This document shows, in pieces, positions 1 through 64,000 of a stretch of DNA of 64,000 bases. Each line of letters starts with the position of its first letter. Positions within the stretch are counted from its first letter, which is position 1. The notes under the pieces were generated by a model. The model saw nothing but the letters and a program-made list of their open reading frames with translations, searched no databases and was not told the origin of the DNA. The translations under genes were made by a program, and so were the position numbers. The DNA comes from a virus (taxonomy: Duplodnaviria; Caudoviricetes), in the IMG/VR virus record IMGVR_UViG_3300025608_000006; one strand, given 5' to 3'.

Positions 1-804
1 CTTGGATTAGAATTTGATTATTTTGAAAATTGGGGCGTCCCGGGTATTGGCAATGTTGCTATTGCTAATAGAGTAGCTGAGTGTTTTGTAAAAAATAATA
101 TTACTAATGAAGATACTGTGATTATACAATGGACAAGCCATATTAGACATGATTATCATTTGTTCAAAGAAGAAACAGATAGAGATGCAGCAAACGGATG
201 GAAAACCAAAGGAAGCATATTTGGTTATACTAATTTAGAACTGTATGATAAAAAATGGTTAGACACTTTTTTCGATGAAAATTCGTATATAATGCTGTCT
301 TTAAATGCAATTTATTCTACACTAGAGCTTGTTAAATCTAAAAAATGCAATTGGAAAATGACTAGTATAGGAGAGTTTGAAAAGCTAGGAACGGATTTTA
401 CAATAAATCCTGGAGGATACGGAGAAATTAATTCTTTAACATCTGATAGCTTGTGGGATCACGAGTTATTTCTTCCTTATAAGAAAGTATGGAATGAGCC
501 AAACTGGCTTGAGCCTATAGGATGTTACACCTGGAAAAATAAAGAAGAGTTATATACATGGGATGTTGGTGAAAGTAAAAAAACTTGGACGGATCCACAT
601 CCGTCACCTAACTTGGGCATTGATTGGTTATATAATGTAGTTAAGCCGAGTTTAAATATGCCGAATAATAAATTAACATTAAAACAAATAGAATGGCTTG
701 AAATATGCCGAGAAGCTCGAACGAATATTCCAGATTTACAAATGTTTGGTGACGTGTTAGAGTTTGAATTAGATGCTTACGATAAAAGATATAGAGGATA
801 TTAA
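1..804 (+). CDS. SGNH/GDSL-like phage protein (5' truncated by window edge)
   Basis: Frame is open from base 1 (LGLEFDYFENWGVPGIGNVAIANR...DTVIIQWTSHIRHD). The N-x-G-x-PG-x-GN and D-x-VIIQWT-x-x-x-R-x-D pattern resembles phage SGNH-like proteins. Confidence 0.5.
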   Translation, partial: LGLEFDYFENWGVPGIGNVAIANRVAECFVKNNITNEDTVIIQWTSHIRHDYHLFKEETDRDAANGWKTKGSIFGYTNLELYDKKWLDTFFDENSYIMLSLNAIYSTLELVKSKKCNWKMTSIGEFEKLGTDFTINPGGYGEINSLTSDSLWDHELFLPYKKVWNEPNWLEPIGCYTWKNKEELYTWDVGESKKTWTDPHPSPNLGIDWLYNVVKPSLNMPNNKLTLKQIEWLEICREARTNIPDLQMFGDVLEFELDAYDKRYRGY

Positions 805-805
805 A

Positions 806-2605
806 ATGAAAAAACATACGTGGATTGCTGGTATTGCTAGAGGACACAATGCAGGAGTATGTCTTTTAAAAGACGGCGAAATTGTGTTCAGTATTGAGGA
901 AGAAAGACTCACCCGTTCAAAATACGACGGCGGTCCTTTAGCAAGTATGCTTAAAATTAAAGAGTATACAGATAAAATAGATTTTCTTTGTATTTCGCAT
1001 ACAACTCCATTGTCTGCTACTGCTGGAAAACTAGATTACACTGGAGAAGATGTTTACAGTGGACTTGCAAGAAAAGTAGGGTTAATTGATAAATTGGCGC
1101 TTGACGAATACGGACGCCATCCTCAAGTTATTGATATGGCAATGTATCACCACAAGATGCATGCAGGTATGGCTTTTTATCGTAGCGGCTTTGAAGAGGC
1201 AGTTGCAGTTATAGTCGACGGTGCTGGGACATTCTTCCCAATTACAATCGACGGTGATAGTCTTACAGTTTATGAAACTGAAAGTATCTATAAATGCGAA
1301 TACCCAGCAACTATCAAAACTTTACATAAAACTATGGGCGCAAGAGAAATGATAGTAAATGCTTATGTTGAAGACTTTGATGCTGGAGAATGGGAACCCG
1401 GCGCGAAATTTGATTTGAGTATTTCAGATAAAGCAGGAATTGTTAAGTCCTATGAAGCAGTAACAGAGTACTGCGGCTGGAGTAGTATCGAAGCCGGCAA
1501 AACAATGGGACTATTTCCGTACGGTAAAGAAAATGATCAAATACCAAACATCGTTGATAAAAATGATTATCCATTTCCTACGATAAACAGGAATTCAATA
1601 TTGCCGAGATATCCAAACGGAGCAGTTGTAAATACTTCACCTTATGAATATTTAAGAGATAATACAGATGGCGATATTACATTATTACAAAATAGAAGAG
1701 ACATGGCATATGCTGTGCAAACCGAAACACAAAAAGCAGTTGCGGATTTAATTAGACATGCTGTAAATATTAGTGGATCTAAAAATGTAGTTATCAGTGG
1801 CGGATATGGATTAAATTGTGTTGCTAACTATTATTATTTAAAAGAACTCCAAAACGAAGGAATCAATATTTACGTAGAGCCTATATCAAACGACGCGGGT
1901 ACTGCAATGGGCGCCGCACTAATATGGCATCATCAACATACACAGAGTATCGAAGTTAAGCCACAAGCTGATAATGTATACTTAGGACCAGAGTATAACT
2001 ATTCAGAAGACGATATTACTGAAGTTGTTGAAAAATACAATGTTGAAATTTCAGAAGCAACAGAACAAGATGCAGTTGATTTAATTGTAGATAGGAACAT
2101 TGTAACACTATTTCAAGGCAGATCCGAAAATGGACCTAGAGCTTTAGGAAATAGAAGTATTATGTATGATCCAACAGATGATAATGCAAAAGATTTTGTT
2201 AACAGTGTCAAGCATCGAGAATACTTCCGTCCATTTGCAGGAAGTATTCTAGAAGAAGATGTACACGAATGGTTTGATTTAAGAGGAATGAAAAATTCTC
2301 CTACAATGATGTATGCTGTAAATTGTATGCCCGGCATTGAAGAAAAAATACCAGGAATTATACATGTAGATGGAACATGTCGTATTCAAACAGTAACAAA
2401 GGAACAAAATCCAAATTACTACAGTATTATTAAAGCATTTAAAGAAAAGACAGGATGTCCAATAATTTTCAATACTAGTTTTAATCTAGGCGGGGAGCCA
2501 TTAGTAGAAACATTGGACGATGCTGTACGTACACTTGTTGAAAGTGAAATTGAATACTTATACTTGCCGGAATACAATAAGTTAATAACTGTCAAAAACC
2601 GATAA
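806..2605 (+). CDS. Carbamoyltransferase, CmcH/NodU family, full length
   Basis: Motifs GHNAGVCLL, EEERLTRSK, HHKMHA, VDGAG, SGGYGLNCVAN, NDAGTAMGAA, GPRALGNRSI, REYFRPFAGS, HVDGTCRIQTV, NTSFNLGGEP. ATG at 806 follows AGAGGA (ORF track starts earlier, at 773). Confidence 0.9.
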   Translation: MKKHTWIAGIARGHNAGVCLLKDGEIVFSIEEERLTRSKYDGGPLASMLKIKEYTDKIDFLCISHTTPLSATAGKLDYTGEDVYSGLARKVGLIDKLALDEYGRHPQVIDMAMYHHKMHAGMAFYRSGFEEAVAVIVDGAGTFFPITIDGDSLTVYETESIYKCEYPATIKTLHKTMGAREMIVNAYVEDFDAGEWEPGAKFDLSISDKAGIVKSYEAVTEYCGWSSIEAGKTMGLFPYGKENDQIPNIVDKNDYPFPTINRNSILPRYPNGAVVNTSPYEYLRDNTDGDITLLQNRRDMAYAVQTETQKAVADLIRHAVNISGSKNVVISGGYGLNCVANYYYLKELQNEGINIYVEPISNDAGTAMGAALIWHHQHTQSIEVKPQADNVYLGPEYNYSEDDITEVVEKYNVEISEATEQDAVDLIVDRNIVTLFQGRSENGPRALGNRSIMYDPTDDNAKDFVNSVKHREYFRPFAGSILEEDVHEWFDLRGMKNSPTMMYAVNCMPGIEEKIPGIIHVDGTCRIQTVTKEQNPNYYSIIKAFKEKTGCPIIFNTSFNLGGEPLVETLDDAVRTLVESEIEYLYLPEYNKLITVKNR

Positions 2606-2627
2606 ATACTAAAAATAGGGGCAGTTA

Positions 2628-3065
2628 ATGCAAAATTTAAAAAAGTTTTTGACAAATGGTTTGAAGAACACAATTTTATTTAAGAATAATCTAGGGACTA
2701 GTCACAATGGTCCTTGGAAACAAGTACATACAGATACTTTACTAGACAGATGGCACGTAGGAGAATTTTCTAGTGTAGAGTATACTATAAGTGCTGATTA
2801 TGATGTTGAAAATAAAGAAGTTATAAAAGTTTTAGTTACTGCGTCAAAAGACCGTGCAAGTATAGTAGTATTTGCAAGAAATCATACACTTGATGATATT
2901 CTTACAATAAGTGCTACTGTAAATAATAGTTATGTAGATGTTATTTTAAATCCTGTAATTGTTGCAGAAGATCTAGAAAACGCTATCACTGCAAAAGACT
3001 TTACAGGAACAAAGGTCATTTATACTGCACAATATTTTCACACACAAACTCCGTTAGTAGTCTGA
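2628..3065 (+). CDS. Hypothetical virion structural protein
   Basis: 145-aa ORF directly after late-type TAAATA (2603-2608); beta-rich; next to tail genes. Confidence 0.55.
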   Translation: MQNLKKFLTNGLKNTILFKNNLGTSHNGPWKQVHTDTLLDRWHVGEFSSVEYTISADYDVENKEVIKVLVTASKDRASIVVFARNHTLDDILTISATVNNSYVDVILNPVIVAEDLENAITAKDFTGTKVIYTAQYFHTQTPLVV

Positions 3066-3101
3066 ACTGTAGTCAGATAAATAACATATAGGAGAATGTA
3101 A

Positions 3102-3989
3102 ATGCCGATAGTAAACTCGCCATTTGAATCGCAGTATGGTTTTAAAGGACCGGGATTTTCTGTCGATTCTGAAGGTAACATTATTGCTGCATCTATTACT
3201 ACAGTAGATGAAGCTGATACAGATGAAGTTTTATTTGTAAATTTTACTGTTACTGATGCAGACAACGACTTTTTTATTGCAGAATTAGGTGAAGCACCAA
3301 ATCCTACTATTACAGTTTCTAGACAAGAAACATACAGTTTCAGTCTTGACATACCAGATTTAAAAATTCAAATTCTTACAGGCAATGAGCTTGAATCACT
3401 ACAGTACAACAGTGGCATAAGTCACTCTGACGGATCTCAAGGGGCTGATGCACAACTTAAAGTAGACGGTGTACTAAGATGGAGTGTTCCATTAAATGCT
3501 CCGGATACATTATATTATTCAGATGAACTTAGAAATAACATTGGAGTAATCAATGTTGTTGATCCTACTGGACTGTTTAGTACAATAGATGTTAACTCTA
3601 CAACTAACTCAACTAGTGCAACAACTGGTGCAATTACTGTAGCTGGCGGCGTTGGAATTGAAAAAGATTTACATGTAGCCGGCGAACTGAATTTATCCGG
3701 AGTAGGAATACCAAAACTAAGTTCATTAACCAATTTAGAACTAAATGCAGAAAACAAGATAATTCTTCAAGTTGCTGATATAAAACTTGGCGAATTAAAT
3801 TCTTCTGGATTAAGTATTACAATAAATAACAGCACTATAGACAATACGGCAATTGGAGGAACTGCTCCAGCAGCAGCAGCATTTACATCAGCAACAGTAA
3901 CACAGACACCTGTGACTAATACTAGTGTAACTAATCGGCAGTATGTGGATAGTACGGCACTATCATTAGCAATAGCATTTGGATTATAA
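3102..3989 (+). CDS. Tail-fibre/baseplate-associated structural protein with degenerate cupredoxin-like domain
   Basis: Late promoter at 3078 and AGGAG RBS. Contains GAITVAGGVGIEKDL and VTNRQYVD fibre-type motifs and a PTITVSRQETYSF...WSVPLNAPDTLYY segment. Confidence 0.6.
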   Translation: MPIVNSPFESQYGFKGPGFSVDSEGNIIAASITTVDEADTDEVLFVNFTVTDADNDFFIAELGEAPNPTITVSRQETYSFSLDIPDLKIQILTGNELESLQYNSGISHSDGSQGADAQLKVDGVLRWSVPLNAPDTLYYSDELRNNIGVINVVDPTGLFSTIDVNSTTNSTSATTGAITVAGGVGIEKDLHVAGELNLSGVGIPKLSSLTNLELNAENKIILQVADIKLGELNSSGLSITINNSTIDNTAIGGTAPAAAAFTSATVTQTPVTNTSVTNRQYVDSTALSLAIAFGL

Positions 3990-3992
3990 AAC

Positions 3993-6900
3993 ATGGCAAA
4001 GACGCAAATAAAAAATTATGTATTTAAACCGGGAATTGGAGCGAATGATTACCGATATCCAAACGCTTACAGTTTAATAAACTCTAACAAAGAGTTTATA
4101 CAAAAAGAATCTACAGCATGGATACAATCTCAAGTTGATGCCGACGCAGCAGGATTTGTAGGGTATACATACAATCAAGAAAAATGCGAAAGAGATGTAG
4201 GTTATATAATTGATGCATACTTAAACGATTTGAGATATGGCGGCAATGAAAAACTTTATAATACAGTAAAATACTATTGGGATCAAGGTGTAGCACAGGT
4301 TGACGGCGATCGTGAACCAGAAATACAAACACACACATGGATCGGTAATTTAATTCAAGACAATATTCTTGCACAAGTTGCATATTCTGCTTTAAATACC
4401 AAAGTGTCTCAAACGCTTACTGGCACAGCTAGTGAATCAACATCAACATTTACTCCAACAGGTGCAACATATACACCAACTACAGGAGTTATGAATGTAA
4501 CAATTGGCACACACACGTTGTCAGTAGGAGACGAAATTTTTATTGCTCCAGGCGGAATATCATTTACATGTACTTTAGATGGCGATGCTACTGAACACCC
4601 ATATCCAAGAGCTTCAGGAGTGCCCAACGATACTGGAAAAGATCCGTTTTATTATGCACCGCTTATTATTACTGATACTACTTCAACAACAATTACAGTT
4701 AATGTAGGAATTAGCTCAGATACCAGTACGCATACATTCTCGAGTGCCTTGGCGGATTCAGTTACGTCGGGCCCTGCTACTAAAATTAATACACTAGCAT
4801 TTAATACAGTGGATGTTATTACAAATGGTTTAGGAGCACAGCCGACACTTGTTCCTGTCGGCGTTGGAACCATTAAAATACAAGGACGCTATAGTATTGA
4901 TGAATTGCTATTAATATCAAATTCTACACGAAGTGAAGTTTTATATAACTTTACCAATGTTAATACAGGCGCATTAATTGAAATTAAGGATACAATTGAT
5001 GAAGATTTCTTAAAGTTTAAAGAAACCACCGACGGCGTCTCGACTATTAAATTAAATTACGATACTAGTGATCACTTGTCAACTGATGACATACAAATAT
5101 TTGTGGAAGAAAAAGAAGTTAGAACTAGACCATTTGATTTTGGTACAGATGCTATTGAACGTCCACGTGCTGCTATGCCTGTATCCATGCTCGATGCTGA
5201 CTTTGAGTACGGATTACAGCCTACAAAATGGAGTGCTATAGGCACAATGCGCGGATATCCTAGTGTGTATGAAATACCAGGAACCGATACTGATGTAGTC
5301 AGAGTTGTTACAGATTCAAGTTTAAGTGAACCTGTTAGAATATTTACTGCAGATGTTACAAACTCTGGAACTAATGATTGGGTATGGAGTAATGCTCAAG
5401 ACAGAAATGGCAACGTTACCGGTAATGATCCAAGTATTACGTTGATCGAAGGTGATACTTTAATTGTTACAAACAATGCTAACAGTAGTCATCCGTTTTA
5501 TTTTAAAACAATACAAGGCACAGGCACAGCAAATCCAGTTAGCAATGTTACTAACAATGGCGGCAATACCGGAGAAGAAATAATATGGGTTACTCAGCCT
5601 GGCGATGCTGGCACCTATTTTTACCAATGTAGTTCTCATGCAAATATGGTAGGCACAATTACAGTACTAGCAAACGATCAAGGGTCTGGTGTTGGTCAGT
5701 CATTAATTACTGTAAGTACTGTAGCCGCACACGGCTTTGAAGCAGGCACTCCTATAAGTATTAAAGCATTAGAAAATAGTATTGCAGGCGCCTCTAGAGC
5801 AGAAGGCACGTTTATTATTGTCAACGTTCCTAGTAACACTACATTCCAGTATTTTGCAAAAGCAAAAGTTGGATCAACAGTAGGAGAAGTTTTATCTACT
5901 GGTTATACACAATTAAGAGAAGCTGGATTTTATACAGGTGCATCTATCGGACAACCAGAATTTACCATAGCAAGTAATGGTAGTTCTGGAACAATGTTTG
6001 CACAGTTAGGCGTATTATCCGGCGAAGTAGTGATACCATTTGACGGCTCAGCGCCAGAACTTGGCTCGCCTCTAAGTCAATCAAGTATACCAGTTGGCTC
6101 TCAAGTAACAAGTATTATCGATCAAAGTGAAGGCGGCGGCACATTTGTAACACCATTATCTAATAGTAATATTCCAGCTGGTCAAAATCAAATCACAGTG
6201 CAAGATATTACAGGTGTTGTAGAAAATTTAGCAGTCGATCGTGGAGATGGAAATGCAATATATATTACATCTGTTGATGGAAATACAATTACGTTTAATG
6301 GCAATTTTACACGCGAAATTATAGGCAATAGAAACGAATATATTGGAGTTGAGCCGGACAATGATACTGGAATTGGTTCAGGTGCTAAGTTTGATATATC
6401 ATATTCAGGAGATTCTAGTTTAACCTACGTGATTGATGCAATCGAAAATGATGGCATTAATTACAAAGTAGGAGACAGAATAACAATTTTAGGTACTCAG
6501 TTAGGCGGCGCGACTCCTGCTAATGATGCAGTTATTGTTGTAGATGAAGTAGGCAGTGCAAATTCAATTGCCGTGGCATCTATCAATGGTTTGCATTTCG
6601 ATAACGATCTTCTTTTAGAAGGGCAAACTGCAACATTCACAGGCGGCAACGGCGCAGGTGCTGGTTTTGATATTTCATTCCAAGATGGAATTTTTAGTTC
6701 AGTTGATGTTACCGCAGCACAAACTGGTGCAGATTATGCCATCGGCGATGTTCTAACTGCGGCGGCAGACGTATTGGTGCCAGGTTATAGCGGACCAGAA
6801 CGTATCTTGTATATATCTGTAGACGAAGTTGAAACGACTGGTGGACAGGCAACTAGTGTACAATTACAAGATGGAGGTACTGGTTATACTAGTGGCACTA

Positions 6901-9900
6901 CTGTTGCAACAACAGGCGGCTCTGGCACCGGACTAACATTGACGATTACTGAAGGCGGCGACGGAATTATTACAGATGTTACAATCGTAGACGCAGGATC
7001 AGGGTATGCTGAATTTGATGTAGTAACACTATCAACTGGCAACGGCGATGCAACTGTAAGAATTGGTAGTGTAAAATCTATAGGAGCAATTAACACAGTT
7101 ACATTTGCTGGTTCAGCTCCACAAGTAGATAAAACATTTACAGGGGTTGCATATACTACAACATCAGCTAGTGGTTCTGCCGCAGTTATTGATGTTCAAG
7201 TTACAGGCGATTCGTATACAGTAATATTTACAAATAATGGAATAAATTTTGTTCCTACTGAGACCATCACTGTTGCAGGCGATCAGTTAGGCGGCGCCAC
7301 ACCAGCTAACGATTTAACAATTACAATTGATAATGTTGACGCCAACGGCACCATTACATCGTTTACTGCTGTTGGTGTGACATTTAATGGAGACACTTTA
7401 TCAGGAATACCTGGTATAAATAGAGTTCCGATAGATGCTACATTTGATGTTACTCAAAACCCCGAGGGTGTATTTAACGCTACATTAGTAGCACCTGGAG
7501 AAGGGTACAACGTTGGACAAATACATACTATTTCCGGAACTGTTTTCGGAGGCACGACACCTGAAAACGACTTATCGATTACTATAACATCAATTACTGA
7601 CTTGGAAGGAGGCGAAATACAAACAATTACAGCATCAGGCACAGGATACATTCCTATTGGTGTATATATTGATGTTGTCGGAACTAACAATCCTTCTTTA
7701 GGTACAGGTGCAGAATTTACTATAATTAGAAATTCAGGAAATTATTCAAGTATTTCTATTACTAATCCTGGTTCAGGATATGAACCAGGAAACAGACTAG
7801 AAGTTGAAGCTTCGGTAGTTGACGGAGTATCTCCACTAAATGATATTCTTATAAATGTTACAACTGTTGATGAAACTGGCGGCATTTCGGCATTTACTAC
7901 ATCATCAGTAGAAGCAGCACCTGGAGAAAATATAGATTTAATATCAACAGTAACGATGTCGGAAGCAACAACGGCGCCAATCGTATCAGGGGCTCCGATT
8001 ACGTTTAGTGCTGTCGCTACAATTGAGGCAGAATTTGAAACAGCACACGGATTAGTTCCGGGTGATACATTTATTACCAGTATTGATTCTGACGATGGAT
8101 CAAACAATCACGAATTAGCAGCAGGATCTTATATTGCTACTGAGATACCGTCTACATTAACGTTACGATTCCAAGCAAGAACAGTGGGATCGATTGATAT
8201 TGATAATAATAATGATCCGATACTCGGATCAGTATACCCAAGACCTGATAGCTTCTTTATACACAGACCGTTTGACGGCGGCGTACAACTAGGAACAGGC
8301 GGTCCGCAACACGGTGCGCAAGCAATTCGTCAAAGTAAAAAGTACATTCGTTATCAGTCAGGTAAAGGCATTATGTACACAACTGGTGCGCTATTTGCTC
8401 CAAGTTATGATATACGTAGTGTTACAGCTGACGGCGTAGAAGTTGGATCAGAAATTACAATTACAACAGACGACAACGATCACGGTGTACAAGTTGGCGG
8501 AATAATTAGATTATTGGGTGTAGACACTCCTGGCTATAACAGTGGACCACAAACTGCTGTCCCGCCACAATTTGATTACGAAGTTGTTGAAGTAGTAAAC
8601 GAGCGTACATTTAAAGTTTTATCTCAACGCAGACTTGGCGCAACAACAGCGGTATTGGGCTTTGCAGCACAAATGAGTGTTGTTAGATGGCACGGCGCCA
8701 CTGTACGTTCAGGTATCTTTGATGATCAAAATGGAATTTTCTGGGAATACGATGGCACACAGATCAACGTGGTACAACGTACTGGTACATATCAAGTAGC
8801 AGGCACTATTGCAATCGATGTTGACAAAAATGCTGTAACTGGAACTGATACTAGATTTAGAGATCAACTTAAAGCTGGCGATAGGATTATTATTAGAGGT
8901 ATGACACATGTTGTGTCTCATGTTATTGATCAAACTAATATGACAGTAACGCCTGACTTTAGAGGTGTATCTAATGTTACTGGTGCCAAAGCAATGCTAG
9001 TGTTTGACAAGCGTACCAAGCAAGCAGACTTTAACTTAGATAGATTAGACGGAACAGGACCTAGCGGATACGATATTGACATTGCTAAGATGCAGATGAT
9101 CGGAATTCAATACAGTTGGTACGGTGCTGGTTTCATTGACTTTATGCTACGTGGTGCAGACGGTAACTTTGTATTTGCACACAGAATGCGTAACTCAAAC
9201 GTGAACACAGAAGCGTTTATGAGATCAGGTAACTTGCCTGTTCGTTACGAAGTTACTAATGAAGGTCCTAATGCAAAACTAGCTGCTGACATGAACAGCA
9301 CTCAAGTTACTGTGCCTTTGGATAGCGAAAACGGCAAGTTTTTCCCGACATCTGGTACTGTTTATATAGACAATGAAATTATTAATTTTACAGGAAGAAC
9401 AGGCAATACTTTAACAGGATGCACAAGATCTGCTGTATTTACAAATTTCCAAGGCGGATCTGTAAGAAGTTATACAGCAGGAGATGCTTCTGCGCATAGT
9501 AGCAGTACTGGAGTGGTACTAATATCTCAAACTACTACGCCATTAATTAGTCACTGGGGTAGTGCGTTTATTACAGACGGCGGATTTGACGAAGATCGAG
9601 GATACATTTTCTCATATGCTGAAACTGGTGTTACTATTAGTACTACTAAACAGACTGCATTTATGATTAGACTATCACCTAGTGTGTCAAATGCTATTGT
9701 AGGCGACTTAGGCGAAAGAGAACTACTAAACCGTGCGCAGCTTCTACTACAGGGACTTGAAATTACATCAGCTTCTGGCGCAGCAGGCGAAGGCGGCATC
9801 ATTGTTGAAGGTGTGTTGAATCCGCAAAACTTCCCAATTGATCCAGGAAGTGTAAGTTGGCAAGGACTAAGCGGTGTTGCTCAAGGTGGACAGCCCAGTT

Positions 9901-10721
9901 TTGCTCAGATTGCTCCGGGCGGTGGTACACAGTGGAGTACAGGTGATGCTGCTACTACAGCTACTGCAACTGCACAAGCAAATATCGAAACTACAGCTGA
10001 TGTACGTTATAATAGATCAAATACTAGCTATGTAGATGTTCGACAAGCTTCCTTTGAAAGCACAGGTGCTCAGGTTGGAGACTTTGTATCGGGAACGTCG
10101 GGATCTGCTAATTCAAGTTTCTCAACTCCCAGGCAAATAACTTTCATAAATGGACCGTGGGGAAGAGGCGATCAAAATAGTAGATATTATAGACTGTATT
10201 TTAACAGTAGGTATTCAGGCACAGTAAGCGGAACAGTTACTCTACAGCGCCAAACGTCACTGACCAACTCAAGTTTTGCATATTTAGATGTTAACACTTT
10301 CTTAGCATCAAATGCAATTCCCGGCACCGCAGTTACACAAACAGGCGGGTCCGTAACATTCCCAGCTAGTACACTAATTTCTTCTATTGCACTGGAAGAA
10401 TTTGGGAATACGGAATATTATAAAGTTTCGTTCAATCAGACGTTTAGTGGAACATTAGTACAAAATACAGGCACTGTTCAATTTGAATTTGTTCAACCAC
10501 CATTTGCCCAACCGGGAGAAACAGTATTCTCGTTTATTGCGACTCCAGGTGAACGTTCTACACTAGATCTATCGGCATTGAAAGAACTTACAAACACTCC
10601 GTTGGGAGGCAGAGGGACGTTCCCCAATGGCCCTGATGTATTAGCTATTAATGTTTATAAGATTAGTGGCGCTGATATCGACGGTAACTTGATTCTAAAA
10701 TGGGGCGAAGCGCAGGCTTAA
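3993..10721 (+). CDS. Giant tail fibre / baseplate wedge-like virion protein (2242 aa)
   Basis: Gly/Thr-rich with repeated G-x-Y-x-x-GD-x-ITI-x-G-x-x-LGGATPAND units, a cupredoxin-like insert (HPFYF...YQCSSHANM) and a phage structural C-terminus (LKWGEAQA). Confidence 0.75.
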   Translation: MAKTQIKNYVFKPGIGANDYRYPNAYSLINSNKEFIQKESTAWIQSQVDADAAGFVGYTYNQEKCERDVGYIIDAYLNDLRYGGNEKLYNTVKYYWDQGVAQVDGDREPEIQTHTWIGNLIQDNILAQVAYSALNTKVSQTLTGTASESTSTFTPTGATYTPTTGVMNVTIGTHTLSVGDEIFIAPGGISFTCTLDGDATEHPYPRASGVPNDTGKDPFYYAPLIITDTTSTTITVNVGISSDTSTHTFSSALADSVTSGPATKINTLAFNTVDVITNGLGAQPTLVPVGVGTIKIQGRYSIDELLLISNSTRSEVLYNFTNVNTGALIEIKDTIDEDFLKFKETTDGVSTIKLNYDTSDHLSTDDIQIFVEEKEVRTRPFDFGTDAIERPRAAMPVSMLDADFEYGLQPTKWSAIGTMRGYPSVYEIPGTDTDVVRVVTDSSLSEPVRIFTADVTNSGTNDWVWSNAQDRNGNVTGNDPSITLIEGDTLIVTNNANSSHPFYFKTIQGTGTANPVSNVTNNGGNTGEEIIWVTQPGDAGTYFYQCSSHANMVGTITVLANDQGSGVGQSLITVSTVAAHGFEAGTPISIKALENSIAGASRAEGTFIIVNVPSNTTFQYFAKAKVGSTVGEVLSTGYTQLREAGFYTGASIGQPEFTIASNGSSGTMFAQLGVLSGEVVIPFDGSAPELGSPLSQSSIPVGSQVTSIIDQSEGGGTFVTPLSNSNIPAGQNQITVQDITGVVENLAVDRGDGNAIYITSVDGNTITFNGNFTREIIGNRNEYIGVEPDNDTGIGSGAKFDISYSGDSSLTYVIDAIENDGINYKVGDRITILGTQLGGATPANDAVIVVDEVGSANSIAVASINGLHFDNDLLLEGQTATFTGGNGAGAGFDISFQDGIFSSVDVTAAQTGADYAIGDVLTAAADVLVPGYSGPERILYISVDEVETTGGQATSVQLQDGGTGYTSGTTVATTGGSGTGLTLTITEGGDGIITDVTIVDAGSGYAEFDVVTLSTGNGDATVRIGSVKSIGAINTVTFAGSAPQVDKTFTGVAYTTTSASGSAAVIDVQVTGDSYTVIFTNNGINFVPTETITVAGDQLGGATPANDLTITIDNVDANGTITSFTAVGVTFNGDTLSGIPGINRVPIDATFDVTQNPEGVFNATLVAPGEGYNVGQIHTISGTVFGGTTPENDLSITITSITDLEGGEIQTITASGTGYIPIGVYIDVVGTNNPSLGTGAEFTIIRNSGNYSSISITNPGSGYEPGNRLEVEASVVDGVSPLNDILINVTTVDETGGISAFTTSSVEAAPGENIDLISTVTMSEATTAPIVSGAPITFSAVATIEAEFETAHGLVPGDTFITSIDSDDGSNNHELAAGSYIATEIPSTLTLRFQARTVGSIDIDNNNDPILGSVYPRPDSFFIHRPFDGGVQLGTGGPQHGAQAIRQSKKYIRYQSGKGIMYTTGALFAPSYDIRSVTADGVEVGSEITITTDDNDHGVQVGGIIRLLGVDTPGYNSGPQTAVPPQFDYEVVEVVNERTFKVLSQRRLGATTAVLGFAAQMSVVRWHGATVRSGIFDDQNGIFWEYDGTQINVVQRTGTYQVAGTIAIDVDKNAVTGTDTRFRDQLKAGDRIIIRGMTHVVSHVIDQTNMTVTPDFRGVSNVTGAKAMLVFDKRTKQADFNLDRLDGTGPSGYDIDIAKMQMIGIQYSWYGAGFIDFMLRGADGNFVFAHRMRNSNVNTEAFMRSGNLPVRYEVTNEGPNAKLAADMNSTQVTVPLDSENGKFFPTSGTVYIDNEIINFTGRTGNTLTGCTRSAVFTNFQGGSVRSYTAGDASAHSSSTGVVLISQTTTPLISHWGSAFITDGGFDEDRGYIFSYAETGVTISTTKQTAFMIRLSPSVSNAIVGDLGERELLNRAQLLLQGLEITSASGAAGEGGIIVEGVLNPQNFPIDPGSVSWQGLSGVAQGGQPSFAQIAPGGGTQWSTGDAATTATATAQANIETTADVRYNRSNTSYVDVRQASFESTGAQVGDFVSGTSGSANSSFSTPRQITFINGPWGRGDQNSRYYRLYFNSRYSGTVSGTVTLQRQTSLTNSSFAYLDVNTFLASNAIPGTAVTQTGGSVTFPASTLISSIALEEFGNTEYYKVSFNQTFSGTLVQNTGTVQFEFVQPPFAQPGETVFSFIATPGERSTLDLSALKELTNTPLGGRGTFPNGPDVLAINVYKISGADIDGNLILKWGEAQA

Positions 10722-11341
10722 ACTTGCGCTTCCATCCAATCTGCGAAAGATTTAAGATCATCAAATATGATGGTCTTTTTTCTTATGTCGCGGTAGGTAA
10801 ACTTCTTTAATTCTTTTTCAGTTTCAGAGCCGTAACCGGTTCGAACTAATACAGGTTTTGCACCTATTTTGTGGGCAGCTTTGAGATCACTCATTTTATC
10901 ACCCACATAGTATCCGCGATTAAATTTAATTTTTTTATGTTTTTGTTCTTTTTCGCAACGTTTGAACATTCCAGTATTGGGTTTAGCATACATATCAGAT
11001 TTATGACTACTTGCACTATAGTAAATGGCATCGATGCTTGGACAACCAGCTTTACCCAATAATTCTAACATGTACATATGCAATGCTTCGACATCTTCTT
11101 CAGTAAATAATCCTTTTTCGATGCCGCCTTGATTTGTTATGATAGCAATTCCGTGGCCTAACTTGCGCAATCGTGCAATTGCTTCTAGACTGCCTTCAAT
11201 AGGATCAAAGTCAGATCCCTTCCAAGTATATGTGCCGCGATCAACATTTATTACGCCATCTCTATCTAATCCAATTACACACTTGGGTGCAACATAATCA
11301 GGCGAAGATAATTGGTCGTCTCCCCAGTAAATATCAATCAT
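10718..11341 (-). CDS. gmhB: D,D-heptose 1,7-bisphosphate phosphatase (HAD)
   Basis: LDRDGVIN, ITNQGGI, KPNTGM, YVGDKMSD motifs; lies in the heptose operon. Confidence 0.85.
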   Translation of the reverse strand: MIDIYWGDDQLSSPDYVAPKCVIGLDRDGVINVDRGTYTWKGSDFDPIEGSLEAIARLRKLGHGIAIITNQGGIEKGLFTEEDVEALHMYMLELLGKAGCPSIDAIYYSASSHKSDMYAKPNTGMFKRCEKEQKHKKIKFNRGYYVGDKMSDLKAAHKIGAKPVLVRTGYGSETEKELKKFTYRDIRKKTIIFDDLKSFADWMEAQV

Positions 11342-11756
11342 CTTGATCTTCTGGATTTAAATTAGGCTCGTATTGATGTTTTTGACTATCGCCTGGAGCA
11401 ACGCGATAATTATCTTCAACACTATCAGCAGTACTCACTTCGGTAATACTAGAACCTTCTTCTAAACAAATTAACTGATGTGGTTGTAGAGGAGGATTGT
11501 GCCAAACATCGCCTTCTTTTAATACTTTTTCATATAACACTGCATCATTGGTGTCAATCCATCTTACCTTAAACCGTCCATTATTTACAAACCAAGTTTC
11601 GTCCTTTTCCTTGTGGAAATGCATGCTAAATTTTGCATTAGACTTTTCAAAGAACATAATTTTACCACAATACTTGTCGTTAGTGGCCCAAATTAATTCA
11701 TAACCCCATCCTTTAGGCACAACGCCGGTTAGTCTAGTTGGCTCTTCATTTTTCAT
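11334..11756 (-). CDS. Cupin-fold sugar isomerase-like protein
   Basis: VPKGWGYELIW, SMHFHKEKDETW, PHQL cupin metal motif; overlaps both neighbours. Confidence 0.75.
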   Translation of the reverse strand: MKNEEPTRLTGVVPKGWGYELIWATNDKYCGKIMFFEKSNAKFSMHFHKEKDETWFVNNGRFKVRWIDTNDAVLYEKVLKEGDVWHNPPLQPHQLICLEEGSSITEVSTADSVEDNYRVAPGDSQKHQYEPNLNPEDQDD

Positions 11757-12564
11757 TGATGTAATCCTTTATACTAGTCCATTCCATATCTACTACAGAA
11801 TTTAATTTGTCTAAGTTTGCACATGTATACTTTTGATACTGTGATTTTAAATTATCTGGCATCGGTATATATTGTACGTCTGCAGAATATTTTTTAGCAA
11901 TTTCACGACCCACTGTATCGAAACTGGTAACAGCGCCTGTGCCTGCATTGAAAATGCCACTTGTATCTACACCCATCATTTTATCATGTAATCGGCAGAT
12001 ATCTTCTACACAAACAAAATCACGCTTATAGTTTTTGCTATCTTCAAAAAGTTTTACAACTCCATTGTTTATTGCTTGTTGTGTAAATTTAGTGTAAGGA
12101 CTAGCTTGATCGCCTTTGTGTTCTTCATTAGGACCGTATACATTAAAGTAGCGAAACCCTTGAATCGTAATTTGAAATTCGTCAATATACTGATTAATAA
12201 ATCTGTCAAACAAATATTTTGACCATGCATACGGACTTTGGGGCAACAATGACATGTCCTCTGTAAAGTGATCAGTAGGACCATATACGCTTGCACTACT
12301 TGCATATTGAAAATTAGTACCAAAGTTTTCACACACTTGTGCTAATCTTACACTAAACTCAAAATTTTGTTCAAGTATTTGATTTACGTCTGTGTATGTT
12401 GTACTACTGATTGCACCTAAGTGTATGCACCAGTCATAATCTTCTGTACTAGGAAGTATTCCTGGTTCCCATTCCCATCCTTCTACTTCATGACCTTGTG
12501 ATTGTAGATAGTGTGCAATATTCTTTCCAACAAATCCTTCGTGACCTGTTACTAATATTCTCAT
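11746..12564 (-). CDS. hldD: ADP-L-glycero-D-manno-heptose 6-epimerase
   Basis: VTGHEGFVG, HLGAISSTT, YASSASVYG, YAWSK, RYFNVYGPNEEHKG, RDFVCVED, QKYTCAN. Confidence 0.85.
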   Translation of the reverse strand: MRILVTGHEGFVGKNIAHYLQSQGHEVEGWEWEPGILPSTEDYDWCIHLGAISSTTYTDVNQILEQNFEFSVRLAQVCENFGTNFQYASSASVYGPTDHFTEDMSLLPQSPYAWSKYLFDRFINQYIDEFQITIQGFRYFNVYGPNEEHKGDQASPYTKFTQQAINNGVVKLFEDSKNYKRDFVCVEDICRLHDKMMGVDTSGIFNAGTGAVTSFDTVGREIAKKYSADVQYIPMPDNLKSQYQKYTCANLDKLNSVVDMEWTSIKDYINEK

Positions 12565-13700
12565 TTGCTTGCCTCTATAATACTAGTTGTTGAATAACCT
12601 TCTTGTGTTTGTACTAGATGCACATCTGCTAAGTCGTGACCGACAACTTCGTCTACTGTGTAATCGCCGCCTTTAACAATAACATGCGGCTTTATTTCTT
12701 TAATTAATTCGTAAGGTGTATCTTCGTGAAACACAACTACTTGATCTACCCACGGTAATATTTCTAATTGACTGATGCGTTTCATTTGGTTGTTAACAGG
12801 GCGTGTTTCGCCCTTAAGGCGCTTTACACTAGCATCGCTGTTAATGCCTACAATTAGTTTTTCACCCAGTGTTCGTGCTTCTGCTAACAGCTCAAAATGA
12901 CCCTTGTGTAGTATATCAAAAACTCCGTTAGTAAACACTACTCTTTCTTCCAAGTCGCTTACAGCAAGCGTATACGTGCCCGTGTGCTGAACACTTTTGC
13001 GTGAGCCTTTAACTGCTAGTTCAATTGCTTTTTTGTAATCATAATCTTTTGTAAGGGCATAAACAAATGCAGCTAGAAAACAGTCTCCAGCACCAGTTAC
13101 ATCACTAACTTCAACAATGTCAACATCTACTTCGTAAACTTCATTGTCAATCTTAGCAACAACACTTTTGCCTGCTCTTGTTGTAATAATATTACCATGC
13201 CAATTAAGGAAGTATTCTTGAAATTCCTTTTCGTTGGGTTTAACTAACCATGCACCTTCGTAGTTTTCTGCATGTGACTTAGGATCAACAATTACACGGC
13301 ATCCAAATTTATTAAGATGTTCGATAATCTTAATAGACTCGTCTAATACACCTTTGTTGTAATCGCTTAGGATTACATACTCGTATTTGCTAAAGTCGTT
13401 GCGAAGAATTGTGTTGCAAACTTCGACGCCGTCTGCATAGTGATCGTCATCTATACGTGTAACATAGTGACCGTCGCACATAACGCGAGTCTTTACACAT
13501 TTTTTAGATGCATACTCAAACAGCTCAACATCAACACCGAGACTTTTTAAGTTTTCGTAAACAAGTCCTGCACCGCCTGTAGTTTCTACAACACGTTTTT
13601 GTGCTACTACAGGTACAGGCGCTTCGGGACTCAACCGTGTCGATGTTCCGTAAATATATTTGTCAATAATTATATCGCCAATAACTAACACTTTATTCAT
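12561..13700 (-). CDS. hldE: Bifunctional heptose-7-P kinase / heptose-1-P adenylyltransferase
   Basis: VIGDIIIDKY, RLSPEAPVPV, SDYNKG, DVTGAGD (PfkB), FTNGVFDILHKGH, KGGDY. Start reassigned to ATG 13700, 6 nt below TATAAT. Confidence 0.9.
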   Translation of the reverse strand: MNKVLVIGDIIIDKYIYGTSTRLSPEAPVPVVAQKRVVETTGGAGLVYENLKSLGVDVELFEYASKKCVKTRVMCDGHYVTRIDDDHYADGVEVCNTILRNDFSKYEYVILSDYNKGVLDESIKIIEHLNKFGCRVIVDPKSHAENYEGAWLVKPNEKEFQEYFLNWHGNIITTRAGKSVVAKIDNEVYEVDVDIVEVSDVTGAGDCFLAAFVYALTKDYDYKKAIELAVKGSRKSVQHTGTYTLAVSDLEERVVFTNGVFDILHKGHFELLAEARTLGEKLIVGINSDASVKRLKGETRPVNNQMKRISQLEILPWVDQVVVFHEDTPYELIKEIKPHVIVKGGDYTVDEVVGHDLADVHLVQTQEGYSTTSIIEASK

Positions 13701-13706
13701 AACATT

Positions 13707-13735
13707 ATTATACAATTATTTTTCTTAACTGTCAA
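13707..13735 (-). promoter_or_regulatory. Sigma70-type promoter of the heptose operon (probable leaderless mRNA)
   Basis: Minus strand TTGACA (13735-13730), 17 nt, TATAAT (13712-13707), 6 nt, ATG. Confidence 0.75.
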
Positions 13736-14165
13736 GTAAATTAATAGTTTTAAATACAGTTTCTAGTTTAGCTAGATTAATTTTACTTTGGAGTGTATTA
13801 CGCAACCCGTGATGCAAAGGCTTTGGCCACTTAGTGAAACTGCACCATGCATATCCATTGTGTTCGTTGTTTAGTTGAGGAATAAATTCCTCATCCACAA
13901 CACAAAGATATGTGTGAAAATAAAATCTACTATCGTGAGATACAAAACTTTCTAGCGGAAGTGTTTTTTTAATAGACGGCAAGAAGCCAATTTCTTCTTC
14001 TATTTCTCGCCTCAGTCCTTCAAATGGTGTTTCAACGCCCTCATTAGTGCCGCCTACTAATCCCCAAAGATCAGATTTTTTACCATGAGCTCGATGTAGA
14101 AATAAAAATCTATGTGTATCTAATGTATAAAACAGTGCGCCACTGCAAGTAATCATATTGTTCAT
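13725..14165 (-). CDS. NUDIX hydrolase
   Basis: GLVGGTNEGVETPFEGLRREIEEEIG Nudix box; NEHNGYAW. Confidence 0.85.
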   Translation of the reverse strand: MNNMITCSGALFYTLDTHRFLFLHRAHGKKSDLWGLVGGTNEGVETPFEGLRREIEEEIGFLPSIKKTLPLESFVSHDSRFYFHTYLCVVDEEFIPQLNNEHNGYAWCSFTKWPKPLHHGLRNTLQSKINLAKLETVFKTINLLDS

Positions 14166-14173
14166 ACATATAA

Positions 14174-15586
14174 TTAGCCTGCTAGTTCAACTCTCCAGGT
14201 GCCAACTGGATAATCTCCATCGATGCTCAATAGCCAATCACCATTGTTAAATCTGTATTGTACGCCTGTGTTTAAATTTGTAGTGTATGTAACTTCTGTT
14301 GCAGCACTTGCATCAAACACAATGTTCCATGTACTGCCGTCCCACTCAACAATGTCATTAGCACTTGCAACTAGCGCACTAGTGTCTGCGTTTTGCCAAG
14401 CAACTGGGGATTCAGTAGCATCTTCATTGCCTACATCTTCCAAGAGTAGTAATCTTACTCCGTTGGTTTTAATTGAACTAGGATTAAAGTTAGCTGGATT
14501 AATAATGTAATCGATACTAGTACGTCCTGCAATCACAGTATCACTCGGAAAACTATCAGAGTCCCAGTTAATTAATATTTTGCCTTCATCAAACGGACTT
14601 AGTGTAAATGTTCCTGTGACAGTTTTTGAATTGTCTTGACTGGTAAGGTATATTCTACTTACATCAGCAGCATATTGTCCAGGTAACGCTTCAAAAATTT
14701 CTCTCCAATTTTTATTACCAACGGCGCCGTTTGAAAATATTTGAGCACTGTCGCTATTTACAAATACACCGTAGGTATTGTAATTAACATTAGCCATCTC
14801 AGCAGCAGTATCAGATATAGACTTTCTGCCAAATTCATTCTCTGTGATACCAGCTCGCGGCACATCATCATATGCATTCAGCACAGGAGCACTTACTCCT
14901 GATTCAATGTCGCCTAATGTTTCGTCGAACATACTTGTAATAATATTAGTAATAACACCCATCTTGCGTACTTTAGTAGGCGGACTGATATAGATAGGTA
15001 CACTAAATGTAAGAGTAGCAATATCAATTTCGCTGTCGACTCCTACAGGAACACTTCTATTTGACCATGTTACGTTTTCTAAATTAACAACAGTAATACT
15101 GGTCCAGTCGATAAAGTTATCTGTGGTTTGCATTTCCAAACTAGGATTGAACAGAACTAGAATTTGCTCAAGCAACTGTAGCTTTTGATCAGTATTACTA
15201 GTCCATATATCTGCATTAACACGCATCATATACGGAGTTGGAATTAGTCGTTCTACTGTATAGTTTTTGCCCTGCGTATTTAGGTATTCACCTGCTTCAT
15301 CGTCGTATGCACGTTCTCTAATATTTGTTTTACGAGTATATGTTGAATCTGTAAGTCTGTCTTTGTCTAGTTCAAGACCTGTTAAGTAAACAGCAATGCG
15401 TGGCGCACTGGGCAATTTGTTTTCGCTGTTTTCTCTAATAATATTAGCAACTTGACGAGTTAAATCTCCGTAAGTAACCGGAACATCTTTTTGCACACCC
15501 TTTCCGTCTTGTACAGGAAAGTTTGCAAGTATGCGCATCATTTGTGTAAGATATCTTCTTACTTGTCCGTCATAAAAATGTTGCAT
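14174..15586 (-). CDS. Tail sheath stabiliser / tail completion protein (T4 gp15-like) with C-terminal extension
   Basis: HFYDGQVRRY...VPVTYG...PRIAVYLTGLELD...R, PTPYMMRVNADIW, EQILVLFNPS; follows the neck gene. Confidence 0.7.
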   Translation of the reverse strand: MQHFYDGQVRRYLTQMMRILANFPVQDGKGVQKDVPVTYGDLTRQVANIIRENSENKLPSAPRIAVYLTGLELDKDRLTDSTYTRKTNIRERAYDDEAGEYLNTQGKNYTVERLIPTPYMMRVNADIWTSNTDQKLQLLEQILVLFNPSLEMQTTDNFIDWTSITVVNLENVTWSNRSVPVGVDSEIDIATLTFSVPIYISPPTKVRKMGVITNIITSMFDETLGDIESGVSAPVLNAYDDVPRAGITENEFGRKSISDTAAEMANVNYNTYGVFVNSDSAQIFSNGAVGNKNWREIFEALPGQYAADVSRIYLTSQDNSKTVTGTFTLSPFDEGKILINWDSDSFPSDTVIAGRTSIDYIINPANFNPSSIKTNGVRLLLLEDVGNEDATESPVAWQNADTSALVASANDIVEWDGSTWNIVFDASAATEVTYTTNLNTGVQYRFNNGDWLLSIDGDYPVGTWRVELAG

Positions 15587-16746
15587 TAATTATCTGCCTT
15601 GGGTCTAAGAGCTTTACTAAGACTTTGTCTTTCATCAACAGTTTCGCCGTCGATTTCGTTAGTATTAGTATTATTAATAAATGTCGTTTTATAAGTTTGA
15701 CGCTCGAGTGTATTGCTCAGTGTCATTCTAATATCGTCTTGAACTTTAACCCAACGTGATCCGTCATAACGGAACATTCTATTAGGTAAAAAGTCTGTAC
15801 GTAAAAAATAGTCGCCTTCTTCATTGAGTATCGGAAACGATATTCCAAAACCAAACGGTGCTCCATTTGGTGCAGCATCTCCAGTTCCTACTAGGTATCC
15901 AGTATACCCTTCTCGTTCGGGTCTGCTAGTAATTTCATCAACTGTTCTGCCTATATTACTTGCTTCGATGTCAGTATCGTCAGCTGTTTGTAGTGCAACA
16001 CTACCGTCGTCGTTTGTACTTACTGTGTAATAATGACTAATGTCGTATCCGCTTTTTGGAGCATCTGCTTCAGCTTGTGCAACTACGGCATTTGAAATTT
16101 GCATTTCTTTTTCGTATGTTGACAGCATGTCACGTAATGTATCGTCGCTGCCTTCTTCTGCAGGCAAGTCTAATATTTCATTATATTCTTGTCCATCATA
16201 TATTTGTTTTAGTTTTAAGCGATATAAGTGTGGATACCAAGTTTGGCTGAATCCTTCTGCTGCACGGTTAACGTCTTCTACAACATAGAATCTTTTAAGT
16301 GCAACACTATAATCGTTAAGTGCATATTCGTCTTTTAAATGAGGCAATTCGATTACATCGCCACTTATAATTTTTCTGCCCAGTGTTTTAACACTTGAAT
16401 TAATATGTATAGTTAACATAAGTGTGTCATTGCTTAAAAATAAACCAAACGCACTGAGATCGAAGTCTATATCTTGAACATTATAAATTCCGCGAATGTT
16501 ATAAACATCAGGATCGTACTTTCTGTCTCTATTTTCTAAGAACAGTAAGTCTTGTATGTTAGTTTCTGCAACAGCATCGTATGTAGGCTGATCAGCCGTT
16601 CCTTCACCTTCTTCTGGATTTACTGCTCCAAGAAACTTGTGAATATTGATATCAGTGCCGCCAATGGTAAACATCTCTTGGATTTGTTTGTCCAAAAAAT
16701 GATAATCATTACCGCGTTCCGGTTTGTATAATGATAAGCGAGGGAT
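15586..16746 (-). CDS. Neck / head-closure protein (T4 gp14-like); probable ATC start at 16746
   Basis: Frame extends upstream of the TTG at 16695 as IPRLSLYKPERGNDYHFLDKQI, with AGGAG 7 nt before ATC; body DLLFLENRDRKY, GDVIELPHL, WYPHLYR. Confidence 0.7.
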   Translation of the reverse strand: MPRLSLYKPERGNDYHFLDKQIQEMFTIGGTDINIHKFLGAVNPEEGEGTADQPTYDAVAETNIQDLLFLENRDRKYDPDVYNIRGIYNVQDIDFDLSAFGLFLSNDTLMLTIHINSSVKTLGRKIISGDVIELPHLKDEYALNDYSVALKRFYVVEDVNRAAEGFSQTWYPHLYRLKLKQIYDGQEYNEILDLPAEEGSDDTLRDMLSTYEKEMQISNAVVAQAEADAPKSGYDISHYYTVSTNDDGSVALQTADDTDIEASNIGRTVDEITSRPEREGYTGYLVGTGDAAPNGAPFGFGISFPILNEEGDYFLRTDFLPNRMFRYDGSRWVKVQDDIRMTLSNTLERQTYKTTFINNTNTNEIDGETVDERQSLSKALRPKADN

Positions 16747-16770
16747 AGCTCTTCTCCTATTCGTTATATA

Positions 16771-16791
16771 TATTTATCCGACGGATAAATA
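16771..16791. promoter_or_regulatory. Back-to-back late promoters forming a perfect palindrome
   Basis: TATTTATCCG-A-CGGATAAATA, giving one TAAATA on each strand between the divergent neck genes. Confidence 0.75.
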
Positions 16792-16807
16792 CTATTGGAG
16801 AACCAAT

Positions 16808-17566
16808 ATGGCAGATTTAGCGACACAAAAACAAGAAGTATTTGACTATGTAAATGCAATGCTCGGCGGGGGCATGGTTGATGTTGAACTTGACCCGATA
16901 CATTATAATACTGCACTTACAAAGGCGCTAACACGCTTTAGACAACGCAGCGATAACGCAGTCGAAGAAAGCTATATGTTTTTAACTACAGTTGTAGATC
17001 AAAACGAATATGTGTTACCTAATGAAGTTATGGAAGTACGTAAACTATTTCGTAGAAGTATTGGTTCACGTACTGGCGGCGGAGACGGCGGCAGTTTGTT
17101 TGAACCGTTTAACATGGCTTATACAAATACATATTTGTTGTCAGGATCTAAACTTGGCGGACTAGCAACATACGATATGTTTGCGCAACATCAAGAATTA
17201 GTTGGCAGAATGTTTGGTAGCTTTATTGAATTTAATTGGAGTAATACCAGCAAGAAGCTAACACTGCTACAGCGCCCGAGAGCAGAAGAAGGATTATTAC
17301 TTTACTGCTACAACTATCGTCCTGATAGTGAACTATTAAATGACTATCTAGCAGTGCAGTGGATCAAAGATTATACGTTAGCAGCCTGTAAATATATGCT
17401 CGGAGAAGCACGTAGTAAATTTGCTACTATTGCAGGTCCTCAAGGCGGATCAACACTTAACGGCGACACACTAAAAGCTGAAGCACAAGCTGAAATGGAA
17501 AAACTTGAAGTTGAAGTTAGTATGGCTGTACCAGGCGGCACGGGCTATGGATTCTTAATAGGTTAA
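16808..17566 (+). CDS. Neck protein (T4 gp13-like)
   Basis: LGGGMVDVELDPIHY, WIKDYTLAACKYMLGEARSKF, GGSTLNG; GGAG RBS before ATG 16808. Confidence 0.8.
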   Translation: MADLATQKQEVFDYVNAMLGGGMVDVELDPIHYNTALTKALTRFRQRSDNAVEESYMFLTTVVDQNEYVLPNEVMEVRKLFRRSIGSRTGGGDGGSLFEPFNMAYTNTYLLSGSKLGGLATYDMFAQHQELVGRMFGSFIEFNWSNTSKKLTLLQRPRAEEGLLLYCYNYRPDSELLNDYLAVQWIKDYTLAACKYMLGEARSKFATIAGPQGGSTLNGDTLKAEAQAEMEKLEVEVSMAVPGGTGYGFLIG

Positions 17567-17633
17567 AAAACACCCGAGTTTACGCTAACATTTACATATG
17601 CTGTAAATACAATATAACAAAGGAGTTACTATT

Positions 17634-17864
17634 GTGTGCAGTCCGTTTGTAAGAAAAGAAGCCAACCGCTTTTACTGGATAGTAAAAGGTTCATTAATCC
17701 CCCAATCATGGTCCGACAAAGATGTAGAAGGAATATACGATAGCTATATGAAACGCATCTGGGGCAATCACGAAAATTGTGTTCATGAAAAAGGATTCCC
17801 TGCTGCTTGGGCAGAAAGAGAAGCAGAAGAAATAAACCGAGTTGCAGTATTAGGTTACGATTAA
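17634..17864 (+). CDS. Small hypothetical protein
   Basis: TAAATA at 17604 and AAGGAG RBS; 76 aa. Confidence 0.55.
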   Translation: MCSPFVRKEANRFYWIVKGSLIPQSWSDKDVEGIYDSYMKRIWGNHENCVHEKGFPAAWAEREAEEINRVAVLGYD

Positions 17865-17866
17865 GG

Positions 17867-17894
17867 TTGACAAATACATAAGTTCTGTTATAAT
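17867..17894 (+). promoter_or_regulatory. Sigma70-type promoter of the dNMP kinase gene
   Basis: TTGACA-16 nt-TATAAT with extended TG. Confidence 0.7.
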
Positions 17895-17916
17895 AATATA
17901 ATTATAGGAGAACAAT

Positions 17917-18441
17917 ATGAAACTAAAACTGCTAGTTATAGGTCACGGACGTCACGGTAAAGACACTGTATGTGAAATGCTTCGCGACAAATATGGTTAT
18001 AGTTTTGAAAGCAGCAGCAAGTTCTGTAGCAAGTTGTTTATCTATAATGATCTAAAAGACAAGTACGGATACACTGACGAAGAGCAGTGTTATGCAGATA
18101 GACATAACCATCGTCAAGAATGGTATGAAGCTATCTGTGATTACAATGTACCCGATGCAGGTACACTGGGTAGAGAAATATTCAAAGCACATGACATCTA
18201 TTGCGGCTTGCGTAATAAGCGTGAATTCCATGCTATGAAGAATACTGGTGTATTTGACAAAGCTATTTGGGTAGATCGCAGTGATCATCTTCCTCCCGAA
18301 AGCAAAAACTCAATGAGCTTAGAACAGTGGATGGCAGATTATACTATTGACAATAACGGCACACTTGAAGATTTAGAGTTTAACTTGGCTCAACTTATTG
18401 AGCACATTGATCCTTATAGTGTATCAGAAGTCGGGAGTTAA
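17917..18441 (+). CDS. Deoxynucleoside monophosphate kinase-like P-loop protein
   Basis: IGHGRHGKDTV P-loop, GLRNKREF, DYTIDNNGTLEDL. Confidence 0.7.
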   Translation: MKLKLLVIGHGRHGKDTVCEMLRDKYGYSFESSSKFCSKLFIYNDLKDKYGYTDEEQCYADRHNHRQEWYEAICDYNVPDAGTLGREIFKAHDIYCGLRNKREFHAMKNTGVFDKAIWVDRSDHLPPESKNSMSLEQWMADYTIDNNGTLEDLEFNLAQLIEHIDPYSVSEVGS

Positions 18442-18759
18442 ATCTCCTTGCTTCCATTTAACTCCTTCTTTTTGTAAAGTACGCTGACAGTTAGCACATA
18501 TAGTTTTTAGATTATTGTGACGGCAATTATTTAAATCGCCGTCTATATGAAACACATTAAACACTTCTATATGCTTGCTTGAAAAATTACATTTTTCGCA
18601 AGTATTTTTTTTCTCATACCCTCGTTGTTTCCACTTAGGAATTCCGTGTCCTTCACCGTTGCGTAAACAAGTCTCGCATAGTTTACGATAGTAGGTTTTA
18701 TTACCTTTTTTGTAGTTTATTGCTGCTGGACGCTGTTTACACTTGCATAATGGTCTCAT
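18424..18759 (-). CDS. Small zinc-binding HNH endonuclease-like protein
   Basis: CxC..CxxC, CxxC, VFHIDGDLNNCRHNNLKTICANC. Confidence 0.75.
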   Translation of the reverse strand: MRPLCKCKQRPAAINYKKGNKTYYRKLCETCLRNGEGHGIPKWKQRGYEKKNTCEKCNFSSKHIEVFNVFHIDGDLNNCRHNNLKTICANCQRTLQKEGVKWKQGDLTPDF

Positions 18760-18872
18760 ATTGTATTTAGCTCACCTTTTCGGTCCCTTTTTCGGGGTGT
18801 TATAACAGGTGTTTTACTATGAATATAATAAATACTGTATAGAACACACTAACATCCAACAGGAGAAATAAC

Positions 18873-21800
18873 ATGGCATTAGTATCACCAGGCGTAGAGG
18901 TCAATGTAATTGACGAATCATTCTACACCCCAGCAGCAGCTGGAACGGTACCTATGATCTTTGTTGCTACTGCGACTAATAAAACTAAAAGCAGTGGCAC
19001 AGGAACAGCAGCAGGTACAACAAAAGCAAATGCGGGAAGACCTTATTTGATCACCAGTCAGCGTGAGCTTGGTGAAACATTTGGCGACGCATTATTTTAT
19101 AGCGACAACAACGGTAACATGATTCACGGCGGAGAGCTTAACGAATATGGCTTACAGGCTGCATACTCGACACTGGGTGTAAGTAACCGTGCATATGTTG
19201 TTCGTGCAGATTTAGATTTAGCAGAATTAACAGCAAGTGCTACAGCACCAGGCGGAGAGCCAGCAGACGGTGCATACTGGATGGATACATCTACAAGTAA
19301 CTACGGTATCCTTGCATGGAATTCAGCAGAAATTTCAACGTCAGGCGGACAGAGTTTTACTGCACAAGATCCACTTGTTATTACTGTAGTCACAGACTTA
19401 GTCGGAAACACAGAAGGTAATTATCCAAAAGAATCAATTGGTTCAATTGGGCAATATGCAGTAGATGCAAACGACAATATGAATAGACTGTACTTCAAAT
19501 CAGCTGGTAACACAGAAGCAGGCGTCGATGCAGGCGAATGGGTTGAAGTAGGTAGCGATGCATGGAAAAACAGCCACGCAACACTTACTACTGCAAAACT
19601 TTCTACAACAACACTTACACTAGGCGACACACTTACTATCAACGGTTTGACAACTACACCAACAACTGGCACTACAATGGCCGACGTAGTTACTGGTATT
19701 AATGACAGAGCTATAGACGGTATTACTGCTGCACTAGTTGACAATCAGGTAGAAATTTATGCAGATAGTACTGCAATGTCAGATGGTGCAACTGCCGACG
19801 GCAAAATTGCAATTTCTGCAGGCACAGGTGATTTGCTAACAGACTTAGCGTTAACAGCAGGAACATACAGTTCGCCTAGAGTTGCAACAGCACCGCATAC
19901 TAATGTTCCAGAATTTAAAGACAGTGATGACAACCCAGCCCCAACAGGTTCAGTTTGGATCAAAACAACTACTCCAAACGGCGGCGCGAAGCTTAGTATT
20001 AGACAGTATAACGCAGCTACACAGCTATGGTCTTCAGTAACAACACCAATTTATACAACTTCAGAAGGTGCTATCTATGGTCTCGATGCAGCAGGCGGCG
20101 GCGCAAATCTTGCAGCAGGCGCCCTTTATGCTAAAGTGAATACAGAAGAGCTAACAAATCCAATTGTTAACTACAAAGTGTTTACAAGAGCAACTACAGG
20201 CGCAACAACTGTTACTGGTAGTGTTATTTCTAATCAGTTTACTGCGGCTGCCACTTATACATTTACGCTTCAGGAAACTAAAGTAGCATCTAATTCATTA
20301 TCAACTTCGTCTGGAGTTAGTATTACTGCTGCTGGTGACTCATCTGATTCAGAAACAATAGTAGCAGCAATTAACGCACTGGGCATGACAAATGTCGTAG
20401 CACTAGTTGATTCACAAAATAGAATTGTTATTTCTCATAAGCTAGGTGGCGATATTAAGATGATCGATACAGATGGAGGTCTGGCACTAGCAGGATTTGT
20501 TCCAGCTTCGGTTGCTAACCTTTACAATGGTCCAGATAGTGACAATGACGATGCTGCAGATACTGCTGAAGGTATTGTTGCTTCTAACTGGAAACCTTTA
20601 GTTTATACAGCATCAGGCACAGAGCCACTTAACTTACCTGCACAAGGTCAGCTATGGTACAATAGTGTTGTTGACGAAGTTGATCTCCTAGTACACAACG
20701 GCGAAGCTTGGGTAGGACTTGCATATGACGGCGCAAGCGGTTTAAGTGATATTGCTAGCCCATACAGCGGCACAGATCCAGAAGGACCAATTGTTGCTGC
20801 TTCAGAACCTACCAAACAAGCAGATGGTACAACTGATCTAGTTAATGGCGATATTTGGATATCAACTGCAGATATTGAAAACTATCCAGCAATTTACAGA
20901 TATAACGGCACACTAAGTGAGTGGGTATTACTTGATAAAGCAGACCAAACTACTGAAAACGGAGTGTTATTCGCAGATGCACGTCAAGGCGACACTGGTG
21001 GAACAGCAGATGATGCACCAAGTGCGACTATTGCAGAATTAATGCTAAGTGATTATGTAGACACAGACTGTCCAGATCCTGCTCTATATCCAAAAGGTAT
21101 GTTGCTATGGAACCTACGCAAGAGTGGATTTAACGTTAAGCGTTTTGAGCGTAACTATGTAGATACAGCAGAGAAAAACATTCGTCAAGGCGGAGTTGAT
21201 GCTGGCGCTTCAATGGCAGCTTACTATCCACACCGTTGGGTTACTGACTCAGGTAACCAAGCAGACGGTTCGGGTAGCTTCGGACGTCACGCACAGCGTA
21301 AGAGTGTTGTACAAGCATTACAAGCAACTGTTAACAGCAACCAGGATATTCGTGACGAAGAAAGTCGTCAGTTTAACCTAATTGCTACTCCAGGTTATCC
21401 AGAGCTAATTGGCGAAATGATCACACTAAACTATGACAGACGCTTAACAGCATTTGTTATTGGTGATACACCATTCCGTTTAACACCAGATGCAACTTCA
21501 TTAAACGAATGGGCAACTAACGTTAAACTAGCACTTGAAGACAACGACAATGGTGCAGTTAGCTTTGACGAGTACATGGCTATGTATTACGGTTCAGGTT
21601 TCACAAGTGATAATGCAGGAAACAACATTGTTGTTCCACCAAGTCATATGGCACTACGCACTATCGTACTAAATGATCAGGTTGCTTTCCCTTGGTTTGC
21701 GCCAGCAGGCACAAGACGAGGCGGCGTGAGCAACGCTACAAGTTCAGGATATATTACAAGTGAAGGCGAATTTAAGTCTGTAGCACTTAATACTGGACAG

Positions 21801-22226
21801 CGTGATACACTATATTCAAACGCAATTAACCCAATTACGTTTATTAGTGGCGCAGGACTTGTTGTATTTGGTCAAAAGACTCGTGCAAGAAATGCAAGTG
21901 CATTGGATCGTGTGAACGTAGCACGTCTAACTGTTTACTTACGTGGACAGCTTGAGCTATTGGCTAAGCCATACTTGTTTGAACCAAATGATAAGATCAC
22001 AAGAGATCAAGTCAAAGCAGCAGCAGATGCATTGCTACTAGAGCTAGTAGCACTAAGAGCACTATACGACTTCCTAGTAGTGTGTGATGAATCAAACAAC
22101 ACACCATCAAGAATTGATCGTAACGAGCTTTACTTAGATATTGCCATTGAGCCAGTTAAAGCAATTGAATTTATCTACATTCCATTGCGTATTAAAAACA
22201 CAGGCGAGATTGCAGCACTAGGTTAA
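18873..22226 (+). CDS. Contractile tail sheath protein (1117 aa)
   Basis: MALVSPGVEVNVIDES N-terminus; PWFAPAGTRRG, LYSNAINPI, VFGQKT, ALDRVNVARL, FEPND, IEPVKAIEFIYIP. Confidence 0.95.
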   Translation: MALVSPGVEVNVIDESFYTPAAAGTVPMIFVATATNKTKSSGTGTAAGTTKANAGRPYLITSQRELGETFGDALFYSDNNGNMIHGGELNEYGLQAAYSTLGVSNRAYVVRADLDLAELTASATAPGGEPADGAYWMDTSTSNYGILAWNSAEISTSGGQSFTAQDPLVITVVTDLVGNTEGNYPKESIGSIGQYAVDANDNMNRLYFKSAGNTEAGVDAGEWVEVGSDAWKNSHATLTTAKLSTTTLTLGDTLTINGLTTTPTTGTTMADVVTGINDRAIDGITAALVDNQVEIYADSTAMSDGATADGKIAISAGTGDLLTDLALTAGTYSSPRVATAPHTNVPEFKDSDDNPAPTGSVWIKTTTPNGGAKLSIRQYNAATQLWSSVTTPIYTTSEGAIYGLDAAGGGANLAAGALYAKVNTEELTNPIVNYKVFTRATTGATTVTGSVISNQFTAAATYTFTLQETKVASNSLSTSSGVSITAAGDSSDSETIVAAINALGMTNVVALVDSQNRIVISHKLGGDIKMIDTDGGLALAGFVPASVANLYNGPDSDNDDAADTAEGIVASNWKPLVYTASGTEPLNLPAQGQLWYNSVVDEVDLLVHNGEAWVGLAYDGASGLSDIASPYSGTDPEGPIVAASEPTKQADGTTDLVNGDIWISTADIENYPAIYRYNGTLSEWVLLDKADQTTENGVLFADARQGDTGGTADDAPSATIAELMLSDYVDTDCPDPALYPKGMLLWNLRKSGFNVKRFERNYVDTAEKNIRQGGVDAGASMAAYYPHRWVTDSGNQADGSGSFGRHAQRKSVVQALQATVNSNQDIRDEESRQFNLIATPGYPELIGEMITLNYDRRLTAFVIGDTPFRLTPDATSLNEWATNVKLALEDNDNGAVSFDEYMAMYYGSGFTSDNAGNNIVVPPSHMALRTIVLNDQVAFPWFAPAGTRRGGVSNATSSGYITSEGEFKSVALNTGQRDTLYSNAINPITFISGAGLVVFGQKTRARNASALDRVNVARLTVYLRGQLELLAKPYLFEPNDKITRDQVKAAADALLLELVALRALYDFLVVCDESNNTPSRIDRNELYLDIAIEPVKAIEFIYIPLRIKNTGEIAALG

Positions 22227-22237
22227 TATGCGCATAT

Positions 22238-22266
22238 AATGAGTGGAGAATAATCTCCACTCATTT
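22238..22266 (+). terminator. Hairpin/terminator after the sheath gene
   Basis: AATGAGTGGAGA-ATAA-TCTCCACTCATT, followed by only a short T run. Confidence 0.55.
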
Positions 22267-22295
22267 AAGCATAAATACTGTATAGGAGATTAAGA

Positions 22296-22940
22296 ATGCC
22301 AATCACAACATTACAAAATATTAGTGTACCTACAGAAGGTGCTGGATCTAACTCGTCATTATTGATGCCTAAGTTACAGTATCGCTTTAGAGTATTACTA
22401 GACAACTTCGGTACAACTGGTGGACCAGACGGTACAAGAGAAGTTTCAAGACAAGTAGTAGACGTAACTCGTCCAAACGTAAGTTTTGAGCAAATGACAA
22501 TTGAAGCTTACAACTCAAGAACATATCTTGCTGGTAAGCATACATGGGAACCAATTACACTTACACTACGCGAAGATGCAAACAACAACGTACAAAAAGT
22601 TGTTGGACAGCAGCTACAAAAGCAGTTCGACTTCTTCGAACAGTCCAGCGCAGTATCAAGTGGTACTTACAAGTTCCAAACTAGTATCGAAATACTAGAC
22701 GGCGGCAACGGCGCAAATGGTGCAAACATAATTGACCGATTCCGCTTAGTAGGTTGCTATATTGAATCGGCTAATTATAATACATTAGCATATGCTACTA
22801 ACGAAGCAGTTACTACTTCATTAACTATTCGTTATGATAACGCTATCCAATTTGGTGCAGACGAGTCATTCGAAGGCATCGGCGAAGCAGTTACAAGAGC
22901 AGTAGCAGCAGGCATCGGCGGCACAACTGTAACTGGCTAA
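22296..22940 (+). CDS. Tail tube protein
   Basis: PKLQYRFRV, VDVTRPNVSFE, AGKHTWEPITLTLRED, SLTIRYDNA; follows the sheath gene; own TAAATA at 22272. Confidence 0.85.
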   Translation: MPITTLQNISVPTEGAGSNSSLLMPKLQYRFRVLLDNFGTTGGPDGTREVSRQVVDVTRPNVSFEQMTIEAYNSRTYLAGKHTWEPITLTLREDANNNVQKVVGQQLQKQFDFFEQSSAVSSGTYKFQTSIEILDGGNGANGANIIDRFRLVGCYIESANYNTLAYATNEAVTTSLTIRYDNAIQFGADESFEGIGEAVTRAVAAGIGGTTVTG

Positions 22941-22971
22941 TACGTTTAGTTAAGGTTGGTGTTTTATATAG

Positions 22972-23008
22972 AAAGCGGAGATTGTTAATTCAGTCTTCGC
23001 TTTTCTTT
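22972..23008 (+). terminator. Rho-independent terminator
   Basis: AAAGCGGAGATTG-TTAATT-CAGTCTTCGCTTT followed by T-rich tail; the G-U pairs fit the + strand. Confidence 0.7.
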
Positions 23009-23043
23009 ATATATGCACATTATACATAAGGATAAATATTAGT

Positions 23044-24270
23044 ATGAGTTTAAAAGATGCATTCCTGTTCAACCTACAATCAGAAACACACTTGCGTGAT
23101 GCTCGTCATGCGAACCAAATTTATACTCAAAATAATTTTGCCTTTTCGCCTAAAACAAAATACATGTATCATGTTAGGTTTGAACCTAACGAAGAAGTCG
23201 GCAACAGTGCTACATCAAATGTATTTAGATTTCAAAAAGAAATAGGTATACTTGTTAAAAGTGCAGATCTGCCAAGTTTTAGAGCAAGTGTAGAAAACAA
23301 ACAACAGTACAATCGTAAAAAGAATGTACAAACTCGTGTTGATTATCAAGACTGTAGAATTGCATTTCATGATGATAATACTGGAGTTACTAGAGCGTTA
23401 TTGGAAGAATACTATAGATACTATTTTGTTGATGCTAATCAAGCAACAACTGGAAGTAATGGTGCATACGTACCTAGAGACAAGTATTTTGAAAAAGTAC
23501 CTTCGTACGGATTAGATAACGGCAAAAGAAATCCGTTTTTTAAATACATCACAATATATCAATTATCACGCAGAGAGTGGGTAGCTTATACACTAGTTAA
23601 TCCGTTACTTACAGCGTGGGATCACGGTAGTGTTGAGTCTAGCGGCACAGACTTTAACGAAAACACAATAAGTGTTGCATACGAAGCAGTTCAATATACT
23701 AGTGGAACAGTTGCAGGAGATACACCAGCAGGGTTTGCAGACGCAAACACAGGTTACGATGTAGAACCAAGTCCACTAGGGTATCTCGATAACGCAATGA
23801 TTCAAGGTAATGACGGCGGCAAAGGATTACTTCCTTCGATATTAGGCTTGGGAACATCTGCATTATTAAACAAGGCTTTTGGCAATAGCAATAGTCCAAG
23901 TAAAAATATAATTAAACAAGTGGCAACTGGTGTAATAGGCAGCGTAGTGTCTAACGTAATATCACAAAATCGATTACCGGTGCCTGATCCGCAAAATCAA
24001 CAAGAAGCAGCAACTTCGCAATCGGATAATTCAAGATCGTTAAGAGCATCCACTATCAATACGCTATTGTCAAATCCTGCTATTGCAAGTCAAGTAAATC
24101 CTGCATTAATTAATAGTGGCGCTCTTCCCAACGTAAGTATTAACGATTATAATAATGCATCAGCTTCGCAAAAAGCATCATACGATGCACAAATATCGAC
24201 TAGTATTGCTAATGGTGACCAAAAGTTAACACAAGTCGCATCAAATACGTTAAGTAAATTAGGTTATTAA
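23044..24270 (+). CDS. Tail-tube-like baseplate / tube-initiator protein
   Basis: Tube-fold-like segments (ILVKSADLP, AFHDDN, YTLVNPLLTAWDH, TISVAYE). Confidence 0.6.
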   Translation: MSLKDAFLFNLQSETHLRDARHANQIYTQNNFAFSPKTKYMYHVRFEPNEEVGNSATSNVFRFQKEIGILVKSADLPSFRASVENKQQYNRKKNVQTRVDYQDCRIAFHDDNTGVTRALLEEYYRYYFVDANQATTGSNGAYVPRDKYFEKVPSYGLDNGKRNPFFKYITIYQLSRREWVAYTLVNPLLTAWDHGSVESSGTDFNENTISVAYEAVQYTSGTVAGDTPAGFADANTGYDVEPSPLGYLDNAMIQGNDGGKGLLPSILGLGTSALLNKAFGNSNSPSKNIIKQVATGVIGSVVSNVISQNRLPVPDPQNQQEAATSQSDNSRSLRASTINTLLSNPAIASQVNPALINSGALPNVSINDYNNASASQKASYDAQISTSIANGDQKLTQVASNTLSKLGY

Positions 24271-24280
24271 GGAACATCAT

Positions 24281-24655
24281 ATGTCTAAGTCTGTATCAGA
24301 TAGTACAAATATTAATAGTAATTTAGAACTAACACCTGAATATTTTAATAATTTTTATAACATAGAAATAAGTTATAATCCTGGTGAAGTTGATGCAGTT
24401 ATTGGTTATTTCCTTAAAAGAGGTTTTGAAAAAACTGCTGCAATCAACACAGCAAGTGTACTATTACAACAGGCAAAAATAGACAATCTAAATGTTCAAA
24501 CACTAATTGATACATTAAAAGGTGTAACAGACGTACAACTAAGTTTAATTGTCGCTCAGATACTTAATTTTAATAGAGCTAAAACTAGTGTATTAGGGTT
24601 TAGAGACAGTAATACTCAGCAAGAATTGTTCGAACAAAGAAACGTTGTAATATGA
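24281..24655 (+). CDS. Hypothetical structural-module protein
   Basis: 124-aa ORF with AAGGAA RBS inside the morphogenesis cluster. Confidence 0.6.
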   Translation: MSKSVSDSTNINSNLELTPEYFNNFYNIEISYNPGEVDAVIGYFLKRGFEKTAAINTASVLLQQAKIDNLNVQTLIDTLKGVTDVQLSLIVAQILNFNRAKTSVLGFRDSNTQQELFEQRNVVI

Positions 24656-24656
24656 C

Positions 24657-25094
24657 ATGTCTAGATTTGCTCAAGGTAAATTCAATCTAAAAAATCCAGA
24701 AAAATATATAGGTAATAAGGCACCTACATATCGTTCAGGATGGGAATTTACTTTTATGAAATTCTGTGACGAGCATCCTGCAATTGAACAATGGGCAAGT
24801 GAAGCAGTACGTATTCCTTATCGTAATCCTCTAACTGGCAAACAGACTATCTATGTACCTGACTTCTTTATTTCTTATGCAGATAAAAGTACTAAAAAAC
24901 GTGTAGAACTTATTGAAGTTAAACCTGCTAATCAAGCAATGAGAGAAAGATTAGGCAAATCAAAACATAATCAAGCACATTATGTTGTTAATCAAGCCAA
25001 ATGGGAAGCCGCAAGAGCATGGTGCAAGCAAAAAGGAATTACATTCCGTATCGTTACTGAAGATGATATATTTCATACTGGGCGCAAAAGATAA
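24657..25094 (+). CDS. Head completion protein (T4 gp4-like, TnsA-type nuclease fold)
   Basis: YRSGWEFTFMKFCD, WASE, YVPDF, IEVKP, KWEAA, FRIVTE. Confidence 0.85.
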   Translation: MSRFAQGKFNLKNPEKYIGNKAPTYRSGWEFTFMKFCDEHPAIEQWASEAVRIPYRNPLTGKQTIYVPDFFISYADKSTKKRVELIEVKPANQAMRERLGKSKHNQAHYVVNQAKWEAARAWCKQKGITFRIVTEDDIFHTGRKR

Positions 25095-25123
25095 ATAATA
25101 GTAGCATATAATGGAAGGCTACC

Positions 25124-25633
25124 ATGACTAAGAAATTAGAAGATTTATTGAACTTGCCTGATTCAAAAGAAATTATTGAAGATGCAGAAGTCCAAGAAGC
25201 AGAGCAAAAGAAATACGAAATTGATCAAGCTGAAACATTTCGTGATATTGAAGAATTTGATAAAATTGCAAGTGCATTGCCTAGTGTAAGAGGACTGGGA
25301 CAAAAAGCAGACGAAGAACTAAACGAAATTGCCGACAAGGCAATGCAAGCATATGACGACTTAATGGACCTAGGCATGAACGTCGAAGCACGATACAGTG
25401 GTAGAGTATTTGAAACTGCTGGCGGCATGCTTAAAACATCTCTAGATGCTAAAGTTGCAAAGTTAGATAAAAAACTTAAGATGGTAGAATTGCAACTTAA
25501 AAAAGAGAAGATGGACAAAGATAGTACAGCACCCGGCGACGGCGACATTGTTAACGGAGCAGGGTATGTTGTTACTGACCGTAATAGTTTATTAGAGAAG
25601 CTCAAAGGTCTAGATAGTAGCGATAAAAAATAA
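25124..25633 (+). CDS. Probable terminase small subunit
   Basis: Helical 169-aa protein (RVFETAGGML..., VVTDRNSLLEKL) after head completion and upstream of terL; the call rests mainly on context. Confidence 0.45.
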   Translation: MTKKLEDLLNLPDSKEIIEDAEVQEAEQKKYEIDQAETFRDIEEFDKIASALPSVRGLGQKADEELNEIADKAMQAYDDLMDLGMNVEARYSGRVFETAGGMLKTSLDAKVAKLDKKLKMVELQLKKEKMDKDSTAPGDGDIVNGAGYVVTDRNSLLEKLKGLDSSDKK

Positions 25634-26454
25634 TGCTAATATATGGATCGTATGCTTTAAATTACTGGTTTGACGACTATTATAAATCTCCAACAGATAT
25701 TGATGTAGTTGTATATGATTCAAAATTATACAACTCCGAAATAATTAATGAATTAAAAGCTACAAAATTACCAGTTGAAATAACAGATTCGAGTGAGTCA
25801 TATTTTTTTAAAGAACTAGAAAATATGATAGAAGATTACTATCTAAATCCAACTGGGTTGCTCACTGTAAAAATGTCTCATGCAATGTATAATTACAACT
25901 TAGACAAAACAGTAAACGATATTATATTCTTGCAGCAAAAAGGCGTGACATACGATTTAGAAATCTTAAATATGCTACGTACACATTGGAAAGAACGTTA
26001 CAAAAATTTTAGAGAGACGATGAATTTTAATTTACCTCCTGAAGAGTTTTTTAATAGTTCAGTTAGTCGTTATGTTGAACACGACGAATTACATGATATA
26101 TTAAAATTAGATAGTATTCCTGCGTATAAGAAAATATTAGACAACGATGTAACTGTAAAAGTATCTCGAAAAAAGTTTGATGCACTTAGTCATGAAGAGC
26201 AAATGGCAACTGTTATTGAAGAAATATCTGTATTAGCATGTGAACGTTATTTTTATATTTTAGACGCAAAGACTGCGTTTATTCAAGCAGCGCAAGATTT
26301 TCTTACACGAATGACATCAGGCTGGTATAATATTTTTCTGTTAGAAAATATTCAAGCAGTATTTAATTTTAATAACGTCTCGCATTTTAATACTATGAAA
26401 CAGATTATGCAGTTTATCAGACGTGAACAATATCAACACAACGAAGATAAATAA
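25633..26454 (+). CDS. Pol-beta-superfamily nucleotidyltransferase-like protein (AT-rich insertion)
   Basis: IYGSYAL...PTDIDVVV (GS...DxD) motif; HDELH. Confidence 0.5.
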   Translation: MLIYGSYALNYWFDDYYKSPTDIDVVVYDSKLYNSEIINELKATKLPVEITDSSESYFFKELENMIEDYYLNPTGLLTVKMSHAMYNYNLDKTVNDIIFLQQKGVTYDLEILNMLRTHWKERYKNFRETMNFNLPPEEFFNSSVSRYVEHDELHDILKLDSIPAYKKILDNDVTVKVSRKKFDALSHEEQMATVIEEISVLACERYFYILDAKTAFIQAAQDFLTRMTSGWYNIFLLENIQAVFNFNNVSHFNTMKQIMQFIRREQYQHNEDK

Positions 26455-26481
26455 TACATATAGAACAGGGATCATTGCGCA

Positions 26482-27039
26482 ATGAGATCATTTACAGAAA
26501 TACTTACAGAGTCTAAAAAGACTTATGAATTTAAAATTGGAGTTGCTGGACCGTTACCAGAAGGCTTTGCAGACTCTATGGAAACATCACTTAAAAAGTT
26601 TAATGTTTCTAATATGACGTCAGGAAAGAAAACTCCAATTCAAGAACGTCCACTAGATTTCCCACAACTACAAAATATGGAAGTAACATACTTTGAAGTT
26701 GCTGTTGAATATCCAACTACAAGTCAAGTACTACAAGAGTATGTAGGTAAATGCTGCGGCGTTGATCAGGCATACATTATTGTACGCAATGCAAACGATC
26801 CAAGAGAAGAATATCAAGAAATGAAAGACGATACTCCGTATGAAGCTATGTTGACCAAAGAAGACATGGGCGGAGAAACTGCACAAGAAGATGTAGCAGG
26901 CAATCGTGTAATGAGTTTATTAAAAGAATTAGAAACTGCTCGCAAGGAAAATGAACACAGTGGTGCAGAAGGTGCTCCAGTTGGAGAATCATCTGATATT
27001 GGTGATGCAGAGAATACTAAAGCAGTTGTAGGAGGCTGA
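26482..27039 (+). CDS. Hypothetical head-module protein
   Basis: Late promoter at 26448; ESKKTYEFKI, IQERPLDFP. Confidence 0.6.
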   Translation: MRSFTEILTESKKTYEFKIGVAGPLPEGFADSMETSLKKFNVSNMTSGKKTPIQERPLDFPQLQNMEVTYFEVAVEYPTTSQVLQEYVGKCCGVDQAYIIVRNANDPREEYQEMKDDTPYEAMLTKEDMGGETAQEDVAGNRVMSLLKELETARKENEHSGAEGAPVGESSDIGDAENTKAVVGG

Positions 27040-27043
27040 AATT

Positions 27044-27937
27044 ATGGATATGAAAAAACTTTTAGAATCGATGGATCACATTGAAGAATGTGGAATGACA
27101 GAAATGCCAGCAGCAGCACTACCTGCACCAGAAATGGACAAAGGCAATCCAGTAACAGTAAATGTTAGTATGAACGCAAGTGGTAAAGAACATGTTGCAG
27201 ATCTACTAGACATGATGAAAAATGCAGGACTAGGTGGTGCAGAACCAGTAGGTGCTAAAATGCTTTCACCACGCATGGACATGGAACGTTTGTCAGCAAT
27301 GATGGATGAACCAGGCTTTGACGATAAAGAAATGCCACTTCCTAGCGGCGCTGAAGCAGATATGGAAGAAGTCGAAGAAGGCCAGTACGACGGTAAGAGC
27401 CGTGAAGAACTGTTGAAAATGAAAGCCCAAGCTGAAGCTGGTATTAAGAATATGCAATCCAGCGGCGACGGCGCACACGAAAAATTTTACGATGAAACAC
27501 AGATGATGATGGCGCAACAGCATCTTGACGACATCAACAATGCACTAAAGAAAGCAGAAGAAAGCGTTGAAGAAGAAGATTATGCTAACGAGCCTGATCC
27601 ACAATACGGTGACATGCGTGACGCTATCCCAGACGGCAATGATCTAAACCGTAAAAAGAAATCATATGCTGCTACACAAGATGGCGACAATCCAATGGCT
27701 GTTGAAAATATCAAAGCAGCATTGTATGCAGCATTAACTGAAAAGAAAAAGACTATGGTCAAAGGCCCAGATGGAAAAATGGTGCCAGACTATGCAGCAG
27801 ACGGCAAAGGCAAAGACGATCTCGGCAAAGGTAAAAAAGATACCAAAACTACTGAAGGTCGTGGCAAAGTAATGGCTGGACGCGGACGCGGCAAAGACAA
27901 GCTAATGGCTGGCAGAGGCCGCGGCAAGAAAAAATAA
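27044..27937 (+). CDS. Acidic head/core-like protein with basic MAGRGRGK tail
   Basis: MKKLLES start, Glu/Met-rich body, repeated GRGK C-terminus. Confidence 0.55.
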   Translation: MDMKKLLESMDHIEECGMTEMPAAALPAPEMDKGNPVTVNVSMNASGKEHVADLLDMMKNAGLGGAEPVGAKMLSPRMDMERLSAMMDEPGFDDKEMPLPSGAEADMEEVEEGQYDGKSREELLKMKAQAEAGIKNMQSSGDGAHEKFYDETQMMMAQQHLDDINNALKKAEESVEEEDYANEPDPQYGDMRDAIPDGNDLNRKKKSYAATQDGDNPMAVENIKAALYAALTEKKKTMVKGPDGKMVPDYAADGKGKDDLGKGKKDTKTTEGRGKVMAGRGRGKDKLMAGRGRGKKK

Positions 27938-27956
27938 ACTACGGTGGGGTTACGCC

Positions 27957-27982
27957 AAATAGGACCTTCGGGTCCTATTTTC
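27957..27982 (+). terminator. Rho-independent terminator with cUUCGg loop
   Basis: AAATAGGACC-TTCG-GGTCCTATTT-TC. Confidence 0.8.
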
Positions 27983-27998
27983 TTGAGTAAATAACTGT

Positions 27999-28349
27999 AT
28001 GACACAACACGATATTGATTGGTCCGCATATTTTGATAGTATAAAACCTGTTTGTCCATGGAGTGCAGCAGCATGGAAAAAGAGCGAAATTAAAATTACT
28101 CAATGGACAGGCGAATGGGAACACTTGGGCAACAATCAAGCTATTGTGTATATTGTTCCTAACTACAATCGTAGACGTTTAAAGAAACTGTGCAGCAAAT
28201 TAGATGTTAGTTTAGAATACGAATGGCTGTGGAGCGAACCAAGATACGGCGAGTATGCTGCACCTACACACATCTTAATTCAACAAGATCGCCGTAGACT
28301 GTTCGACCTAAGATTCGACACTGGTTATTACGACGATATAATAGGTTAA
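27999..28349 (+). CDS. Hypothetical protein
   Basis: 116 aa; TAAATA 5 nt before ATG; VCPWS motif. Confidence 0.6.
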   Translation: MTQHDIDWSAYFDSIKPVCPWSAAAWKKSEIKITQWTGEWEHLGNNQAIVYIVPNYNRRRLKKLCSKLDVSLEYEWLWSEPRYGEYAAPTHILIQQDRRRLFDLRFDTGYYDDIIG

Positions 28350-28356
28350 ATACAAT

Positions 28357-29937
28357 ATGGCAGCATCATTGGACGGCGTCTTAATTAAGAAGGCCAATAA
28401 ACAAGAAACATATACAAACGAGCAAGTTGAAGACTTGATGAAATGCATGGATCCCAATGAAGGATACTTGTACTTTGCTCGCAAGTTTGCTTTTATTCAA
28501 CACCCCGTTAAAGGCAAGTTGTTGTTCGATCCGTTTGAGTATCAGTTACGATTGATGCACAGCTATCACAACTATCGCTTTAATATTAACATGATGCCTA
28601 GACAAACAGGCAAGACCACATGTGCAAGTATCTATTTGGCATGGTATGCTATGTTTAATCCAGATCAAACTATTCTTGTTGCTGCACACAAGTACACAGG
28701 TGCGCAAGAGATTATGTCACGCATACGTTTTGTATATGAAACTTGCCCTGATCATATTAGAGCAGGTGTTACAAGTTACAACAAACAATCAATTGAATTT
28801 GAAAATGGATCACGTATTGTAGCACAGACTACAACAGGCAACACAGGACGCGGCATGTCAATCTCGCTACTATACTGCGACGAGTTTGCATTTGTGCAAC
28901 CTAACATTGCCGAAGAGTTTTGGACTTCAATTTCGCCTACACTAGCAACAGGTGGTCGTGCTATTATTACTAGCACACCTAACAGTGACGAAGATACATT
29001 TGCTACTATTTGGAAACAAGCAGAAGAAAAGTTTGATGCACATGGCAACGAACAAGAACTAGGATCAAACGGCTTTCACAGTTTTGTTGCACAGTGGGAC
29101 GAACATCCTGACAGAGACGACAAGTGGAAAGAAGAAGAGATTGGACGTATTGGTGAAGAAAAGTTCCGTCGAGAATACGGTTGCGAATTCCTAGTATTTG
29201 ACGAAACATTAATCAACAGTTTAAAACTTGCTGTTATGGAAGGTGCTTCGCCTATACTCAACATGGGACAAACACGTTGGTATAAAAAGCCAAGTCCACA
29301 ATACACATATGCTGTTGCATTAGATCCTAGTATGGGCACAGGCGGCGATAATGCTGCTATACAAGTGTTTGAATTACCGTCATATGAACAAGTAGCAGAA
29401 TGGCAACACAACCAAACTGCTATTCCAGGTCAGGTAAGAGTGCTTGCAGACATATGCAAATACCTACAACAAGAAACTAATAACACAAACGGTATATATT
29501 GGAGTGTAGAGAACAACGGCATCGGTGAAGCATGTTTGCTGGTTATTAACGACTTCGGTGAAGAAAACATTCCAGGCCTGTTTGTAAGTGAGCCTATGCG
29601 TAAAGGACATGTAAGAAAGTTCCGCAAGGGATTTAACACTACACATGGTACTAAAATCACAGCGTGTAGTAGATTAAAAACTATGATTGAAAACGACAAA
29701 ATGACTATTCATAGTAAACCATTATTATCAGAACTAAAAGGATTTGTTGCAACAGGTTCAAGTTATCAAGCTAAAAGTGGAATGGGAGACGATCTAGTGA
29801 GTGCTACACTATTGGCACTGAGAATGATGGCTGTACTCAAAGACTGGGATCCACGAATCTATAATACCTTTACACAAGCAGAAGATCAAGAAGATTATGA
29901 AGCACCTATGCCTATCTTTATAAGCACAAACTTTTAA
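28357..29937 (+). CDS. terL: Terminase large subunit
   Basis: MPRQTGKTT Walker A, LLYCDEFAFV Walker B, ITSTPN, REYGCEF, ALDPSMG, VENN, DDLVSA. Confidence 0.95.
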   Translation: MAASLDGVLIKKANKQETYTNEQVEDLMKCMDPNEGYLYFARKFAFIQHPVKGKLLFDPFEYQLRLMHSYHNYRFNINMMPRQTGKTTCASIYLAWYAMFNPDQTILVAAHKYTGAQEIMSRIRFVYETCPDHIRAGVTSYNKQSIEFENGSRIVAQTTTGNTGRGMSISLLYCDEFAFVQPNIAEEFWTSISPTLATGGRAIITSTPNSDEDTFATIWKQAEEKFDAHGNEQELGSNGFHSFVAQWDEHPDRDDKWKEEEIGRIGEEKFRREYGCEFLVFDETLINSLKLAVMEGASPILNMGQTRWYKKPSPQYTYAVALDPSMGTGGDNAAIQVFELPSYEQVAEWQHNQTAIPGQVRVLADICKYLQQETNNTNGIYWSVENNGIGEACLLVINDFGEENIPGLFVSEPMRKGHVRKFRKGFNTTHGTKITACSRLKTMIENDKMTIHSKPLLSELKGFVATGSSYQAKSGMGDDLVSATLLALRMMAVLKDWDPRIYNTFTQAEDQEDYEAPMPIFISTNF

Positions 29938-29956
29938 TCAAGCGGATAAATACATT

Positions 29957-31876
29957 ATGCAAGAATTTGACTTAATAGGCGAAGACCTTTTTAATAAAAT
30001 TAGAGGACGTTTTCCAGAAGTTACTATAGGTGACGAAACTGGAACAGTTACCAACGAGCCGACTATGGCACGTTTCTTTGATTTTGACTATAATGGACTA
30101 GGTAAAGTAAGTGTAAGTATTTCAGAAGATGAAGGCCTAACTGTTATCTATAGCAAAGACTTTATGGAAGATCAAGACGAAATGACACAAGATGCGTGGT
30201 ACGATTTCCTAAAAGAACTACGTGTGTTTAGCAAAAAGCGTATGTTAGACTACAGCGTAAGAGATATTACAAAGTCAAATTTAAATAAAAGAGATTATAA
30301 ATTCTTAGCGAAAACTCCTGAGGACGGACAAATGACAGAATCAAAACTATACGGCACAAGTAAAATTAGTTACCAAAAAGTAGGCGAAGCACGTATTGTA
30401 ATTCAACATACTGAAAACATCAATCAAGAAAGTGCAACAGGACGCACACAAAAAATTGGTAAGATTTACATTGAAAGTGCAGACGGCGAAAGATTCCGTT
30501 ATCCATACAAGCATCTAAGTGGTGCAAGAGCAATGGCACGTCACGTAGCAGAAGGTGGCAACACATATGATGACTTTGGTAAGCACATTGTAGGCCTATC
30601 AGAAGAAATGGGCAAACTACGCAAGTTTAAAAACTACATGGGACGCAGTGCTGTAATGGCAGAAAGTCTCGCAGGGTATGTAGATGTTGTTAAAGAGCGT
30701 ATTGCTACAGTTAAGAAAACAATTGAGTCACTTCAAAAGCCAGCATACTATGCAGAAACTGTTGCAGCATTTGAAACACCAATGATGGAAGATGTACCAG
30801 CAGATGTTAAAGAAAACTGGATTGACCAATTAACTATCAAACAGTTTAATGAAGAACTAGCAGATGTATTTCCATACATTTACAAACTAGTTAGTGAAGC
30901 AACTAAGGCCAAAGAACTAGGACCAAATGACTTAGTGTCAGAAGATAGTAAAGACGAAGAAGTAGACGAAACAAATAACAGCAAAACAACACGTACTAAA
31001 GAAGAAATTGCACTTGAGCAAGGCTTTGAAGAAATGATGGGTCAGTTTGCAGAAGCAAAAGAGTGCGAAGAATGTAATTGCGCACCTTGCGAATGTGACA
31101 CAAACGAAGGCAATGTACAAGAAGCAATGATTAAGACAAGCAAAGACGCCAGTGACGCACTAGGTGTATTACGTGGTAAAGGCAAAAAGATCGAAACAGG
31201 TGACGGTGAGTATGAAGGCAACCTAGCAAACGAGTATGCTAATGAAGTATGGGATGTTTATTCTTGGATTGAAGCAAGAACAAGCGGATTTCAAGGTATA
31301 GATCCAAAGTTTCAAGAAGCAATCGATGCTATGATGGCATTGCGTAAAGAAGCAAAGAAATTAGAAACTCAACCAGGCTCAGGCAAAAATGCACGTTTTG
31401 GTAATCAAATAGTAAACACATTATATCCTGTAATGCAGTATATAGATGCACACGACTTTGATAAAAAAGAAGACGACGGCACTGAAGAGCCAAAAGAACA
31501 AAAAACCCCAATCGGTGAGTTTATACTAAGTTACTTTGATAGAGAGACAGGCGTGTTTCCTAAAGGCGAAACAGCAGTACTAACAATGATTGAAAAAGAT
31601 TATGGCGAGCAGTTCATAGAACCTGCTAAGGCATTTATTGAACAAATCACAGCAAAGTTTGACGAGTGGCAGATGCGCTCACAGCCACAGCAAATGGAAG
31701 ATGAAGTAGACGAAAACTTTACACAGGCAGCAGCGGCAGCAGCAAGAGCACACAAAACAGAATTTGAATATCCCAAAGGATCAGGCAAAATGCATCCTGT
31801 AAAAATGGACAAAGGCACTGCACACGAAATAAATGACGATTACGACAGAATGAGAGAGTTAGCAGGTTTACGTTAA
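29957..31876 (+). CDS. Conserved hypothetical virion protein (639 aa)
   Basis: Late promoter; acidic; ERFRYPYKHLSGARAMARHVAEGG; ends RMRELAGL. Confidence 0.6.
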   Translation: MQEFDLIGEDLFNKIRGRFPEVTIGDETGTVTNEPTMARFFDFDYNGLGKVSVSISEDEGLTVIYSKDFMEDQDEMTQDAWYDFLKELRVFSKKRMLDYSVRDITKSNLNKRDYKFLAKTPEDGQMTESKLYGTSKISYQKVGEARIVIQHTENINQESATGRTQKIGKIYIESADGERFRYPYKHLSGARAMARHVAEGGNTYDDFGKHIVGLSEEMGKLRKFKNYMGRSAVMAESLAGYVDVVKERIATVKKTIESLQKPAYYAETVAAFETPMMEDVPADVKENWIDQLTIKQFNEELADVFPYIYKLVSEATKAKELGPNDLVSEDSKDEEVDETNNSKTTRTKEEIALEQGFEEMMGQFAEAKECEECNCAPCECDTNEGNVQEAMIKTSKDASDALGVLRGKGKKIETGDGEYEGNLANEYANEVWDVYSWIEARTSGFQGIDPKFQEAIDAMMALRKEAKKLETQPGSGKNARFGNQIVNTLYPVMQYIDAHDFDKKEDDGTEEPKEQKTPIGEFILSYFDRETGVFPKGETAVLTMIEKDYGEQFIEPAKAFIEQITAKFDEWQMRSQPQQMEDEVDENFTQAAAAAARAHKTEFEYPKGSGKMHPVKMDKGTAHEINDDYDRMRELAGLR

Positions 31877-31922
31877 TCTGCTAGCACTCATAAGTTTTTA
31901 TGTTTTTTCTTTCAAAAAAGAC

Positions 31923-31951
31923 TTGACGAACGTTGTAGACGGTGTTATTAT
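31923..31951 (+). promoter_or_regulatory. Sigma70-type promoter of ssb
   Basis: TTGACG-17 nt-TATTAT with extended TG. Confidence 0.65.
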
Positions 31952-32034
31952 TAATACTGTGCTATAACATATAAAGGCACAGAGCAACATAAGTTGTTCT
32001 ACACATAGGCATAACATTTAGGAGAAAAGGCACT

Positions 32035-33018
32035 ATGGCATCATTAGCAGAAATCCGAGCAAAGCTCAAAGAACAAGAAGCCCGCACAGGCGGCAACCAA
32101 GGTCCAACTGGTCCAAACCCAATTTACCCATTCTGGAATATCAAAGAAGGTGAAAGCGCAACTTTCCGTTTCCTTCCTGATGGCAACCAAGACAACACTT
32201 TCTTTTGGGCAGAACGTTTGATGATCAAACTTCCGTTCGCTGGTATCAAAGGCGAAACAGATTCACGTCCAGTACAAGTACAAGTTCCGTGTATGGAAAT
32301 GTATGGCGAAAGCTGTTCTATCCTACAAGAAGTACGTGGTTGGTTTAAAGATCCTTCACTAGAAGACATGGGTCGTAAGTATTGGAAAAAGCGTTCATAC
32401 GTATTCCAAGGGTTTGTAACTGACAATCCGTTGACTACAGATGAAGCGCCTGAGAATCCAATTCGTCGCTTTATTATTGGTCCACAAATCTTCCAAATTA
32501 TCAAAGCAGCATTGATGGATCCAGACATGGAAGAACTGCCAACAGATTATACTGCTGGTGTAGACTTCCGTCTTAACAAAACATCAAAAGGTGGATATGC
32601 AGACTACGGCACATCTAACTGGGCACGTCGTGAGCGTCCTTTGAATGATGCAGAGATGAATGCTGTTAACACACATGGTCTTTTTGATCTAAGTGAATTC
32701 CTTCCTAAAAAGCCAGACGCAACTGCTGTAAAAGTAATGCAGGAAATGTTTGAAGCGTCAGTAGATGGCGAAGCATATGATGCAGAACGTTGGAGCAACT
32801 ACTTCCGTCCTGCAGGCATGCAAGCACGTACAGGCGATCCGCAGAAAGAAGCAAGCCCACAAGCTACTGCTGTAAGTCAAAGCGCACCTGCTCCAGAAGC
32901 ACAGCCTGCACCAGCGGCAGAAGCAGCACCAGCACCTGCTCCAGCGGCAGAAGCAGCACCTGCAGAAGGTGGCGGCGCACAGGACATTCTTGCAATGATC
33001 CGCTCACGTCAAGGTTAA
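32035..33018 (+). CDS. ssb: Single-stranded DNA-binding protein (T4 gp32-like)
   Basis: FRFLPDG, VPCMEMYGESC, GVDFRLNKT..GGYADYGTS, Pro/Ala linker. Confidence 0.9.
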   Translation: MASLAEIRAKLKEQEARTGGNQGPTGPNPIYPFWNIKEGESATFRFLPDGNQDNTFFWAERLMIKLPFAGIKGETDSRPVQVQVPCMEMYGESCSILQEVRGWFKDPSLEDMGRKYWKKRSYVFQGFVTDNPLTTDEAPENPIRRFIIGPQIFQIIKAALMDPDMEELPTDYTAGVDFRLNKTSKGGYADYGTSNWARRERPLNDAEMNAVNTHGLFDLSEFLPKKPDATAVKVMQEMFEASVDGEAYDAERWSNYFRPAGMQARTGDPQKEASPQATAVSQSAPAPEAQPAPAAEAAPAPAPAAEAAPAEGGGAQDILAMIRSRQG

Positions 33019-33027
33019 GGGCAACTG

Positions 33028-33061
33028 AAAAGGGTTGCTTTTGCAGATTGCAACCCTTTTT
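33028..33061 (+). terminator. Terminator after ssb
   Basis: AAAAGGGTTGC...GCAACCCTTTT-T. Confidence 0.65.
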
Positions 33062-33087
33062 ACTTTACAGCTTTATAGGAGAATTTA

Positions 33088-34182
33088 ATGGCTAAATCGT
33101 TTGATGTTAGTAAGTTCCGCAAGGACTTAACTAAAAGTATCTCAGGCATGAGTGCTGGATTTAACGATCCTACTGATTGGATTTCAACAGGATCATATGC
33201 ACTAAACTATCTTATCTCAGGAGACTTTCACAAAGGTGTTCCGCTAGGTAAGGTTACTGTGTTTGCAGGTGAATCAGGAGCAGGTAAATCATATTTCTGT
33301 TCAGGTAACATTGTAAAACACGCACAGGATCAAGGTATCTTTGTTGTACTAATTGACTCAGAGAACGCACTTGATGAGAGCTGGCTACAGGCTCTTGACG
33401 TTGACACAAGTGAAGAAAAACTTCTTAAACTTAACATGTCAATGATCGATGATGTAGCAAAAACTATCTCAACATTTATTACAGACTTTAAAGCAATGGA
33501 CGAAGAAGACCGTCCTAAAGTATTGTTTGTAATTGACAGCTTGGGCATGTTGCTAACACCTACTGATGTTGATCAGTTTAACAAGGGTGATATGAAAGGT
33601 GATATGGGTCGTAAGCCTAAAGCATTGACTTCACTTGTTCGTAACACAGTTAACATGATCGGCTCATTGAACGTTGGACTAGTATGTACTAACCACACAT
33701 ACGCATCGCAAGATATGTTTGACCCAGATGACAAGATTAGTGGTGGTTCAGGCTTTATCTATGCATCAAGTATTGTTGTTGCAATGAAGAAGCTGAAACT
33801 AAAAGAAGACGAAGCAGGTAATAAGATCTCAGATGTTATGGGTATCCGTGCTGGTTGTAAAGTAATGAAAACACGCTATGCTAAACCGTTCGAAGGTGTG
33901 CAGGTTAAGATTCCTTATGAAACTGGTATGAATCCGTACAGTGGTCTTATTGAATTGTTTGAGAAGAAAGGCTTGTTGACAAAGCAAGGCAATCGACTCA
34001 AGTATGTAAATCTTGCAGGCGAAGAAGTTCTTGAATATCGCAAGGCTTGGATGCAAGGCGATAAACTTGATTTGATTATGTCGGAATACGAGGAAAAAAT
34101 GACTCCTGTGGTAAATACCGATGAAGTTGACGATGAAGAAGCAACTGTTGATCAAATTGAGGAAGCAACTACAAATGAATGA
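33088..34182 (+). CDS. recA: RecA/UvsX recombinase
   Basis: GESGAGKS, LIDSENA, FVIDSLG, ISGGSGFIYASS, KTRYAKPF. Confidence 0.95.
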   Translation: MAKSFDVSKFRKDLTKSISGMSAGFNDPTDWISTGSYALNYLISGDFHKGVPLGKVTVFAGESGAGKSYFCSGNIVKHAQDQGIFVVLIDSENALDESWLQALDVDTSEEKLLKLNMSMIDDVAKTISTFITDFKAMDEEDRPKVLFVIDSLGMLLTPTDVDQFNKGDMKGDMGRKPKALTSLVRNTVNMIGSLNVGLVCTNHTYASQDMFDPDDKISGGSGFIYASSIVVAMKKLKLKEDEAGNKISDVMGIRAGCKVMKTRYAKPFEGVQVKIPYETGMNPYSGLIELFEKKGLLTKQGNRLKYVNLAGEEVLEYRKAWMQGDKLDLIMSEYEEKMTPVVNTDEVDDEEATVDQIEEATTNE

Positions 34183-34402
34183 AGAACACATCAGTGACAT
34201 CTGGACAATGTTTAAAGAATATACAGACAAGAAACAAATGGAACTTGTTGCCGAAAAGTATGTTGATTTATTAGCAGACTACGGTGTTAGTGATGAAACT
34301 TTTAAGGAAGTTATTGGTACAGATTCTTATCTAGATGAAGCAATTAGCTACTATCTAGATTTAGATAATGTGGACGATGACGACGAGGATTGGGACGAAT
34401 AA
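34175..34402 (+). CDS. Small acidic hypothetical protein
   Basis: MNEEHISDIW...DDDDEDWDE; overlaps the recA stop. Confidence 0.65.
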   Translation: MNEEHISDIWTMFKEYTDKKQMELVAEKYVDLLADYGVSDETFKEVIGTDSYLDEAISYYLDLDNVDDDDEDWDE

Positions 34403-34857
34403 TGGGATGGTATAGCGAGGTATCTCGTGACATTAGTAAGATTCCTGGTGCTGTACAGTTCTTCGAAGATGAGCTAGTTAATGCTCGCGTCGAAGTTAAA
34501 CTCAAAGGCAATGTTGAACGTGCTGCCGCAGAAATGCCAGGCATTGTTGAACATCGTTTCAATCAGCTTCAAGAGATTGAAGCAATTCTCAACTACTTAA
34601 ACATCGAGCTGCGTAGGTTGCGCAGCTCGTACTTTAAGAAATATCTTGAAAACTATCAACGAGCTCTGTCAAGCCGTGACGTTGAAAAATACGTTGACGG
34701 TGAGGCAGATGTTGTTGACTATGAAAAGATTATTAATGAGTTTGCACTAATGCGCAACAAATGGCTAGGTCTACTAAAGGGTCTTGATCAAAAGCAATGG
34801 CAGATTACAAACGTGGTTAAACTACGTGTAGCAGGAATGGAAGATGCAAGCTTATGA
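34402..34857 (+). CDS. uvsY: Recombination mediator (UvsY-like)
   Basis: YLENYQRALSSRDVEKYVDGE, KGLDQKQWQITNVVKLRVAG; follows recA. Confidence 0.75.
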   Translation: MGWYSEVSRDISKIPGAVQFFEDELVNARVEVKLKGNVERAAAEMPGIVEHRFNQLQEIEAILNYLNIELRRLRSSYFKKYLENYQRALSSRDVEKYVDGEADVVDYEKIINEFALMRNKWLGLLKGLDQKQWQITNVVKLRVAGMEDASL

Positions 34858-35579
34858 TAGATTTTTATTGTATACATAAACAAGGCGATAAAGAGACTCA
34901 GGAACCAGTTAACGATGCAATCGAATCTGGAAAGCAATATGGCATAAATGTAATTCCGTACAATGGCATATATGAAAATATCGATAATATCATTGATAAA
35001 GAAAAATTATTTGTAAATCCCGCTGGATCACATAAAATTACACGTCGTGGTAAAGGAGTACTAGGATGTTTTTTATCTCATTATTTTTTATGGAAAATGT
35101 CTAGCGAAAGAAATATTCCTATAGGAGTATTAGAATACGATGCAATCTTTACTAAAAAACTCCCAGATGACATATTATCCAAATTTGATGATTATCTAAA
35201 TTTAGATTACACTAGACATACACATCTTGGGTTATCATCTAATGGTAGCGAATATTTAAAGCAAATTAAATTAGAAGAAAATAATAAGATAGAAATTAAA
35301 AGTATTGTAGAAAATACAAAAACTAAACACAAGCATCACTTTAAGTATATTAACAATAATCATATCAAAGGTGCATTCGGATATATTATTAAGCCTTCAG
35401 GTGCTAGCAAATTAATCAGTGCAACTATACAACATGGAATATTGCCAGCTGATGTTCAACCAAATTTATTATACTGCGATATGAAGTATGTCACGCCTAG
35501 TATTGTTATGTTAAACCCAAAAGGTTTATCCAACAGATACGGCGGTTCTCATACTAATACAGGACGACTATCTTCATGA
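34854..35579 (+). CDS. Glycosyltransferase family 25-like
   Basis: GVLGCFLSHYFLW, VLEYDA, GAFGYIIKPSGASKLI, PADV. Confidence 0.8.
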   Translation: MIDFYCIHKQGDKETQEPVNDAIESGKQYGINVIPYNGIYENIDNIIDKEKLFVNPAGSHKITRRGKGVLGCFLSHYFLWKMSSERNIPIGVLEYDAIFTKKLPDDILSKFDDYLNLDYTRHTHLGLSSNGSEYLKQIKLEENNKIEIKSIVENTKTKHKHHFKYINNNHIKGAFGYIIKPSGASKLISATIQHGILPADVQPNLLYCDMKYVTPSIVMLNPKGLSNRYGGSHTNTGRLSS

Positions 35580-36301
35580 TTACATCTTATTTAAAATGGC
35601 CTGGAAATAATTTTGGCGATAAACTTAATGATATAATATTTCAAAGTCTAGGAATTGAACAATGTATTCCCTACAAAAAACCAAATTTATTTGATCTTAA
35701 AGAAGATACAGCATTAGGCCTTGGCACATTACTATCGCACAAAGTCAAATCGCCAGTAACAGTACTTGGGTCTGGTGCAGATGGTGTACGCAAGCCAACT
35801 ATTCCGTTAAATTACAAATTTGTAAGGGGAAAGTTAACAGCACACTATTTAAACTTGGATCCTTCTCTGGCAGTAGGAGATACTGCGTATTTTTTAAAAG
35901 AATACATACAAAATTTTCAAACAGAATACAAAGAATACGAAATAGGCATTATTCCGCATTATGTAAACAATACAGTATTACAAGGAGATAATATTATATC
36001 TCCAACTTTGCCTATCGATGAATTTATTATTAAGGTTAGCAAGTGTAAGGTAATTTTAGCAGAAGCAATGCATGGTGCAATATGTGCAGATATACTAAGA
36101 ATACCATGGGCACCTATAAGTATCGATCCGGTTAGATATCCTATACAATATTTTAAATGGAATGATTTTGCAAGTATGTTTAATTTAGATTTAGAATTTG
36201 GTACTACAAAAACTTACAAAAAATACTTATCAGGCGATAATATACTAGACACAGTGTCAGATAATGTACATAGTCAATTGTTAGCTGTTGTAAACAAATA
36301 A
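35576..36301 (+). CDS. Polysaccharide pyruvyl-transferase-like protein
   Basis: NFGDKLN, LGSG, VRGKLT, GD, IGIIPHY, EAMHGAICAD..IPW. Confidence 0.75.
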   Translation: MITSYLKWPGNNFGDKLNDIIFQSLGIEQCIPYKKPNLFDLKEDTALGLGTLLSHKVKSPVTVLGSGADGVRKPTIPLNYKFVRGKLTAHYLNLDPSLAVGDTAYFLKEYIQNFQTEYKEYEIGIIPHYVNNTVLQGDNIISPTLPIDEFIIKVSKCKVILAEAMHGAICADILRIPWAPISIDPVRYPIQYFKWNDFASMFNLDLEFGTTKTYKKYLSGDNILDTVSDNVHSQLLAVVNK

Positions 36302-36922
36302 CATATCAGCCTCGATAGTTTCTACGTATTTGTAATTTAACGAATTTAATAAGTCGAGTATTTTATTCTTAGGATAATTAAATTGTTTGCCCAATCCGTT
36401 TACTTCTAAACATATAACAGGTTGAAATTTTTTAATGGTATTAAGCGCACCTTCTAATGCATATCCTTCGTAACCTTCGATATCTAAATGTATTAAATCA
36501 CAAAATTCTAAATCTATAGAGTCAATAAGAATCATCGGAATATTTCCTTCTCCTGAAACTTGATATGTGCCTACATTAATGCCTTTCTTTTCGGTTGCTT
36601 TTTTTGGTAATTTAACATCTACAAACTTCGATTGGTTTCCTAAACAAGCGTTCTTGAAAACAATGTTATCTTCCGTAATGTTCTTTTTTAAGCAATAAAA
36701 ATTTAATGCTTCCGGTTCAAATGTGTAAACTTTATTAAAAATTTTAGAATACAATATAGGGTATGTTCCGCACCTGCCGCCTGCTTGTACAACAACATTA
36801 TGATTTTTACAATGTTTTGAAATTAATAAAGGATTTTTAATTTCAAACTGACCGTCTCTATAATTAGTGTCTTTTTTTGGCCACCATAACCCACTGGGCT
36901 TTTGTTCTATTAAATTTTCCAT
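36281..36922 (-). CDS. FkbM-family methyltransferase
   Basis: VVQAGGRCG, YTFEP, DLIHLDIEGYEGYALEGA, KFQPVICLE. Confidence 0.85.
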   Translation of the reverse strand: MENLIEQKPSGLWWPKKDTNYRDGQFEIKNPLLISKHCKNHNVVVQAGGRCGTYPILYSKIFNKVYTFEPEALNFYCLKKNITEDNIVFKNACLGNQSKFVDVKLPKKATEKKGINVGTYQVSGEGNIPMILIDSIDLEFCDLIHLDIEGYEGYALEGALNTIKKFQPVICLEVNGLGKQFNYPKNKILDLLNSLNYKYVETIEADMLFVYNS

Positions 36923-37686
36923 TTATCTACAGCTTTCATAAAATCAGCGCCAAATTTTTTAGATCCCTTGCCAGTTATTACAAATGATTTTCCTTTAGAA
37001 TGATTGCAGTATTCTCTCGTAATACTTTGTGTTTGATAGTTTTTGGATAAAGAAATAAATGTATTTTGATCCATAAATCCAAAACTAATTTTATTAGTTT
37101 TATAATAATTTAGTTGCGTACCCCAGTCTCTTAATAACTGCGAATCATTTTTAAACGCAGTAAGACTAGTTACGAATCTTCCTTTTATATCAAGACAACC
37201 TTGAGACTGTTCTATTACATTTTCTAAATCAAATGACCCAGTACATACTGTGTCTACATCGTAACACAGTATAGTACTTTTGCCAGACCATAATTTATTC
37301 ATTTCGATAAATCTTCCAGATCTATAATTTTGCCCATGTACTAATTTATGTAATTTCTCATCTAATGTAGGAAGATCTTTTAAAAACCTAAAAGCAGAAT
37401 TTAGTCCAGAAATTAAAAATTCGTCAGTTTTGTTTTCCAATACTTTTTTTAGATTTTTGATAGTTTCTAATTTTAAACTATCGTCTGTATAACTAACAGA
37501 ATAATTACAAGGAAGATTTTTTAATAATACGATATCTTGATCCAGTGGATCTATAATATGAAAATGTATATCCGTAGCTGGGTTAAAGCAAGCAAAACTT
37601 TTAATAAATGATATACCGTATGTATTAAAAAATACACTGTCGGCAGATGTAAAAATACAAGGATCCGTAATTGTTTGTTGCTCCAT
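36910..37686 (-). CDS. Putative glycosyltransferase-like protein
   Basis: FTSADSVFF, SGRFI, CYDVD (DxD), MDQNTF. Confidence 0.5.
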   Translation of the reverse strand: MEQQTITDPCIFTSADSVFFNTYGISFIKSFACFNPATDIHFHIIDPLDQDIVLLKNLPCNYSVSYTDDSLKLETIKNLKKVLENKTDEFLISGLNSAFRFLKDLPTLDEKLHKLVHGQNYRSGRFIEMNKLWSGKSTILCYDVDTVCTGSFDLENVIEQSQGCLDIKGRFVTSLTAFKNDSQLLRDWGTQLNYYKTNKISFGFMDQNTFISLSKNYQTQSITREYCNHSKGKSFVITGKGSKKFGADFMKAVDKWKI

Positions 37687-37737
37687 AATTATATTTATGC
37701 ATTAAGTATGTATATAAATATCAAGTAGGAGATTATA

Positions 37738-38283
37738 ATGAAGCCCTGGCACTTTAAAAAATTTAAACAAGTGATGGCTGAGATCCAGCCATGTTCTATT
37801 GCAGAAATTGGCACTCACGATGGAAGAACAGCTACTCAAATGGCAAATTATGCCTTAGAAATATCTGAAAAAAATATTAGCTATACAGGTTATGATGCAT
37901 TTGATACTATATCGTTATCTGAAAGCTTAAATGATGAAATTAATGGAAAAGGCCTCGGCAATAAAAACGAAGCCGAACGATGGCTCAATAAAGTTAAAAA
38001 AAGAAGTGCAGGGAGATTTGAATACGAATTAATTAAAGGATATACTTCTGATACCCTTACAGTGCCGGTATCGTATGACTTTATCTATGTCGACGGCGGC
38101 CACAGTTATGAAACAGTTAAGCATGACTACACTATGGTTAAAAACAGTAAGGCTATTATATTCGACGATTGGTATATTCCAGAAGTTGCACAATTCCTTA
38201 AAGAATTAGAAAGTGAGCATGATATAGAATACGTTGAATTATCTGACGACTCTAGGCAAGTAGCTATTTTGAGAAATTATTAA
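37738..38283 (+). CDS. Class I SAM methyltransferase (Methyltransf_24-like)
   Basis: AEIGTHDGRT, FIYVDGGHSYETVKHD, IIFDD. Confidence 0.8.
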   Translation: MKPWHFKKFKQVMAEIQPCSIAEIGTHDGRTATQMANYALEISEKNISYTGYDAFDTISLSESLNDEINGKGLGNKNEAERWLNKVKKRSAGRFEYELIKGYTSDTLTVPVSYDFIYVDGGHSYETVKHDYTMVKNSKAIIFDDWYIPEVAQFLKELESEHDIEYVELSDDSRQVAILRNY

Positions 38284-38284
38284 T

Positions 38285-39058
38285 ATGGGCAGAGTAGTAT
38301 TAGTAACAGGAGGTTTTGATCCTCTGCACTCAGGACATATTGCCTATTTTAAATCAGCACGAGAACTAGGCGATCACTTAGTAGTAGGTGTTAATTCAGA
38401 TGAATGGCTTACACGCAAAAAAGGTAGACCCTTTATGCCCTTTGAAGAACGTTGTGCAATCATTAAAGAACTTGCATGTGTTGACGAAGTTATTGGATTT
38501 AACGATGACGATGATAGTGCGTGTAACGCTATTATGCAAGTGCTGTCAACTAAAGGCACTAGCTGGAGTGTTGTGTTTGCAAACGGTGGTGATAGAATAA
38601 ACACCAACACACCTGAATACAAAGTATACGGCGAACATACTGATGTTGAATTTAAATTTAAAGTAGGCGGCAGTAATAAAGCTAATTCAAGCAGTTGGAT
38701 ACTTGACGAGTGGAAAACACAAAAGACTGAGCGAGACTGGGGCTATTGGCGTGTACTCGACGATGTACCAGAAAAAGGATACAAAGTAAAAGAACTTGTA
38801 ATCTATCCAGGCAAAAGTTTAAGTGATCAAAAACATTTCGAACGTTCGGAACAGTGGCAAGTATTGCAAGGTATTGTTAAAATGGATACTGAATATAATA
38901 CAATACAAAATATTACACACTTAGAATCGCACTCTCGTCCGTATGAAATTGGTAAGGAAGTTTGGCATAAAGCAAGCAATCCGGGAACAGAAAACGCACA
39001 TATCCTCGAAATACAATGGGGCGTGTGCTACGAAGAAGATATTGAAAGAAGAGATTAA
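38285..39058 (+). CDS. Cytidylyltransferase-family NTase fused to a cupin domain
   Basis: TGGFDPLHSGH, GVNSDEWLTRKKG, FANGGDR; C-terminal RDWGYW...KELVIYPGKSLSDQKH. Confidence 0.85.
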   Translation: MGRVVLVTGGFDPLHSGHIAYFKSARELGDHLVVGVNSDEWLTRKKGRPFMPFEERCAIIKELACVDEVIGFNDDDDSACNAIMQVLSTKGTSWSVVFANGGDRINTNTPEYKVYGEHTDVEFKFKVGGSNKANSSSWILDEWKTQKTERDWGYWRVLDDVPEKGYKVKELVIYPGKSLSDQKHFERSEQWQVLQGIVKMDTEYNTIQNITHLESHSRPYEIGKEVWHKASNPGTENAHILEIQWGVCYEEDIERRD

Positions 39059-39732
39059 TGAAAGTATTTGTAGGTTACGATCCAAGAGAAGACATTGCAT
39101 ACCAAGTGTGCAAGCATAGTATTTTAGCAAAACAACCCGATGCTGATGTACGTCCTCTTGTACAAAAAGAACTACGGGATGCAGGCTGGTACAAGCGTCC
39201 TGTGGATAAGTTGGCAAGTACAGAATTTACATTTACACGATTCCTTGTACCAGAACTTGCCAACTTTAAAGGATGGGCAGTGTTTATGGATTGTGATATG
39301 ATCCTTACTACTGACATTAAAGAATTGTTTGATCAAGCAGACGACAAGTATGCTGTTATGTGTGTACAACACGATTACACACCTAAAGAAGGTATGAAGA
39401 TGGATGGACAAAAACAAACAGTTTATCCACGCAAGAACTGGTCAAGTGTTGTGCTGTTTAACTGCGCACACCCTAGTAATGCTAGACTTACACAAGACAT
39501 GGTAAACGATCCAGAACTAAACGGTGCATACTTCCATCGATTTAGTTGGCTCAAAGACGAAGAGATTGGCAAGTTAGACCATACATGGAACTACTTGGTA
39601 GGTGTGTATGACGATATCAAAACACCAAAACTAATACACTACACAGAAGGCGGACCGTGGTTTGAAAATTATAGAAACTGCGAGTTTAGCGGACTTTGGA
39701 AAAACGAACTACAGGAAATGATGAATGGGTAA
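39058..39732 (+). CDS. Glycosyltransferase (GT-A fold)
   Basis: KVFVGYDPRE, STEFTFTRF, FMDCDM, RKNWSSV, IHYTEGGPWF. Confidence 0.8.
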   Translation: MKVFVGYDPREDIAYQVCKHSILAKQPDADVRPLVQKELRDAGWYKRPVDKLASTEFTFTRFLVPELANFKGWAVFMDCDMILTTDIKELFDQADDKYAVMCVQHDYTPKEGMKMDGQKQTVYPRKNWSSVVLFNCAHPSNARLTQDMVNDPELNGAYFHRFSWLKDEEIGKLDHTWNYLVGVYDDIKTPKLIHYTEGGPWFENYRNCEFSGLWKNELQEMMNG

Positions 39733-40525
39733 GGTAGCAAAAATACAAGCTTCTGTTATAAACCAAATGCATTTTGACGACTTTATACGAAGTATGTTAA
39801 TGGGCATTAATAAATTTAATATCGAAGAAGATATTGAAGATACTTTAATTATACGAGGCCTAGGCGGCGGAAGTCAAAAAGCAATTAAACGATGTTGGTC
39901 CAGCGGACTGCCGTTTTATGCCATCGACACTGGTTATTTTGGAAATGGCAAACATAAAATATGGCATCGAATCACATATAATGCCCTGCAAAATATGAAT
40001 CAAATTTCTAACTGCAACGAATCTCGTCTTACACAACAACTTGGACAATGGAATCAAATATATAAAAAGTTTACGACTGGAGACAAAATATTAGTATGCC
40101 CGCCGAGCGACAAGGTAATGAATTTGTTTGGACAAGGTACTGCTCGAGAATGGACATCTAATCTAGTAAAACAGATTGAAACACTAACAGACCGGCCTAT
40201 AGAAATTAGAATGAAACCTAGCAGAAGTGCTCGTGTAACTGATAGTACTATTCAAGAAGCTCTGCATGATAATGTGCATTGTTTGATTACATATAATAGT
40301 ATCGCTGCCACCGAAGCACTATTAGAAGGCAAGCCTGCTATTACACTAGGTCCAAATGCAGCACAGCTGATTTGCGAAACAGATCTTGCTAATATCAATA
40401 ATCCTAAAATTCCTACAGAAGACGAGATGTTTAACTTTCTCAAACATCTATCTTATTCTCAATTTACACAAGAAGAAATGAAAAATGGAATTGCATGGAA
40501 AATATTACAGGAGACACAGGTATGA
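39725..40525 (+). CDS. Putative GT-B / capsule-biosynthesis-like protein (paralog 1)
   Basis: YAIDTGYF, ILVCPPS, LITYNSIAATEALLEGKP. Confidence 0.55.
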   Translation: MGKVAKIQASVINQMHFDDFIRSMLMGINKFNIEEDIEDTLIIRGLGGGSQKAIKRCWSSGLPFYAIDTGYFGNGKHKIWHRITYNALQNMNQISNCNESRLTQQLGQWNQIYKKFTTGDKILVCPPSDKVMNLFGQGTAREWTSNLVKQIETLTDRPIEIRMKPSRSARVTDSTIQEALHDNVHCLITYNSIAATEALLEGKPAITLGPNAAQLICETDLANINNPKIPTEDEMFNFLKHLSYSQFTQEEMKNGIAWKILQETQV

Positions 40526-41454
40526 CCATCACCGTAGCATCTTACTTAATGGGTATTCCTCCTGGTAATAAAAACCCAGAAAAACCACAAATTATTGTAA
40601 ACTTTATTGAAGGTGTTTGGGCTAGTGGAGACAAAGGTCAGATCGTATGTGACTATACTCCTGTTGACTCTGACGTAGCAGTAGTGCAAGGATTTGTGCA
40701 TCCTGGAAGTAAAAAAGGCGAACATTTAACTCTAAGAAAAAACGTATTTGAAAAACAACAGCGTGACAACAAACGTAGTATTATTGTAGATAGTAATTTA
40801 TTTTTATACGCAGATCCAGGTAATTCAAAAAAGTTTCTACGCTACAGCTATGACGGCATATTTCCAAGCACAGGCGAATATTGCAATGATACTCCTGATC
40901 CTGCAAGATGGCAAAATATTAGTCAACAGTTGGGAATTAAATTAAAACCGTGGAGAAAGTTAAATGAGAATATTTTAATTTGTTGCCAAAGAGACGGCGG
41001 CTGGAGTATGGACGGCAAAGCATTAATGCCTTGGCTTGTTTCTACTATACAACGAATTAGAAAACATAGTGACAGAACAATTATAGTCAGATTTCATCCT
41101 GGCGACAAAAACATTTTAAATCATAAAAGGCAGTTGGCTAGATATCGATTAAAAAATGTAGGTGTAAGCCACGCTCAAAATATACTACAAGACTTCCAAA
41201 GTTGTTATTGTGTTATAAATTATAATAGTAGTCCGACAGTTGCAGCAGCGATAGAAGGATTGCCTACAATAGTATTAGATCCTAAAAATAGCCAGGCGGC
41301 GGAAGTATCGCATCATAGTTTGTCGGATATTGAAAACTTAAAAGAGTTTGACAGAGAAAAATGGATATACAAAATGGCCCAAATGCATTGGTCATTAGGC
41401 GAATTAAAAGACGGAACAGCATGGAGGCACCTAAGAAAATGGGCAATCAAATAA
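40522..41454 (+). CDS. Putative GT-B / capsule-biosynthesis-like protein (paralog 2)
   Basis: ILICCQ, VRFHP, VINYNSSPTVAAAIEGLP. Confidence 0.55.
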   Translation: MTITVASYLMGIPPGNKNPEKPQIIVNFIEGVWASGDKGQIVCDYTPVDSDVAVVQGFVHPGSKKGEHLTLRKNVFEKQQRDNKRSIIVDSNLFLYADPGNSKKFLRYSYDGIFPSTGEYCNDTPDPARWQNISQQLGIKLKPWRKLNENILICCQRDGGWSMDGKALMPWLVSTIQRIRKHSDRTIIVRFHPGDKNILNHKRQLARYRLKNVGVSHAQNILQDFQSCYCVINYNSSPTVAAAIEGLPTIVLDPKNSQAAEVSHHSLSDIENLKEFDREKWIYKMAQMHWSLGELKDGTAWRHLRKWAIK

Positions 41455-42284
41455 CAGTAGTAACAACATTTCATCCAGCAGGATTAGTAAAATACGGACA
41501 GCGATTCTTGGATAGCTTTGCTGCAAGAGTAGACAAGCGTATCAAACTAATTGTATATGCAGAAGATTGTAAACCTGTAAATCCAGATCCAAGTCGTATC
41601 GAAATATTAGATGCGCATGTAGCATTGCCTAAACTAAATGCGTTCAAAGACAAGTGGGGCAATGTTCCTAAAGCCAATGGCGACATTAGCAAAGACCCTG
41701 TGCGCAGCAAACGCAAGGATTGGAACAAGGCTTTTAAGTGGGATGCTATACGGTTCGCTAACAAGACATACGCTGTGTATGACGCTGTACAGCGCTCTAA
41801 GGACTGGTGTGTGTGGATGGATGCTGATACGTTTGTACATAGTGATTGGAGTTACGAAGACTTTATAGAACTACTTCCTAACAATGCATACATTACATAT
41901 GTAGGTAGAGGCAAAGGATCACAGACATGGCCAGAGTGCGGCTTCTACGGATTAAACTTAAATCATCCTGTGTGCCACGAGTTCCTCAAAGAGTTTGAAC
42001 GCATGTATGAAGATGCAGAGAACGGAATGTTCTTGCTAGATGAATGGCACGACAGTTACATCTTTGGTGAGATACTAAAAAAGTATAAGGAATTTCCATC
42101 ACATGATTATAGCGCAGACATGTATTTGCGCGAAGCTAAGAGTGGAGGAGGCGGACATCCTTTGATCAACGGACCACTAGGCAAATGGATTGATCACATG
42201 AAAGGCGGACGCAAAGACACAGGCAGAAGTCTTAAAAAAGATATTATGGTTAAACGGACAGAAGCATATTGGAATGAAGTTTAG
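41439..42284 (+). CDS. Glycosyltransferase (GT-A, DxD)
   Basis: RFANKTYAV, VWMDAD, ECGFYG, EWHDSY, DHMKG. Confidence 0.7.
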   Translation: MGNQITVVTTFHPAGLVKYGQRFLDSFAARVDKRIKLIVYAEDCKPVNPDPSRIEILDAHVALPKLNAFKDKWGNVPKANGDISKDPVRSKRKDWNKAFKWDAIRFANKTYAVYDAVQRSKDWCVWMDADTFVHSDWSYEDFIELLPNNAYITYVGRGKGSQTWPECGFYGLNLNHPVCHEFLKEFERMYEDAENGMFLLDEWHDSYIFGEILKKYKEFPSHDYSADMYLREAKSGGGGHPLINGPLGKWIDHMKGGRKDTGRSLKKDIMVKRTEAYWNEV

Positions 42285-43119
42285 TTTATGGACACACAAC
42301 GGTGCGCTTAACAGTAGACCAGTTTTTGATGCCTTTGATAACAGTCTTGTGGATGCTGGGCATGATGTTCTTTATAATGATATTAGCGCTGACGTTAATG
42401 TTATTTGGAGTGTTCTTTGGAATGGTCGAATGGCTAGGAACGAAGCTGTATGGAATCAAGACAAGCCTACTATAGTATTAGAAGTAGGCGGAATCAAGAG
42501 GGGAACGACTTGGAAGGTAGGATTGAATGGTATTAATAGAGATGCTTACTTTGGCGATTATATGGGCCACGACAGTAGCCGTAGTGATTTACTTGAACTC
42601 AAAGTAAAGCCGTGGCGCACAGACGGCGAGTATATTCTAATATGCGGACAGCATGATAAAAGTTTGCAGTGGAAAAATATGCCACGCATGAGCAATTGGT
42701 TTCTTCAGACATACGACGAAATACGCAAGCACACAGACCGTCCTATTATATTCCGCCCACATCCACGTTGCAGACTGCCCCATATAGAACGCGGACTCAA
42801 ACACGTATACAGACAGGAACCACAACATGTTACTAACACTTATGACGACTTTGATATGGGCTTCAATAACGTTCATTGTACTATTAGCTATAGCAGTAAT
42901 CCTGGCATACATTCTGTTATGGCCGGTGTACCTAGTTTTGTTAGTACTCATAGTCTCGCTTATGATGTGGGCAATGACATTGACTTCTTGCACGACATTG
43001 AACAGCCAATTATGCCAGACAGAACAGAATGGCTCAACAACTACGCATACACTGAATACACAGTAGACGAAATTGCACAAGGCATTCCACTAAAACGATT
43101 GACAGATAAGTTAATTTAA
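42274..43119 (+). CDS. Putative GT-B / capsule-biosynthesis-like protein (paralog 3)
   Basis: ILICGQ, IFRPHP, ISYSSNPGIHSVMAGVP. Confidence 0.55.
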   Translation: MKFSLWTHNGALNSRPVFDAFDNSLVDAGHDVLYNDISADVNVIWSVLWNGRMARNEAVWNQDKPTIVLEVGGIKRGTTWKVGLNGINRDAYFGDYMGHDSSRSDLLELKVKPWRTDGEYILICGQHDKSLQWKNMPRMSNWFLQTYDEIRKHTDRPIIFRPHPRCRLPHIERGLKHVYRQEPQHVTNTYDDFDMGFNNVHCTISYSSNPGIHSVMAGVPSFVSTHSLAYDVGNDIDFLHDIEQPIMPDRTEWLNNYAYTEYTVDEIAQGIPLKRLTDKLI

Positions 43120-43127
43120 GTTATACT
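43099..43127 (+). promoter_or_regulatory. Sigma70-type promoter of the uvsW operon (probable leaderless mRNA)
   Basis: TTGACA-17 nt-TATACT-6 nt-ATG (43134). Confidence 0.75.
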
Positions 43128-43133
43128 ACATGT

Positions 43134-44306
43134 ATGATTATAAACTTAGAAGATTGCTTAGAGTATCTCACAGGCTTGCGCCAAGCACCTGTTGAATTCA
43201 CTGTCGAGAAAACTGATGCAACTATTATCAATAGTATTGCAAGACAAGTTTTTAAAGGCACAGCTTTAACTGACAGACAGTCTGCGCTTATGCATGAAAA
43301 ATTGCAAAAGTACAGAGATCAATTTATTAATTTAGATTGGGACTTTGATTATGCAGTTAATCAATTGCGTCAACCCTTGCGTCATATTGATCGCAGTAAA
43401 TATATCAAACTTGCGGACAACGAAATCAAAATAAGATTTCCTTTTAGAAAAACTGAGATAATGTTGGTGCAGGAAGTTGCAAACACGGCACAAGATAATT
43501 ATCGTCATGAAAAAGGATCACACACTCATTATTTTGAATGTAACGAAATCAATATATTAAATTTGTTAGACAGATTTAACAATAAAGAATTTGAAATAGA
43601 CAGAGAACTTGTAGAGTTGTACGACAATATAAAAACTGTTCATAATAATCCACAAGAATATTTGAGTGGATTTTTAGATAAGAATTTATTGAATGTTAAT
43701 CCTGCTCTAATGCCTGCTATTCAAAATGAACTTGGCGAACTGAATAACAATTCGTTAACACAATTCTTTGATCGCAGATTTAGATATGGATTTGATTTAA
43801 CAGATGTTATTCCTAATAATACACTTGCACAGAAAATTGCACATCGTAAAGATGCACAATATCAAAGCAAGCCCAGTGCAGAAACATCGAGCGAAGTACT
43901 AAATGCATTATGGAATCTAAACAGATTTCCTATGCTAGTAATTTTAGAAGAAAACAATGCAGAAGATCAGTTGTATGAGTTTGCAAACCATTACAGAGAT
44001 ATTTTAAATCCAGAAGAACAGAGTGTACTGTTTCGTTTAGAAGATAAAGATGCAGGCTTTAACCAATTGATTAAGGACAGAAAATTAAACAATTGGGTTG
44101 ACAACACTACAAAGATAGTGTATATTAATAAGAGTAAGTTACCAAAGTTGCTTGTAAACAATGAATGGAAGCCTAGTGCTGCATTTTGTTTTTCAAGTGC
44201 AATGGACCGTTATGTGAATAGTTATGTTTCATTTAACTGTGACTTAATTATATATAGAGAAGAACACATGAGTCCATTTAGGAGACATTCAAGATACTAT
44301 GGCTAG
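43134..44306 (+). CDS. Conserved hypothetical protein upstream of the helicase
   Basis: 390-aa ORF translationally coupled to uvsW. Confidence 0.7.
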   Translation: MIINLEDCLEYLTGLRQAPVEFTVEKTDATIINSIARQVFKGTALTDRQSALMHEKLQKYRDQFINLDWDFDYAVNQLRQPLRHIDRSKYIKLADNEIKIRFPFRKTEIMLVQEVANTAQDNYRHEKGSHTHYFECNEINILNLLDRFNNKEFEIDRELVELYDNIKTVHNNPQEYLSGFLDKNLLNVNPALMPAIQNELGELNNNSLTQFFDRRFRYGFDLTDVIPNNTLAQKIAHRKDAQYQSKPSAETSSEVLNALWNLNRFPMLVILEENNAEDQLYEFANHYRDILNPEEQSVLFRLEDKDAGFNQLIKDRKLNNWVDNTTKIVYINKSKLPKLLVNNEWKPSAAFCFSSAMDRYVNSYVSFNCDLIIYREEHMSPFRRHSRYYG

Positions 44307-45762
44307 TTGTAAACTAATAATTGAAGACGAAGTAAACATCAAGTTAGAAGGTCTTGAAGTTGACATTCGACGTAAACTTGCAAATGCACTAAAGTTTGAA
44401 GTGCCGTATGCAAAACACATGCCACAGTATAAACTAGGTCGGTGGGATGGCAAAGTTGCTTTCTTTGGCATTGGTGGCACAGGATACGTCAATCACCTTG
44501 ATGTTGTTAGTGAAGTACTAGCAAAGAACAATGTACAGATTGTAGACATTGAAGATAGACGTCATCCTATTAAATTAGAATTTAAACCAGTAACAGAACG
44601 CTACTGGGCAGATCAAGGTGTTGTTTGGCCAGAAGGTCATCCAGCAGAAGGCGAAGATATTATTCTTCGTGACTATCAAGTTGAGGCAATCAACAATTTT
44701 ATTTCTAATCCACAGAGTCTACAGCAAATTGCTACAGGCGCAGGCAAGACAATTACAACTGCTACGTTATCACACATCAGTGAACCTTACGGGCGTAGTT
44801 TGGTTATTGTACCTAACAAAAGCTTGGTTGAGCAGACAGAAGAAGACTATATCAACTGTGGATTAGACGTAGGGGTGTACTTTGGAGACAGAAAGCAACT
44901 AGGTAAGACTCACACAATATGCACTTGGCAATCCTTGAATATCTTGGACAAGAAGCATAAAGATGGCTCAGCAGTGTTGTCACTGGCAGAGTTTTTAGAA
45001 GGTGTAAGCACTGTTATTGTTGACGAAGTACACATGGCGAAAGCAGAAGTTCTTAAAAACTTGCTTACTCGCAACCTACGTAACGCTCCTATTCGCTGGG
45101 GACTAACTGGCACAGTGCCAAGAGAGAAGTTTGAATTTGAAAGTATTCATGCATCACTTGGTCCTGTTATTGGAGCAATTACAGCAAAAGAACTACAGGA
45201 CAAAGGTGTGTTATCAGCATGTCATGTTAATGTAGTACAACTAATTGATACAGTTGCACATCGTGATTACCAAAGCGAACTAAAGTATCTAACATCAGAT
45301 ACAGCACGTTTAGAATATATTGGTAAGATGATGAACACAGTATCTCAATCAGGCAATACTCTAATTCTTGTAGATAGAATTAGTGCAGGCGAAACATTAG
45401 CAGAACTTATCCCAGGAGCCACGTTTATTAGTGGAAGTGTAAAAGTAAAAGATAGGAAAGAAACTTACGATACAATTCGTGAAGGAACTAACGAAGTAAT
45501 TATTGCAACATATGGGGTTGCAGCAGTTGGACTTAACATTCCTCGTATCTTTAATCTTGTACTACTCGAGCCAGGAAAAAGTTTTGTAAGAGTAATCCAA
45601 TCAATTGGTAGAGGCGTAAGAAAGGCAAAGGACAAAGACTTCGTGCAAATATGGGATCTTACAAGTACGTGTAAGTTTGCGAAGCGACATCTAACTCAGC
45701 GTAAAAAGTTTTACAAAGAAGCAGAGTATCCCTTTACTATCGAAAAAGTGGATTGGAATTAA
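44299..45762 (+). CDS. uvsW: UvsW-like SF2 DNA helicase
   Basis: LRDYQ, ATGAGKT, VIVDEVH, GLTGT, IQSIGRGVR. Confidence 0.9.
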   Translation: MASCKLIIEDEVNIKLEGLEVDIRRKLANALKFEVPYAKHMPQYKLGRWDGKVAFFGIGGTGYVNHLDVVSEVLAKNNVQIVDIEDRRHPIKLEFKPVTERYWADQGVVWPEGHPAEGEDIILRDYQVEAINNFISNPQSLQQIATGAGKTITTATLSHISEPYGRSLVIVPNKSLVEQTEEDYINCGLDVGVYFGDRKQLGKTHTICTWQSLNILDKKHKDGSAVLSLAEFLEGVSTVIVDEVHMAKAEVLKNLLTRNLRNAPIRWGLTGTVPREKFEFESIHASLGPVIGAITAKELQDKGVLSACHVNVVQLIDTVAHRDYQSELKYLTSDTARLEYIGKMMNTVSQSGNTLILVDRISAGETLAELIPGATFISGSVKVKDRKETYDTIREGTNEVIIATYGVAAVGLNIPRIFNLVLLEPGKSFVRVIQSIGRGVRKAKDKDFVQIWDLTSTCKFAKRHLTQRKKFYKEAEYPFTIEKVDWN

Positions 45763-46269
45763 ATGAGAATATTAACCTTAGATAACGAGTGTTTTAACCT
45801 AGACGATTTACCAGAACAAATTGAAGACGATGTACGTTTTAGTGTACTAGATAATAGTGATCCTAAAAATCCTGACTTTTTCTTTGTACCGTTAATTTTC
45901 TTAGAAAGTTTTAGTGCACCTGCAATGGTGCTGGACATTGGAGGCAAAGAAGTTACTATGCCTGTAGATTGGAACATTGCAGTCGGATGTTCCGAAAGTG
46001 GCAATGATTTAGAAGTACTGCCTTTAACAAGTATTAACGATAGAGGGTTTGAAGCATTTTTGTTTAATCCTCTCACAAGTTTTAAAACTGATTTTGCTGA
46101 AATAAAAATTACAAATTTTTATACAGATGTAAAATGGTACTTTCCTAAAATGAAAAATGGACAACTATTAAGTGTTCCAATTACAGACGGAAAAGATCCG
46201 TTATGTGCATATTTTGTTAAAGATATAAGCAGACAGAGCGAAGTAATAGAATATAGTTTGTTAATGTAA
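45763..46269 (+). CDS. Conserved hypothetical protein
   Basis: 168-aa ORF abutting uvsW. Confidence 0.65.
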   Translation: MRILTLDNECFNLDDLPEQIEDDVRFSVLDNSDPKNPDFFFVPLIFLESFSAPAMVLDIGGKEVTMPVDWNIAVGCSESGNDLEVLPLTSINDRGFEAFLFNPLTSFKTDFAEIKITNFYTDVKWYFPKMKNGQLLSVPITDGKDPLCAYFVKDISRQSEVIEYSLLM

Positions 46270-46279
46270 AGGAAAACAA

Positions 46280-46648
46280 ATGGGAATTAAAGCAGGTAAG
46301 GTATGGGGGGCTACTGAGCTCATTCATGCAAACGGTGTACTAGAGTTTCATCGCATTGAATACAAAGCAGGATACAAGTGTAGCGAACACGAACATCAGT
46401 TTAAATGGAATGGATTTTTTGTTGAATCGGGCAAGATGATTGTTCGAGTTTGGCAAGATGATCAAGGACTAGTTGATGAAACTATTCTTGAAGCTGGCGA
46501 CTTTACACAAGTCAAGCCCGGCAAGATTCATCAGTTCGAAGGACTAGAAGACGGTGTCGCTTTTGAACTGTACTGGGCTGAATTTAATCACGATGACATT
46601 GTAAGACGTACAAGTGGAACAGAAGTTGGGAAATCTAAAACCAAATGA
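46280..46648 (+). CDS. Cupin-domain protein
   Basis: GKVWG, CSEHEHQFKWNGFFVESG, PGKIHQF. Confidence 0.8.
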   Translation: MGIKAGKVWGATELIHANGVLEFHRIEYKAGYKCSEHEHQFKWNGFFVESGKMIVRVWQDDQGLVDETILEAGDFTQVKPGKIHQFEGLEDGVAFELYWAEFNHDDIVRRTSGTEVGKSKTK

Positions 46649-46883
46649 AGCACTGATATACGAGCGTAGCAACGGTGTTGTGTACGCTCGTTATCGTGAC
46701 AAGCCTGAAATAGAACGTTGGATCATAGGCGGCGACCCTGCATCAGTTGCACAAGCAAATGGCGACTTATTACACTACGCAGAGTGGCAAGAATTGTGCG
46801 AACTAGCACAAGAGTATCCTACAATAAAAAAGCTCTTGGATCAGCTGGTTACGACTTATTATATGGTAAAGGAAAATAAATGA
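46614..46883 (+). CDS. Hypothetical protein (start possibly TTG 46626)
   Basis: LIYERSNGVVYAR; coupled to kdsA. Confidence 0.6.
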   Translation: MEQKLGNLKPNEALIYERSNGVVYARYRDKPEIERWIIGGDPASVAQANGDLLHYAEWQELCELAQEYPTIKKLLDQLVTTYYMVKENK

Positions 46884-47656
46884 GAATTATTGCAGGACCG
46901 TGTCAACACGAATCACTAGCACAGAGTTCAAAAATTGCACGTGAGTGTAAACGTGTGTGTGATTTTTTTGATATTGATTATGTATTCAAAGCTAGTTTTG
47001 ACAAAGCAAATCGAACAAGTGTAACCGGCGAACGTGGCGTTGGCTTTAAAAAAACCATGGAAGATTTTAGAGAACTAAAAACTGGCTTTACAAATCTACA
47101 AATACTAACAGACGTACATGAAAAAAATCACATTGACCTAATACAGACAGTATACTGGGACGCAGTTGATGTACTACAAATACCTGCTTTCCTTTGCAGA
47201 CAAACAGATTTAATTCAGCATGCATGTGCTACTGGCAAAATAGTTAACATCAAGAAAGGTCAATTCCTTGCACCGTGGGACATGGCAGGAGTGCTAAGTA
47301 AGTGTGCAGACGCTCGTGAAGTCTGGATAACTGAGAGAGGTACTAGCTTTGGTTACAATACTTTGGTCGTGGACTATACTGGTATGCAGTATATGCTTGA
47401 TAACTTTGACTGTCCTCTGGTGTTTGACGCTACCCACAGCGTACAAAAGCCAGGCGGCAATGGAAGTAGTAGCGGCGGGAATCGCGCTTACGTTCCTGGG
47501 ATGGCTCGTAGTGCCGCCGCTTTGGGTGTTACTAATTTCTTCTTAGAAGTACATGCTGATCCTGACAACGCACCCAGCGATGGTCCTAACATGCTGCGCT
47601 TAGAAGATTTTGAGGAGGTAGTCAGTGACATCCACCGCTATTCTTATACCCGCTAG
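46880..47656 (+). CDS. kdsA: KDO-8-phosphate synthase
   Basis: IAGPC, FKASFDKANRTS, QIPAFLCRQTDL, KKGQF, ERG, FDATHSVQ, EVHADPDNAPSDG. Confidence 0.95.
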   Translation: MRIIAGPCQHESLAQSSKIARECKRVCDFFDIDYVFKASFDKANRTSVTGERGVGFKKTMEDFRELKTGFTNLQILTDVHEKNHIDLIQTVYWDAVDVLQIPAFLCRQTDLIQHACATGKIVNIKKGQFLAPWDMAGVLSKCADAREVWITERGTSFGYNTLVVDYTGMQYMLDNFDCPLVFDATHSVQKPGGNGSSSGGNRAYVPGMARSAAALGVTNFFLEVHADPDNAPSDGPNMLRLEDFEEVVSDIHRYSYTR

Positions 47657-48314
47657 ATACGGCAGCACACGCTTTCCAGGTAAACCATTAGCTAAGTTAG
47701 ATGGCATACCTATGATAGAACGTGTGTATGACGCTTGTACAGCGTCTAAGATACCAACATACGTTCTTACCGACGACATGCGTATATACGAATTGTTTGG
47801 TTCTAACAAGTGCTGGATCGAGCAAGTAGATTATGCCAACGGCACAGAACGATGCGCTGGCGCGATACAAAATGACTTCTTCAAACAGTATGATCAGTTT
47901 ATAAATGTACAAGGTGACATGCCCGATGTAACAGTTGAAATGATTGAAAAGTGTGTTGAAAGTTTATCCTATAACTATTCAGTAAGCACAGTGTACACAG
48001 ACATGCCTCCTTGTATGCAGAACGATCCTAACTCAGTTAAGATGATACATGCCTATCCCAATCAAGCACTATGGTTTGGTAGAGGACTCACAGGTTATGG
48101 CGAATGGCATCTAGGTGTATACGGATACAAGCGCCATGCACTAGTAGCTTACCCTAGTTTAAAAGTTACACAAGAAGAAACTGTTGAATCGCTTGAGCAA
48201 CTGCGTTGGTTAAAAAGTGGTTGGCAAATTGGCGCACAGAGTGTATACTTTAATGGAGTAGAGATTAATACCCCGGAGGATGTTGAAACGTGGCAGCAGA
48301 AAAACTTGCAATAA
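47625..48314 (+). CDS. kdsB: CMP-KDO synthetase
   Basis: IPARYGSTRFPGKPL, GTER, INVQGD, HLGVY, ESLEQLRWL. Confidence 0.9.
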   Translation: MTSTAILIPARYGSTRFPGKPLAKLDGIPMIERVYDACTASKIPTYVLTDDMRIYELFGSNKCWIEQVDYANGTERCAGAIQNDFFKQYDQFINVQGDMPDVTVEMIEKCVESLSYNYSVSTVYTDMPPCMQNDPNSVKMIHAYPNQALWFGRGLTGYGEWHLGVYGYKRHALVAYPSLKVTQEETVESLEQLRWLKSGWQIGAQSVYFNGVEINTPEDVETWQQKNLQ

Positions 48315-48757
48315 AAGAAATCCTCAGTTGGATTGACAATGGCGAAAGTGAGATTTGGAATCACTTGGAAGATGATCACAAGAAGCAGATCAGCTTTTGG
48401 TTGTTGAATAGATATGTCAGTGGCGTACAAGGCAGTCGTGAAAAGCAGGAACTTGCTGTATTCAAAACCAACGAGTACTACAATAAAAACTTTAATGACA
48501 TTGGTGTAGGCAAAGATACTGGACATCAAAAATTAATGTGGCAGTTGTTGTGCATGTGTGGCAACACAGGCAAGAACGAATTTCATCCTTGGATTGGTTT
48601 TAAGAAACGTGACGGCAGTACAGGCAAAGCAATGCAACTGCTGGAGAAAATATATCCACATCTAAAGACAGACGAGGTTGAAACACTTGCTAGAATATCT
48701 ACAAAAAAAGAACTCAAACAACTTGCAGAAGAGCATGAAATTGCAGTCAAACTCTAA
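48290..48757 (+). CDS. Clamp-loader small subunit-like (T4 gp62-like)
   Basis: FWLLNRYVS...N...FHPWIGFKK layout reminiscent of gp62; replication context. Confidence 0.5.
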   Translation: MAAEKLAIKEILSWIDNGESEIWNHLEDDHKKQISFWLLNRYVSGVQGSREKQELAVFKTNEYYNKNFNDIGVGKDTGHQKLMWQLLCMCGNTGKNEFHPWIGFKKRDGSTGKAMQLLEKIYPHLKTDEVETLARISTKKELKQLAEEHEIAVKL

Positions 48758-49430
48758 ACCATACAAATGTGAATACTGCGGCAGCAGTTATGTAAAAGAG
48801 TCAACTCTTATGGCGCATCTGTGTGAAAAGAAAAGACGTGCCTTGCAAAAAGACGAAAAGCGAGTACGCCTAGGGTTTTATGCGTTCAATCAGTTTTACA
48901 AACTAAGTGCAGGTGCAAAGAAAGATAAAACATATGAAGAGTTTTGCAAAAGCAGTTACTACAATGCGTTTGTAAAGTTTGGCAGTTTTGTATCTAATGT
49001 AAAACCGTTGTATCCTGAGAAGTACATCAACTATGTTGTAACCAGCGGAGTTAAACTTGATCATTGGTGCAAGGAAGAAATGTATGAGAAATATGCAGTT
49101 GAGCTAATTAAAAAAGAAGGTGTTGAAACTGCACTCGAACGTAGCATTGAAACTATGGTCGAATGGGCTGCTGAAAACAACAGTGTATGGAATCATTACT
49201 TCTTGTATGCATCGCCTAACAGAGCGGTATGGCATATCAAAGATGGAAAGATCAGTCCGTGGCTTATGCTTAATTGTAAAAGCGGAAAAGAAATGCTTGG
49301 CAATTTTAACGACGAGCAATTGAGTATGATTTATAATATTGTAGATCCGAAACACTGGGGTGTTCGATTTAAACGACAAATAAAAGATGTTGAACTTGTA
49401 AAGCAAGTTGTAAAGGAAAGCAAACTATGA
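48735..49430 (+). CDS. Hypothetical protein with N-terminal C2H2-like zinc finger
   Basis: YKCEYCGSSYVKESTLMAHLC. Confidence 0.65.
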   Translation: MKLQSNSKPYKCEYCGSSYVKESTLMAHLCEKKRRALQKDEKRVRLGFYAFNQFYKLSAGAKKDKTYEEFCKSSYYNAFVKFGSFVSNVKPLYPEKYINYVVTSGVKLDHWCKEEMYEKYAVELIKKEGVETALERSIETMVEWAAENNSVWNHYFLYASPNRAVWHIKDGKISPWLMLNCKSGKEMLGNFNDEQLSMIYNIVDPKHWGVRFKRQIKDVELVKQVVKESKL

Positions 49431-49924
49431 AACTAATTAAATATCCAAACGAAATACTAGAACGTGAAGTTAAAGATGTAGACCTAGACAATCCAGGGTT
49501 TGATCCTGTCGAACTCAAAAAAGAAATGGTTGAGTTTATGATTGCAAACAACGGCATCGGACTAAGTGCAAATCAAATCGGTCTTGATGCTAAAGTGTTT
49601 GTGATGGGAGATAGTGTAGAGAATAGTACAATGTGTATTAATCCGACAGTGCTACAATATACATCAGATACACAAGATGATATTGAAGGTTGCTTGAGCT
49701 TCCCCAATGTGTTTGTTAAGATCAAACGCCCAAAAGAAATACTTGCAAAGTACTGGAACGAAAATCTAGAAGAGTGTACAGTCAAGATTGAAGGCTACAG
49801 TGCCAAGTGCTATTTGCACGAACTAGATCATTTGCTGGGCATTACATTCAAAGATCGTGCAAGCAAACTCAAATGGGACATGGCTCAGAAGAAAGCACGT
49901 AAACTGGAGAAACAACTTGCCTGA
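49427..49924 (+). CDS. def: Peptide deformylase
   Basis: GIGLSANQIG, EGCLS, HELDH. Confidence 0.95.
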   Translation: MKLIKYPNEILEREVKDVDLDNPGFDPVELKKEMVEFMIANNGIGLSANQIGLDAKVFVMGDSVENSTMCINPTVLQYTSDTQDDIEGCLSFPNVFVKIKRPKEILAKYWNENLEECTVKIEGYSAKCYLHELDHLLGITFKDRASKLKWDMAQKKARKLEKQLA

Positions 49925-50477
49925 TATTGATATAGATTTTGGCGACAGAGACGTTATACTATCTCGACTAACTCATAGAGTTGCCAAACTCCCTACTGGC
50001 AAAAAACACAACACAGGAGTCTATGCTACTGAGATTCCGCACAATCCTATTGATAATTTATCTACAATTGAACACAAAGAAGCAGATGAACGCGGCTACT
50101 TTAAACTTGACTTTCTCAATGTGAGTATCTACAAAGACGTTCGTGATGAAGCACATCTAACAGAACTAATGGAAAGGACTCCACTATGGCAGTTACTAGA
50201 ACACCAAGAGTTTTCAGATCAGGTATTCCATCTAAACGGACACAACGAATTATTAAAAAAATTAAAGCCACAATCAGTAGAACAGTTAGCAGCAGTGTTG
50301 GCGATGATACGTCCTGCGAAACGCCATCTTGTCAACGAAACTTGGCAAACGATCAACGACAGCGTTTGGACAAAGCCAGAAGATGGAGCATACTACTTTA
50401 AGAAAGCACATGCTATTTCATATGCTATGGCGTGTGTAGTTCATATGAATTTACTGTGTGAGAAACTTAGCTCTTAG
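49917..50477 (+). CDS. Miniature DNA polymerase III alpha (family C) core, 186 aa
   Basis: TTG start after GGAG; PDIDIDF, KHNTGVY, FKLDFL, AMIRP, FKKAHAISYA. Confidence 0.8.
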   Translation: MPDIDIDFGDRDVILSRLTHRVAKLPTGKKHNTGVYATEIPHNPIDNLSTIEHKEADERGYFKLDFLNVSIYKDVRDEAHLTELMERTPLWQLLEHQEFSDQVFHLNGHNELLKKLKPQSVEQLAAVLAMIRPAKRHLVNETWQTINDSVWTKPEDGAYYFKKAHAISYAMACVVHMNLLCEKLSS

Positions 50478-50838
50478 GTTTTCTCACTAGTTGAACGTTT
50501 TTACGTTTGACTCGTTTAATAGATAGATTATTTAAATTAACACACGGCCCTATTGTTACTCTTACATCTTTTGAATTCATTGTTGTTATGCAATATTTAA
50601 AAGGCTCAATTTCTCCTCGCAAGAATATATTAATAGGAATCATTCGATTAGATTCCCACCACCATGCGTCGCCAAGTTCTAAAAAAGCCTTTTGTTCTAA
50701 TTCAGTCCTAATATCAGTATATACGTACATGCTTGTAACTGTCGCATCTTGATTGATAATGATGCCAATGTACTCCTGCCCACCGTATGTTACTACGCTA
50801 AGGAATGGAAAATTTTCTTCTATATTTTTTGTTAACAT
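50467..50838 (-). CDS. Conserved hypothetical protein
   Basis: FPFLSVVTYGGQEYIGII, WWWESNRMIPINIF. Confidence 0.7.
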   Translation of the reverse strand: MLTKNIEENFPFLSVVTYGGQEYIGIIINQDATVTSMYVYTDIRTELEQKAFLELGDAWWWESNRMIPINIFLRGEIEPFKYCITTMNSKDVRVTIGPCVNLNNLSIKRVKRKNVQLVRKPKS

Positions 50839-50878
50839 GTAATTCCGATAAATACTTTATTAATAAGGATCCTGCTTA

Positions 50879-51670
50879 ATGCAACTTATACCAAGATATT
50901 TAGTCAATAACAGAATAGAGGTTGTATCAAACGATACAGGATTTATAACGGAGTATAACCCAGTGTATAGCAGACAAATAAAGATATATAAAGGAATAGA
51001 TAATACTGTTCAATTTAGGTTTTTAAACGCAGATCAAAAACCAATTGATGTATCTAATGAAACTATTAAATTTGTTGCATACGATGAAACATCTAAAAAA
51101 GTATTAGATCTTACAGTAGATGCATCTGCAACTAAAGGTCTAGCAAATCTAACAATAGGCAACTCGTTATTAGAAGATTTGCCTCAACAATACTTACGAT
51201 ACAGCGTGTACTTTGACGACGAATCTGCAGGTCAAACTTTAACATACGCTGATAGTCACTTTGGTAATAATGGAACAATATATCTAGATGCTAGTGCATT
51301 TCCTGCACCTAGAGCAGATGTTGAAATGTTTTTTACAGATGTTGCATCTTCTATTATACCTGATGATGATACTACTGATTCTATAAATTACTGGGCTACA
51401 GATTATATTACTGCAACACCAAGTGGCGAAATATTTGCATTTGAAAATGCCATCATAGTTACTCCGGCAATTGATAGTTCTGAATTAACAATACAATATA
51501 CCACTGATAGATCTGTTTCGACAGGATCAAAATGGGTTAACATTACGCCTAGTAATGCTAGCAGCGATTCTACGGAGACACAAATTGAGTTTGACGGAAC
51601 GTATAACTATTTGAGAGTTTTTACTACAATAGATCCTACAAACATTACTTCAATTAAATTAAGAAACTAA
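50879..51670 (+). CDS. Hypothetical late/structural protein
   Basis: TAAATA at 50849; IKIYKGIDNTVQFRFLNADQKP. Confidence 0.6.
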   Translation: MQLIPRYLVNNRIEVVSNDTGFITEYNPVYSRQIKIYKGIDNTVQFRFLNADQKPIDVSNETIKFVAYDETSKKVLDLTVDASATKGLANLTIGNSLLEDLPQQYLRYSVYFDDESAGQTLTYADSHFGNNGTIYLDASAFPAPRADVEMFFTDVASSIIPDDDTTDSINYWATDYITATPSGEIFAFENAIIVTPAIDSSELTIQYTTDRSVSTGSKWVNITPSNASSDSTETQIEFDGTYNYLRVFTTIDPTNITSIKLRN

Positions 51671-51698
51671 TTGACAAATCCTATACTGATGCTATAAT
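51671..51698 (+). promoter_or_regulatory. Sigma70-type promoter of primase (probable leaderless mRNA)
   Basis: TTGACA-16 nt-TATAAT-6 nt-ATG (51705). Confidence 0.75.
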
Positions 51699-51704
51699 AG
51701 TAGT

Positions 51705-52685
51705 ATGAGTATTGTATCTGACACAATTACAGCACACTTGCCTTCAAAGCGAAAGACAACTCCTAGTGGGTGGACCAGCTTTAACGCACCCTGCTGTCAT
51801 CACAACGGCAACACTGCTGACACTAGAGGACGCGGCGGACTTATTAGTGAAGGTGATACAGTTAGCTATCATTGTTTTAACTGTGGATACAAAGCAAGCT
51901 GGCAACCAGGTAGACCGGTGTCTAACAAGCTACGTAAGCTTCTACAGTGGCTGAACTGTACAGATGATACAATAACACGGCTAACCTTTGACGTCATGCG
52001 CTTAAACGAAGGCGTTGAGGTAGCAGAGCGCAAGATAGAACTGCCCACATTTGAAACTGTACCACTGCCTCCAGATGCAATTAAAATTACTGATATTACT
52101 GATTTCAGCAAATTTAGTTTGTCTATATTAGAATACATGGCTGCACGTAATCTAAACTTAGATGATACTGATTACTATTGGAGTGCAAGTTTAGCATATC
52201 GTGATAGACTTATTATTCCGTTTTACTATGAAGGTAGAGTAGTAGGCTGGACAGCTAGAACTATCACAGCAGATAAAAAGCCCAAGTATCTTACAGAAAC
52301 ACAACCTGGCTTTGTGTACGGACTTGACGCACAAGGCTATGACAAAACGTTTGCTATTGTCTGTGAAGGGCAAGTAGATGCTATTCATGTAGACGGCTGT
52401 GCGCTCGGCGGCAGTGAAATTAATGATGCACAAGCGTTGCTGATCAACAAACTAAACAAAGACATTGTTGTAGTGCCCGACAGAGACAAAGCTGGTAGTA
52501 AACTTGTAGAACAAGCCATTGAACAGGGTTGGGGAGTTAGCTTACCAGAGTGGCCCCAAGATGTTAATGATATTGGCGATGCAGTAGATAAGTACGGAAG
52601 ACTATATACACTATACAGCATTGCTAGTGCTGCTGAAACTAGCCCACTTAAAATTAGATTGAGAGCAAAAAAATGGTTCATATGA
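51705..52685 (+). CDS. DNA primase
   Basis: Zn ribbon FNAPCC..YHCFNCG; TOPRIM VCEGQVDA, VPDRDKAG, DIGDA. Confidence 0.9.
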   Translation: MSIVSDTITAHLPSKRKTTPSGWTSFNAPCCHHNGNTADTRGRGGLISEGDTVSYHCFNCGYKASWQPGRPVSNKLRKLLQWLNCTDDTITRLTFDVMRLNEGVEVAERKIELPTFETVPLPPDAIKITDITDFSKFSLSILEYMAARNLNLDDTDYYWSASLAYRDRLIIPFYYEGRVVGWTARTITADKKPKYLTETQPGFVYGLDAQGYDKTFAIVCEGQVDAIHVDGCALGGSEINDAQALLINKLNKDIVVVPDRDKAGSKLVEQAIEQGWGVSLPEWPQDVNDIGDAVDKYGRLYTLYSIASAAETSPLKIRLRAKKWFI

Positions 52686-52810
52686 TTAAAAAAGTATTAA
52701 CAAAGATTTGGGATGTGGTTGCATGGCCCTATCGTAAAATCAAAGCAGAAATTAAATTCCGTAAACGCATGAAAGAGCTACGGGAAAAGGACCCGTTTAT
52801 CTATAAATGA
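52682..52810 (+). CDS. 42-aa basic peptide (not in ORF track)
   Basis: MIKKVLTKIWDVVAWPYRKIKAEIKFRKRMKELREKDPFIYK; ATGA overlaps with both neighbours. Confidence 0.65.
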   Translation: MIKKVLTKIWDVVAWPYRKIKAEIKFRKRMKELREKDPFIYK

Positions 52811-53793
52811 TTACTTGGGGAATAGTTGGCAATAGTCACGATGCCAGCATAGCCGTTTTTGATGACACAGTCAAAGGGTTAGGTATAAACCGTCCTACAC
52901 GACTCATATGGGCAGGTCTTGCAAAAGACTTCTCGGGAGTTCCTAATGACCCTGATCTCAATGATGCTATTGTAGAACACGCACTACAGTACGGCAAGCC
53001 TAACAAAGTTGTATGGTATGAACGTCCGTTCTTAAAGACACTGCGACAATGGCGTGCAGGACAGGGTTGGCTACGTAAAGAGAATGATATTAGAGCCTAT
53101 CTCAAACGTTGGAACATTGGGTGTAAGATAGAGTATACCCAGCATCATTTGAGTCATGCAGCCTACGCATACTACACCCAACCCTATGTAGACTGTGCTG
53201 TAATATGCTTAGACAGTATAGGAGAGTTCGAGACCCTAACTGTATGGCATGGTACAGAACGAGGCCTAAAGAAAATACACAGTCAAGGGTACCCACATAG
53301 TCTTGGATTATTCTATAGTGCTATGACACAACGTATGGGCCTACAAGCACAACGTGATGAATACTTAGTAGCCCAATGGGGTGCTAAAGGCGACCCACAT
53401 AGATTGTTTATGCCTATACTTGAAGAACTGGTAGAAACACGTGGCATGGGTAATGACCCTTATATACGCATGCGAGAGAACATGCACAGAGGCGTAAGCT
53501 GGTGGAGACCAGAGCTGACTACTGAACAGGACATGTATGATATTGCAGCAGCTACACAAAAAGTGTTTGAGTATTGCTTGCTTAACTTAGCAGCGTGGAC
53601 CAAAAGAAAGACAGGTTCTAAGAACTTAGCACTTGCAGGTGGAGGCGCACTTAACCGTCAAGCAGTTGCATTGTTAACCAATTGGAGCACAGTACACGTT
53701 CCCAAGAATCCAGGTGACCCGGGCAGTTGTATAGGAGCAGTATTAGCAAAGACCAAGGACAGAACAACACTTGACAACAAATGGCACAGGTAG
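52807..53793 (+). CDS. Carbamoyltransferase N-terminal (Kae1-like) domain only
   Basis: HDASIAV, HHLSHAA, LDSIGE, SLGLFYSA, AGGGALN, PGDPGSCIGA, then stop; no C-terminal YrdC-like domain. Confidence 0.8.
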   Translation: MITWGIVGNSHDASIAVFDDTVKGLGINRPTRLIWAGLAKDFSGVPNDPDLNDAIVEHALQYGKPNKVVWYERPFLKTLRQWRAGQGWLRKENDIRAYLKRWNIGCKIEYTQHHLSHAAYAYYTQPYVDCAVICLDSIGEFETLTVWHGTERGLKKIHSQGYPHSLGLFYSAMTQRMGLQAQRDEYLVAQWGAKGDPHRLFMPILEELVETRGMGNDPYIRMRENMHRGVSWWRPELTTEQDMYDIAAATQKVFEYCLLNLAAWTKRKTGSKNLALAGGGALNRQAVALLTNWSTVHVPKNPGDPGSCIGAVLAKTKDRTTLDNKWHR

Positions 53794-53799
53794 TATAAT
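53771..53799 (+). promoter_or_regulatory. Sigma70-type promoter of helicase (probable leaderless mRNA)
   Basis: TTGACA-17 nt-TATAAT-6 nt-ATG (53806). Confidence 0.75.
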
Positions 53800-53805
53800 A
53801 AACAC

Positions 53806-55227
53806 ATGAGCACAAGACAAAACACAGACTATGGGTATGATATACAAAAGGTATATCTTGAGATGATGATGAGCGATGCTGAGAGCTTTGTTCGTTGTCA
53901 AGCAGTATTTGACCCTCAAGCATTTGATAGACGCTTGCAGGAAGGTGCAAAGTTTCTCACAGACTATGTGACAGAACACAACGCACTGCCCACATTCGAC
54001 ATGATCAATGCTGCAACCAAAGCAGACCTCAAAGATCCTGGACAACTACAGGAGAATCACTATGATTGGCTGTTGAATGAGTTTGAAACATTCAGCAAGC
54101 ACAAAGCACTGGAAGCAGCTATTCTCAAGAGCGCAGATCTGCTGGAGAATGGTGATTATGGAGCGTGTGAGGATCTAGTCAAGAAAGCTGTGCAGATTGG
54201 TCTACAGAAAGACTTGGGCACAGACTACTGGGCTGATCCAAGAACACGTCTAGAAGGCATCAAGAGCACAAACGGACAGGTCAGCACTGGTTGGGCTGCT
54301 ATGGACAAGAAACTGTTTGGCGGATTCAACAGAGGCGAGCTGAATATCTTTGCAGGCGGCTCGGGTGCAGGCAAGAGTTTGTTCCTAGCCAACATCGGCG
54401 TTAACATGGCTGAGAAGGGCATGAACGTGATGTACTTGACACTGGAACTTGCAGAGAGCTTGGTTAGTATGAGAATTGACAGCATGGTCACAGGCATCAG
54501 CACACGTGATGTGTTCAAGAGCATTGATGATGTTGAGATCAAAGTCAAGATGATTGGCAAGAAGAGTGGTGCATTCCAAGTCAAGTACATGCCCTCAGGC
54601 AAGACTGCAAACGATGTGCGCAGCTATATCAAAGAGTATGAGATCAAAACAGGCAAGAAAGTAGATGTGCTGTTGATTGACTACTTGGATCTATTGATGC
54701 CAGCTGGTACAAAGGTGAGTGCAGAGAACCTGTTTATCAAAGACAAGTATGTGAGTGAAGAACTGCGTAACCTAGCAATGGAACTCAATACAGTGTTTGT
54801 TACAGCGGCACAGCTGAATCGTGGTGCTGTTGAAGAAATTGAATTTGATCACTCGCATATCTCAGGCGGTCTTAGTAAGATTCAAACAGCAGACAACGTG
54901 TTTGGTATCTTTACCAGCAGAGCAATGAGAGAACGTGGACGCTATCAACTACAGCTGATGAAAACACGTAATAGTAGCGGCGTAGGACAAAAGATTGATC
55001 TGGGCTTTGATCTAGACACACTGCGCATCATAGACTGTGACGAAGATGAAGATGACAACTACACATCAAGCGGTGCAAGCTCAGGCGCTAGTAGTATTGT
55101 AAACAACCTCAAACGCACCAACACAGCCAGCGAAGATCCCAGTGAAGGAGCAGCAGCACCCAAGATACGTGCTGAAACAGACAGCACCAAACTGCGAGCA
55201 TTCCTCAACAATCTTGGTGACGAATGA
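53806..55227 (+). CDS. Replicative DnaB-like helicase (T4 gp41-like)
   Basis: GGSGAGKS, LLIDYLDL, TAAQLNR, KTRNSSG. Confidence 0.9.
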   Translation: MSTRQNTDYGYDIQKVYLEMMMSDAESFVRCQAVFDPQAFDRRLQEGAKFLTDYVTEHNALPTFDMINAATKADLKDPGQLQENHYDWLLNEFETFSKHKALEAAILKSADLLENGDYGACEDLVKKAVQIGLQKDLGTDYWADPRTRLEGIKSTNGQVSTGWAAMDKKLFGGFNRGELNIFAGGSGAGKSLFLANIGVNMAEKGMNVMYLTLELAESLVSMRIDSMVTGISTRDVFKSIDDVEIKVKMIGKKSGAFQVKYMPSGKTANDVRSYIKEYEIKTGKKVDVLLIDYLDLLMPAGTKVSAENLFIKDKYVSEELRNLAMELNTVFVTAAQLNRGAVEEIEFDHSHISGGLSKIQTADNVFGIFTSRAMRERGRYQLQLMKTRNSSGVGQKIDLGFDLDTLRIIDCDEDEDDNYTSSGASSGASSIVNNLKRTNTASEDPSEGAAAPKIRAETDSTKLRAFLNNLGDE

Positions 55228-55865
55228 AGCTGTGGATATTTGGTGACAGTTATGCACAAGATCACGCGGATGCAACACAGTGGCAGCATCTACTGGCAGA
55301 TCATTATCAGTGCGATATAGAATTTGATGCAGCAGCAGGACGCAGCAATGAAAGAATACTATGGGGACTGCAACAAGCAGAGGATCGCATACAAGCACAG
55401 GACGCAGCAGTGGTGGTCACCACTGACTGCTTTCGACGATGGTTCTGGCAGGATTATCCTCAATACGCCAACTACTACAATTTAAAAGAAATCGATATGC
55501 CCAACACTGCTGCCAACTGGCATGCATTGGAACAGTACACACGCTATCTGGTGAACCCCACAGCAGACATCATCAACTATGAATGTCACCTGGCATGGCT
55601 GAACAGTCGAGATTACCGCACTGTGATTGTTCCCGGATTTAGAAATCTGCCCACAGAACAAGCACTCACTGAGTGTGTGAGCGAACAGGAATTCTTGGAC
55701 CATCAACATCGCACCATGTGGTATCGCAGAGGAGTAGACACTAGACTGAATCATATCAGCAGCTACAACCATGTGATACTAGCAGACAAAATACGCCAGG
55801 TGTTGGACGGCGAAGGTGAGTTGGATCTCACCACAGATTTTCAACAGAAGTTTCTCGCAGCCTAG
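55224..55865 (+). CDS. SGNH-like phage protein
   Basis: IFGDSY, AAAGRSNERI, LNHIS..NHVILA. Confidence 0.65.
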   Translation: MKLWIFGDSYAQDHADATQWQHLLADHYQCDIEFDAAAGRSNERILWGLQQAEDRIQAQDAAVVVTTDCFRRWFWQDYPQYANYYNLKEIDMPNTAANWHALEQYTRYLVNPTADIINYECHLAWLNSRDYRTVIVPGFRNLPTEQALTECVSEQEFLDHQHRTMWYRRGVDTRLNHISSYNHVILADKIRQVLDGEGELDLTTDFQQKFLAA

Positions 55866-56600
55866 ATCCGAAAGAGCGCGAAGCGCCCTGCGCCAGATTT
55901 TCCAAGAAGCCGCGAAGCGGTATGCGCTTTTTTAGATACTAGCGTATACCCAAAGCACCCAATACAAATGGTGTCTAGCAAGCTCACAGCAGCCCGTACA
56001 CACACGGTAATACTAACTGCGAGTCAACGTAAACCTAGTGTCCGAACACAGTGCTAACTGCGCAACTGTACAGTGCAAGTCTGACTCAAACACTAGTGAA
56101 TCTTCTGTTGGCTGAAAACACTTTATATTATTGTTGATGAACAGTTCTATTGACAGTGCATGCACTAGCGCATCAACAGCAACACTGTTGGTAATAGTAT
56201 GAAAGTTGAATTTGAGCGTGTGCTGTTGAGTGTTCATACAGTATTTACACAGTAGACTTACAGTGTGCTCACAGTAGTTGTACACTAGGAGTGAGGTTCG
56301 TTTAAGCTACACTAGGATGTACTGTGTACATACACGCTCGTTAGCACTCACGTGTGTGTTCGCTTCGCGAGTATAACAGTTGGAAAAGGGTTCTAGCAGA
56401 TTAAAAAAATTTCTGCGCAAAAAATTTTGAGATTGATTTCTATTGTGTGTGGAGGTTTTGCACACTAGCGAAAAAGGTTCTTGTAGAGTAGAAAATCTGC
56501 GCTGCGGTTTCATTAAGCATAGTACTTATAGTTTCAACCAGGTGATTTCTTAACCCCCACCCCCCGATGAAAAATTTTTTTTATTTTTTTTTATTTGACA
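55866..56600. other. Non-coding convergence zone with GCGAAGC mini-hairpins, ACTAG repeats and C/T/A homopolymer runs
   Basis: See findings; + strand genes end at 55865 and - strand genes end at 56663. Confidence 0.5.
56013..56236 (-). CDS. Possible small late ORF
   Basis: TAAATA-CTGT-ATG at 56236 (late-promoter/leaderless layout); 74 aa; coding status uncertain. Confidence 0.3.
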
Positions 56601-56633
56601 AAAAGAAAAAAGGAACAGTGCGAACACTGCTCC
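56600..56633 (-). terminator. Rho-independent terminator ending the early array
   Basis: Minus strand GGAGCAGUG-UUCG-CACUGUUCC followed by UUUUUUCUUUUU. Confidence 0.85.
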
Positions 56634-56662
56634 CTCTCTTCACTTCCATCCCGAGAAGTTAG

Positions 56663-57028
56663 TTAGTCTGCTCTACTGCCTGCGTAAGCTGTGAAGCCTG
56701 CTGCTGAGAACACCTTAGCTGCTGCGTATGCACCCTGCTCCTTGGTGTACATACACTGTGTGCCTAGCCCACTGGGGTTCCATATGCTGTATGCTCCTGA
56801 GTAGTCCTTCTCAAAGCCTGCTGCCTTCATACGCTTGCCCAGCTTGGTGTTGCCTTTGATGCCGTAGATGTTAACCCAAGCAAAGCCACAGTAGCCTAGC
56901 TCACCGTTAGCAGCAATGCTGGCTTCAGCTGCATCACGTGCATGCTGTAGTGCCGCAGCCTTAATAGTTTGCAGGTCCTCTACAGTGAGGTCGTTGAGTA
57001 CAGTAGTTGATGTGTTGATAGTAGTCAT
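56663..57028 (-). CDS. Early hypothetical protein (CGFAWV motif)
   Basis: Own promoter cassette; AAGGAG RBS. Confidence 0.8.
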   Translation of the reverse strand: MTTINTSTTVLNDLTVEDLQTIKAAALQHARDAAEASIAANGELGYCGFAWVNIYGIKGNTKLGKRMKAAGFEKDYSGAYSIWNPSGLGTQCMYTKEQGAYAAAKVFSAAGFTAYAGSRAD

Positions 57029-57090
57029 TTGCTATGCTCCTTAGCGTTAATGTATATACAGTATAGCACCTGTGTGCTGTGTGTCAACCT

Positions 57091-57363
57091 CTAATATTCG
57101 TATACAGTTGGCATTGTCAAGCCCTGGCCTGCACAGTAACGATCCAGTTCCTTGATCACTCTGCCATAGTAGTTGTACTTGTTCTGTGCTTGTGTAGCTG
57201 AGATCTCTCCATCGCAGTGTAGGTTCTCTGGGCTTAGGTCACTGTCTAGGCTACGTGCTAGATCGTTTACTTGTGTTTGGCTAAGTGGGAAGTTGATCTG
57301 CGGTGAGTTAAAGAAGCTACCCCAGGTGTTCTTCTGGTCGATGTATGCTTGTAAGTTTTTCAT
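57091..57363 (-). CDS. Early hypothetical protein (LSPENLHCDGE motif)
   Basis: Cassette promoter and GAGGGCAC RBS; stop abuts the next promoter. Confidence 0.8.
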   Translation of the reverse strand: MKNLQAYIDQKNTWGSFFNSPQINFPLSQTQVNDLARSLDSDLSPENLHCDGEISATQAQNKYNYYGRVIKELDRYCAGQGLTMPTVYEY

Positions 57364-57428
57364 AGTGTGCCCTCTTTGTTTAACTTATAATACTACTATA
57401 ACACCAGTTGTTGAGTTTGTCAACCGTT

Positions 57429-58214
57429 TTAGTAAGAAATTTTTGCCTCATCCAAGCGAGCAGTGATAGCATCGCCGAACTGCCAACCTTCTGGCATAGT
57501 GGTGCGCCATCCCAGCTCAGTGTCAAGACGCAGTGCATCCTTGGGATCGATATAAGCAATAGCAAGATTGTCTTTGAGCATCTCTGCAACTTGTTCTACA
57601 CTAGCTCCTGACTGAAACATTTCAACACTATGCTTGAACAGTAGATCACAAGGTACAATGTGCTCACGGTATGTGCGAACATCTGTAGGTTCATTAATAG
57701 TAATATACCGATCCACGCAGTCGAACAAGTGACGATGTAGCAATATTGTATTACCATGTTTAGTCACATCTTCAATAAACCTTGCTACGATTTCAAAGTA
57801 TGGTTTGCCAGCACTATCAAATTTCTTCCAACTGCTGGCACCAGCTGGATCCAACAAGTCACAGTCGCTGATCAATTCATACAGTGCAAGGAAGTCATCA
57901 TCTAGATTGTCGGTTTCGTAGCGCAGGTTCTTTTGTGAATCGTCTACAGCAAACCCATTATCAGTTAGGTACTCGACTACAATTGGGCGACTCTGATCAC
58001 CTTTGCCTCCTGGTAGTCCAACTCCAATCATCAATCGATTGCGAATGTAAAGAACTTCCAATACAACACCTGATTTAAGTGTTTGAGTATAGCAACGCTT
58101 GCCTTGACGGTCTTGTTTACCGCTACCTTCTACTCCTTCGATACTAAATCGGATACTGCTATCCTTTTGATTGATACGAGCGATAAAATCTTTGATACGT
58201 TCTTGAGGAGTCAT
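57429..58214 (-). CDS. Early hypothetical protein (261 aa)
   Basis: Start reassigned to ATG 58214 downstream of the cassette promoter; REHIVPC motif. Confidence 0.75.
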   Translation of the reverse strand: MTPQERIKDFIARINQKDSSIRFSIEGVEGSGKQDRQGKRCYTQTLKSGVVLEVLYIRNRLMIGVGLPGGKGDQSRPIVVEYLTDNGFAVDDSQKNLRYETDNLDDDFLALYELISDCDLLDPAGASSWKKFDSAGKPYFEIVARFIEDVTKHGNTILLHRHLFDCVDRYITINEPTDVRTYREHIVPCDLLFKHSVEMFQSGASVEQVAEMLKDNLAIAYIDPKDALRLDTELGWRTTMPEGWQFGDAITARLDEAKISY

Positions 58215-58282
58215 CTTGTTGCCCTTTGCCCTAACTGTTATATACAGTATAGCATCTATCTGCTGATTGTCAACCATTATTC

Positions 58283-58530
58283 AAAAGAAAAAGCCCGGAG
58301 CGTATTGGACGAGGGCACATCCTGCTCCGGGCTATCCTAAAGGTTATAGAGCGTGAGGGCATACGCTGTTCTATAACCTGTTACCGCACTGTTCTTGGTG
58401 ACAGCTTCGGCTTATTGCAGTCTAGGGACGAGGGCACATCCTTCGACTGTTTGAGCTAGCGCGAACGAGGGCACATTCGTTCTAGCTCAGGTTGGACTGC
58501 ACCGCAGGGTGCGCTACAGTCCTACAGTGT
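58283..58530 (-). ncRNA. Structured 3' RNA with four (R)UGCCCUC-loop hairpins and a terminator
   Basis: Four stem-loops with different stems and the same loop (+ coordinates 58311-18, 58355-62, 58430-37, 58467-74); last hairpin followed by UUUUCUUUU on the - strand. Confidence 0.75.
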
Positions 58531-58539
58531 TGCGGAGCT

Positions 58540-59541
58540 CTATGCTCGACGCATCACCGTATTCTCTGCCATCGCTTCCCACTTGTCGGGGAAAGCGCCA
58601 GCTAGGTCTGCTACCTTGAGCACTGTGCGCAGCGATAGCTCACGCAGCTTGCTCTTGTTGATCTCTACGAAATCCATGATCTCCGTCTTGACTTCTTCTG
58701 ACAGTTTACGGTCATCCAACATGCCATCTTGTACCACTTGCTTGATGCGCAGTACTTTGTCCTTGTCACTATCAATAGTCAAGTCCATGTAGTGACAGCG
58801 GCTCTCCAGTGCTTCCAAGTGCTCACGCAGCTTGCCTTTTACCTTATCGAACTTCAAGTTAGTGATAAAGATAGCACTAGCTTCGAACTTGAACTTGTCT
58901 GGCACACCTTCGTTGCGCAGCTTGAAGCTGTCAGTGTTCCAGTGGATCCAACGATTCTTCTTTGAGTCCAATGCTGCTTTCAAGATGTTCAAGCTTAGGT
59001 CATCTTGGAAGATGCTGTCACAGTCATCGAACACCACTACCTTGCCTTTGTCTGCCATGTTGAACAGTTTGCAGTAGAGTCCAATTGGGCTCATAGCGCC
59101 TTTGATAACTTCGTGTGTCTTGCCTGCACCTAGTGTTTCCATAGTTGCATAGCGATCCAGCACTTCTTCAACACCATGGCTCTTGCCCACGCCCGGAGGA
59201 CCTGAAACGATCATAGCGCGAACGTTTCCTTTCTTTACCGCTTTGGTCATGTCTTTGAGCATATCAAAACGTTCGCGGATGCGCTCTACAATCTCAGCGT
59301 CTGACTCCTCAGGCAAATCGTTCTTCTCTGCTTCACCGACCAACTCGTAGTCCTCCGGGCTGCTGCATTTGATCTTGATGTTGCGGTTGGGCAAGCCTGT
59401 CACAGGAGTTGCGTCAACTGTGACTGCGCCGCCGCTGGTTCCCATAGTAAACTCTTTGGCCATTGGGAATACAATACCGCTCATGTCTGTTTCTTTTCCA
59501 CGTAGTCTATAAGTACCATTTACAATCTTAATGTTCTGCAT
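58540..59541 (-). CDS. AAA+ ATPase
   Basis: SGPPGVGKS Walker A, VVFDDCD Walker B, FITN, ALESRC. Confidence 0.85.
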   Translation of the reverse strand: MQNIKIVNGTYRLRGKETDMSGIVFPMAKEFTMGTSGGAVTVDATPVTGLPNRNIKIKCSSPEDYELVGEAEKNDLPEESDAEIVERIRERFDMLKDMTKAVKKGNVRAMIVSGPPGVGKSHGVEEVLDRYATMETLGAGKTHEVIKGAMSPIGLYCKLFNMADKGKVVVFDDCDSIFQDDLSLNILKAALDSKKNRWIHWNTDSFKLRNEGVPDKFKFEASAIFITNLKFDKVKGKLREHLEALESRCHYMDLTIDSDKDKVLRIKQVVQDGMLDDRKLSEEVKTEIMDFVEINKSKLRELSLRTVLKVADLAGAFPDKWEAMAENTVMRRA

Positions 59542-59609
59542 GTGTTTGCCCTCATGTGTTTGTTTAACTTATATACAGTATAGCATCAATCTAACGTTTG
59601 TCAACCACT

Positions 59610-59786
59610 TTATGTAAATATTAGATAAAGAATTCCAAGTACTGCAATCACCACAGCAGGTGGTACCAGTGTGAAGATCAAGCTGTGAACACACTGTTCC
59701 CAAAAGCCCACGTACTCGTTGCAGTTGTGACACTGTGGAGCAAAGAAGTTCTTATCCATTTGATGACAGTTTGGACATACGCTCAT
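59610..59786 (-). CDS. 58-aa zinc-ribbon plus transmembrane peptide (not in ORF track)
   Basis: MSVCPNCHQ...QCHNCN...PPAVVIAVLGILYLIFT; AGGAG RBS. Confidence 0.65.
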   Translation of the reverse strand: MSVCPNCHQMDKNFFAPQCHNCNEYVGFWEQCVHSLIFTLVPPAVVIAVLGILYLIFT

Positions 59787-59787
59787 C

Positions 59788-59925
59788 TTATAATACTCCT
59801 ACAAAGGATGGTTGAAGGACAGCACCTGCCCACATAAGTCCTGCGCCAAGCCATATCAGTATTGCACTCAGCAAGCCTGTTTGCCACAGCACCAAAAGGA
59901 TTACTAGTTTGATCAGCGTTCCCAT
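59788..59925 (-). CDS. 45-aa membrane peptide
   Basis: MGTLIKLVILLVLWQTGLLSAILIWLGAG...; AAGGA RBS before ATG 59925. Confidence 0.6.
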   Translation of the reverse strand: MGTLIKLVILLVLWQTGLLSAILIWLGAGLMWAGAVLQPSFVGVL

Positions 59926-59926
59926 C

Positions 59927-60202
59927 TTAGCGATCCTTGCGATCAATAGTGATCGTTCCCTGCATCCATGATACAATCAACTCACGGTCTTCATCTGAGA
60001 AGTCTTTAGCAGTTGTACCAAACGTAGCGCCAAAGTGTGTGAGCGCATTGCCCACATGGCTTAGGTTGTTGAGTGTGCGCAAGCCATCTTCAGTCACAGG
60101 GCCAAGTCCGTGAATCTTACCGTACTCTTCTGAGTAGTTCATCATCTCACGTCCGATAGTAGCCAGTTGCTTCTGTTCAGTTGTTGCTTCGAAAAATGCC
60201 AT
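59927..60202 (-). CDS. Early hypothetical protein
   Basis: Cassette promoter and AAGGGCAA RBS. Confidence 0.75.
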   Translation of the reverse strand: MAFFEATTEQKQLATIGREMMNYSEEYGKIHGLGPVTEDGLRTLNNLSHVGNALTHFGATFGTTAKDFSDEDRELIVSWMQGTITIDRKDR

Positions 60203-60265
60203 TGTGTTTGCCCTTTATCTAATTGTTATATACAGTATAGCTTCACTTGCGGAGTTTGTCAACCC

Positions 60266-60313
60266 CTAATTTGGAAGTCCGCCATTCCAGTCATCACAGG
60301 GATCATCATACAT
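60266..60313 (-). CDS. Possible 15-aa micropeptide
   Basis: MYDDPCDDWNGGLPN; AGGAGG RBS, TAATG coupling, TAG inside the next promoter repeat. Confidence 0.45.
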   Translation of the reverse strand: MYDDPCDDWNGGLPN

Positions 60314-60531
60314 TATTCGTCCTCCTGTTCACGACCTTGTGCAAAGTCCAACAAGTCTGCTGCCAATGCTGCTGCTTGTGCGCGAGTCAACTGCACCCAG
60401 CTAAACGGGCCGCCTTCGCTCCAGCTGCCTACTTTGCTCTGTGTCAATTGCACACAAGTGCCTCGGTCGCTGCCTCCAAAGAAGCGTGTCATTGTTACGC
60501 CTTCTGCGTGTGTTTTCAATTCTGTTGACAT
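60313..60531 (-). CDS. Early hypothetical protein
   Basis: Cassette promoter and GAGGAGCAC RBS; FFGGSDRGTCVQLTQ. Confidence 0.75.
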   Translation of the reverse strand: MSTELKTHAEGVTMTRFFGGSDRGTCVQLTQSKVGSWSEGGPFSWVQLTRAQAAALAADLLDFAQGREQEDE

Positions 60532-60595
60532 CGTGTGCTCCTCTAATGTCTAACTTATACATACACTATAGCACCACTGTGCTAGTTTGTCAACC

Positions 60596-60667
60596 ACAAA
60601 AGTAGCAGGAGGAGTACTTTTTTTGATCGAGGGCACAATCAAATGTTCCTCTACTCCTGCTATTTGT
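60596..60667 (-). ncRNA. Fifth GUGCCCUC-loop hairpin in the tRNA-operon trailer
   Basis: Minus strand UUGAUU-GUGCCCUC-GAUCAA on top of a UAGCAGGAG/CUCCUGCUA stem. Confidence 0.7.
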
Positions 60668-60765
60668 CCGGGCTCTGGGGCAAGTCTATTAATAGTCCCC
60701 AGCGCCGACAGTCGCTATGTGATCTGTGCTTCACGGTTATTAGCACGAGCGCTGTCTACTCAGTT

Positions 60766-60842
60766 TGGCCTCCCCTGCAGGATTCGAACCTGCGACCCAC
60801 AGCTTAGAAGGCTGTTGCTCTATCCAGCTGAGCTAAGGAGAG
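60766..60842 (-). tRNA. tRNA-Arg(UCU)
   Basis: CTCTCCT acceptor, ACAGC-CTTCTAA-GCTGT anticodon arm, GGTTCGAATCC, encoded CCA. Confidence 0.95.
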
Positions 60843-60846
60843 TATA

Positions 60847-60923
60847 TGGTGGGCCCACCGAGACTCGAACTCGGAACCTACGGATTATGAGTCCGGTGCT
60901 CTAACCAATTGAGCTATAGGCCC
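60847..60923 (-). tRNA. tRNA with CAU anticodon, probably Ile2 (lysidine) rather than Met
   Basis: GGGCCTA acceptor, CTCATAA loop, GTTCGAGTC, CCA; the GGGCC start resembles bacterial Ile2. Confidence 0.85.
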
Positions 60924-60929
60924 TGTCTT

Positions 60930-61014
60930 TGGTGCTCCCTGTCGGACTTGAACCGACATGCCTTGCGGCGACAGATTTTAAGTCTGTTGTGTATACCTAT
61001 TCCACCAAGGGAGC
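60930..61014 (-). tRNA. tRNA-Leu(UAA)
   Basis: GCTCCCT acceptor, ACAGA-CTTAAAA-TCTGT, long variable arm, GGTTCAAGTCC, CCA. Confidence 0.95.
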
Positions 61015-61028
61015 GAATTCTGTTTTAC

Positions 61029-61187
61029 TTATGCCCCATCATCCATTTCTAATTCAAACTCTGAAGCCATATCTTCTTCAATAGCTTCAGCAAGTGCTTC
61101 ATACTTGGCTCGCAGTTCGCTTACCTGCCGCAGCGACAGCACACGATCCAAGTCTTTGATAACATCTTGTAGTGTAATATAATCCAT
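61029..61187 (-). CDS. 52-aa acidic protein (not in ORF track)
   Basis: MDYITLQDVIKDLDRV...ELEMDDGA; TAATG coupling. Confidence 0.6.
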   Translation of the reverse strand: MDYITLQDVIKDLDRVLSLRQVSELRAKYEALAEAIEEDMASEFELEMDDGA

Positions 61188-61384
61188 TACTGCACCCATA
61201 CGTGGTTGAATTTGGTTGGAAGGTTATCACAGCTGAAGATCTCATCTGTGTAGTTAACGACTTTGACGCACTCATTTGTTGCGTAGCTAACATGGACATC
61301 TGGCGCACTCAACGCTGAGTTCATTGCGTATCCTAGTCCTGCTAACATAGTCCCTGCAAACGCGATAGTAAAAACTGCTTTCAT
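61187..61384 (-). CDS. Early protein with N-terminal signal/TM segment
   Basis: Hydrophobic N-terminus, two Cys; cassette promoter. Confidence 0.75.
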   Translation of the reverse strand: MKAVFTIAFAGTMLAGLGYAMNSALSAPDVHVSYATNECVKVVNYTDEIFSCDNLPTKFNHVWVQ

Positions 61385-61458
61385 TGTCGTTGCCCTTTTG
61401 CTTAACTGTTATATACAGTATAGCGCCGAAACGCTATACTGTCAACACCTAATTTGCC

Positions 61459-61707
61459 TTATTCAGCAAAAACTTTTGCACGTGATCCTGTGATGTCACG
61501 AGCACTTACTGCATAGCGAGCCTTGCCCGTTGTAGCAGTGTCCACACGCACGTTCAATCCAGCAGCTCGCAAGTCGCTGATTCGTGCAGTTAGATTTTGG
61601 ATTCCGAAACGTGCCTTTGCATCAGCAGCAGTGATTGTCTTGCCAGTGCCACGCAGGTAAGTTTCAAGGAATGCAGTTTGGTTTGATTTAATAGTAGTAA
61701 AGCTCAT
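61459..61707 (-). CDS. Winged helix-turn-helix protein
   Basis: LETYLRGTGKTITAADAKARFGIQNLTARISDLRAAGLNV (HTH_39-like pattern). Confidence 0.75.
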   Translation of the reverse strand: MSFTTIKSNQTAFLETYLRGTGKTITAADAKARFGIQNLTARISDLRAAGLNVRVDTATTGKARYAVSARDITGSRAKVFAE

Positions 61708-61806
61708 AATATGTACCCTTTAGAAAGTTTAGTTTAAAGTTTGCCTATCAACACTTTTTGCTCCAGTGTCTATATAGTATAGCACCTTTGCGGGATATGT
61801 CAACCC

Positions 61807-62001
61807 CTAATTGAACATATCGTCCCAAGCATCTTCAGTGATGCCAGTCTTGATGAACTCACGCTCACCAGCTGTTAGTTGGGGGAATGCATCCTGTACC
61901 AACAGTTTGCCTTCAAAGTAGGCTTCAACCTGCTCGTAGGTTACGTCAAGATCCATGGTGTTCTCTTGGCCGTTGAATGGATTAGTACGTGTGATTTTCA
62001 T
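61807..62001 (-). CDS. Early hypothetical protein
   Basis: VQDAFPQLTAGEREFIKTGIT; cassette promoter. Confidence 0.8.
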   Translation of the reverse strand: MKITRTNPFNGQENTMDLDVTYEQVEAYFEGKLLVQDAFPQLTAGEREFIKTGITEDAWDDMFN

Positions 62002-62066
62002 AGTGTTTGCCCTTTTCCCTAACTGTTATATACAGTATAGCATCAATTGAGGATTTGTCAACCTCT

Positions 62067-62264
62067 TTATGCAGTTTTAGTGCCAGTCTTTAGATTATAT
62101 TCAAAGCGCAGACCGCCCAGTACATCACGACAGCGGATGTAATCATAGTAGCCTTGTGCCTTCATTGCTTGATGAACAGCCTTGCCATCCGCAGCGTTTG
62201 ATACAGTGTCTACCCACTGCTCTGCACCACCGTCTTTGATTCCGAATATTTTGTAGCTTCTCAT
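62067..62264 (-). CDS. Early hypothetical protein
   Basis: Cassette promoter with doubled AGGGCA. Confidence 0.75.
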   Translation of the reverse strand: MRSYKIFGIKDGGAEQWVDTVSNAADGKAVHQAMKAQGYYDYIRCRDVLGGLRFEYNLKTGTKTA

Positions 62265-62326
62265 CGTATTGCCCTTTGCCCTAACTGTTATATACAGTAT
62301 AGCACACTCTACGGATTTGTCAACCC

Positions 62327-62482
62327 CTAATTGTCACTAACAATAAATTCACGCTCTTCTGGCAGGTATGCTATCAGCACATCTTTGGGCACTCGTTGCA
62401 GCATCTCGTAGAGTGCAGTTGTGTCCCGATCTTCGAGGTCGTTCTCTATCTGGTGAATCACTTCGTCCCACAGGTCCATCAT
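62327..62482 (-). CDS. 51-aa protein (not in ORF track)
   Basis: MMDLWDEVIHQIENDL...FIVSDN; AAGGAG RBS; TAG inside the next promoter repeat. Confidence 0.65.
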   Translation of the reverse strand: MMDLWDEVIHQIENDLEDRDTTALYEMLQRVPKDVLIAYLPEEREFIVSDN

Positions 62483-62760
62483 AGCGCATACTCCTTATTG
62501 GATTTCAACTGCCACTTCTCTAACACAGGCAAGCCGTATTCATCTTCGTCCACAACCACATAGGCAACTGTCTTCTTGACTGTGCCATAACGGTAGCCAG
62601 TCATGCCAGCAACACCGCCACCACCTACCCATATCTTGTGCAGCGTGTCCTCATTGCAGTTGTTCAACGGATCATCGTTGACACTATACTCGAAGTAATT
62701 GCCTGTGTCCTTCTCAACGAAGCAACCTATTGGATCTTTGGTGTAGGTGTAGTATGCCAT
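62479..62760 (-). CDS. Early hypothetical protein
   Basis: RYGTVKKTVAYVVVDEDEYGLPVLEKW; cassette promoter. Confidence 0.8.
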   Translation of the reverse strand: MAYYTYTKDPIGCFVEKDTGNYFEYSVNDDPLNNCNEDTLHKIWVGGGGVAGMTGYRYGTVKKTVAYVVVDEDEYGLPVLEKWQLKSNKEYAL

Positions 62761-62859
62761 GTCTTGCCCTCATTGCCTAACTGTTATATACAGTATATGC
62801 TCTAATAGGGGATCTGTCAACCATTATTTGGAAAAAAGATCCCCTTTAGAATCAATAGC

Positions 62860-63426
62860 TTACAAGCCTGTGGGTGCTAGGTTTACTTCTTCGTCTTCAT
62901 CCTCTTCTTCTTCCATTTCCTCATACTCTGCAAGACGCTCGTCTAGAGCATATTCGTCCACAAGATACTCTGGGATCATGTTGCGAACAGTGTCTGAGGT
63001 TGCACCTGAATAGTCATAGTGGTCGTCAGCACCTTCTGAATCCCAGTAGCCAACGAAGCACATACCGCCTTCTTCGTAGTATGCTTCTAGGTATACGCCG
63101 TCCATGTCATCACAGAACGCTGAGTAAGCGTCAATGGGCGGGCTCCAAGCCGAATCAAACCAACCTGTGATCTCACTAGTGCCGTCACCGTTGTCTGTGA
63201 ACTCAAGACCTTCAGTATCAACATCCCACTTGGTCCCCCAGTTAGTGACACACCAGTCATACCAGTTAGGCCCGTCACTAGGAGCAGTTGTCCCTTCTAG
63301 TTCCTTAGGCATAGGAATCATTGCGTTCAACAAGCCGCTGCCTTCTTGATTAGCGTCTTCCCACAGTTCCTTGATAGTCTCTGTGGAACCTTTGATTGTG
63401 ATTGAGTTGTTGCACCAGTTAGGCAT
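62860..63426 (-). CDS. MPNWCxN-family (DUF1281/YubB-like ferredoxin-fold) protein
   Basis: MPNWCNN, WYDWCVTNWGTKWD, FDSAWSPP, YYEEGG. Confidence 0.75.
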   Translation of the reverse strand: MPNWCNNSITIKGSTETIKELWEDANQEGSGLLNAMIPMPKELEGTTAPSDGPNWYDWCVTNWGTKWDVDTEGLEFTDNGDGTSEITGWFDSAWSPPIDAYSAFCDDMDGVYLEAYYEEGGMCFVGYWDSEGADDHYDYSGATSDTVRNMIPEYLVDEYALDERLAEYEEMEEEEDEDEEVNLAPTGL

Positions 63427-63577
63427 AGTCAGTCTCCCCCATAAGTTCTGTATCTACAATATCGGAATGTTCAAACGAGTAATCACACTCGCTCATGATG
63501 TCCTGGATGTCAGCGTCCCTAAGGACCTCCAACGCCACTGTGACATAAACTGTCTTGGTGTTGTCAGCGCCTGCCAT
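63419..63577 (-). CDS. 52-aa acidic protein (not in ORF track)
   Basis: MAGADNTKTVYVTVALEV...GETDYA; GGAGG RBS; overlaps both neighbours. Confidence 0.6.
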   Translation of the reverse strand: MAGADNTKTVYVTVALEVLRDADIQDIMSECDYSFEHSDIVDTELMGETDYA

Positions 63578-63789
63578 TAGCAGTCCTCCCCAAATGCGTC
63601 ATACAGTTCTGTCAAGTAATCAACGTCTGGCTCATCGTCTTCGAAGAACCGCTCGCTCAACTCATTACAGTCAAGCATATCCTCAACGTCATCGTTGCTC
63701 ATATACTTGAGCGCCATAGTCAGCATGTCTTCTGCTGACACCATGCCGTTCTCAACCAACTCAAGTGCGATATCTCTGTAGTTTGTCAT
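63577..63789 (-). CDS. Early acidic hypothetical protein
   Basis: ATG 63789 after GAGGGCAT RBS and cassette promoter. Confidence 0.75.
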   Translation of the reverse strand: MTNYRDIALELVENGMVSAEDMLTMALKYMSNDDVEDMLDCNELSERFFEDDEPDVDYLTELYDAFGEDC

Positions 63790-63863
63790 TTGCAAATGCC
63801 CTCTGCTTTGTTTAACTTATATATACACTATAGCACCGAATGCGCTATGTGTCAACCTCTTTT

Positions 63864-64000
63864 TTAAGCTATAGCTTCTTCTTTTGTTTTGCGATGATAG
63901 AACGCTTCCAAGTCTACGCAGCCGTCTACTTCAAGACCTGCGAGCAGCTGGGTGCGTTCTTGTTCATCGAATGCTTGATGATATTCATCCGGAGTATATT
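63864..64000 (-). CDS. 3' end of a small early ORF (truncated by window edge)
   Basis: ...YTPDEYHQAFDEQERTQLLAGLEVDGCVDLEAFYHRKTKEEAIA-stop just above the 12th promoter. Confidence 0.55.
   Translation of the reverse strand, partial: YTPDEYHQAFDEQERTQLLAGLEVDGCVDLEAFYHRKTKEEAIA

Follow-up and report, generated by a model that had tools for sequence, protein, structure and literature searches.

Promoter-led first genes in the early region of this phage share a ribosome-site box, (G)AGGGCA(A), and non-coding 3' regions of the same early block display its exact complement in the loops of conserved hairpins. Judged from sequence, it is somewhat probable (roughly 0.55) that the early ribosome sites are masked by a multi-loop antisense RNA derived from a 3'UTR, and such an RNA would probably switch early protein synthesis off as a class. 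Pairing in vivo, its repressive sign and its timing are what we infer.

The window, that is, the whole 64-kb stretch of DNA analysed here, comes from an uncultured marine giant phage of virulent type. Its minus strand carries 12 promoter-leader cassettes with sigma70-type promoters (TTGACA-N16/17-TATACT/TATAGT) between 57060 and 63855, each promoter being followed by an early leader of about 25 nt. The cassettes precede small ORFs, and a terminator hairpin was found ahead of only some of them by a simple scan that overlooks compound terminators; in a related lineage (L124) such a hairpin precedes every cassette. Pfam searches of 17 early proteins matched only a winged HTH, an AAA domain and DUF1281_C, leaving most early proteins without a known family. 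T4-like late-promoter boxes are also present in the phage, and a search of INPHARED found no close relative, with only tRNAs matched.

AGGGCA lies 4-7 nt upstream of ATG in 9 of the 12 promoter-led first genes of the window and upstream of 0/6 internal and 0/57 other genes (Fisher p = 1.8e-9), and each minus-strand copy between 57 and 64 kb falls inside a leader. On the plus strand the nine boxes read TGCCCT, at 57368-73, 58220-25, 59547-52, 60209-14, 61391-96, 62008-13, 62270-75, 62765-70 and 63797-802; further copies at 58227-32 and 62277-82 make two of them double. A preliminary description of this DNA had reported the motif ahead of nine of 12 cassette-leading genes, doubled in two leaders, and had proposed that it is restricted to such genes; both statements hold, the latter by an enrichment of 9/12 against 0/63 internal, middle or late starts. 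Its coordinates need raising by one base, and the spacing extends to 7 nt (4-7 rather than 4-6). The variants, AAGGGUAC at the HTH gene (ATG 61707) and GGAGCA at ATG 60531 and 57028, are as described there. Internal genes have other sites (63577 GGAGG, 63426 GGGAG, 62482 AGGAG, 60313 AGGAGG and 59786 AGGAG). The features are as follows.

57060..63855, minus strand: array of 12 sigma70-type promoter-leader cassettes carrying boxes
57035..57040, minus strand: variant box GGAGCA, ATG 57028; loop duplex -9.7 kcal/mol
57368..57374, minus strand: GAGGGCA box, 4 nt upstream of ATG 57363; GAGGGCACA is a perfect 9-nt loop match, -18.3 kcal/mol
58220..58232, minus strand: doubled box AGGGCAAAGGGCA, 5 nt upstream of ATG 58214
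59547..59553, minus strand: GAGGGCA box of the AAA-ATPase gene, ATG 59541
60209..60214, minus strand: AGGGCA box, ATG 60202
60534..60543, minus strand: variant box GAGGAGCACA, ATG 60531; all 9 loop bases paired, one A bulged
61391..61396, minus strand: AGGGCA box, ATG 61384
61711..61719, minus strand: variant box AGGGUACAU, winged-HTH gene, ATG 61707; 9 bp with the loop including one G-U
62008..62013, minus strand: AGGGCA box, ATG 62001, with an AGGGAA copy upstream
62270..62282, minus strand: doubled box AGGGCAAAGGGCA, ATG 62264
62765..62771, minus strand: GAGGGCA box, ATG 62760
63797..63803, minus strand: GAGGGCA box, 7 nt upstream of ATG 63789

The box is conserved across relatives, for which we compared about 130 related metagenomic loci; the scan returned relatives that all have at least 63% identity and no intermediate clades. 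Pooling the window with its relatives (63-95% ATPase identity) gives 305 promoter-led leaders, no two identical, and AGGGC precedes the start in 218 of them, compared with 11 of 232 coupled starts in the clade (p = 6e-62), and the clade consensus is A-GAGGGCAA. Within G-AGGG-C-A-A the flanking G is held in 80% of leaders, the C in 86% and the two A in 79% and 68%, while the flanks and the -35/-10 spacers vary; the leaders are A-rich, with about 15% C elsewhere against 86% at the box C. This combination of variable flanks and a held motif in non-identical leaders led us to reject an artefact of recent duplication. The box is anchored more closely to the start codon, with an sd of 2.1 nt from the end of AGGGC to the ATG, than to the -10 hexamer, for which the sd is 3.9 nt. 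GAGGGC-N3-9-ATG sites concentrate in one 11-kb early block of a 275-kb relative (19/24) and in a single early block of a 101-kb contig (16/17). The class specificity proposed earlier thus holds in the window, in the clade and genome-wide in the contigs of relatives.

As a Shine-Dalgarno (SD) element the box is a partial match: four pairs form with 16S CCUCC, through GAGG in the clade and, with a G-U among them, through AGGG in the window; by this pairing the 4-nt core is a weak SD, and the predicted anti-SD duplex averages -6.1 kcal/mol for first-gene leaders versus -8.7 kcal/mol for internal genes. Its placement is typical, with 4-9 nt from the end of AGGG to the ATG in 239 of 251 leaders, and the leaders are largely unpaired. 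In this phage, AGGAG serves the internal and late genes, which indicates that the host anti-SD is canonical. The trailing CA does not pair with 16S rRNA, as the preliminary description had pointed out, and in some relatives AGGGCAA occurs at the leader 5' end, apart from the SD, which suggests that the box is kept for something besides 16S pairing. Sequence comparison explains the conservation of the C and A by complementary hairpin loops.

All five minus-strand copies of GCCCTC in the window are apical hairpin loops, and they lie in two non-coding early 3' regions.

58283..58540, minus strand: structured AAA-ATPase 3'UTR; the loops of its four hairpins read UGCCCU(C) or AUGCCCUC; MFE -111.8 kcal/mol, z = -8.0
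58312-17, 58356-61, 58431-36 and 58468-73, minus strand: TGCCCT loop motifs of the ATPase 3'UTR, minus-strand reading
60597..60761, minus strand: structured element after tRNA-Leu/Met/Arg; z = -3.9

The last ATPase 3'UTR hairpin is nested within a terminator stem and followed by a U-run; the tRNA-cluster element similarly ends in a long stem with an apical UGCCCU hairpin (60630-35) and a U-run. The loops, (U)GCCCUC, are the exact complement of the (G)AGGGCA box, and the hairpins are kept in nearly all relatives, at 2-5 per 3'UTR, with freely varying stems. In 32 distinct 3'UTRs of relatives, which were folded individually because RNAalifold on 15 terminal hairpins gave no consensus (loop sizes differ, and the MAFFT stems were out of register), the MFE structure places 84 of 100 GCCCU cores in hairpin loops, with an unpaired probability of 0.88 versus 0.37 elsewhere; their stem arms are of 24 distinct kinds, and stems of at least 5 bp occur in 60% versus 10.6% of controls. 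Further metagenome loci have a GCCCU loop in the MFE fold in 71 of 75 cases, GCCCU being by far the commonest loop 5-mer; of the remaining four, one (L099) has the motif but is misfolded, and the other three form the L124 lineage. The loop RNA invoked in the preliminary description is, at the level of sequence, a conserved element whose loops are exactly complementary to the box. No Rfam family matched the hairpin regions (cmscan at E <= 1 over 55800-64000 returned only tRNAs and chance matches). In metatranscriptome contigs, exact-match hairpin pieces have k-mer depths of 33 versus 2.5-10.5 for ATPase coding pieces (X21) and 14.9 versus 5 (X22), a weak hint. The transcript data are contigs, which do not show RNA ends, strand or level, whose depth DNA or relatives can inflate and in which uncovered parts of the stretch mean nothing.

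First-gene leaders are predicted to pair better with the loops, at a mean of -13.0 kcal/mol, than with the 16S anti-SD (-6.1); the mean loop duplex of internal genes is -8.5 and that of the remaining genes -4.6 kcal/mol. Loop pairing reaches at least 6 bp in 12 of 12 leaders, most with only 6-7 bp. It had been suggested that the GGAGCA and AGGGUA variants would partly escape control, which the duplexes do not support: AAGGGUACAU and AUGUGCCCU form 9 bp with one G-U, and in GAGG-A-GCACA a single A bulges while every one of the 9 loop bases is paired; at -13.9 and -14.5 kcal/mol, these duplexes are stronger than those of the AAGGGCAA leaders (-10.6). Since extended complementarity is kept, these genes probably do not escape. 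Beyond the core, duplexes within and between genomes did not differ significantly (-13.93 vs -13.81 kcal/mol, p = 0.057), and both cores are invariant across the clade, so clean compensatory change is absent. On the ATPase mRNA itself, the box stands in the 5' leader and the loops follow in the 3'UTR. That the putative regulator belongs to the same early set of transcripts as its targets counts, together with the shortness of most pairings, against an antisense reading.

In the proposed mechanism, (G)AGGGCA(A) would be the ribosome-binding box of the early leader, offering a weak SD core to the host ribosome, and the full 6-9 nt would also be bound by phage RNAs that form part of early transcripts, namely the four-hairpin ATPase 3'UTR and the hairpin behind the tRNA cluster, through exposed loops (A)UGUGCCCUC(G) that are the exact complement of the box. 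As stable 3' fragments accumulate, loop-leader pairing would out-compete the 30S subunit, and the duplex might invite RNase attack. Translation of the first cistron would then stop in every early unit, and that of coupled downstream cistrons with it; internal, leaderless and late genes, with AGGAG or no leader, would not be addressed.

Box and loops are also absent together. The lineage of L124, L129 and L130, nested inside the clade in the ATPase tree, has AGGGC in 0/31 leaders and no GCCCU loop array, and an outgroup at 45% identity lacks both as well. Support for co-absence consists of one lineage and the outgroup. Compensation in the L124 lineage was considered and set aside as weak and one-directional, its leaders pairing at -9.3 kcal/mol with their own CU-rich 3'UTR, -7.8 with typical loops and -6.6 with shuffled loops. 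ATPase homologues of the cultured phages Aeromonas phiA8-29, Vibrio VAP7 and Cronobacter LPCS28 provide no independent test, since these genes have ordinary SDs, are followed by short spacers and lack a loop array.

A more distant group has a repeated CAGGCAAAC leader box and no complementary loops, indicating that a loop RNA is not required for a related box to be present. This favours an explanation that we consider unlikely, namely that a protein reads the box (a repressor resembling RegA, an endoribonuclease that like RegB is specific for early SD regions, or a host factor) and that the loops are 3' stabilisers or decoys. T4 offers a precedent for class-wide control of early mRNAs via the SD region, where GGAG is the cleavage site of RegB and RegA acts at about 30 initiation regions (PMC3014915, PMC1702504); the T4-like late-promoter boxes fit such a reader, and a novel RNA-binding protein could be among the many early proteins without a known family. 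However, the RegA- or CsrA-like reader of the preliminary description found no support, because no RegA, RegB or CsrA domain was found in the early proteins of the window or in four relatives' contigs, which are incomplete. In those relatives CsrA (PF02599) was absent while positive controls worked, and RegB (PF10715) was not found in contigs that are incomplete and by a search in which control genomes gave no match either. RegB/S1 sites have GGA followed by an A-rich stretch and CsrA/RsmA sites a GGA core, frequently within a loop, alongside an encoded CsrA or a CsrB-like sponge, whereas GAGGGCA contains no GGA and the transcribed-strand loops carry its complement rather than the box. A protein reader would also leave the exact, conserved loop complementarity unexplained.

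It is distinctly unlikely that the box is a cis element only, its GAGG being a moderate SD within an A/C-rich leader free of structure, tuned for prompt translation by unmodified host ribosomes and uniform because the cassette evolves as a unit, with no trans reader. The SD-like spacing of 4-9 nt, the largely unpaired leaders and the recurrence of the whole cassette ahead of each small variable ORF, as in the PeSL of T4-type phages (PMC2839356, PMC4122927), agree with this, but flanks and -35/-10 spacers vary around the held G-AGGG-C-A in the 305 leaders, the conserved C and A contribute nothing to 16S pairing, AGGGCAA also occurs away from the SD, and the conserved complementary loops and one-lineage co-absence would go unexplained. 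A role as duplex DNA, with a phage repressor binding operators of either orientation in leaders and hairpin regions, is highly improbable even though the same 7-mer occurs on both strands in the early block only and that block encodes a winged-HTH protein, because the leader copies all point the same way and follow the ATG in position, not the promoter, the reverse copies always sit at the tips of inverted repeats with co-varying arms that a duplex-DNA site does not need, and a -10/TSS palindrome is the better operator candidate.

Masking by an antisense RNA would, by analogy, make the phage loop/box pair a variation on the theme of c4, cuckoo and UCCC-loop RNAs. In c4, icd/ant polarity means that genes behind the first cistron are silenced too. 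This phage RNA of P1/P7 (immI) is cut from a longer operon transcript, and its loops pair with the first-cistron ribosome-binding region (PMC12197685). The present system would likewise set loop sequences against first-cistron ribosome-binding regions and affect coupled genes; however, c4 concerns one operon of temperate phages and a bipartite unique sequence, whereas here a short box in a dozen or more leaders faces 2-5 identical loops, and the Rfam C4 covariance model was unmatched (cmscan E <= 1, 55800-64000). Cuckoo RNAs (CcsR/RSs0680/ar14) of Alphaproteobacteria comprise 2-4 adjacent hairpins with the same C-rich anti-SD-like loop motif and highly variable stems (PMC4615179), an architecture that the ATPase 3'UTR shares, but their loop motif CCUCCUCCC differs from the phage (U)GCCCUC, and they are chromosomal stand-alone sRNA genes acting on ordinary SDs while the phage targets carry a private box. 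With UCCC-loop sRNAs (RsaE, RNAIII, LhrC), the initiation complex is blocked when unpaired C-rich motifs bind to SD regions (PMC2790875); the icaR mRNA has UCCCCUG in its 3'UTR, a motif that pairs with the mRNA's own SD and creates an RNase III site (PMC3868564). The ATPase mRNA resembles icaR in having the box 5' and loops 3'; these systems belong to Gram-positive hosts and lack a temporal gene class and a dedicated ribosome-site variant. As with T4 RegB/RegA, the early class would be shut off post-transcriptionally via the translation initiation region (PMC3014915, PMC1702504), but the T4 readers are proteins, and the GGA that RegB needs is missing from GAGGGCA. Reiterated early-promoter cassettes ahead of small variable ORFs recall PeSL (PMC2839356, PMC4122927), which were described as recombination or shuffling modules without a private ribosome-site box or complementary RNA.

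On sequence evidence we tentatively suggest that a widespread marine giant phage lineage may make its early-to-middle switch at translation by means of RNA, with a private GAGGGCA code, weak for ribosomes and strong for a multi-loop RNA from early 3'UTRs, as a self-timed, class-wide off-switch doing the job of RegA/RegB in T4. If the pairing is real, a virulent phage would address a whole temporal gene class through a private sequence at the ribosome site that the phage's own RNA reads, a compact translational timer undescribed for lytic phages. A conserved C-rich loop complementary to a leader box would then be a search rule for uncultured phages, and the pair a natural orthogonal ribosome-site/antisense pair for synthetic biology. 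Phage early 3'UTRs and tRNA-cluster trailers could, in that case, be regulatory RNAs.

The window comes from a large uncultured marine phage and encodes a terminase, a tail tube protein, a DnaB-like helicase, other helicases, and three tRNAs; it has been found in marine and estuarine metagenomes, and no close relative was found in INPHARED. G+C content is ~38% over the structural and replication genes and rises at approximately position 52000 to ~45% in the helicase region and the early block. The early block runs on the minus strand from ~55.9 kb to the end of the window and contains twelve sigma70-type promoters (TTGACA, 16-17 nt, TATACT or TATAGT, most with an extended -10 TG). Behind each promoter come a leader of ~25 nt and between one and three small genes.

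Nine of the 12 promoter-led first genes carry AGGGCA upstream of ATG, as the preliminary description had claimed, at a spacing of 4-7 nt where that description gave 4-6, and two leaders carry it twice; the positions listed there exist, each one base too low. The remaining three have AAGGGUAC (the winged-HTH gene) or GGAGCA. Every minus-strand copy of AGGGCA between 57 and 64 kb lies within a leader. Internal genes of the early units use AGGAG, GGAGG or GGGAG (AGGAG for the gene at 62482). The window's 57 other genes with 100 codons or more all lack AGGGC within 22 nt of the start, and 23 of them have GGAG or AGGA (Fisher p = 1.8e-9 for box enrichment at first genes). Three box sequences are as follows.

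Box sequences in three early leaders
Leader of the gene at ATG 58214: box AAGGGCAA
Leader of the gene at ATG 57363: box GAGGGCACA
Leader of the gene at ATG 60531: variant box GAGGAGCACA

The observation holds, in general form, in relatives gathered with the early AAA-ATPase (58540-59541): 51 loci from IMG/VR and 80 from metagenomes, with identities of 45-95%. Within 22 nt of ATG, 305 non-identical promoter-led starts contain AGGG in 82%, AGGGC in 71%, and AGGGCA in 59%, whereas 232 coupled starts contain AGGGC in only 4.7% and GGAG or AGGA in 40% (p = 6e-62), so that the motif is restricted to one gene class, as the enrichment check suggested earlier was to determine. When leaders are aligned on AGGG, G precedes it in 80% and C (86%), A (79%), and A (68%) follow, which gives the clade consensus A-GAGGGCAA; the other positions are A-rich and nothing more. 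The sites are also clustered: 19 of 24 GAGGGC-N3-9-ATG sites of a 275-kb relative fall inside one 11-kb block, and 16 of 17 in a 101-kb relative lie in one block. Simple co-inheritance through recent duplication, which had been named as a possible refutation, is disfavoured, because leader flanks and -35/-10 spacers vary among relatives while the box is kept; selection on the box itself explains this sequence pattern better.

Sequences complementary to the box occur as hairpin loops. Only five minus-strand GCCCTC sites are present in the 64-kb window, all at hairpin tips:

GCCCTC loops in the window
58283-58540, minus strand: 258-nt ATPase 3'UTR with four loops, the last nested within the terminator stem
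Behind the tRNA cluster, minus strand: one loop, in the apical hairpin of the terminator

The ATPase 3'UTR has a predicted folding energy of -111.8 kcal/mol (z = -8.0), and its loop sequences, (A)UGUGCCCUC(G) or AUGCCCUC, are the complement of GAGGGCA(CA). Two to five such hairpins were identified in each of 32 distinct ATPase 3'UTRs of relatives, where 84 of 100 GCCCU cores lie in hairpin loops of the minimum free energy (MFE) fold, with an unpaired probability of 0.88 (0.37 elsewhere). The stems vary freely (24 distinct arms), and stems of at least 5 bp are found in 60% of the loop hairpins versus 10.6% of random positions. In further metagenome loci, no other loop 5-mer comes near GCCCU in frequency, and GCCCU occupies a loop of the MFE fold in 71 of 75; the second site behind the tRNAs recurs in one relative (L076). 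Contigs from four marine metatranscriptome runs contain pieces of the stretch, although transcript ends, strand and level are not readable from contigs. The exact-match hairpin piece has a depth of 33 in run X21 (ATPase coding pieces 2.5-10.5) and 14.9 in run X22 (ATPase coding 5), with DNA carry-over possible in both, giving a weak hint that hairpin RNA accumulates.

The leaders are mostly without structure, and all 12 are predicted to form at least 6 bp with the loop. Predicted duplexes with the loop average -13.0 kcal/mol at first genes, against -8.5 at internal and -4.6 at other genes; -10 kcal/mol is attained by only 4% of random 25-mers. Partial escape of the variant leaders from control, as proposed previously, does not agree with their predicted pairing: AAGGGUACAU forms 9 bp with one G-U (-13.9 kcal/mol), and in the duplex with GAGG-A-GCACA one A is bulged and every one of the nine loop bases is paired (-14.5 kcal/mol).

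Ribosome pairing accounts for the box only in part. GAGG, or AGGG with one G-U, provides four pairs with the anti-SD, which, given that AGGAG serves other genes of this phage, must be canonical in the host; 16S pairing leaves the conserved C and A that follow unexplained, as had been pointed out. Predicted anti-SD duplexes average -6.1 kcal/mol at first genes, weaker than the -8.7 at internal genes. Five relatives (L017, L020, L074, L076, L088) have an extra GTAGGGCAAC box 8-13 nt downstream of the -10, at the presumed mRNA 5' end, and a separate SD (GAGGGA, AAGGAG), which indicates that something besides ribosome pairing preserves the box.

Box and loops are also absent together. A quick maximum-likelihood tree built from 103 ATPases (IQ-TREE, SH-aLRT support) places the L124/L129/L130 lineage in a nested position well within the clade, and none of its 31 leaders has AGGGC (AAGAGA or AGAGAG instead); no GCCCU loop array was found in these three loci, where GCCCU sits in UUCG terminator stems. 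The system there has either degenerated or been re-coded. Each cassette of these loci has an AAGGGCC-UUCG-GGCCCUU terminator, and CCCUCUCUC and CUCCCUCCC stretches are present in their ATPase 3'UTR. The outgroup L035-L047 (ATPase 45% identity) uses an AGGAG SD and has a tandem CAGGCAAAC box upstream in the ATPase-gene leader; no complementary hairpin loops were found in those loci. This joint absence in one lineage and the outgroup is suggestive of linkage, not decisive. Since neither core varies elsewhere in the clade, testing for covariation genome by genome gave no significant result (p = 0.057). Two apparent exceptions are artefacts: L099 has loops that were misfolded, and in L008 unrelated DNA, 400 bp or more in length and inserted after the ATPase gene, displaces the hairpin array, which is present in the nearly identical L007.

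The best-supported reading, to which we assign a probability of about 0.55, is that the box is an address read by the loop RNA. A RegA/CsrA-like protein had been offered as the other possible reader, and the conserved complementary loops favour the RNA. Reading by a protein appears unlikely, since Pfam indicates no RNA-binding family among the 17 early proteins of the window, RegB, RegA and CsrA models had no match in contigs of four relatives (27-77% complete; positive control for CsrA only), and GGA, required by RegB and CsrA, is absent from the box (PMC1702504). It is rather improbable that the box is a pure cis element. A DNA operator is hardly to be expected; the distance from the box to ATG (sd 2.1 nt) varies less than that to the -10 (3.9 nt).

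The early promoters carry a separate repeat. The TACTGTATATAACAGTTA inverted repeat (ACTGT-N5-ACAGT) overlaps the -10 and start site. Five cassettes carry it without mismatch and two others with 1-3 mismatches; it is missing from the cassette of the HTH gene itself. We regard it as a candidate operator acting in early shut-off.

TACTGTATATAACAGTTA sites
58232-58249, minus strand: inverted repeat
60220-60237, minus strand: inverted repeat
61403-61420, minus strand: inverted repeat
62020-62037, minus strand: inverted repeat
62282-62299, minus strand: inverted repeat
62778-62795, minus strand: inverted repeat

At 62800-62860 (minus strand), GGGGATC downstream of a stop codon is complementary to GATCCCC in the next promoter's -35/-10 spacer, and the resulting long-range hairpin would thus span the -35 box. 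Outside the early block, three plus-strand sigma70-type promoters (43099-43136, 51671-51707, 53771-53808) have ATG exactly 6 nt past the -10 and precede a 390-aa gene, a 326-aa gene, and the DnaB-like helicase gene; their mRNAs may be leaderless, which would give this phage a third class of translation initiation. Many plus-strand genes (for example, starts 3102, 18424(-), 22296, 23044, 28357, 29957) have TAAATA(C) 6-15 nt upstream of ATG, or a TAGGAGA SD; the TAAATA(C) boxes are similar to TATAAATA, the late promoter of T4, and several leave almost no leader.

The loop/box system is similar in working principle to c4 of P1/P7 (PMC12197685), UCCC-loop sRNAs (PMC2790875), and icaR (PMC3868564), and in architecture to cuckoo RNAs, in which 2-4 hairpins share one anti-SD-like loop on variable stems (PMC4615179). 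Its gene-class logic is like that of T4 RegB and RegA (PMC3014915), and the promoter cassettes resemble PeSLs (PMC2839356, PMC4122927). It nevertheless falls outside all these families because the loop motif differs, covariance-model matches are absent (no Rfam family matched the loop hairpins), and neither the 17 early proteins of the window nor the contigs of the four relatives gave a protein homologue.

If the loop RNA reads the box, the early promoters would fire first, and the ATPase mRNA and tRNA operon would end in stable, terminator-protected hairpin arrays. The loops might then bind the box on every early leader far more strongly than the ribosome does, occluding the first ribosome site, and coupled downstream cistrons would go the same way as the first; we infer this sign and timing. 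Self-pairing within the ATPase mRNA, in the manner of icaR, could also occur (PMC3868564). Replication genes, which appear leaderless, and late genes, with TAAATA boxes and AGGAG or no leader, would not be addressed.

Follow-up and report, generated by a model that had tools for sequence, protein, structure and literature searches.

Post-transcriptional silencing of early genes in large lytic phages is understood mainly for T4, through the proteins RegB and RegA; the endoribonuclease RegB inactivates early mRNAs via their GGAG Shine-Dalgarno (SD) sequence. RNAIII and the Rsa-type sRNAs of Firmicutes bind SD sequences with several C-rich (UCCC) hairpin loops. The C4 antisense RNA of phages P1 and P7, for which Rfam includes a family, is cut from the transcript of its target and pairs through its loops with the ribosome-binding site (RBS) region of that target. 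In the icaR mRNA of Staphylococcus aureus, UCCCC in the 3′ UTR pairs with the SD in its own 5′ UTR (PMC3868564). The PeSL cassettes of T4-type phages combine a stem-loop, an early promoter and an SD; these units occur dispersed across hyperplastic regions and have a conserved stem (PMC2839356, PMC4122927).

The element reported here lies in a window of 64,000 nucleotides (the whole stretch of DNA that was analysed) and belongs to a family of phage RNAs, undescribed so far, that lie at operon ends and bear anti-RBS loops. Its mechanism may be regarded as a variation on known anti-SD regulators such as icaR, RNAIII and C4. As in icaR, a C-rich anti-SD in the 3′ UTR complements the RBS of the same mRNA, here that of an AAA ATPase gene in several lineages; a 3′ UTR complementary to its own SD region was found in the window, in clades B and C (see below) and in further lineages. 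In contrast to icaR, which sits on a Gram-positive chromosome, the phage complement is known from sequence, is presented on one to five hairpin repeats, one of them in a terminator tip, and reaches past the SD into a class-specific extension common to many early genes. With RNAIII and the Rsa-type sRNAs it shares a multi-loop design in which similar C-rich apical loops are complementary to the G-rich RBSs of a set of mRNAs, but there is no sequence or Rfam relationship, the loops are part of the 3′ end of an mRNA and not of a gene of their own, and the targets would be the phage's own temporal gene class. Like C4, it is a phage RNA on the same transcript as its putative target, with loops directed against the RBS region; unlike C4, it has no Rfam match at E up to 10, differs in architecture and phage type, and would act on lytic early genes instead of a lysogenic immunity target. 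The parallel with RegB is that a class-specific early SD lets one factor silence a whole class, the factor being a protein nuclease in T4 and, as proposed here, an RNA. Homologues of RegA and RegB were absent from the contigs of five relatives (a hint only, these being 27-77% complete), whereas both were matched in the ime09 control.

Rfam 15 recognised only tRNAs in the window and in the loci of nine relatives covering all clades, and returned nothing over 58200-58600 at E up to 10, in agreement with the first-pass annotation, which had recognised no described family. A blastn search of the element against 50,697 phage records gave no match, and the clade is absent from cultured phages. Literature searches with the loop and RBS strings retrieved unrelated papers only.

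An early operon and its structured 3′ end

The window, which encodes tail sheath, TerL, UvsX-like and DnaB-like proteins, derives from an uncultured marine T4-like myovirus. Its late genes have T4-type late promoters (TATAAATA) with an AGGAGA SD. These promoters stand directly 5′ of AGGAGA boxes at 3102, 17917, 22296, 37738 and other late starts (+), and early and late genes therefore use two RBS dialects. Between 57 and 64 kb, the minus strand carries 12 near-identical sigma70 promoters (TTGACA, 16 or 17 nt, TATA[C/G]T), and a conserved leader follows each of them. The AGGGCA box was found 4-7 nt 5′ of the ATG in nine of the 12 early leaders and in no gene outside the early region of the window. 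The AGGGCA RBS described in the first-pass annotation is thereby borne out; the 8/8 matches between loop and RBS that it had reported are also present at both sites (Table 1). The leaders at 60531 and 57028 (-) have GGAGCA in place of AGGGCA, like the clade-B RBS core, and no UGCUCC loop matching them was seen in the window. The twelve promoter-leader cassettes at 57060-63855 (-), followed by GTATATAACAGTTAGGGCAA, look like PeSL-type mobile regulatory units.

The AAA ATPase gene is a homologue of the gene annotated as nrdC.10 in T4-like records. At its 3′ end, the minus strand of 58283-58545 codes for no protein and forms six hairpins in succession (-111.9 kcal/mol, z = -7.6), the last of them an intrinsic terminator. 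Four of the six present the loop GUGCCCUC (three times) or AUGCCCUC (once) on outer stems that differ from one another. Hairpins, stems and loops were thus confirmed from the sequence where the first-pass annotation had placed them, together with its closing pairs (U-G three times, U-A once) and the U-tract after hairpin 4 (58283-58292, -). In the GUGCCCUC loops the first G and the last C could pair, which leaves a hexaloop, UGCCCU, that is the exact complement of AGGGCA.

Table 1. Coordinates of the element, its hairpins and the early-gene signals in the window
Feature	Position	Strand	Basis or remarks
Element in full, structured 3′ UTR of the early mRNA for AAA (NrdC.10-like)	58283..58545	-	sequence, fold, synteny
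Accessory 5′ hairpin	58494..58522	-	C-rich ACCCU loop, without GCCCUC motif; conserved in L001, L030
Hairpin 1	58452..58489	-	loop GUGCCCUC 58467-58474; covariance model (CM) score 24.7 bits
Hairpin 2	58418..58449	-	loop GUGCCCUC 58430-58437; CM score 22.6 bits
Accessory hairpin, motif absent	58383..58411	-	fold
Hairpin 3	58341..58379	-	loop AUGCCCUC 58355-58362; CM score 25.7 bits
Hairpin 4, intrinsic terminator with motif hairpin at its tip	58283..58333	-	loop GUGCCCUC 58311-58318; CM score 28.8 bits
Fifth motif hairpin, tRNA operon terminator	60596..60667	-	loop GUGCCCUC 60629-60636; CM score 26.6 bits
AAA ATPase gene, T4 NrdC.10 homologue, 333 aa	58540..59541	-	Pfam AAA, AAA_16; phrog_1250
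Sigma70-type early promoter of the AAA gene and element	59577..59604	-	TTGACA, 16 nt, TATACT
Next early promoter, directly 3′ of the element terminator	58246..58273	-	promoter scan
RBS of the AAA gene itself, GAGGGCA	59547..59553	-	complements loops over 7 nt; duplex -12.8 kcal/mol
Early-gene RBS GAGGGCAC	57367..57374	-	8/8 complement of GUGCCCUC; -16.6 kcal/mol
Early-gene RBS GAGGGCAU	63796..63803	-	8/8 complement of AUGCCCUC
Tandem AGGGCA-A-AGGGCA, leader of the gene just 3′ of the element	58220..58232	-	
Tandem AGGGCA-A-AGGGCA leader	62270..62282	-	
Early-gene RBS AGGGCA	60209..60214, 61391-61396, 62008-62013, 62765-62770	-	

The outer stem of hairpin 4 has 10 GC-rich base pairs and is followed by UUUUUCUUUU, and in the fifth motif hairpin, which caps the terminator 3′ of a tRNA-Leu/Met/Arg cluster, ACUUUUGU comes after the stem; both are intrinsic terminators, which a strict terminator scan missed on account of the long structure inside them. 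Hairpins 1-3 lack a U-tract. Motif-bearing terminators close two of the three early transcription units in the window. The terminator of the third unit, at 56606-56639 (-), has a UUCG tetraloop and lacks the anti-RBS motif. Between tRNA-Arg and the motif-bearing terminator there is a structured RNA of ~165 nt (60600-60765, -; z = -4.5), in a position reminiscent of the stable RNAs, of unknown function, downstream of the T4 tRNA cluster.

This arrangement resembles PeSLs in that two of the 12 near-identical promoter-leader units have a terminator hairpin before them, and a stem-loop directly 5′ of a sigma70 promoter is followed by an SD and a start: hairpin 4 ends ~10 nt before the -35 box at 58273, and the promoter at 60593 immediately follows the fifth hairpin. 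In contrast to PeSLs, it is the loop that is conserved here while the stems vary, and the five copies are confined to two operon ends in 64 kb; the combination of conserved stem, variable loop and dispersed units was not found.

The octamer GAGGGCAY occurs eight times in the window against 1.85 expected, a count reached in 0 of 100 shuffles. Four copies belong to the element and a fifth to the tRNA operon terminator (60629-60636), all on one strand, and the remaining three are an internal site (54589-54596) and the RBSs at 57367-57374 and 63796-63803. In simple duplex energies, the loop binds 11 early translation-initiation regions (TIRs) at -8.1 to -16.6 kcal/mol (mean -11.8) and the nine AGGGCA leaders at -10.6 to -16.6 kcal/mol, against a mean of -3.7 for 39 other genes of the window (Mann-Whitney p = 3e-7 against the early set). 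The 16S anti-SD tail reaches only -6.3 on those early leaders, roughly half the stability of the loop duplex.

Co-varying stems and the transcribed strand

All 57 non-identical sense-strand RTGCCCTC sites from relatives were aligned, with stems not used as a selection criterion. Across the five flanking pairs, 76.8% of the cells were paired against 49.8% in shuffles, and the covariation score was 0.674 against 0.216 (0 of 500 shuffles), with slid registers all at ≤0.17. The closing pair was U-G in 31 sites, U-A in 10 and C-G in three. Antisense copies of the octamer are RBS complements without stems. Because the stems co-vary and the U-G closing pairs become C-A on the plus strand, the RNA strand is the minus strand, as the first-pass annotation had favoured.

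That annotation had also offered the alternative of a plus-strand RNA whose GAGGGCA loops sponge a translational repressor in the manner of CsrB/RsmZ. The plus strand of the element does fold (z = -3.8), and the cUUCGg cited for it exists, although at 58405-58410, one base away from where it had been placed. Nevertheless, the minus-strand fold is far stronger, 31 of the 57 closing pairs would be C-A mismatches on the plus strand, and promoter, gene and terminator all lie on the minus strand, no promoter having been found on the plus strand. The GGA motif of CsrB/RsmZ loops is absent too, the transcribed-strand loops reading UGCCCU, and we reject the sponge as extremely improbable.

A covariance model recovered only five copies in the 64-kb window, at 22.6-28.8 bits, with the next best at 10.8. 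In the relatives' contigs (98-275 kb) it gave three matches each at E ≤ 1, of which one to three reached ≥17 bits; the strong ones adjoin the AAA gene, and single ones lie 2.4-2.7 kb off in G003 and G004. Marine metatranscriptome contigs match the element with zero mismatch over 58357-58553 (X20) and 58415-58520 (X21), which indicates presence in RNA libraries only, since strand, ends and level are not readable from them and they may include DNA carried over. Coverage by these contigs is missing from some bins, for example 57442-58069, and their depth cannot rank genes.

Loop and RBS pairs among relatives

A relative of the AAA protein is encoded at 51 IMG/VR loci, the best matched segments being 45-95% identical. 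Loci at ~65% or more have one to five GCCCUC-loop hairpins directly 3′ of the gene, the last of which is the terminator, and this terminal hairpin bears the motif in nearly all relatives. The genes downstream of the element differ from one relative to another. A second syntenic motif site behind tRNAs was present in L003, L009, L030, L032 and L077. An exact 16-mer scan of IMG/VR produced 35 matches, mostly the same syntenic element; about 10 of them, on GC-rich contigs and within coding sequence, were discarded as chance matches at this database size. The nearest cultured AAA homologues, in Aeromonas phiA8-29, Pseudomonas PA5oct and the T4-like ime09, are instead followed by the next gene or a plain hairpin, and many more distant NrdC.10 homologues, those of T4-like phages included, have plain terminators. 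In L008 (2190-2900), an extra ~450-700 nt, which may be a mobile insertion, separate the motif hairpins from the AAA gene.

A profile search added 80 loci with AAA identities of 46-71%. In the AAA tree, clade B is sister to clade A, to which the window belongs (support 98/82 for B and 100/96 for A). Clade A combines the RBS GAGGGCA with the loop UGCCCUC, and 22 of 28 relatives in this clade have RAGGGC as the RBS of the AAA gene. Most clade-A RBSs read AGGGCAA, for which reason the conserved purine 5′ of UGCCCU would stay unpaired with most of them; pairing spans 6-7 bp for most targets. Within clade A, the loop purine was not seen to co-vary with the base that follows AGGGCA, an A in most RBSs. 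In the L020 lineage many RBSs are GAGGGA or GAGGGU, leaving only 5 bp with the loop.

Clade B combines the RBS GGAGCGAA with the loop UUCGCUCC, its exact reverse complement. Its early genes have (A)GGAGCGAA 3-5 nt 5′ of the ATG, four to seven times per locus, and GAUUCGCUCCCGG lies in the loops after the AAA gene, on one or two hairpins that occupy the same place at the operon end as in clade A. The motif is predicted to be unpaired with a mean probability of 0.79, against 0.38 with shuffled flanks. One sub-clade has an extra gene 3′ of the AAA gene, and its hairpin, CCG-AUUCGCUCC-CGG, is found ~600-930 nt (mostly 800-860) downstream, directly before the operon terminator. As the hairpin lies beyond the extra gene there, the constant feature is the operon 3′ end. 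In sub-clade B2 (L094-L118), a small Cys-rich gene with Cys pairs and a YCxxHY-like motif precedes the anti-RBS hairpin, ~0-800 nt after the AAA gene.

In clade C, AGGAGUGAGAA is paired with UUCUCACU; the AAA RBS is AGGAGUGAGAAC and the loops contain UUCUCACU, CUCACUC and ACUCCU. Further combinations were RBS GGAGACAGACAA with loop AUUUGUCUGGCUCC in L163, RBS GAGGGUGAC with loop GUCACUCUC in L033 (one G-U), and RBS CUAGGCAA with loop UUGCCUAG in L148. The B-type RBS and B-type loop also occur together in L159, a distant long branch. In the deep lineage L106/L112 the AAA RBS is AAAGGGCAC, and loops are absent in 4-7 kb of sequence.

Sorted by RBS and loop type in this order, the 85 loci comprised AA 30, BB 28, CC 5, A- 3, C- 2, -A 1 (L030) and neither 15. 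The two types agreed in 63 of 63 informative loci with no cross pair, the clades amounting to few independent evolutionary events. One seeming BA locus was dismissed, its hexamer being a chance occurrence in coding sequence and its true B loop lying at +842. In a matrix of loop by AAA-TIR duplexes for six lineages, the diagonal was the best of 720 permutations; the choice of lineages was not blind, since D to G and L148 had been noticed through their C/U-rich loops. A BLAST-linkage test at 72% identity found three of 14 clusters significant (p = 0.03), lineages lacking hairpins included, and a lineage test based on shared TIR 9-mers gave nothing usable. Neither of these automated tests, which used crude clustering, was informative: A-rich leaders and single linkage had lumped clades A and B together.

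The first-pass annotation had named co-variation of loop and RBS among relatives as a check of its idea, and the three clades pass it at all 63 informative loci without a mismatched pair. Its wider notion of a class-wide element applies only to clades A and B, the window included, where the early leaders share the RBS. The loops nearly always match the RBS of the element-bearing AAA gene, which is their most constant target across lineages. From these comparisons we strongly infer that the loops pair with the RBSs.

Three readings would not need this pairing. The first is that the hairpins bind a phage or host RNA-binding protein, for titration or termination control, and that the RBS complementarity is incidental. 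An invariant loop on variable stems, in one to five tandem copies with one always at the terminator tip, is a layout typical of protein-binding RNA motifs. Such a protein, however, would have had to switch its specificity on three occasions, always to the sequence exactly complementary to the clade's RBS extension, and apart from AAA no conserved partner gene adjoins the element, the downstream genes differing between relatives; we hold this reading to be unlikely.

The second is a DNA-level site, in which the box in its two orientations binds a double-stranded DNA regulator or recombines, as inverted repeats flanking the AAA cassette in PeSL-type shuffling. A DNA site has no use for co-varying stems or one-strand U-G pairs, the copies occupy the loops of transcribed 3′-UTR hairpins and the tips of terminators, and the motif is not dispersed among many promoter cassettes. 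These points make it very unlikely, even though the box stands at a fixed distance 3′ of early promoters and inverted after the AAA gene, box and inverted copy change together between clades, and the promoter-leader units resemble PeSL cassettes (PMC4122927).

The third confines the hairpins to stabilising the 3′ end or terminating transcription, with a loop that has no specific partner. As this reading would have it, hairpin 4 and the hairpin distal to the tRNAs are both intrinsic terminators, but no U-tract follows hairpins 1-3, and a loop that is irrelevant to such roles is nonetheless invariant and tracks the RBS across clades. Its probability is accordingly slight, and a little below that of a DNA site.

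A proposed model of early-gene silencing

With a probability of roughly 60%, the element would be an anti-RBS RNA that, in cis or as a stable 3′ fragment, occludes early ribosome-binding sites. The hairpin loops would hold the C-rich UGCCCU core single-stranded at the non-coding 3′ end of an early mRNA and would base-pair with the AGGGCA boxes of the sigma70-driven early leaders, that of AAA included, so that the RBS would be hidden. Occlusion of the 30S subunit may be expected because the pairing spans the SD core and a private extension of 3-6 nt that the anti-SD cannot read. On the one hand, pairing could take place inside one mRNA, whose translation would then be possible only until its 3′ end has been transcribed. 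On the other hand, a stable terminator-bearing 3′ fragment could accumulate with early transcription and pair with other molecules. Early transcription would thereby limit early translation, as negative feedback or as shut-off, and late genes, having AGGAGA, would escape. Where most early leaders carry the same box, as they do in the window and in clades A and B, the effect would extend to the whole class. Pairing in the cell and repression by it are inferred, as are its timing and its route in cis or in trans; as the element is co-transcribed with its targets, repression would set in from the start unless kinetics or stability delay it.

The same pairing could also have the opposite sign, the loops protecting early leaders from an endonuclease or opening them and enhancing initiation. 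All of the pairing evidence is silent on direction, and an element made along with its targets suits a helper; moreover, there are two tandem-AGGGCA leaders, whose upstream box, 12 nt 5′ of the ATG, is not at the SD position. Against activation or protection, the SD core (GAGG or GGAG) is covered in every clade, which normally blocks 30S binding, by a loop duplex about twice as stable as that of the anti-SD. We therefore regard a positive effect as rather unlikely, if slightly less so than a protein-binding function, and prefer occlusion.

A more far-reaching version of occlusion, which we put forward tentatively and with some doubt, is RNA-only lock-and-key control of a whole temporal class: a multi-loop RNA, released from early operon ends and accumulating, would titrate exactly the leaders with a private SD extension and so switch off early translation, no RegB- or RegA-like protein being involved, and at least three orthogonal pairs of loop and RBS would have co-evolved. 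The element suggests an RNA solution to early silencing in an abundant uncultured group of marine myoviruses, and the different RBS/loop pairs of the three clades are a natural experiment with putatively orthogonal sets. If confirmed, it would be the first phage case of feedback from a 3′ UTR to an RBS, it would explain why these phages keep a non-canonical, class-specific SD, and it would supply synthetic biology with compact orthogonal translational repressors.

In seven relatives (L009, L012, L015, L016, L018, L019 and L032), the TAA stop of the AAA gene falls within the loop of the first motif hairpin (UAAUGCCCUC), and terminating ribosomes would therefore unfold that hairpin.

Follow-up and report, generated by a model that had tools for sequence, protein, structure and literature searches.

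A conserved hairpin loop complementary to early ribosome-binding sites at the end of a tRNA operon in an uncultured myovirus

The question raised by positions 60596-60667 of this DNA is why a hairpin at the end of a phage tRNA operon should display the same loop as a group of hairpins behind another early gene. The window, meaning the whole 64,000 nt stretch that was analysed, is DNA of an uncultured myovirus with T4-like replication genes and a G+C content of 39.5%; its products include a large terminase, a tail sheath protein, a UvsX-like recombinase, a DnaB-like helicase and an AAA ATPase. Numerous relatives occur in IMG/VR, as well as in runs from marine, estuary and salt-marsh sources. 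Among GenBank phages no close relative was found, matches at the DNA level being limited to tRNAs and the ATPase being less than 60% identical.

The trailer of the early tRNA operon

The early cassettes are arrayed on the - strand from approximately 64000 down to 56600. There are 12 near-consensus sigma70 promoters in this array, one per cassette, of which the promoter upstream of the tRNAs (Table 1) most likely drives an operon of two small ORFs, three tRNAs and the trailer. Scanning the - strand from this promoter down to 60593 detected no additional strong promoter and no terminator-like site. Rfam gave a weak RsmY match at 61417-61523 (- strand, 21.8 bits, E 0.048, far under the gathering score), which overlaps an early promoter and leader and is probably a chance similarity.

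The trailer itself (60594-60765, 172 nt) is a composite of a structured domain of about 95 nt and a terminal loop hairpin. The hairpin starts 104 nt and the motif 130 nt past tRNA-Arg, and no promoter or terminator separates the end of the tRNA (60766) from the end of the hairpin (60603), which corresponds to the position of a tRNA 3' external spacer. The architecture set out in a preliminary description of this DNA is hence what is found: the last tRNA, a structured trailer and a terminator-like hairpin follow one another without interruption, and the -35 box of the next promoter comes 10 nt after the hairpin. The occurrence of a loop hairpin behind the tRNA operon is confirmed, as are the other facts given in that description.

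The outer stem is formed by UAGCAGGAG (60662-60654) paired with CUCCUGCUA (60611-60603). Inward of it lie a UA bulge, a GAG/CUC helix, an internal loop and the apical stem UUGAUU/GAUCAA, the last of which had been described as closed by a U-G pair; this pair is present, with the refinement that RNAfold adds a G-C closing pair above it, so that the open loop is UGCCCU (60630-60635). UGCCCU(C) is unpaired in both the minimum free energy (MFE) and centroid folds. The 77-nt hairpin has a predicted energy of -26.2 kcal/mol (z = -4.1 relative to shuffles), and the complete trailer is similarly structured (z = -3.95 relative to shuffles). The hairpin ends in a U-run, UUUU at 60601-60598, preceded by C. 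As a terminator it offers a 9-bp stem with six G-C pairs, then C-UUUU-G-U, and it was left uncalled by a consensus terminator scan, having a loop of more than 8 nt and fewer than five T in eight positions. The covariance models of Rfam 15, applied to 56000-64000 with E values up to 1, matched the tRNAs and gave no match for the hairpin or the trailer.

A separate feature of the outer stem (60603-60662, - strand) and its homologues is that the 5' arm resembles a Shine-Dalgarno sequence (GGAGUAGAGG; GGGAGU.GAGCAG in relatives), while the 3' arm, (U)GCUCCUCCC, resembles an anti-Shine-Dalgarno sequence. UGCUCC within this 3' arm is the complement of a minor leader tag, GGAGCA.

Comparison with two relatives, L003 and L074, indicates that the first domain of the trailer is a conserved spacer that travels with tRNA-Arg. 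Its core of 48-49 nt (trailer positions 41-88) is 87-92% identical to the counterparts in these relatives (L003:4136-4240 and L074:66-175). The element comprises two hairpin domains, and its ACUAUUAAUAGACUU loop region is invariant. The consensus fold of the three sequences has 25 pairs, seven of them with compensatory changes, and no Rfam match was obtained for this spacer. As it is situated between tRNA-Arg and tRNA-Leu in L003, tRNA processing would excise it at both ends, like the species 1 and 2 RNAs of T4; its location after tRNA-Arg also parallels that of these stable RNAs.

Table 1. Positions of the features discussed, in window coordinates except for the sister clade
Feature	Position	Strand	Basis or remark
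Early sigma70-type promoter, TTGACA-17-TATACT	61417..61445	-	sequence scan
tRNA-Leu(UAA), tRNA-Met(CAU), tRNA-Arg(UCU), CCA encoded in each	60766..61014	-	ARAGORN; Rfam tRNA 60-72 bits; sequence
tRNA-Arg, last of the operon	60766-60842	-	ARAGORN
Conserved structured spacer (~95 nt), first trailer domain	60668..60765	-	comparison with L003 and L074
Terminal trailer hairpin: 9-bp outer stem, GAG/CUC, internal loop, 8-bp apical stem, C-UUUU tail	60596..60667	-	fold
Loop word GUGCCCUC, proposed anti-RBS seed	60629..60636	-	motif count
Promoter of next early cassette, TTGACA-17-TATAGT with TG extension	60565..60593	-	10 nt past trailer hairpin
Ribosome-binding site GAGGAGCAC of next gene (ATG at 60531)	60535..60543	-	sequence
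GTGCCCTC copies	60629-60636, 58467-58474, 58430-58437, 58311-58318	-	motif count
One-mismatch copy ATGCCCTC	58355-58362	-	motif count
Main array: four same-loop hairpins 3' of the AAA ATPase gene, the last a strong terminator	58283..58530	-	
Best predicted target: ribosome-binding site GAGGGCAC(A) of gene 57363..57091	57367..57374	-	duplex -16.6 kcal/mol
Sister-clade tag and hairpins	about 50-900 nt after ATPase gene		L135, L143, L156-L160, L163, L165, L101-L125

An invariant loop on varying stems

The motif GTGCCCTC is present in five copies in the window, against an expectation of 0.64, and this number was reached in none of 100 shuffles. The four copies on the - strand and the ATGCCCTC variant are all flanked by inverted repeats of 4-7 pairs. 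The earlier suggestion that the trailer carries a fifth copy of one loop therefore stands, these being exact or near copies, all five in hairpin loops of the early strand. The sole copy on the + strand, at 57367-57374, serves gene 57363..57091 as its ribosome-binding site, reading GAGGGCAC on the - strand. Just two of the 12 early promoters have a stem-loop before them, namely the ones at 60593 and 58273. The last early terminator, at about 56606-56639, has the plain UUCG loop that had been reported for it.

Relatives were gathered in three ways: by the ATPase gene, which is located between the two motif sites, by a 16-mer common to two of the array hairpins, and by ATPase alignment. In all clade-A relatives the main array has been kept behind the ATPase gene, the number of its hairpins being between three and five in the window and these relatives. 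UGCCCUC is invariant in 41 distinct hairpins from trailers and ATPase 3' UTRs, and the stems covary: in this set, whose rows were selected for at least three flanking pairs, the three stem pairs beside the wobble pair, at 98-100% pairing, include 3-4 pair types, giving a covariation score of 0.65, compared with 0.20 after shuffling and at most 0.12 when slid. At least three in-register flanking pairs accompany 39 of the 63 distinct transcript-strand copies of TGCCCTC in relatives, versus 14 of 175 on the opposite strand. The heptamer is limited to the early region in the large contigs of relatives, and the ATPase gene and the tRNAs are the only places behind which copies on the hairpin strand are seen, the extra copies having been checked in a 275-kb contig, where those on the + strand prove to be ribosome-binding sites of - strand genes, not hairpins. 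In cultured phages with an ATPase homologue (Aeromonas phiA8-29, Vibrio VAP7 and Cronobacter LPCS28), only plain hairpins were found behind this gene.

Two further features of the region behind the ATPase gene were observed. A CUCCGC word is conserved after the stop codon, at 58520-58545 (- strand) in the window and in eleven relatives (L005, L012, L015, L016, L018, L019, L021, L026, L031, L032 and L037). In many relatives the ATPase stop codon falls within the first GCCCUC hairpin (for instance CGCUAAUGCCCUCAGCG), so that ribosomes terminating there would open it.

Relatives retain the three tRNAs upstream of the ATPase gene, in the orders Leu-Met-Arg, Met-Arg-Leu or Arg-Leu-Met. The preliminary description had made its proposal depend on the motif recurring at homologous positions in related phages, and a GCCCUC-loop hairpin does follow the last tRNA, be it Arg, Leu or Met, in 11 of the 24 distinct IMG/VR trailers (window, L003, L009, L012, L016, L018, L030, L032, L065, L074 and L096). 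In each of the seven trailer hairpins for which a single-sequence fold was computed (window, L003, L009, L012, L016, L018 and L032), the MFE structure has GCCCUC in an apical loop. Outer stems are homologous and covarying in the window, L003, L012, L018 and L032, according to an alignment from which only the outer-stem result was taken, its L074:1-10 row being mis-specified; inner stems are unrelated in the window, L009, L018 and L074, with GCCCUC retained. In the other 13 trailers the hairpin is missing and the last tRNA leads directly into the next promoter, which implies that the hairpin is dispensable. Around half of the trailer hairpins end without a U-tract (L009, L012, L016, L030, L032, L065 and L096), and tails of U5-U6 are found in the homologues from L003, L018 and L074. 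Given the hairpins without a U-tract, termination alone is insufficient as an explanation, and the feature that is conserved is the displayed loop.

The tRNA clusters of these relatives also vary in other ways. Among L003-L032 the tRNA orders are rotations of one cycle, with Met-Leu-Arg in a few, a distribution that suggests tandem duplication and loss. In L017 a trailer hairpin of the window type is reduced to its 3' half, beside tRNA fragments; within L017:5211-5425 an 11-nt inverted repeat (AGAATACATAT / ATATGTATTCT) surrounds tRNA-Arg, and two tRNA 5' fragments lie upstream. These remnants look like traces of recombination inside the tRNA cluster. A further conserved element, containing AUCCAUUAUAACA and the palindrome GGTTGTCAACC, lies past the trailer hairpin at about 60-160 nt from the last tRNA in L009, L012, L016, L030, L032 and L065, and is absent from the window.

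Complementarity of the loop to early leaders

The loop word UGCCCUC is the reverse complement of GAGGGCA, a tag of the early leaders. AGGGCA is found 4-8 nt before the ATG in nine of the 12 early leaders, two such boxes being present in the cassette that follows the main array, and all four of the - strand GAGGGC sites that precede an ATG belong to early genes. A loop duplex of -9 kcal/mol or stronger is predicted at 10 of 24 early ORF starts, compared with two of 43 + strand genes, and none of 200 shuffled loops had a better average duplex energy than the real one. At the best predicted target, the site of gene 57363, GAGGGCACA forms a 9-nt perfect partner of UGUGCCCUC. As an anti-Shine-Dalgarno element would, the unpaired C-rich loop word complements the early sites with specificity relative to both late genes and shuffled loops. 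The CCUC-GAGG part of this complementarity would arise with any Shine-Dalgarno site, and the trailer loop, at 6 nt closed by a G-C pair, is a small seed.

Within clade A the tag and the loop are nearly invariant, so covariation inside this clade is uninformative. Two of its members, L017 and L020, are mild counter-examples: their leaders mostly read GAGGGA or GAGGGU while their loops are still GCCCUC, leaving 5-6 pairs. The ATPase of a sister clade (clade B) is 46-64% identical, and the early-leader tag there is GGAGCGA, nearly all copies of which lie 9-17 nt before an ATG (eight of eight copies precede an ATG in L159). The hairpins behind the sister-clade ATPase read CCG-AUUCGCUCC-CGG, in which UCGCUCC is the exact complement of GGAGCGA. 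That two different 7-mers should each be matched by their own loop is hard to explain except by RNA-RNA pairing. This joint change of tag and loop is limited to the hairpins behind the ATPase gene: no such loop hairpins were found in sister-clade tRNA trailers, which have ordinary terminators or none.

Presence of the trailer in RNA data was also assessed. Taken alone, it is represented by 35-82% of its sampled words in eight RNA runs (X25-X31 and X22) from at least six studies, a figure that speaks for presence only; for the 2.9-kb region, the best RNA run contains 27%. Four metatranscriptomes (X17, X20, X21 and X22), examined as assembled contigs whose ends are not readable, show no excess over the trailer. 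Of these four, only X22 covers the trailer, and there its bin does not rise above the adjacent ones, which counts against an anti-RBS role for the trailer. The depth over the tRNAs in metatranscriptomes derives from other organisms, and the trailer bin is low. An exact 197-nt contig in X21, at depth 33, covers the main array and is only a hint.

Proposed role, alternatives and known systems

The reading favoured here, at a probability of about 0.5, is that the trailer RNA is co-transcribed with the tRNAs and bears an anti-RBS loop, whose partners are the translation start sites of early genes. The hairpin would be the 3'-terminal stem-loop of an early transcript comprising two small ORFs, tRNA-Leu, tRNA-Met, tRNA-Arg and a structured trailer of 170 nt. 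As CCA is encoded and neither a promoter nor a terminator precedes the trailer, maturation of tRNA-Arg must sever it from the transcript; host 3' processing, presumably by RNase E and then exonucleases, would cut behind the CCA, and the trailer would remain as a separate RNA protected by its strong structure and terminal hairpin. Its apical loop, UGCCCU, could then pair with the private GAGGGCA tag on most early leaders, with UGUGCCCUC as a wider pairing loop if the weak U.G and G-C pairs open, and the trailer would join a pool of identical loops from the ATPase 3' UTR array. The most likely result would be that 30S binding is limited or that the mRNAs are marked for decay, producing a feedback or timer on translation of the early class, an RNA counterpart of RegB at T4 GGAG sites. 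From the sequence, its predicted fold and its comparison with relatives we infer the processing and release of the trailer, its stability, its pairing in the cell and the direction of its effect on translation; excision of the tRNAs would probably also yield a small RNA that controls early-gene translation.

Several of the same observations can be read as a device acting only in cis, in which the loop pairs with the next cassette's ribosome-binding site some 90 nt downstream in read-through transcripts and silences these, leaving translation to messages begun at the promoter in between. The same logic is known for T4 lysozyme, soc and gene 49. It fits the order of loop, promoter and ribosome-binding site at both places (60636/60593/60543 and 58318/58273/58227), and the two AGGGCA boxes in the cassette behind the main array. 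Nevertheless, this account is unlikely: the site after the trailer hairpin, GAGGAGCAC, is an imperfect partner that pairs with the loop only by bulging an A (duplex energy -12.8 kcal/mol), the units on both sides are early and provide no temporal reason for such silencing, arrays of three to five hairpins exceed the needs of one site, and the next promoter in L009, L012, L016, L030 and L032 is set apart from the hairpin by over 100 nt of other conserved RNA. It is similarly improbable that the loop has no function of its own and that the structure is an ordinary operon-end hairpin, a terminator or 3'-end protector in a recombination module of the PeSL type, the loop word owing its retention solely to descent from the ATPase array or to gene conversion by it. 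The GC-rich 9-bp stem, the C-UUUU, the -35 box 10 nt further on and the U5-U6 tails of L003, L018 and L074 would all be expected of it, and PeSL cassettes, in which a stem-loop lies upstream of a near-consensus early promoter followed by a Shine-Dalgarno site and start codon, are known in T4-like phages (PMC4122927). The window shares with these the combination of stem-loop and early promoter amid small variable early genes. However, PeSL have conserved stems and are found at many cassettes, whereas the window hairpins occur at two places only, most of the 12 cassettes having no stem-loop, and have varying stems and an invariant loop, which sets them apart from PeSL. Retention of GCCCUC where inner stems are unrelated, the missing U-tracts and the failure of a simple terminator scan to call the hairpin weigh in the same direction, and the UUCG of the final early terminator indicates that the loop word is unnecessary for termination.

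Recognition by a protein would account for the family in another way. Multiple hairpins with an identical loop and free stems have the classic appearance of protein decoys, and the constant association of the array with one gene, that for the AAA ATPase, might also point to a phage or host RNA-binding protein for which the match to the tag is secondary; decoys of the CsrB/RsmZ type and lambda boxB are precedents for protein-bound hairpins. This explanation leaves both the exact complementarity of loop and tag and their joint change in the sister clade unaccounted for, and no RNA-binding domain was found in the proteins encoded beside the hairpins, making it quite unlikely. Loops and leader boxes are, in addition, one duplex word in opposite orientations, such that a single protein binding double-stranded DNA could read TGCCCTC/GAGGGCA either way in leaders and hairpin regions, and an HTH protein is encoded nearby at 61459-61707. 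Since recognition of a duplex needs no covarying flanking stems, the leader boxes lie at Shine-Dalgarno distance from the ATG, and the strand bias is strict, such a DNA site is very improbable.

Pairing of a tRNA-trailer loop with early start sites combines two known kinds of element, anti-Shine-Dalgarno loops and tRNA-trailer RNAs. The closest parallel for the latter, raised in the preliminary description, is the E. coli 3'ETS-leuZ, the trailer of glyW-cysT-leuZ that is freed by tRNA processing (RNase E) and base-pairs, sponging RyhB and RybB via an Hfq-bound single-stranded ARN-rich stretch (bioRxiv 10.1101/2021.04.25.441314). The analogy holds for position, the window RNA lying between the last tRNA of its operon and a terminator-like hairpin, as it does in 10 relatives. 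It does not extend to the sponge role, since the loop complements the ribosome-binding tag of early mRNAs. There is no sequence likeness and, unlike in leuZ, a hairpin loop forms the proposed seed; mRNA ribosome-binding sites are its predicted partners, and release of the trailer is presumed. A freed trailer RNA is plausible, and its partner is likely to be mRNA rather than sRNA.

A parallel within phages is provided by T4, in which tRNA-Arg is at 71173-71247, rnaD (species 2) at 71053-71171 and rnaC (species 1) at 70908-71046; the window trailer likewise lies directly 3' of tRNA-Arg in a phage tRNA cluster. Comparison of the T4 rnaC/rnaD region with Rfam identified tRNAs only, and the window contains no match, at up to three mismatches, to the 31-nt rnaD core that five T-even phages share without change. 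T4 rnaD (L086, NC_000866) does contain AUGCCCUC in a possible UGAUG/CAUCA hairpin, which could be an anti-Shine-Dalgarno-like loop or chance. At this position JS98, VR20, SF and ECO4 have only a C-rich YCCCYUUA, and the 5' half of rnaD is invariant. As a loop shared with the window, AUGCCCUC was rejected because it is not conserved in the relatives of T4, and it is treated as chance plus a C-rich tendency.

Pyrimidine-rich words that complement ribosome-binding sites are also familiar from S. aureus RNAIII and Rsa RNAs, the UCCCC motif of the icaR 3'UTR and the Cuckoo and CcsR RNAs, where they are located in hairpin loops or the 3' UTR, often in multiple copies. Those RNAs address generic GGAG/GGGA sites of chosen targets. 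The window loop, by contrast, reaches 3 nt beyond the Shine-Dalgarno core and into a tag that is specific to a single temporal class of genes, and tag and loop change together between clades. Inactivation of early messages as a class at the ribosome-binding site is carried out in T4 by RegB, at GGAG with an A-rich 3' context (PMC3014915), although RegB is a protein nuclease helped by S1 and the proposed reader of the tag here is an RNA loop. A literature search on the motif words and on phage anti-Shine-Dalgarno small RNAs found nothing relevant. What is new is the temporal-class-specific tag, the loop that co-evolves with it and the wiring of one copy to the phage tRNA operon.

The tag and loop system has been seen so far only in uncultured marine and aquatic phages, and its extension to T4-type phages in general, with a tRNA-linked trailer loop as a class-wide switch that shuts down tagged early genes and tag and reader co-evolving between clades, is a tentative and rather doubtful proposal. 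The pairs could become orthogonal translational switches in synthetic biology. If the reading is true, such a system would be cheap for the phage and programmable, with two clades representing two tag and loop pairs; the dose of the loop placed behind the tRNAs would be coupled to tRNA output; and a first testable idea would be available for T4 species 1 and 2 and similar companion RNAs of phage tRNA clusters. The timing of phage early genes is known to be set by proteins such as RegB and the sigma and anti-sigma factors. A private ribosome-binding tag read by the phage's own RNA loops would, if true, be a principle that differs from this.
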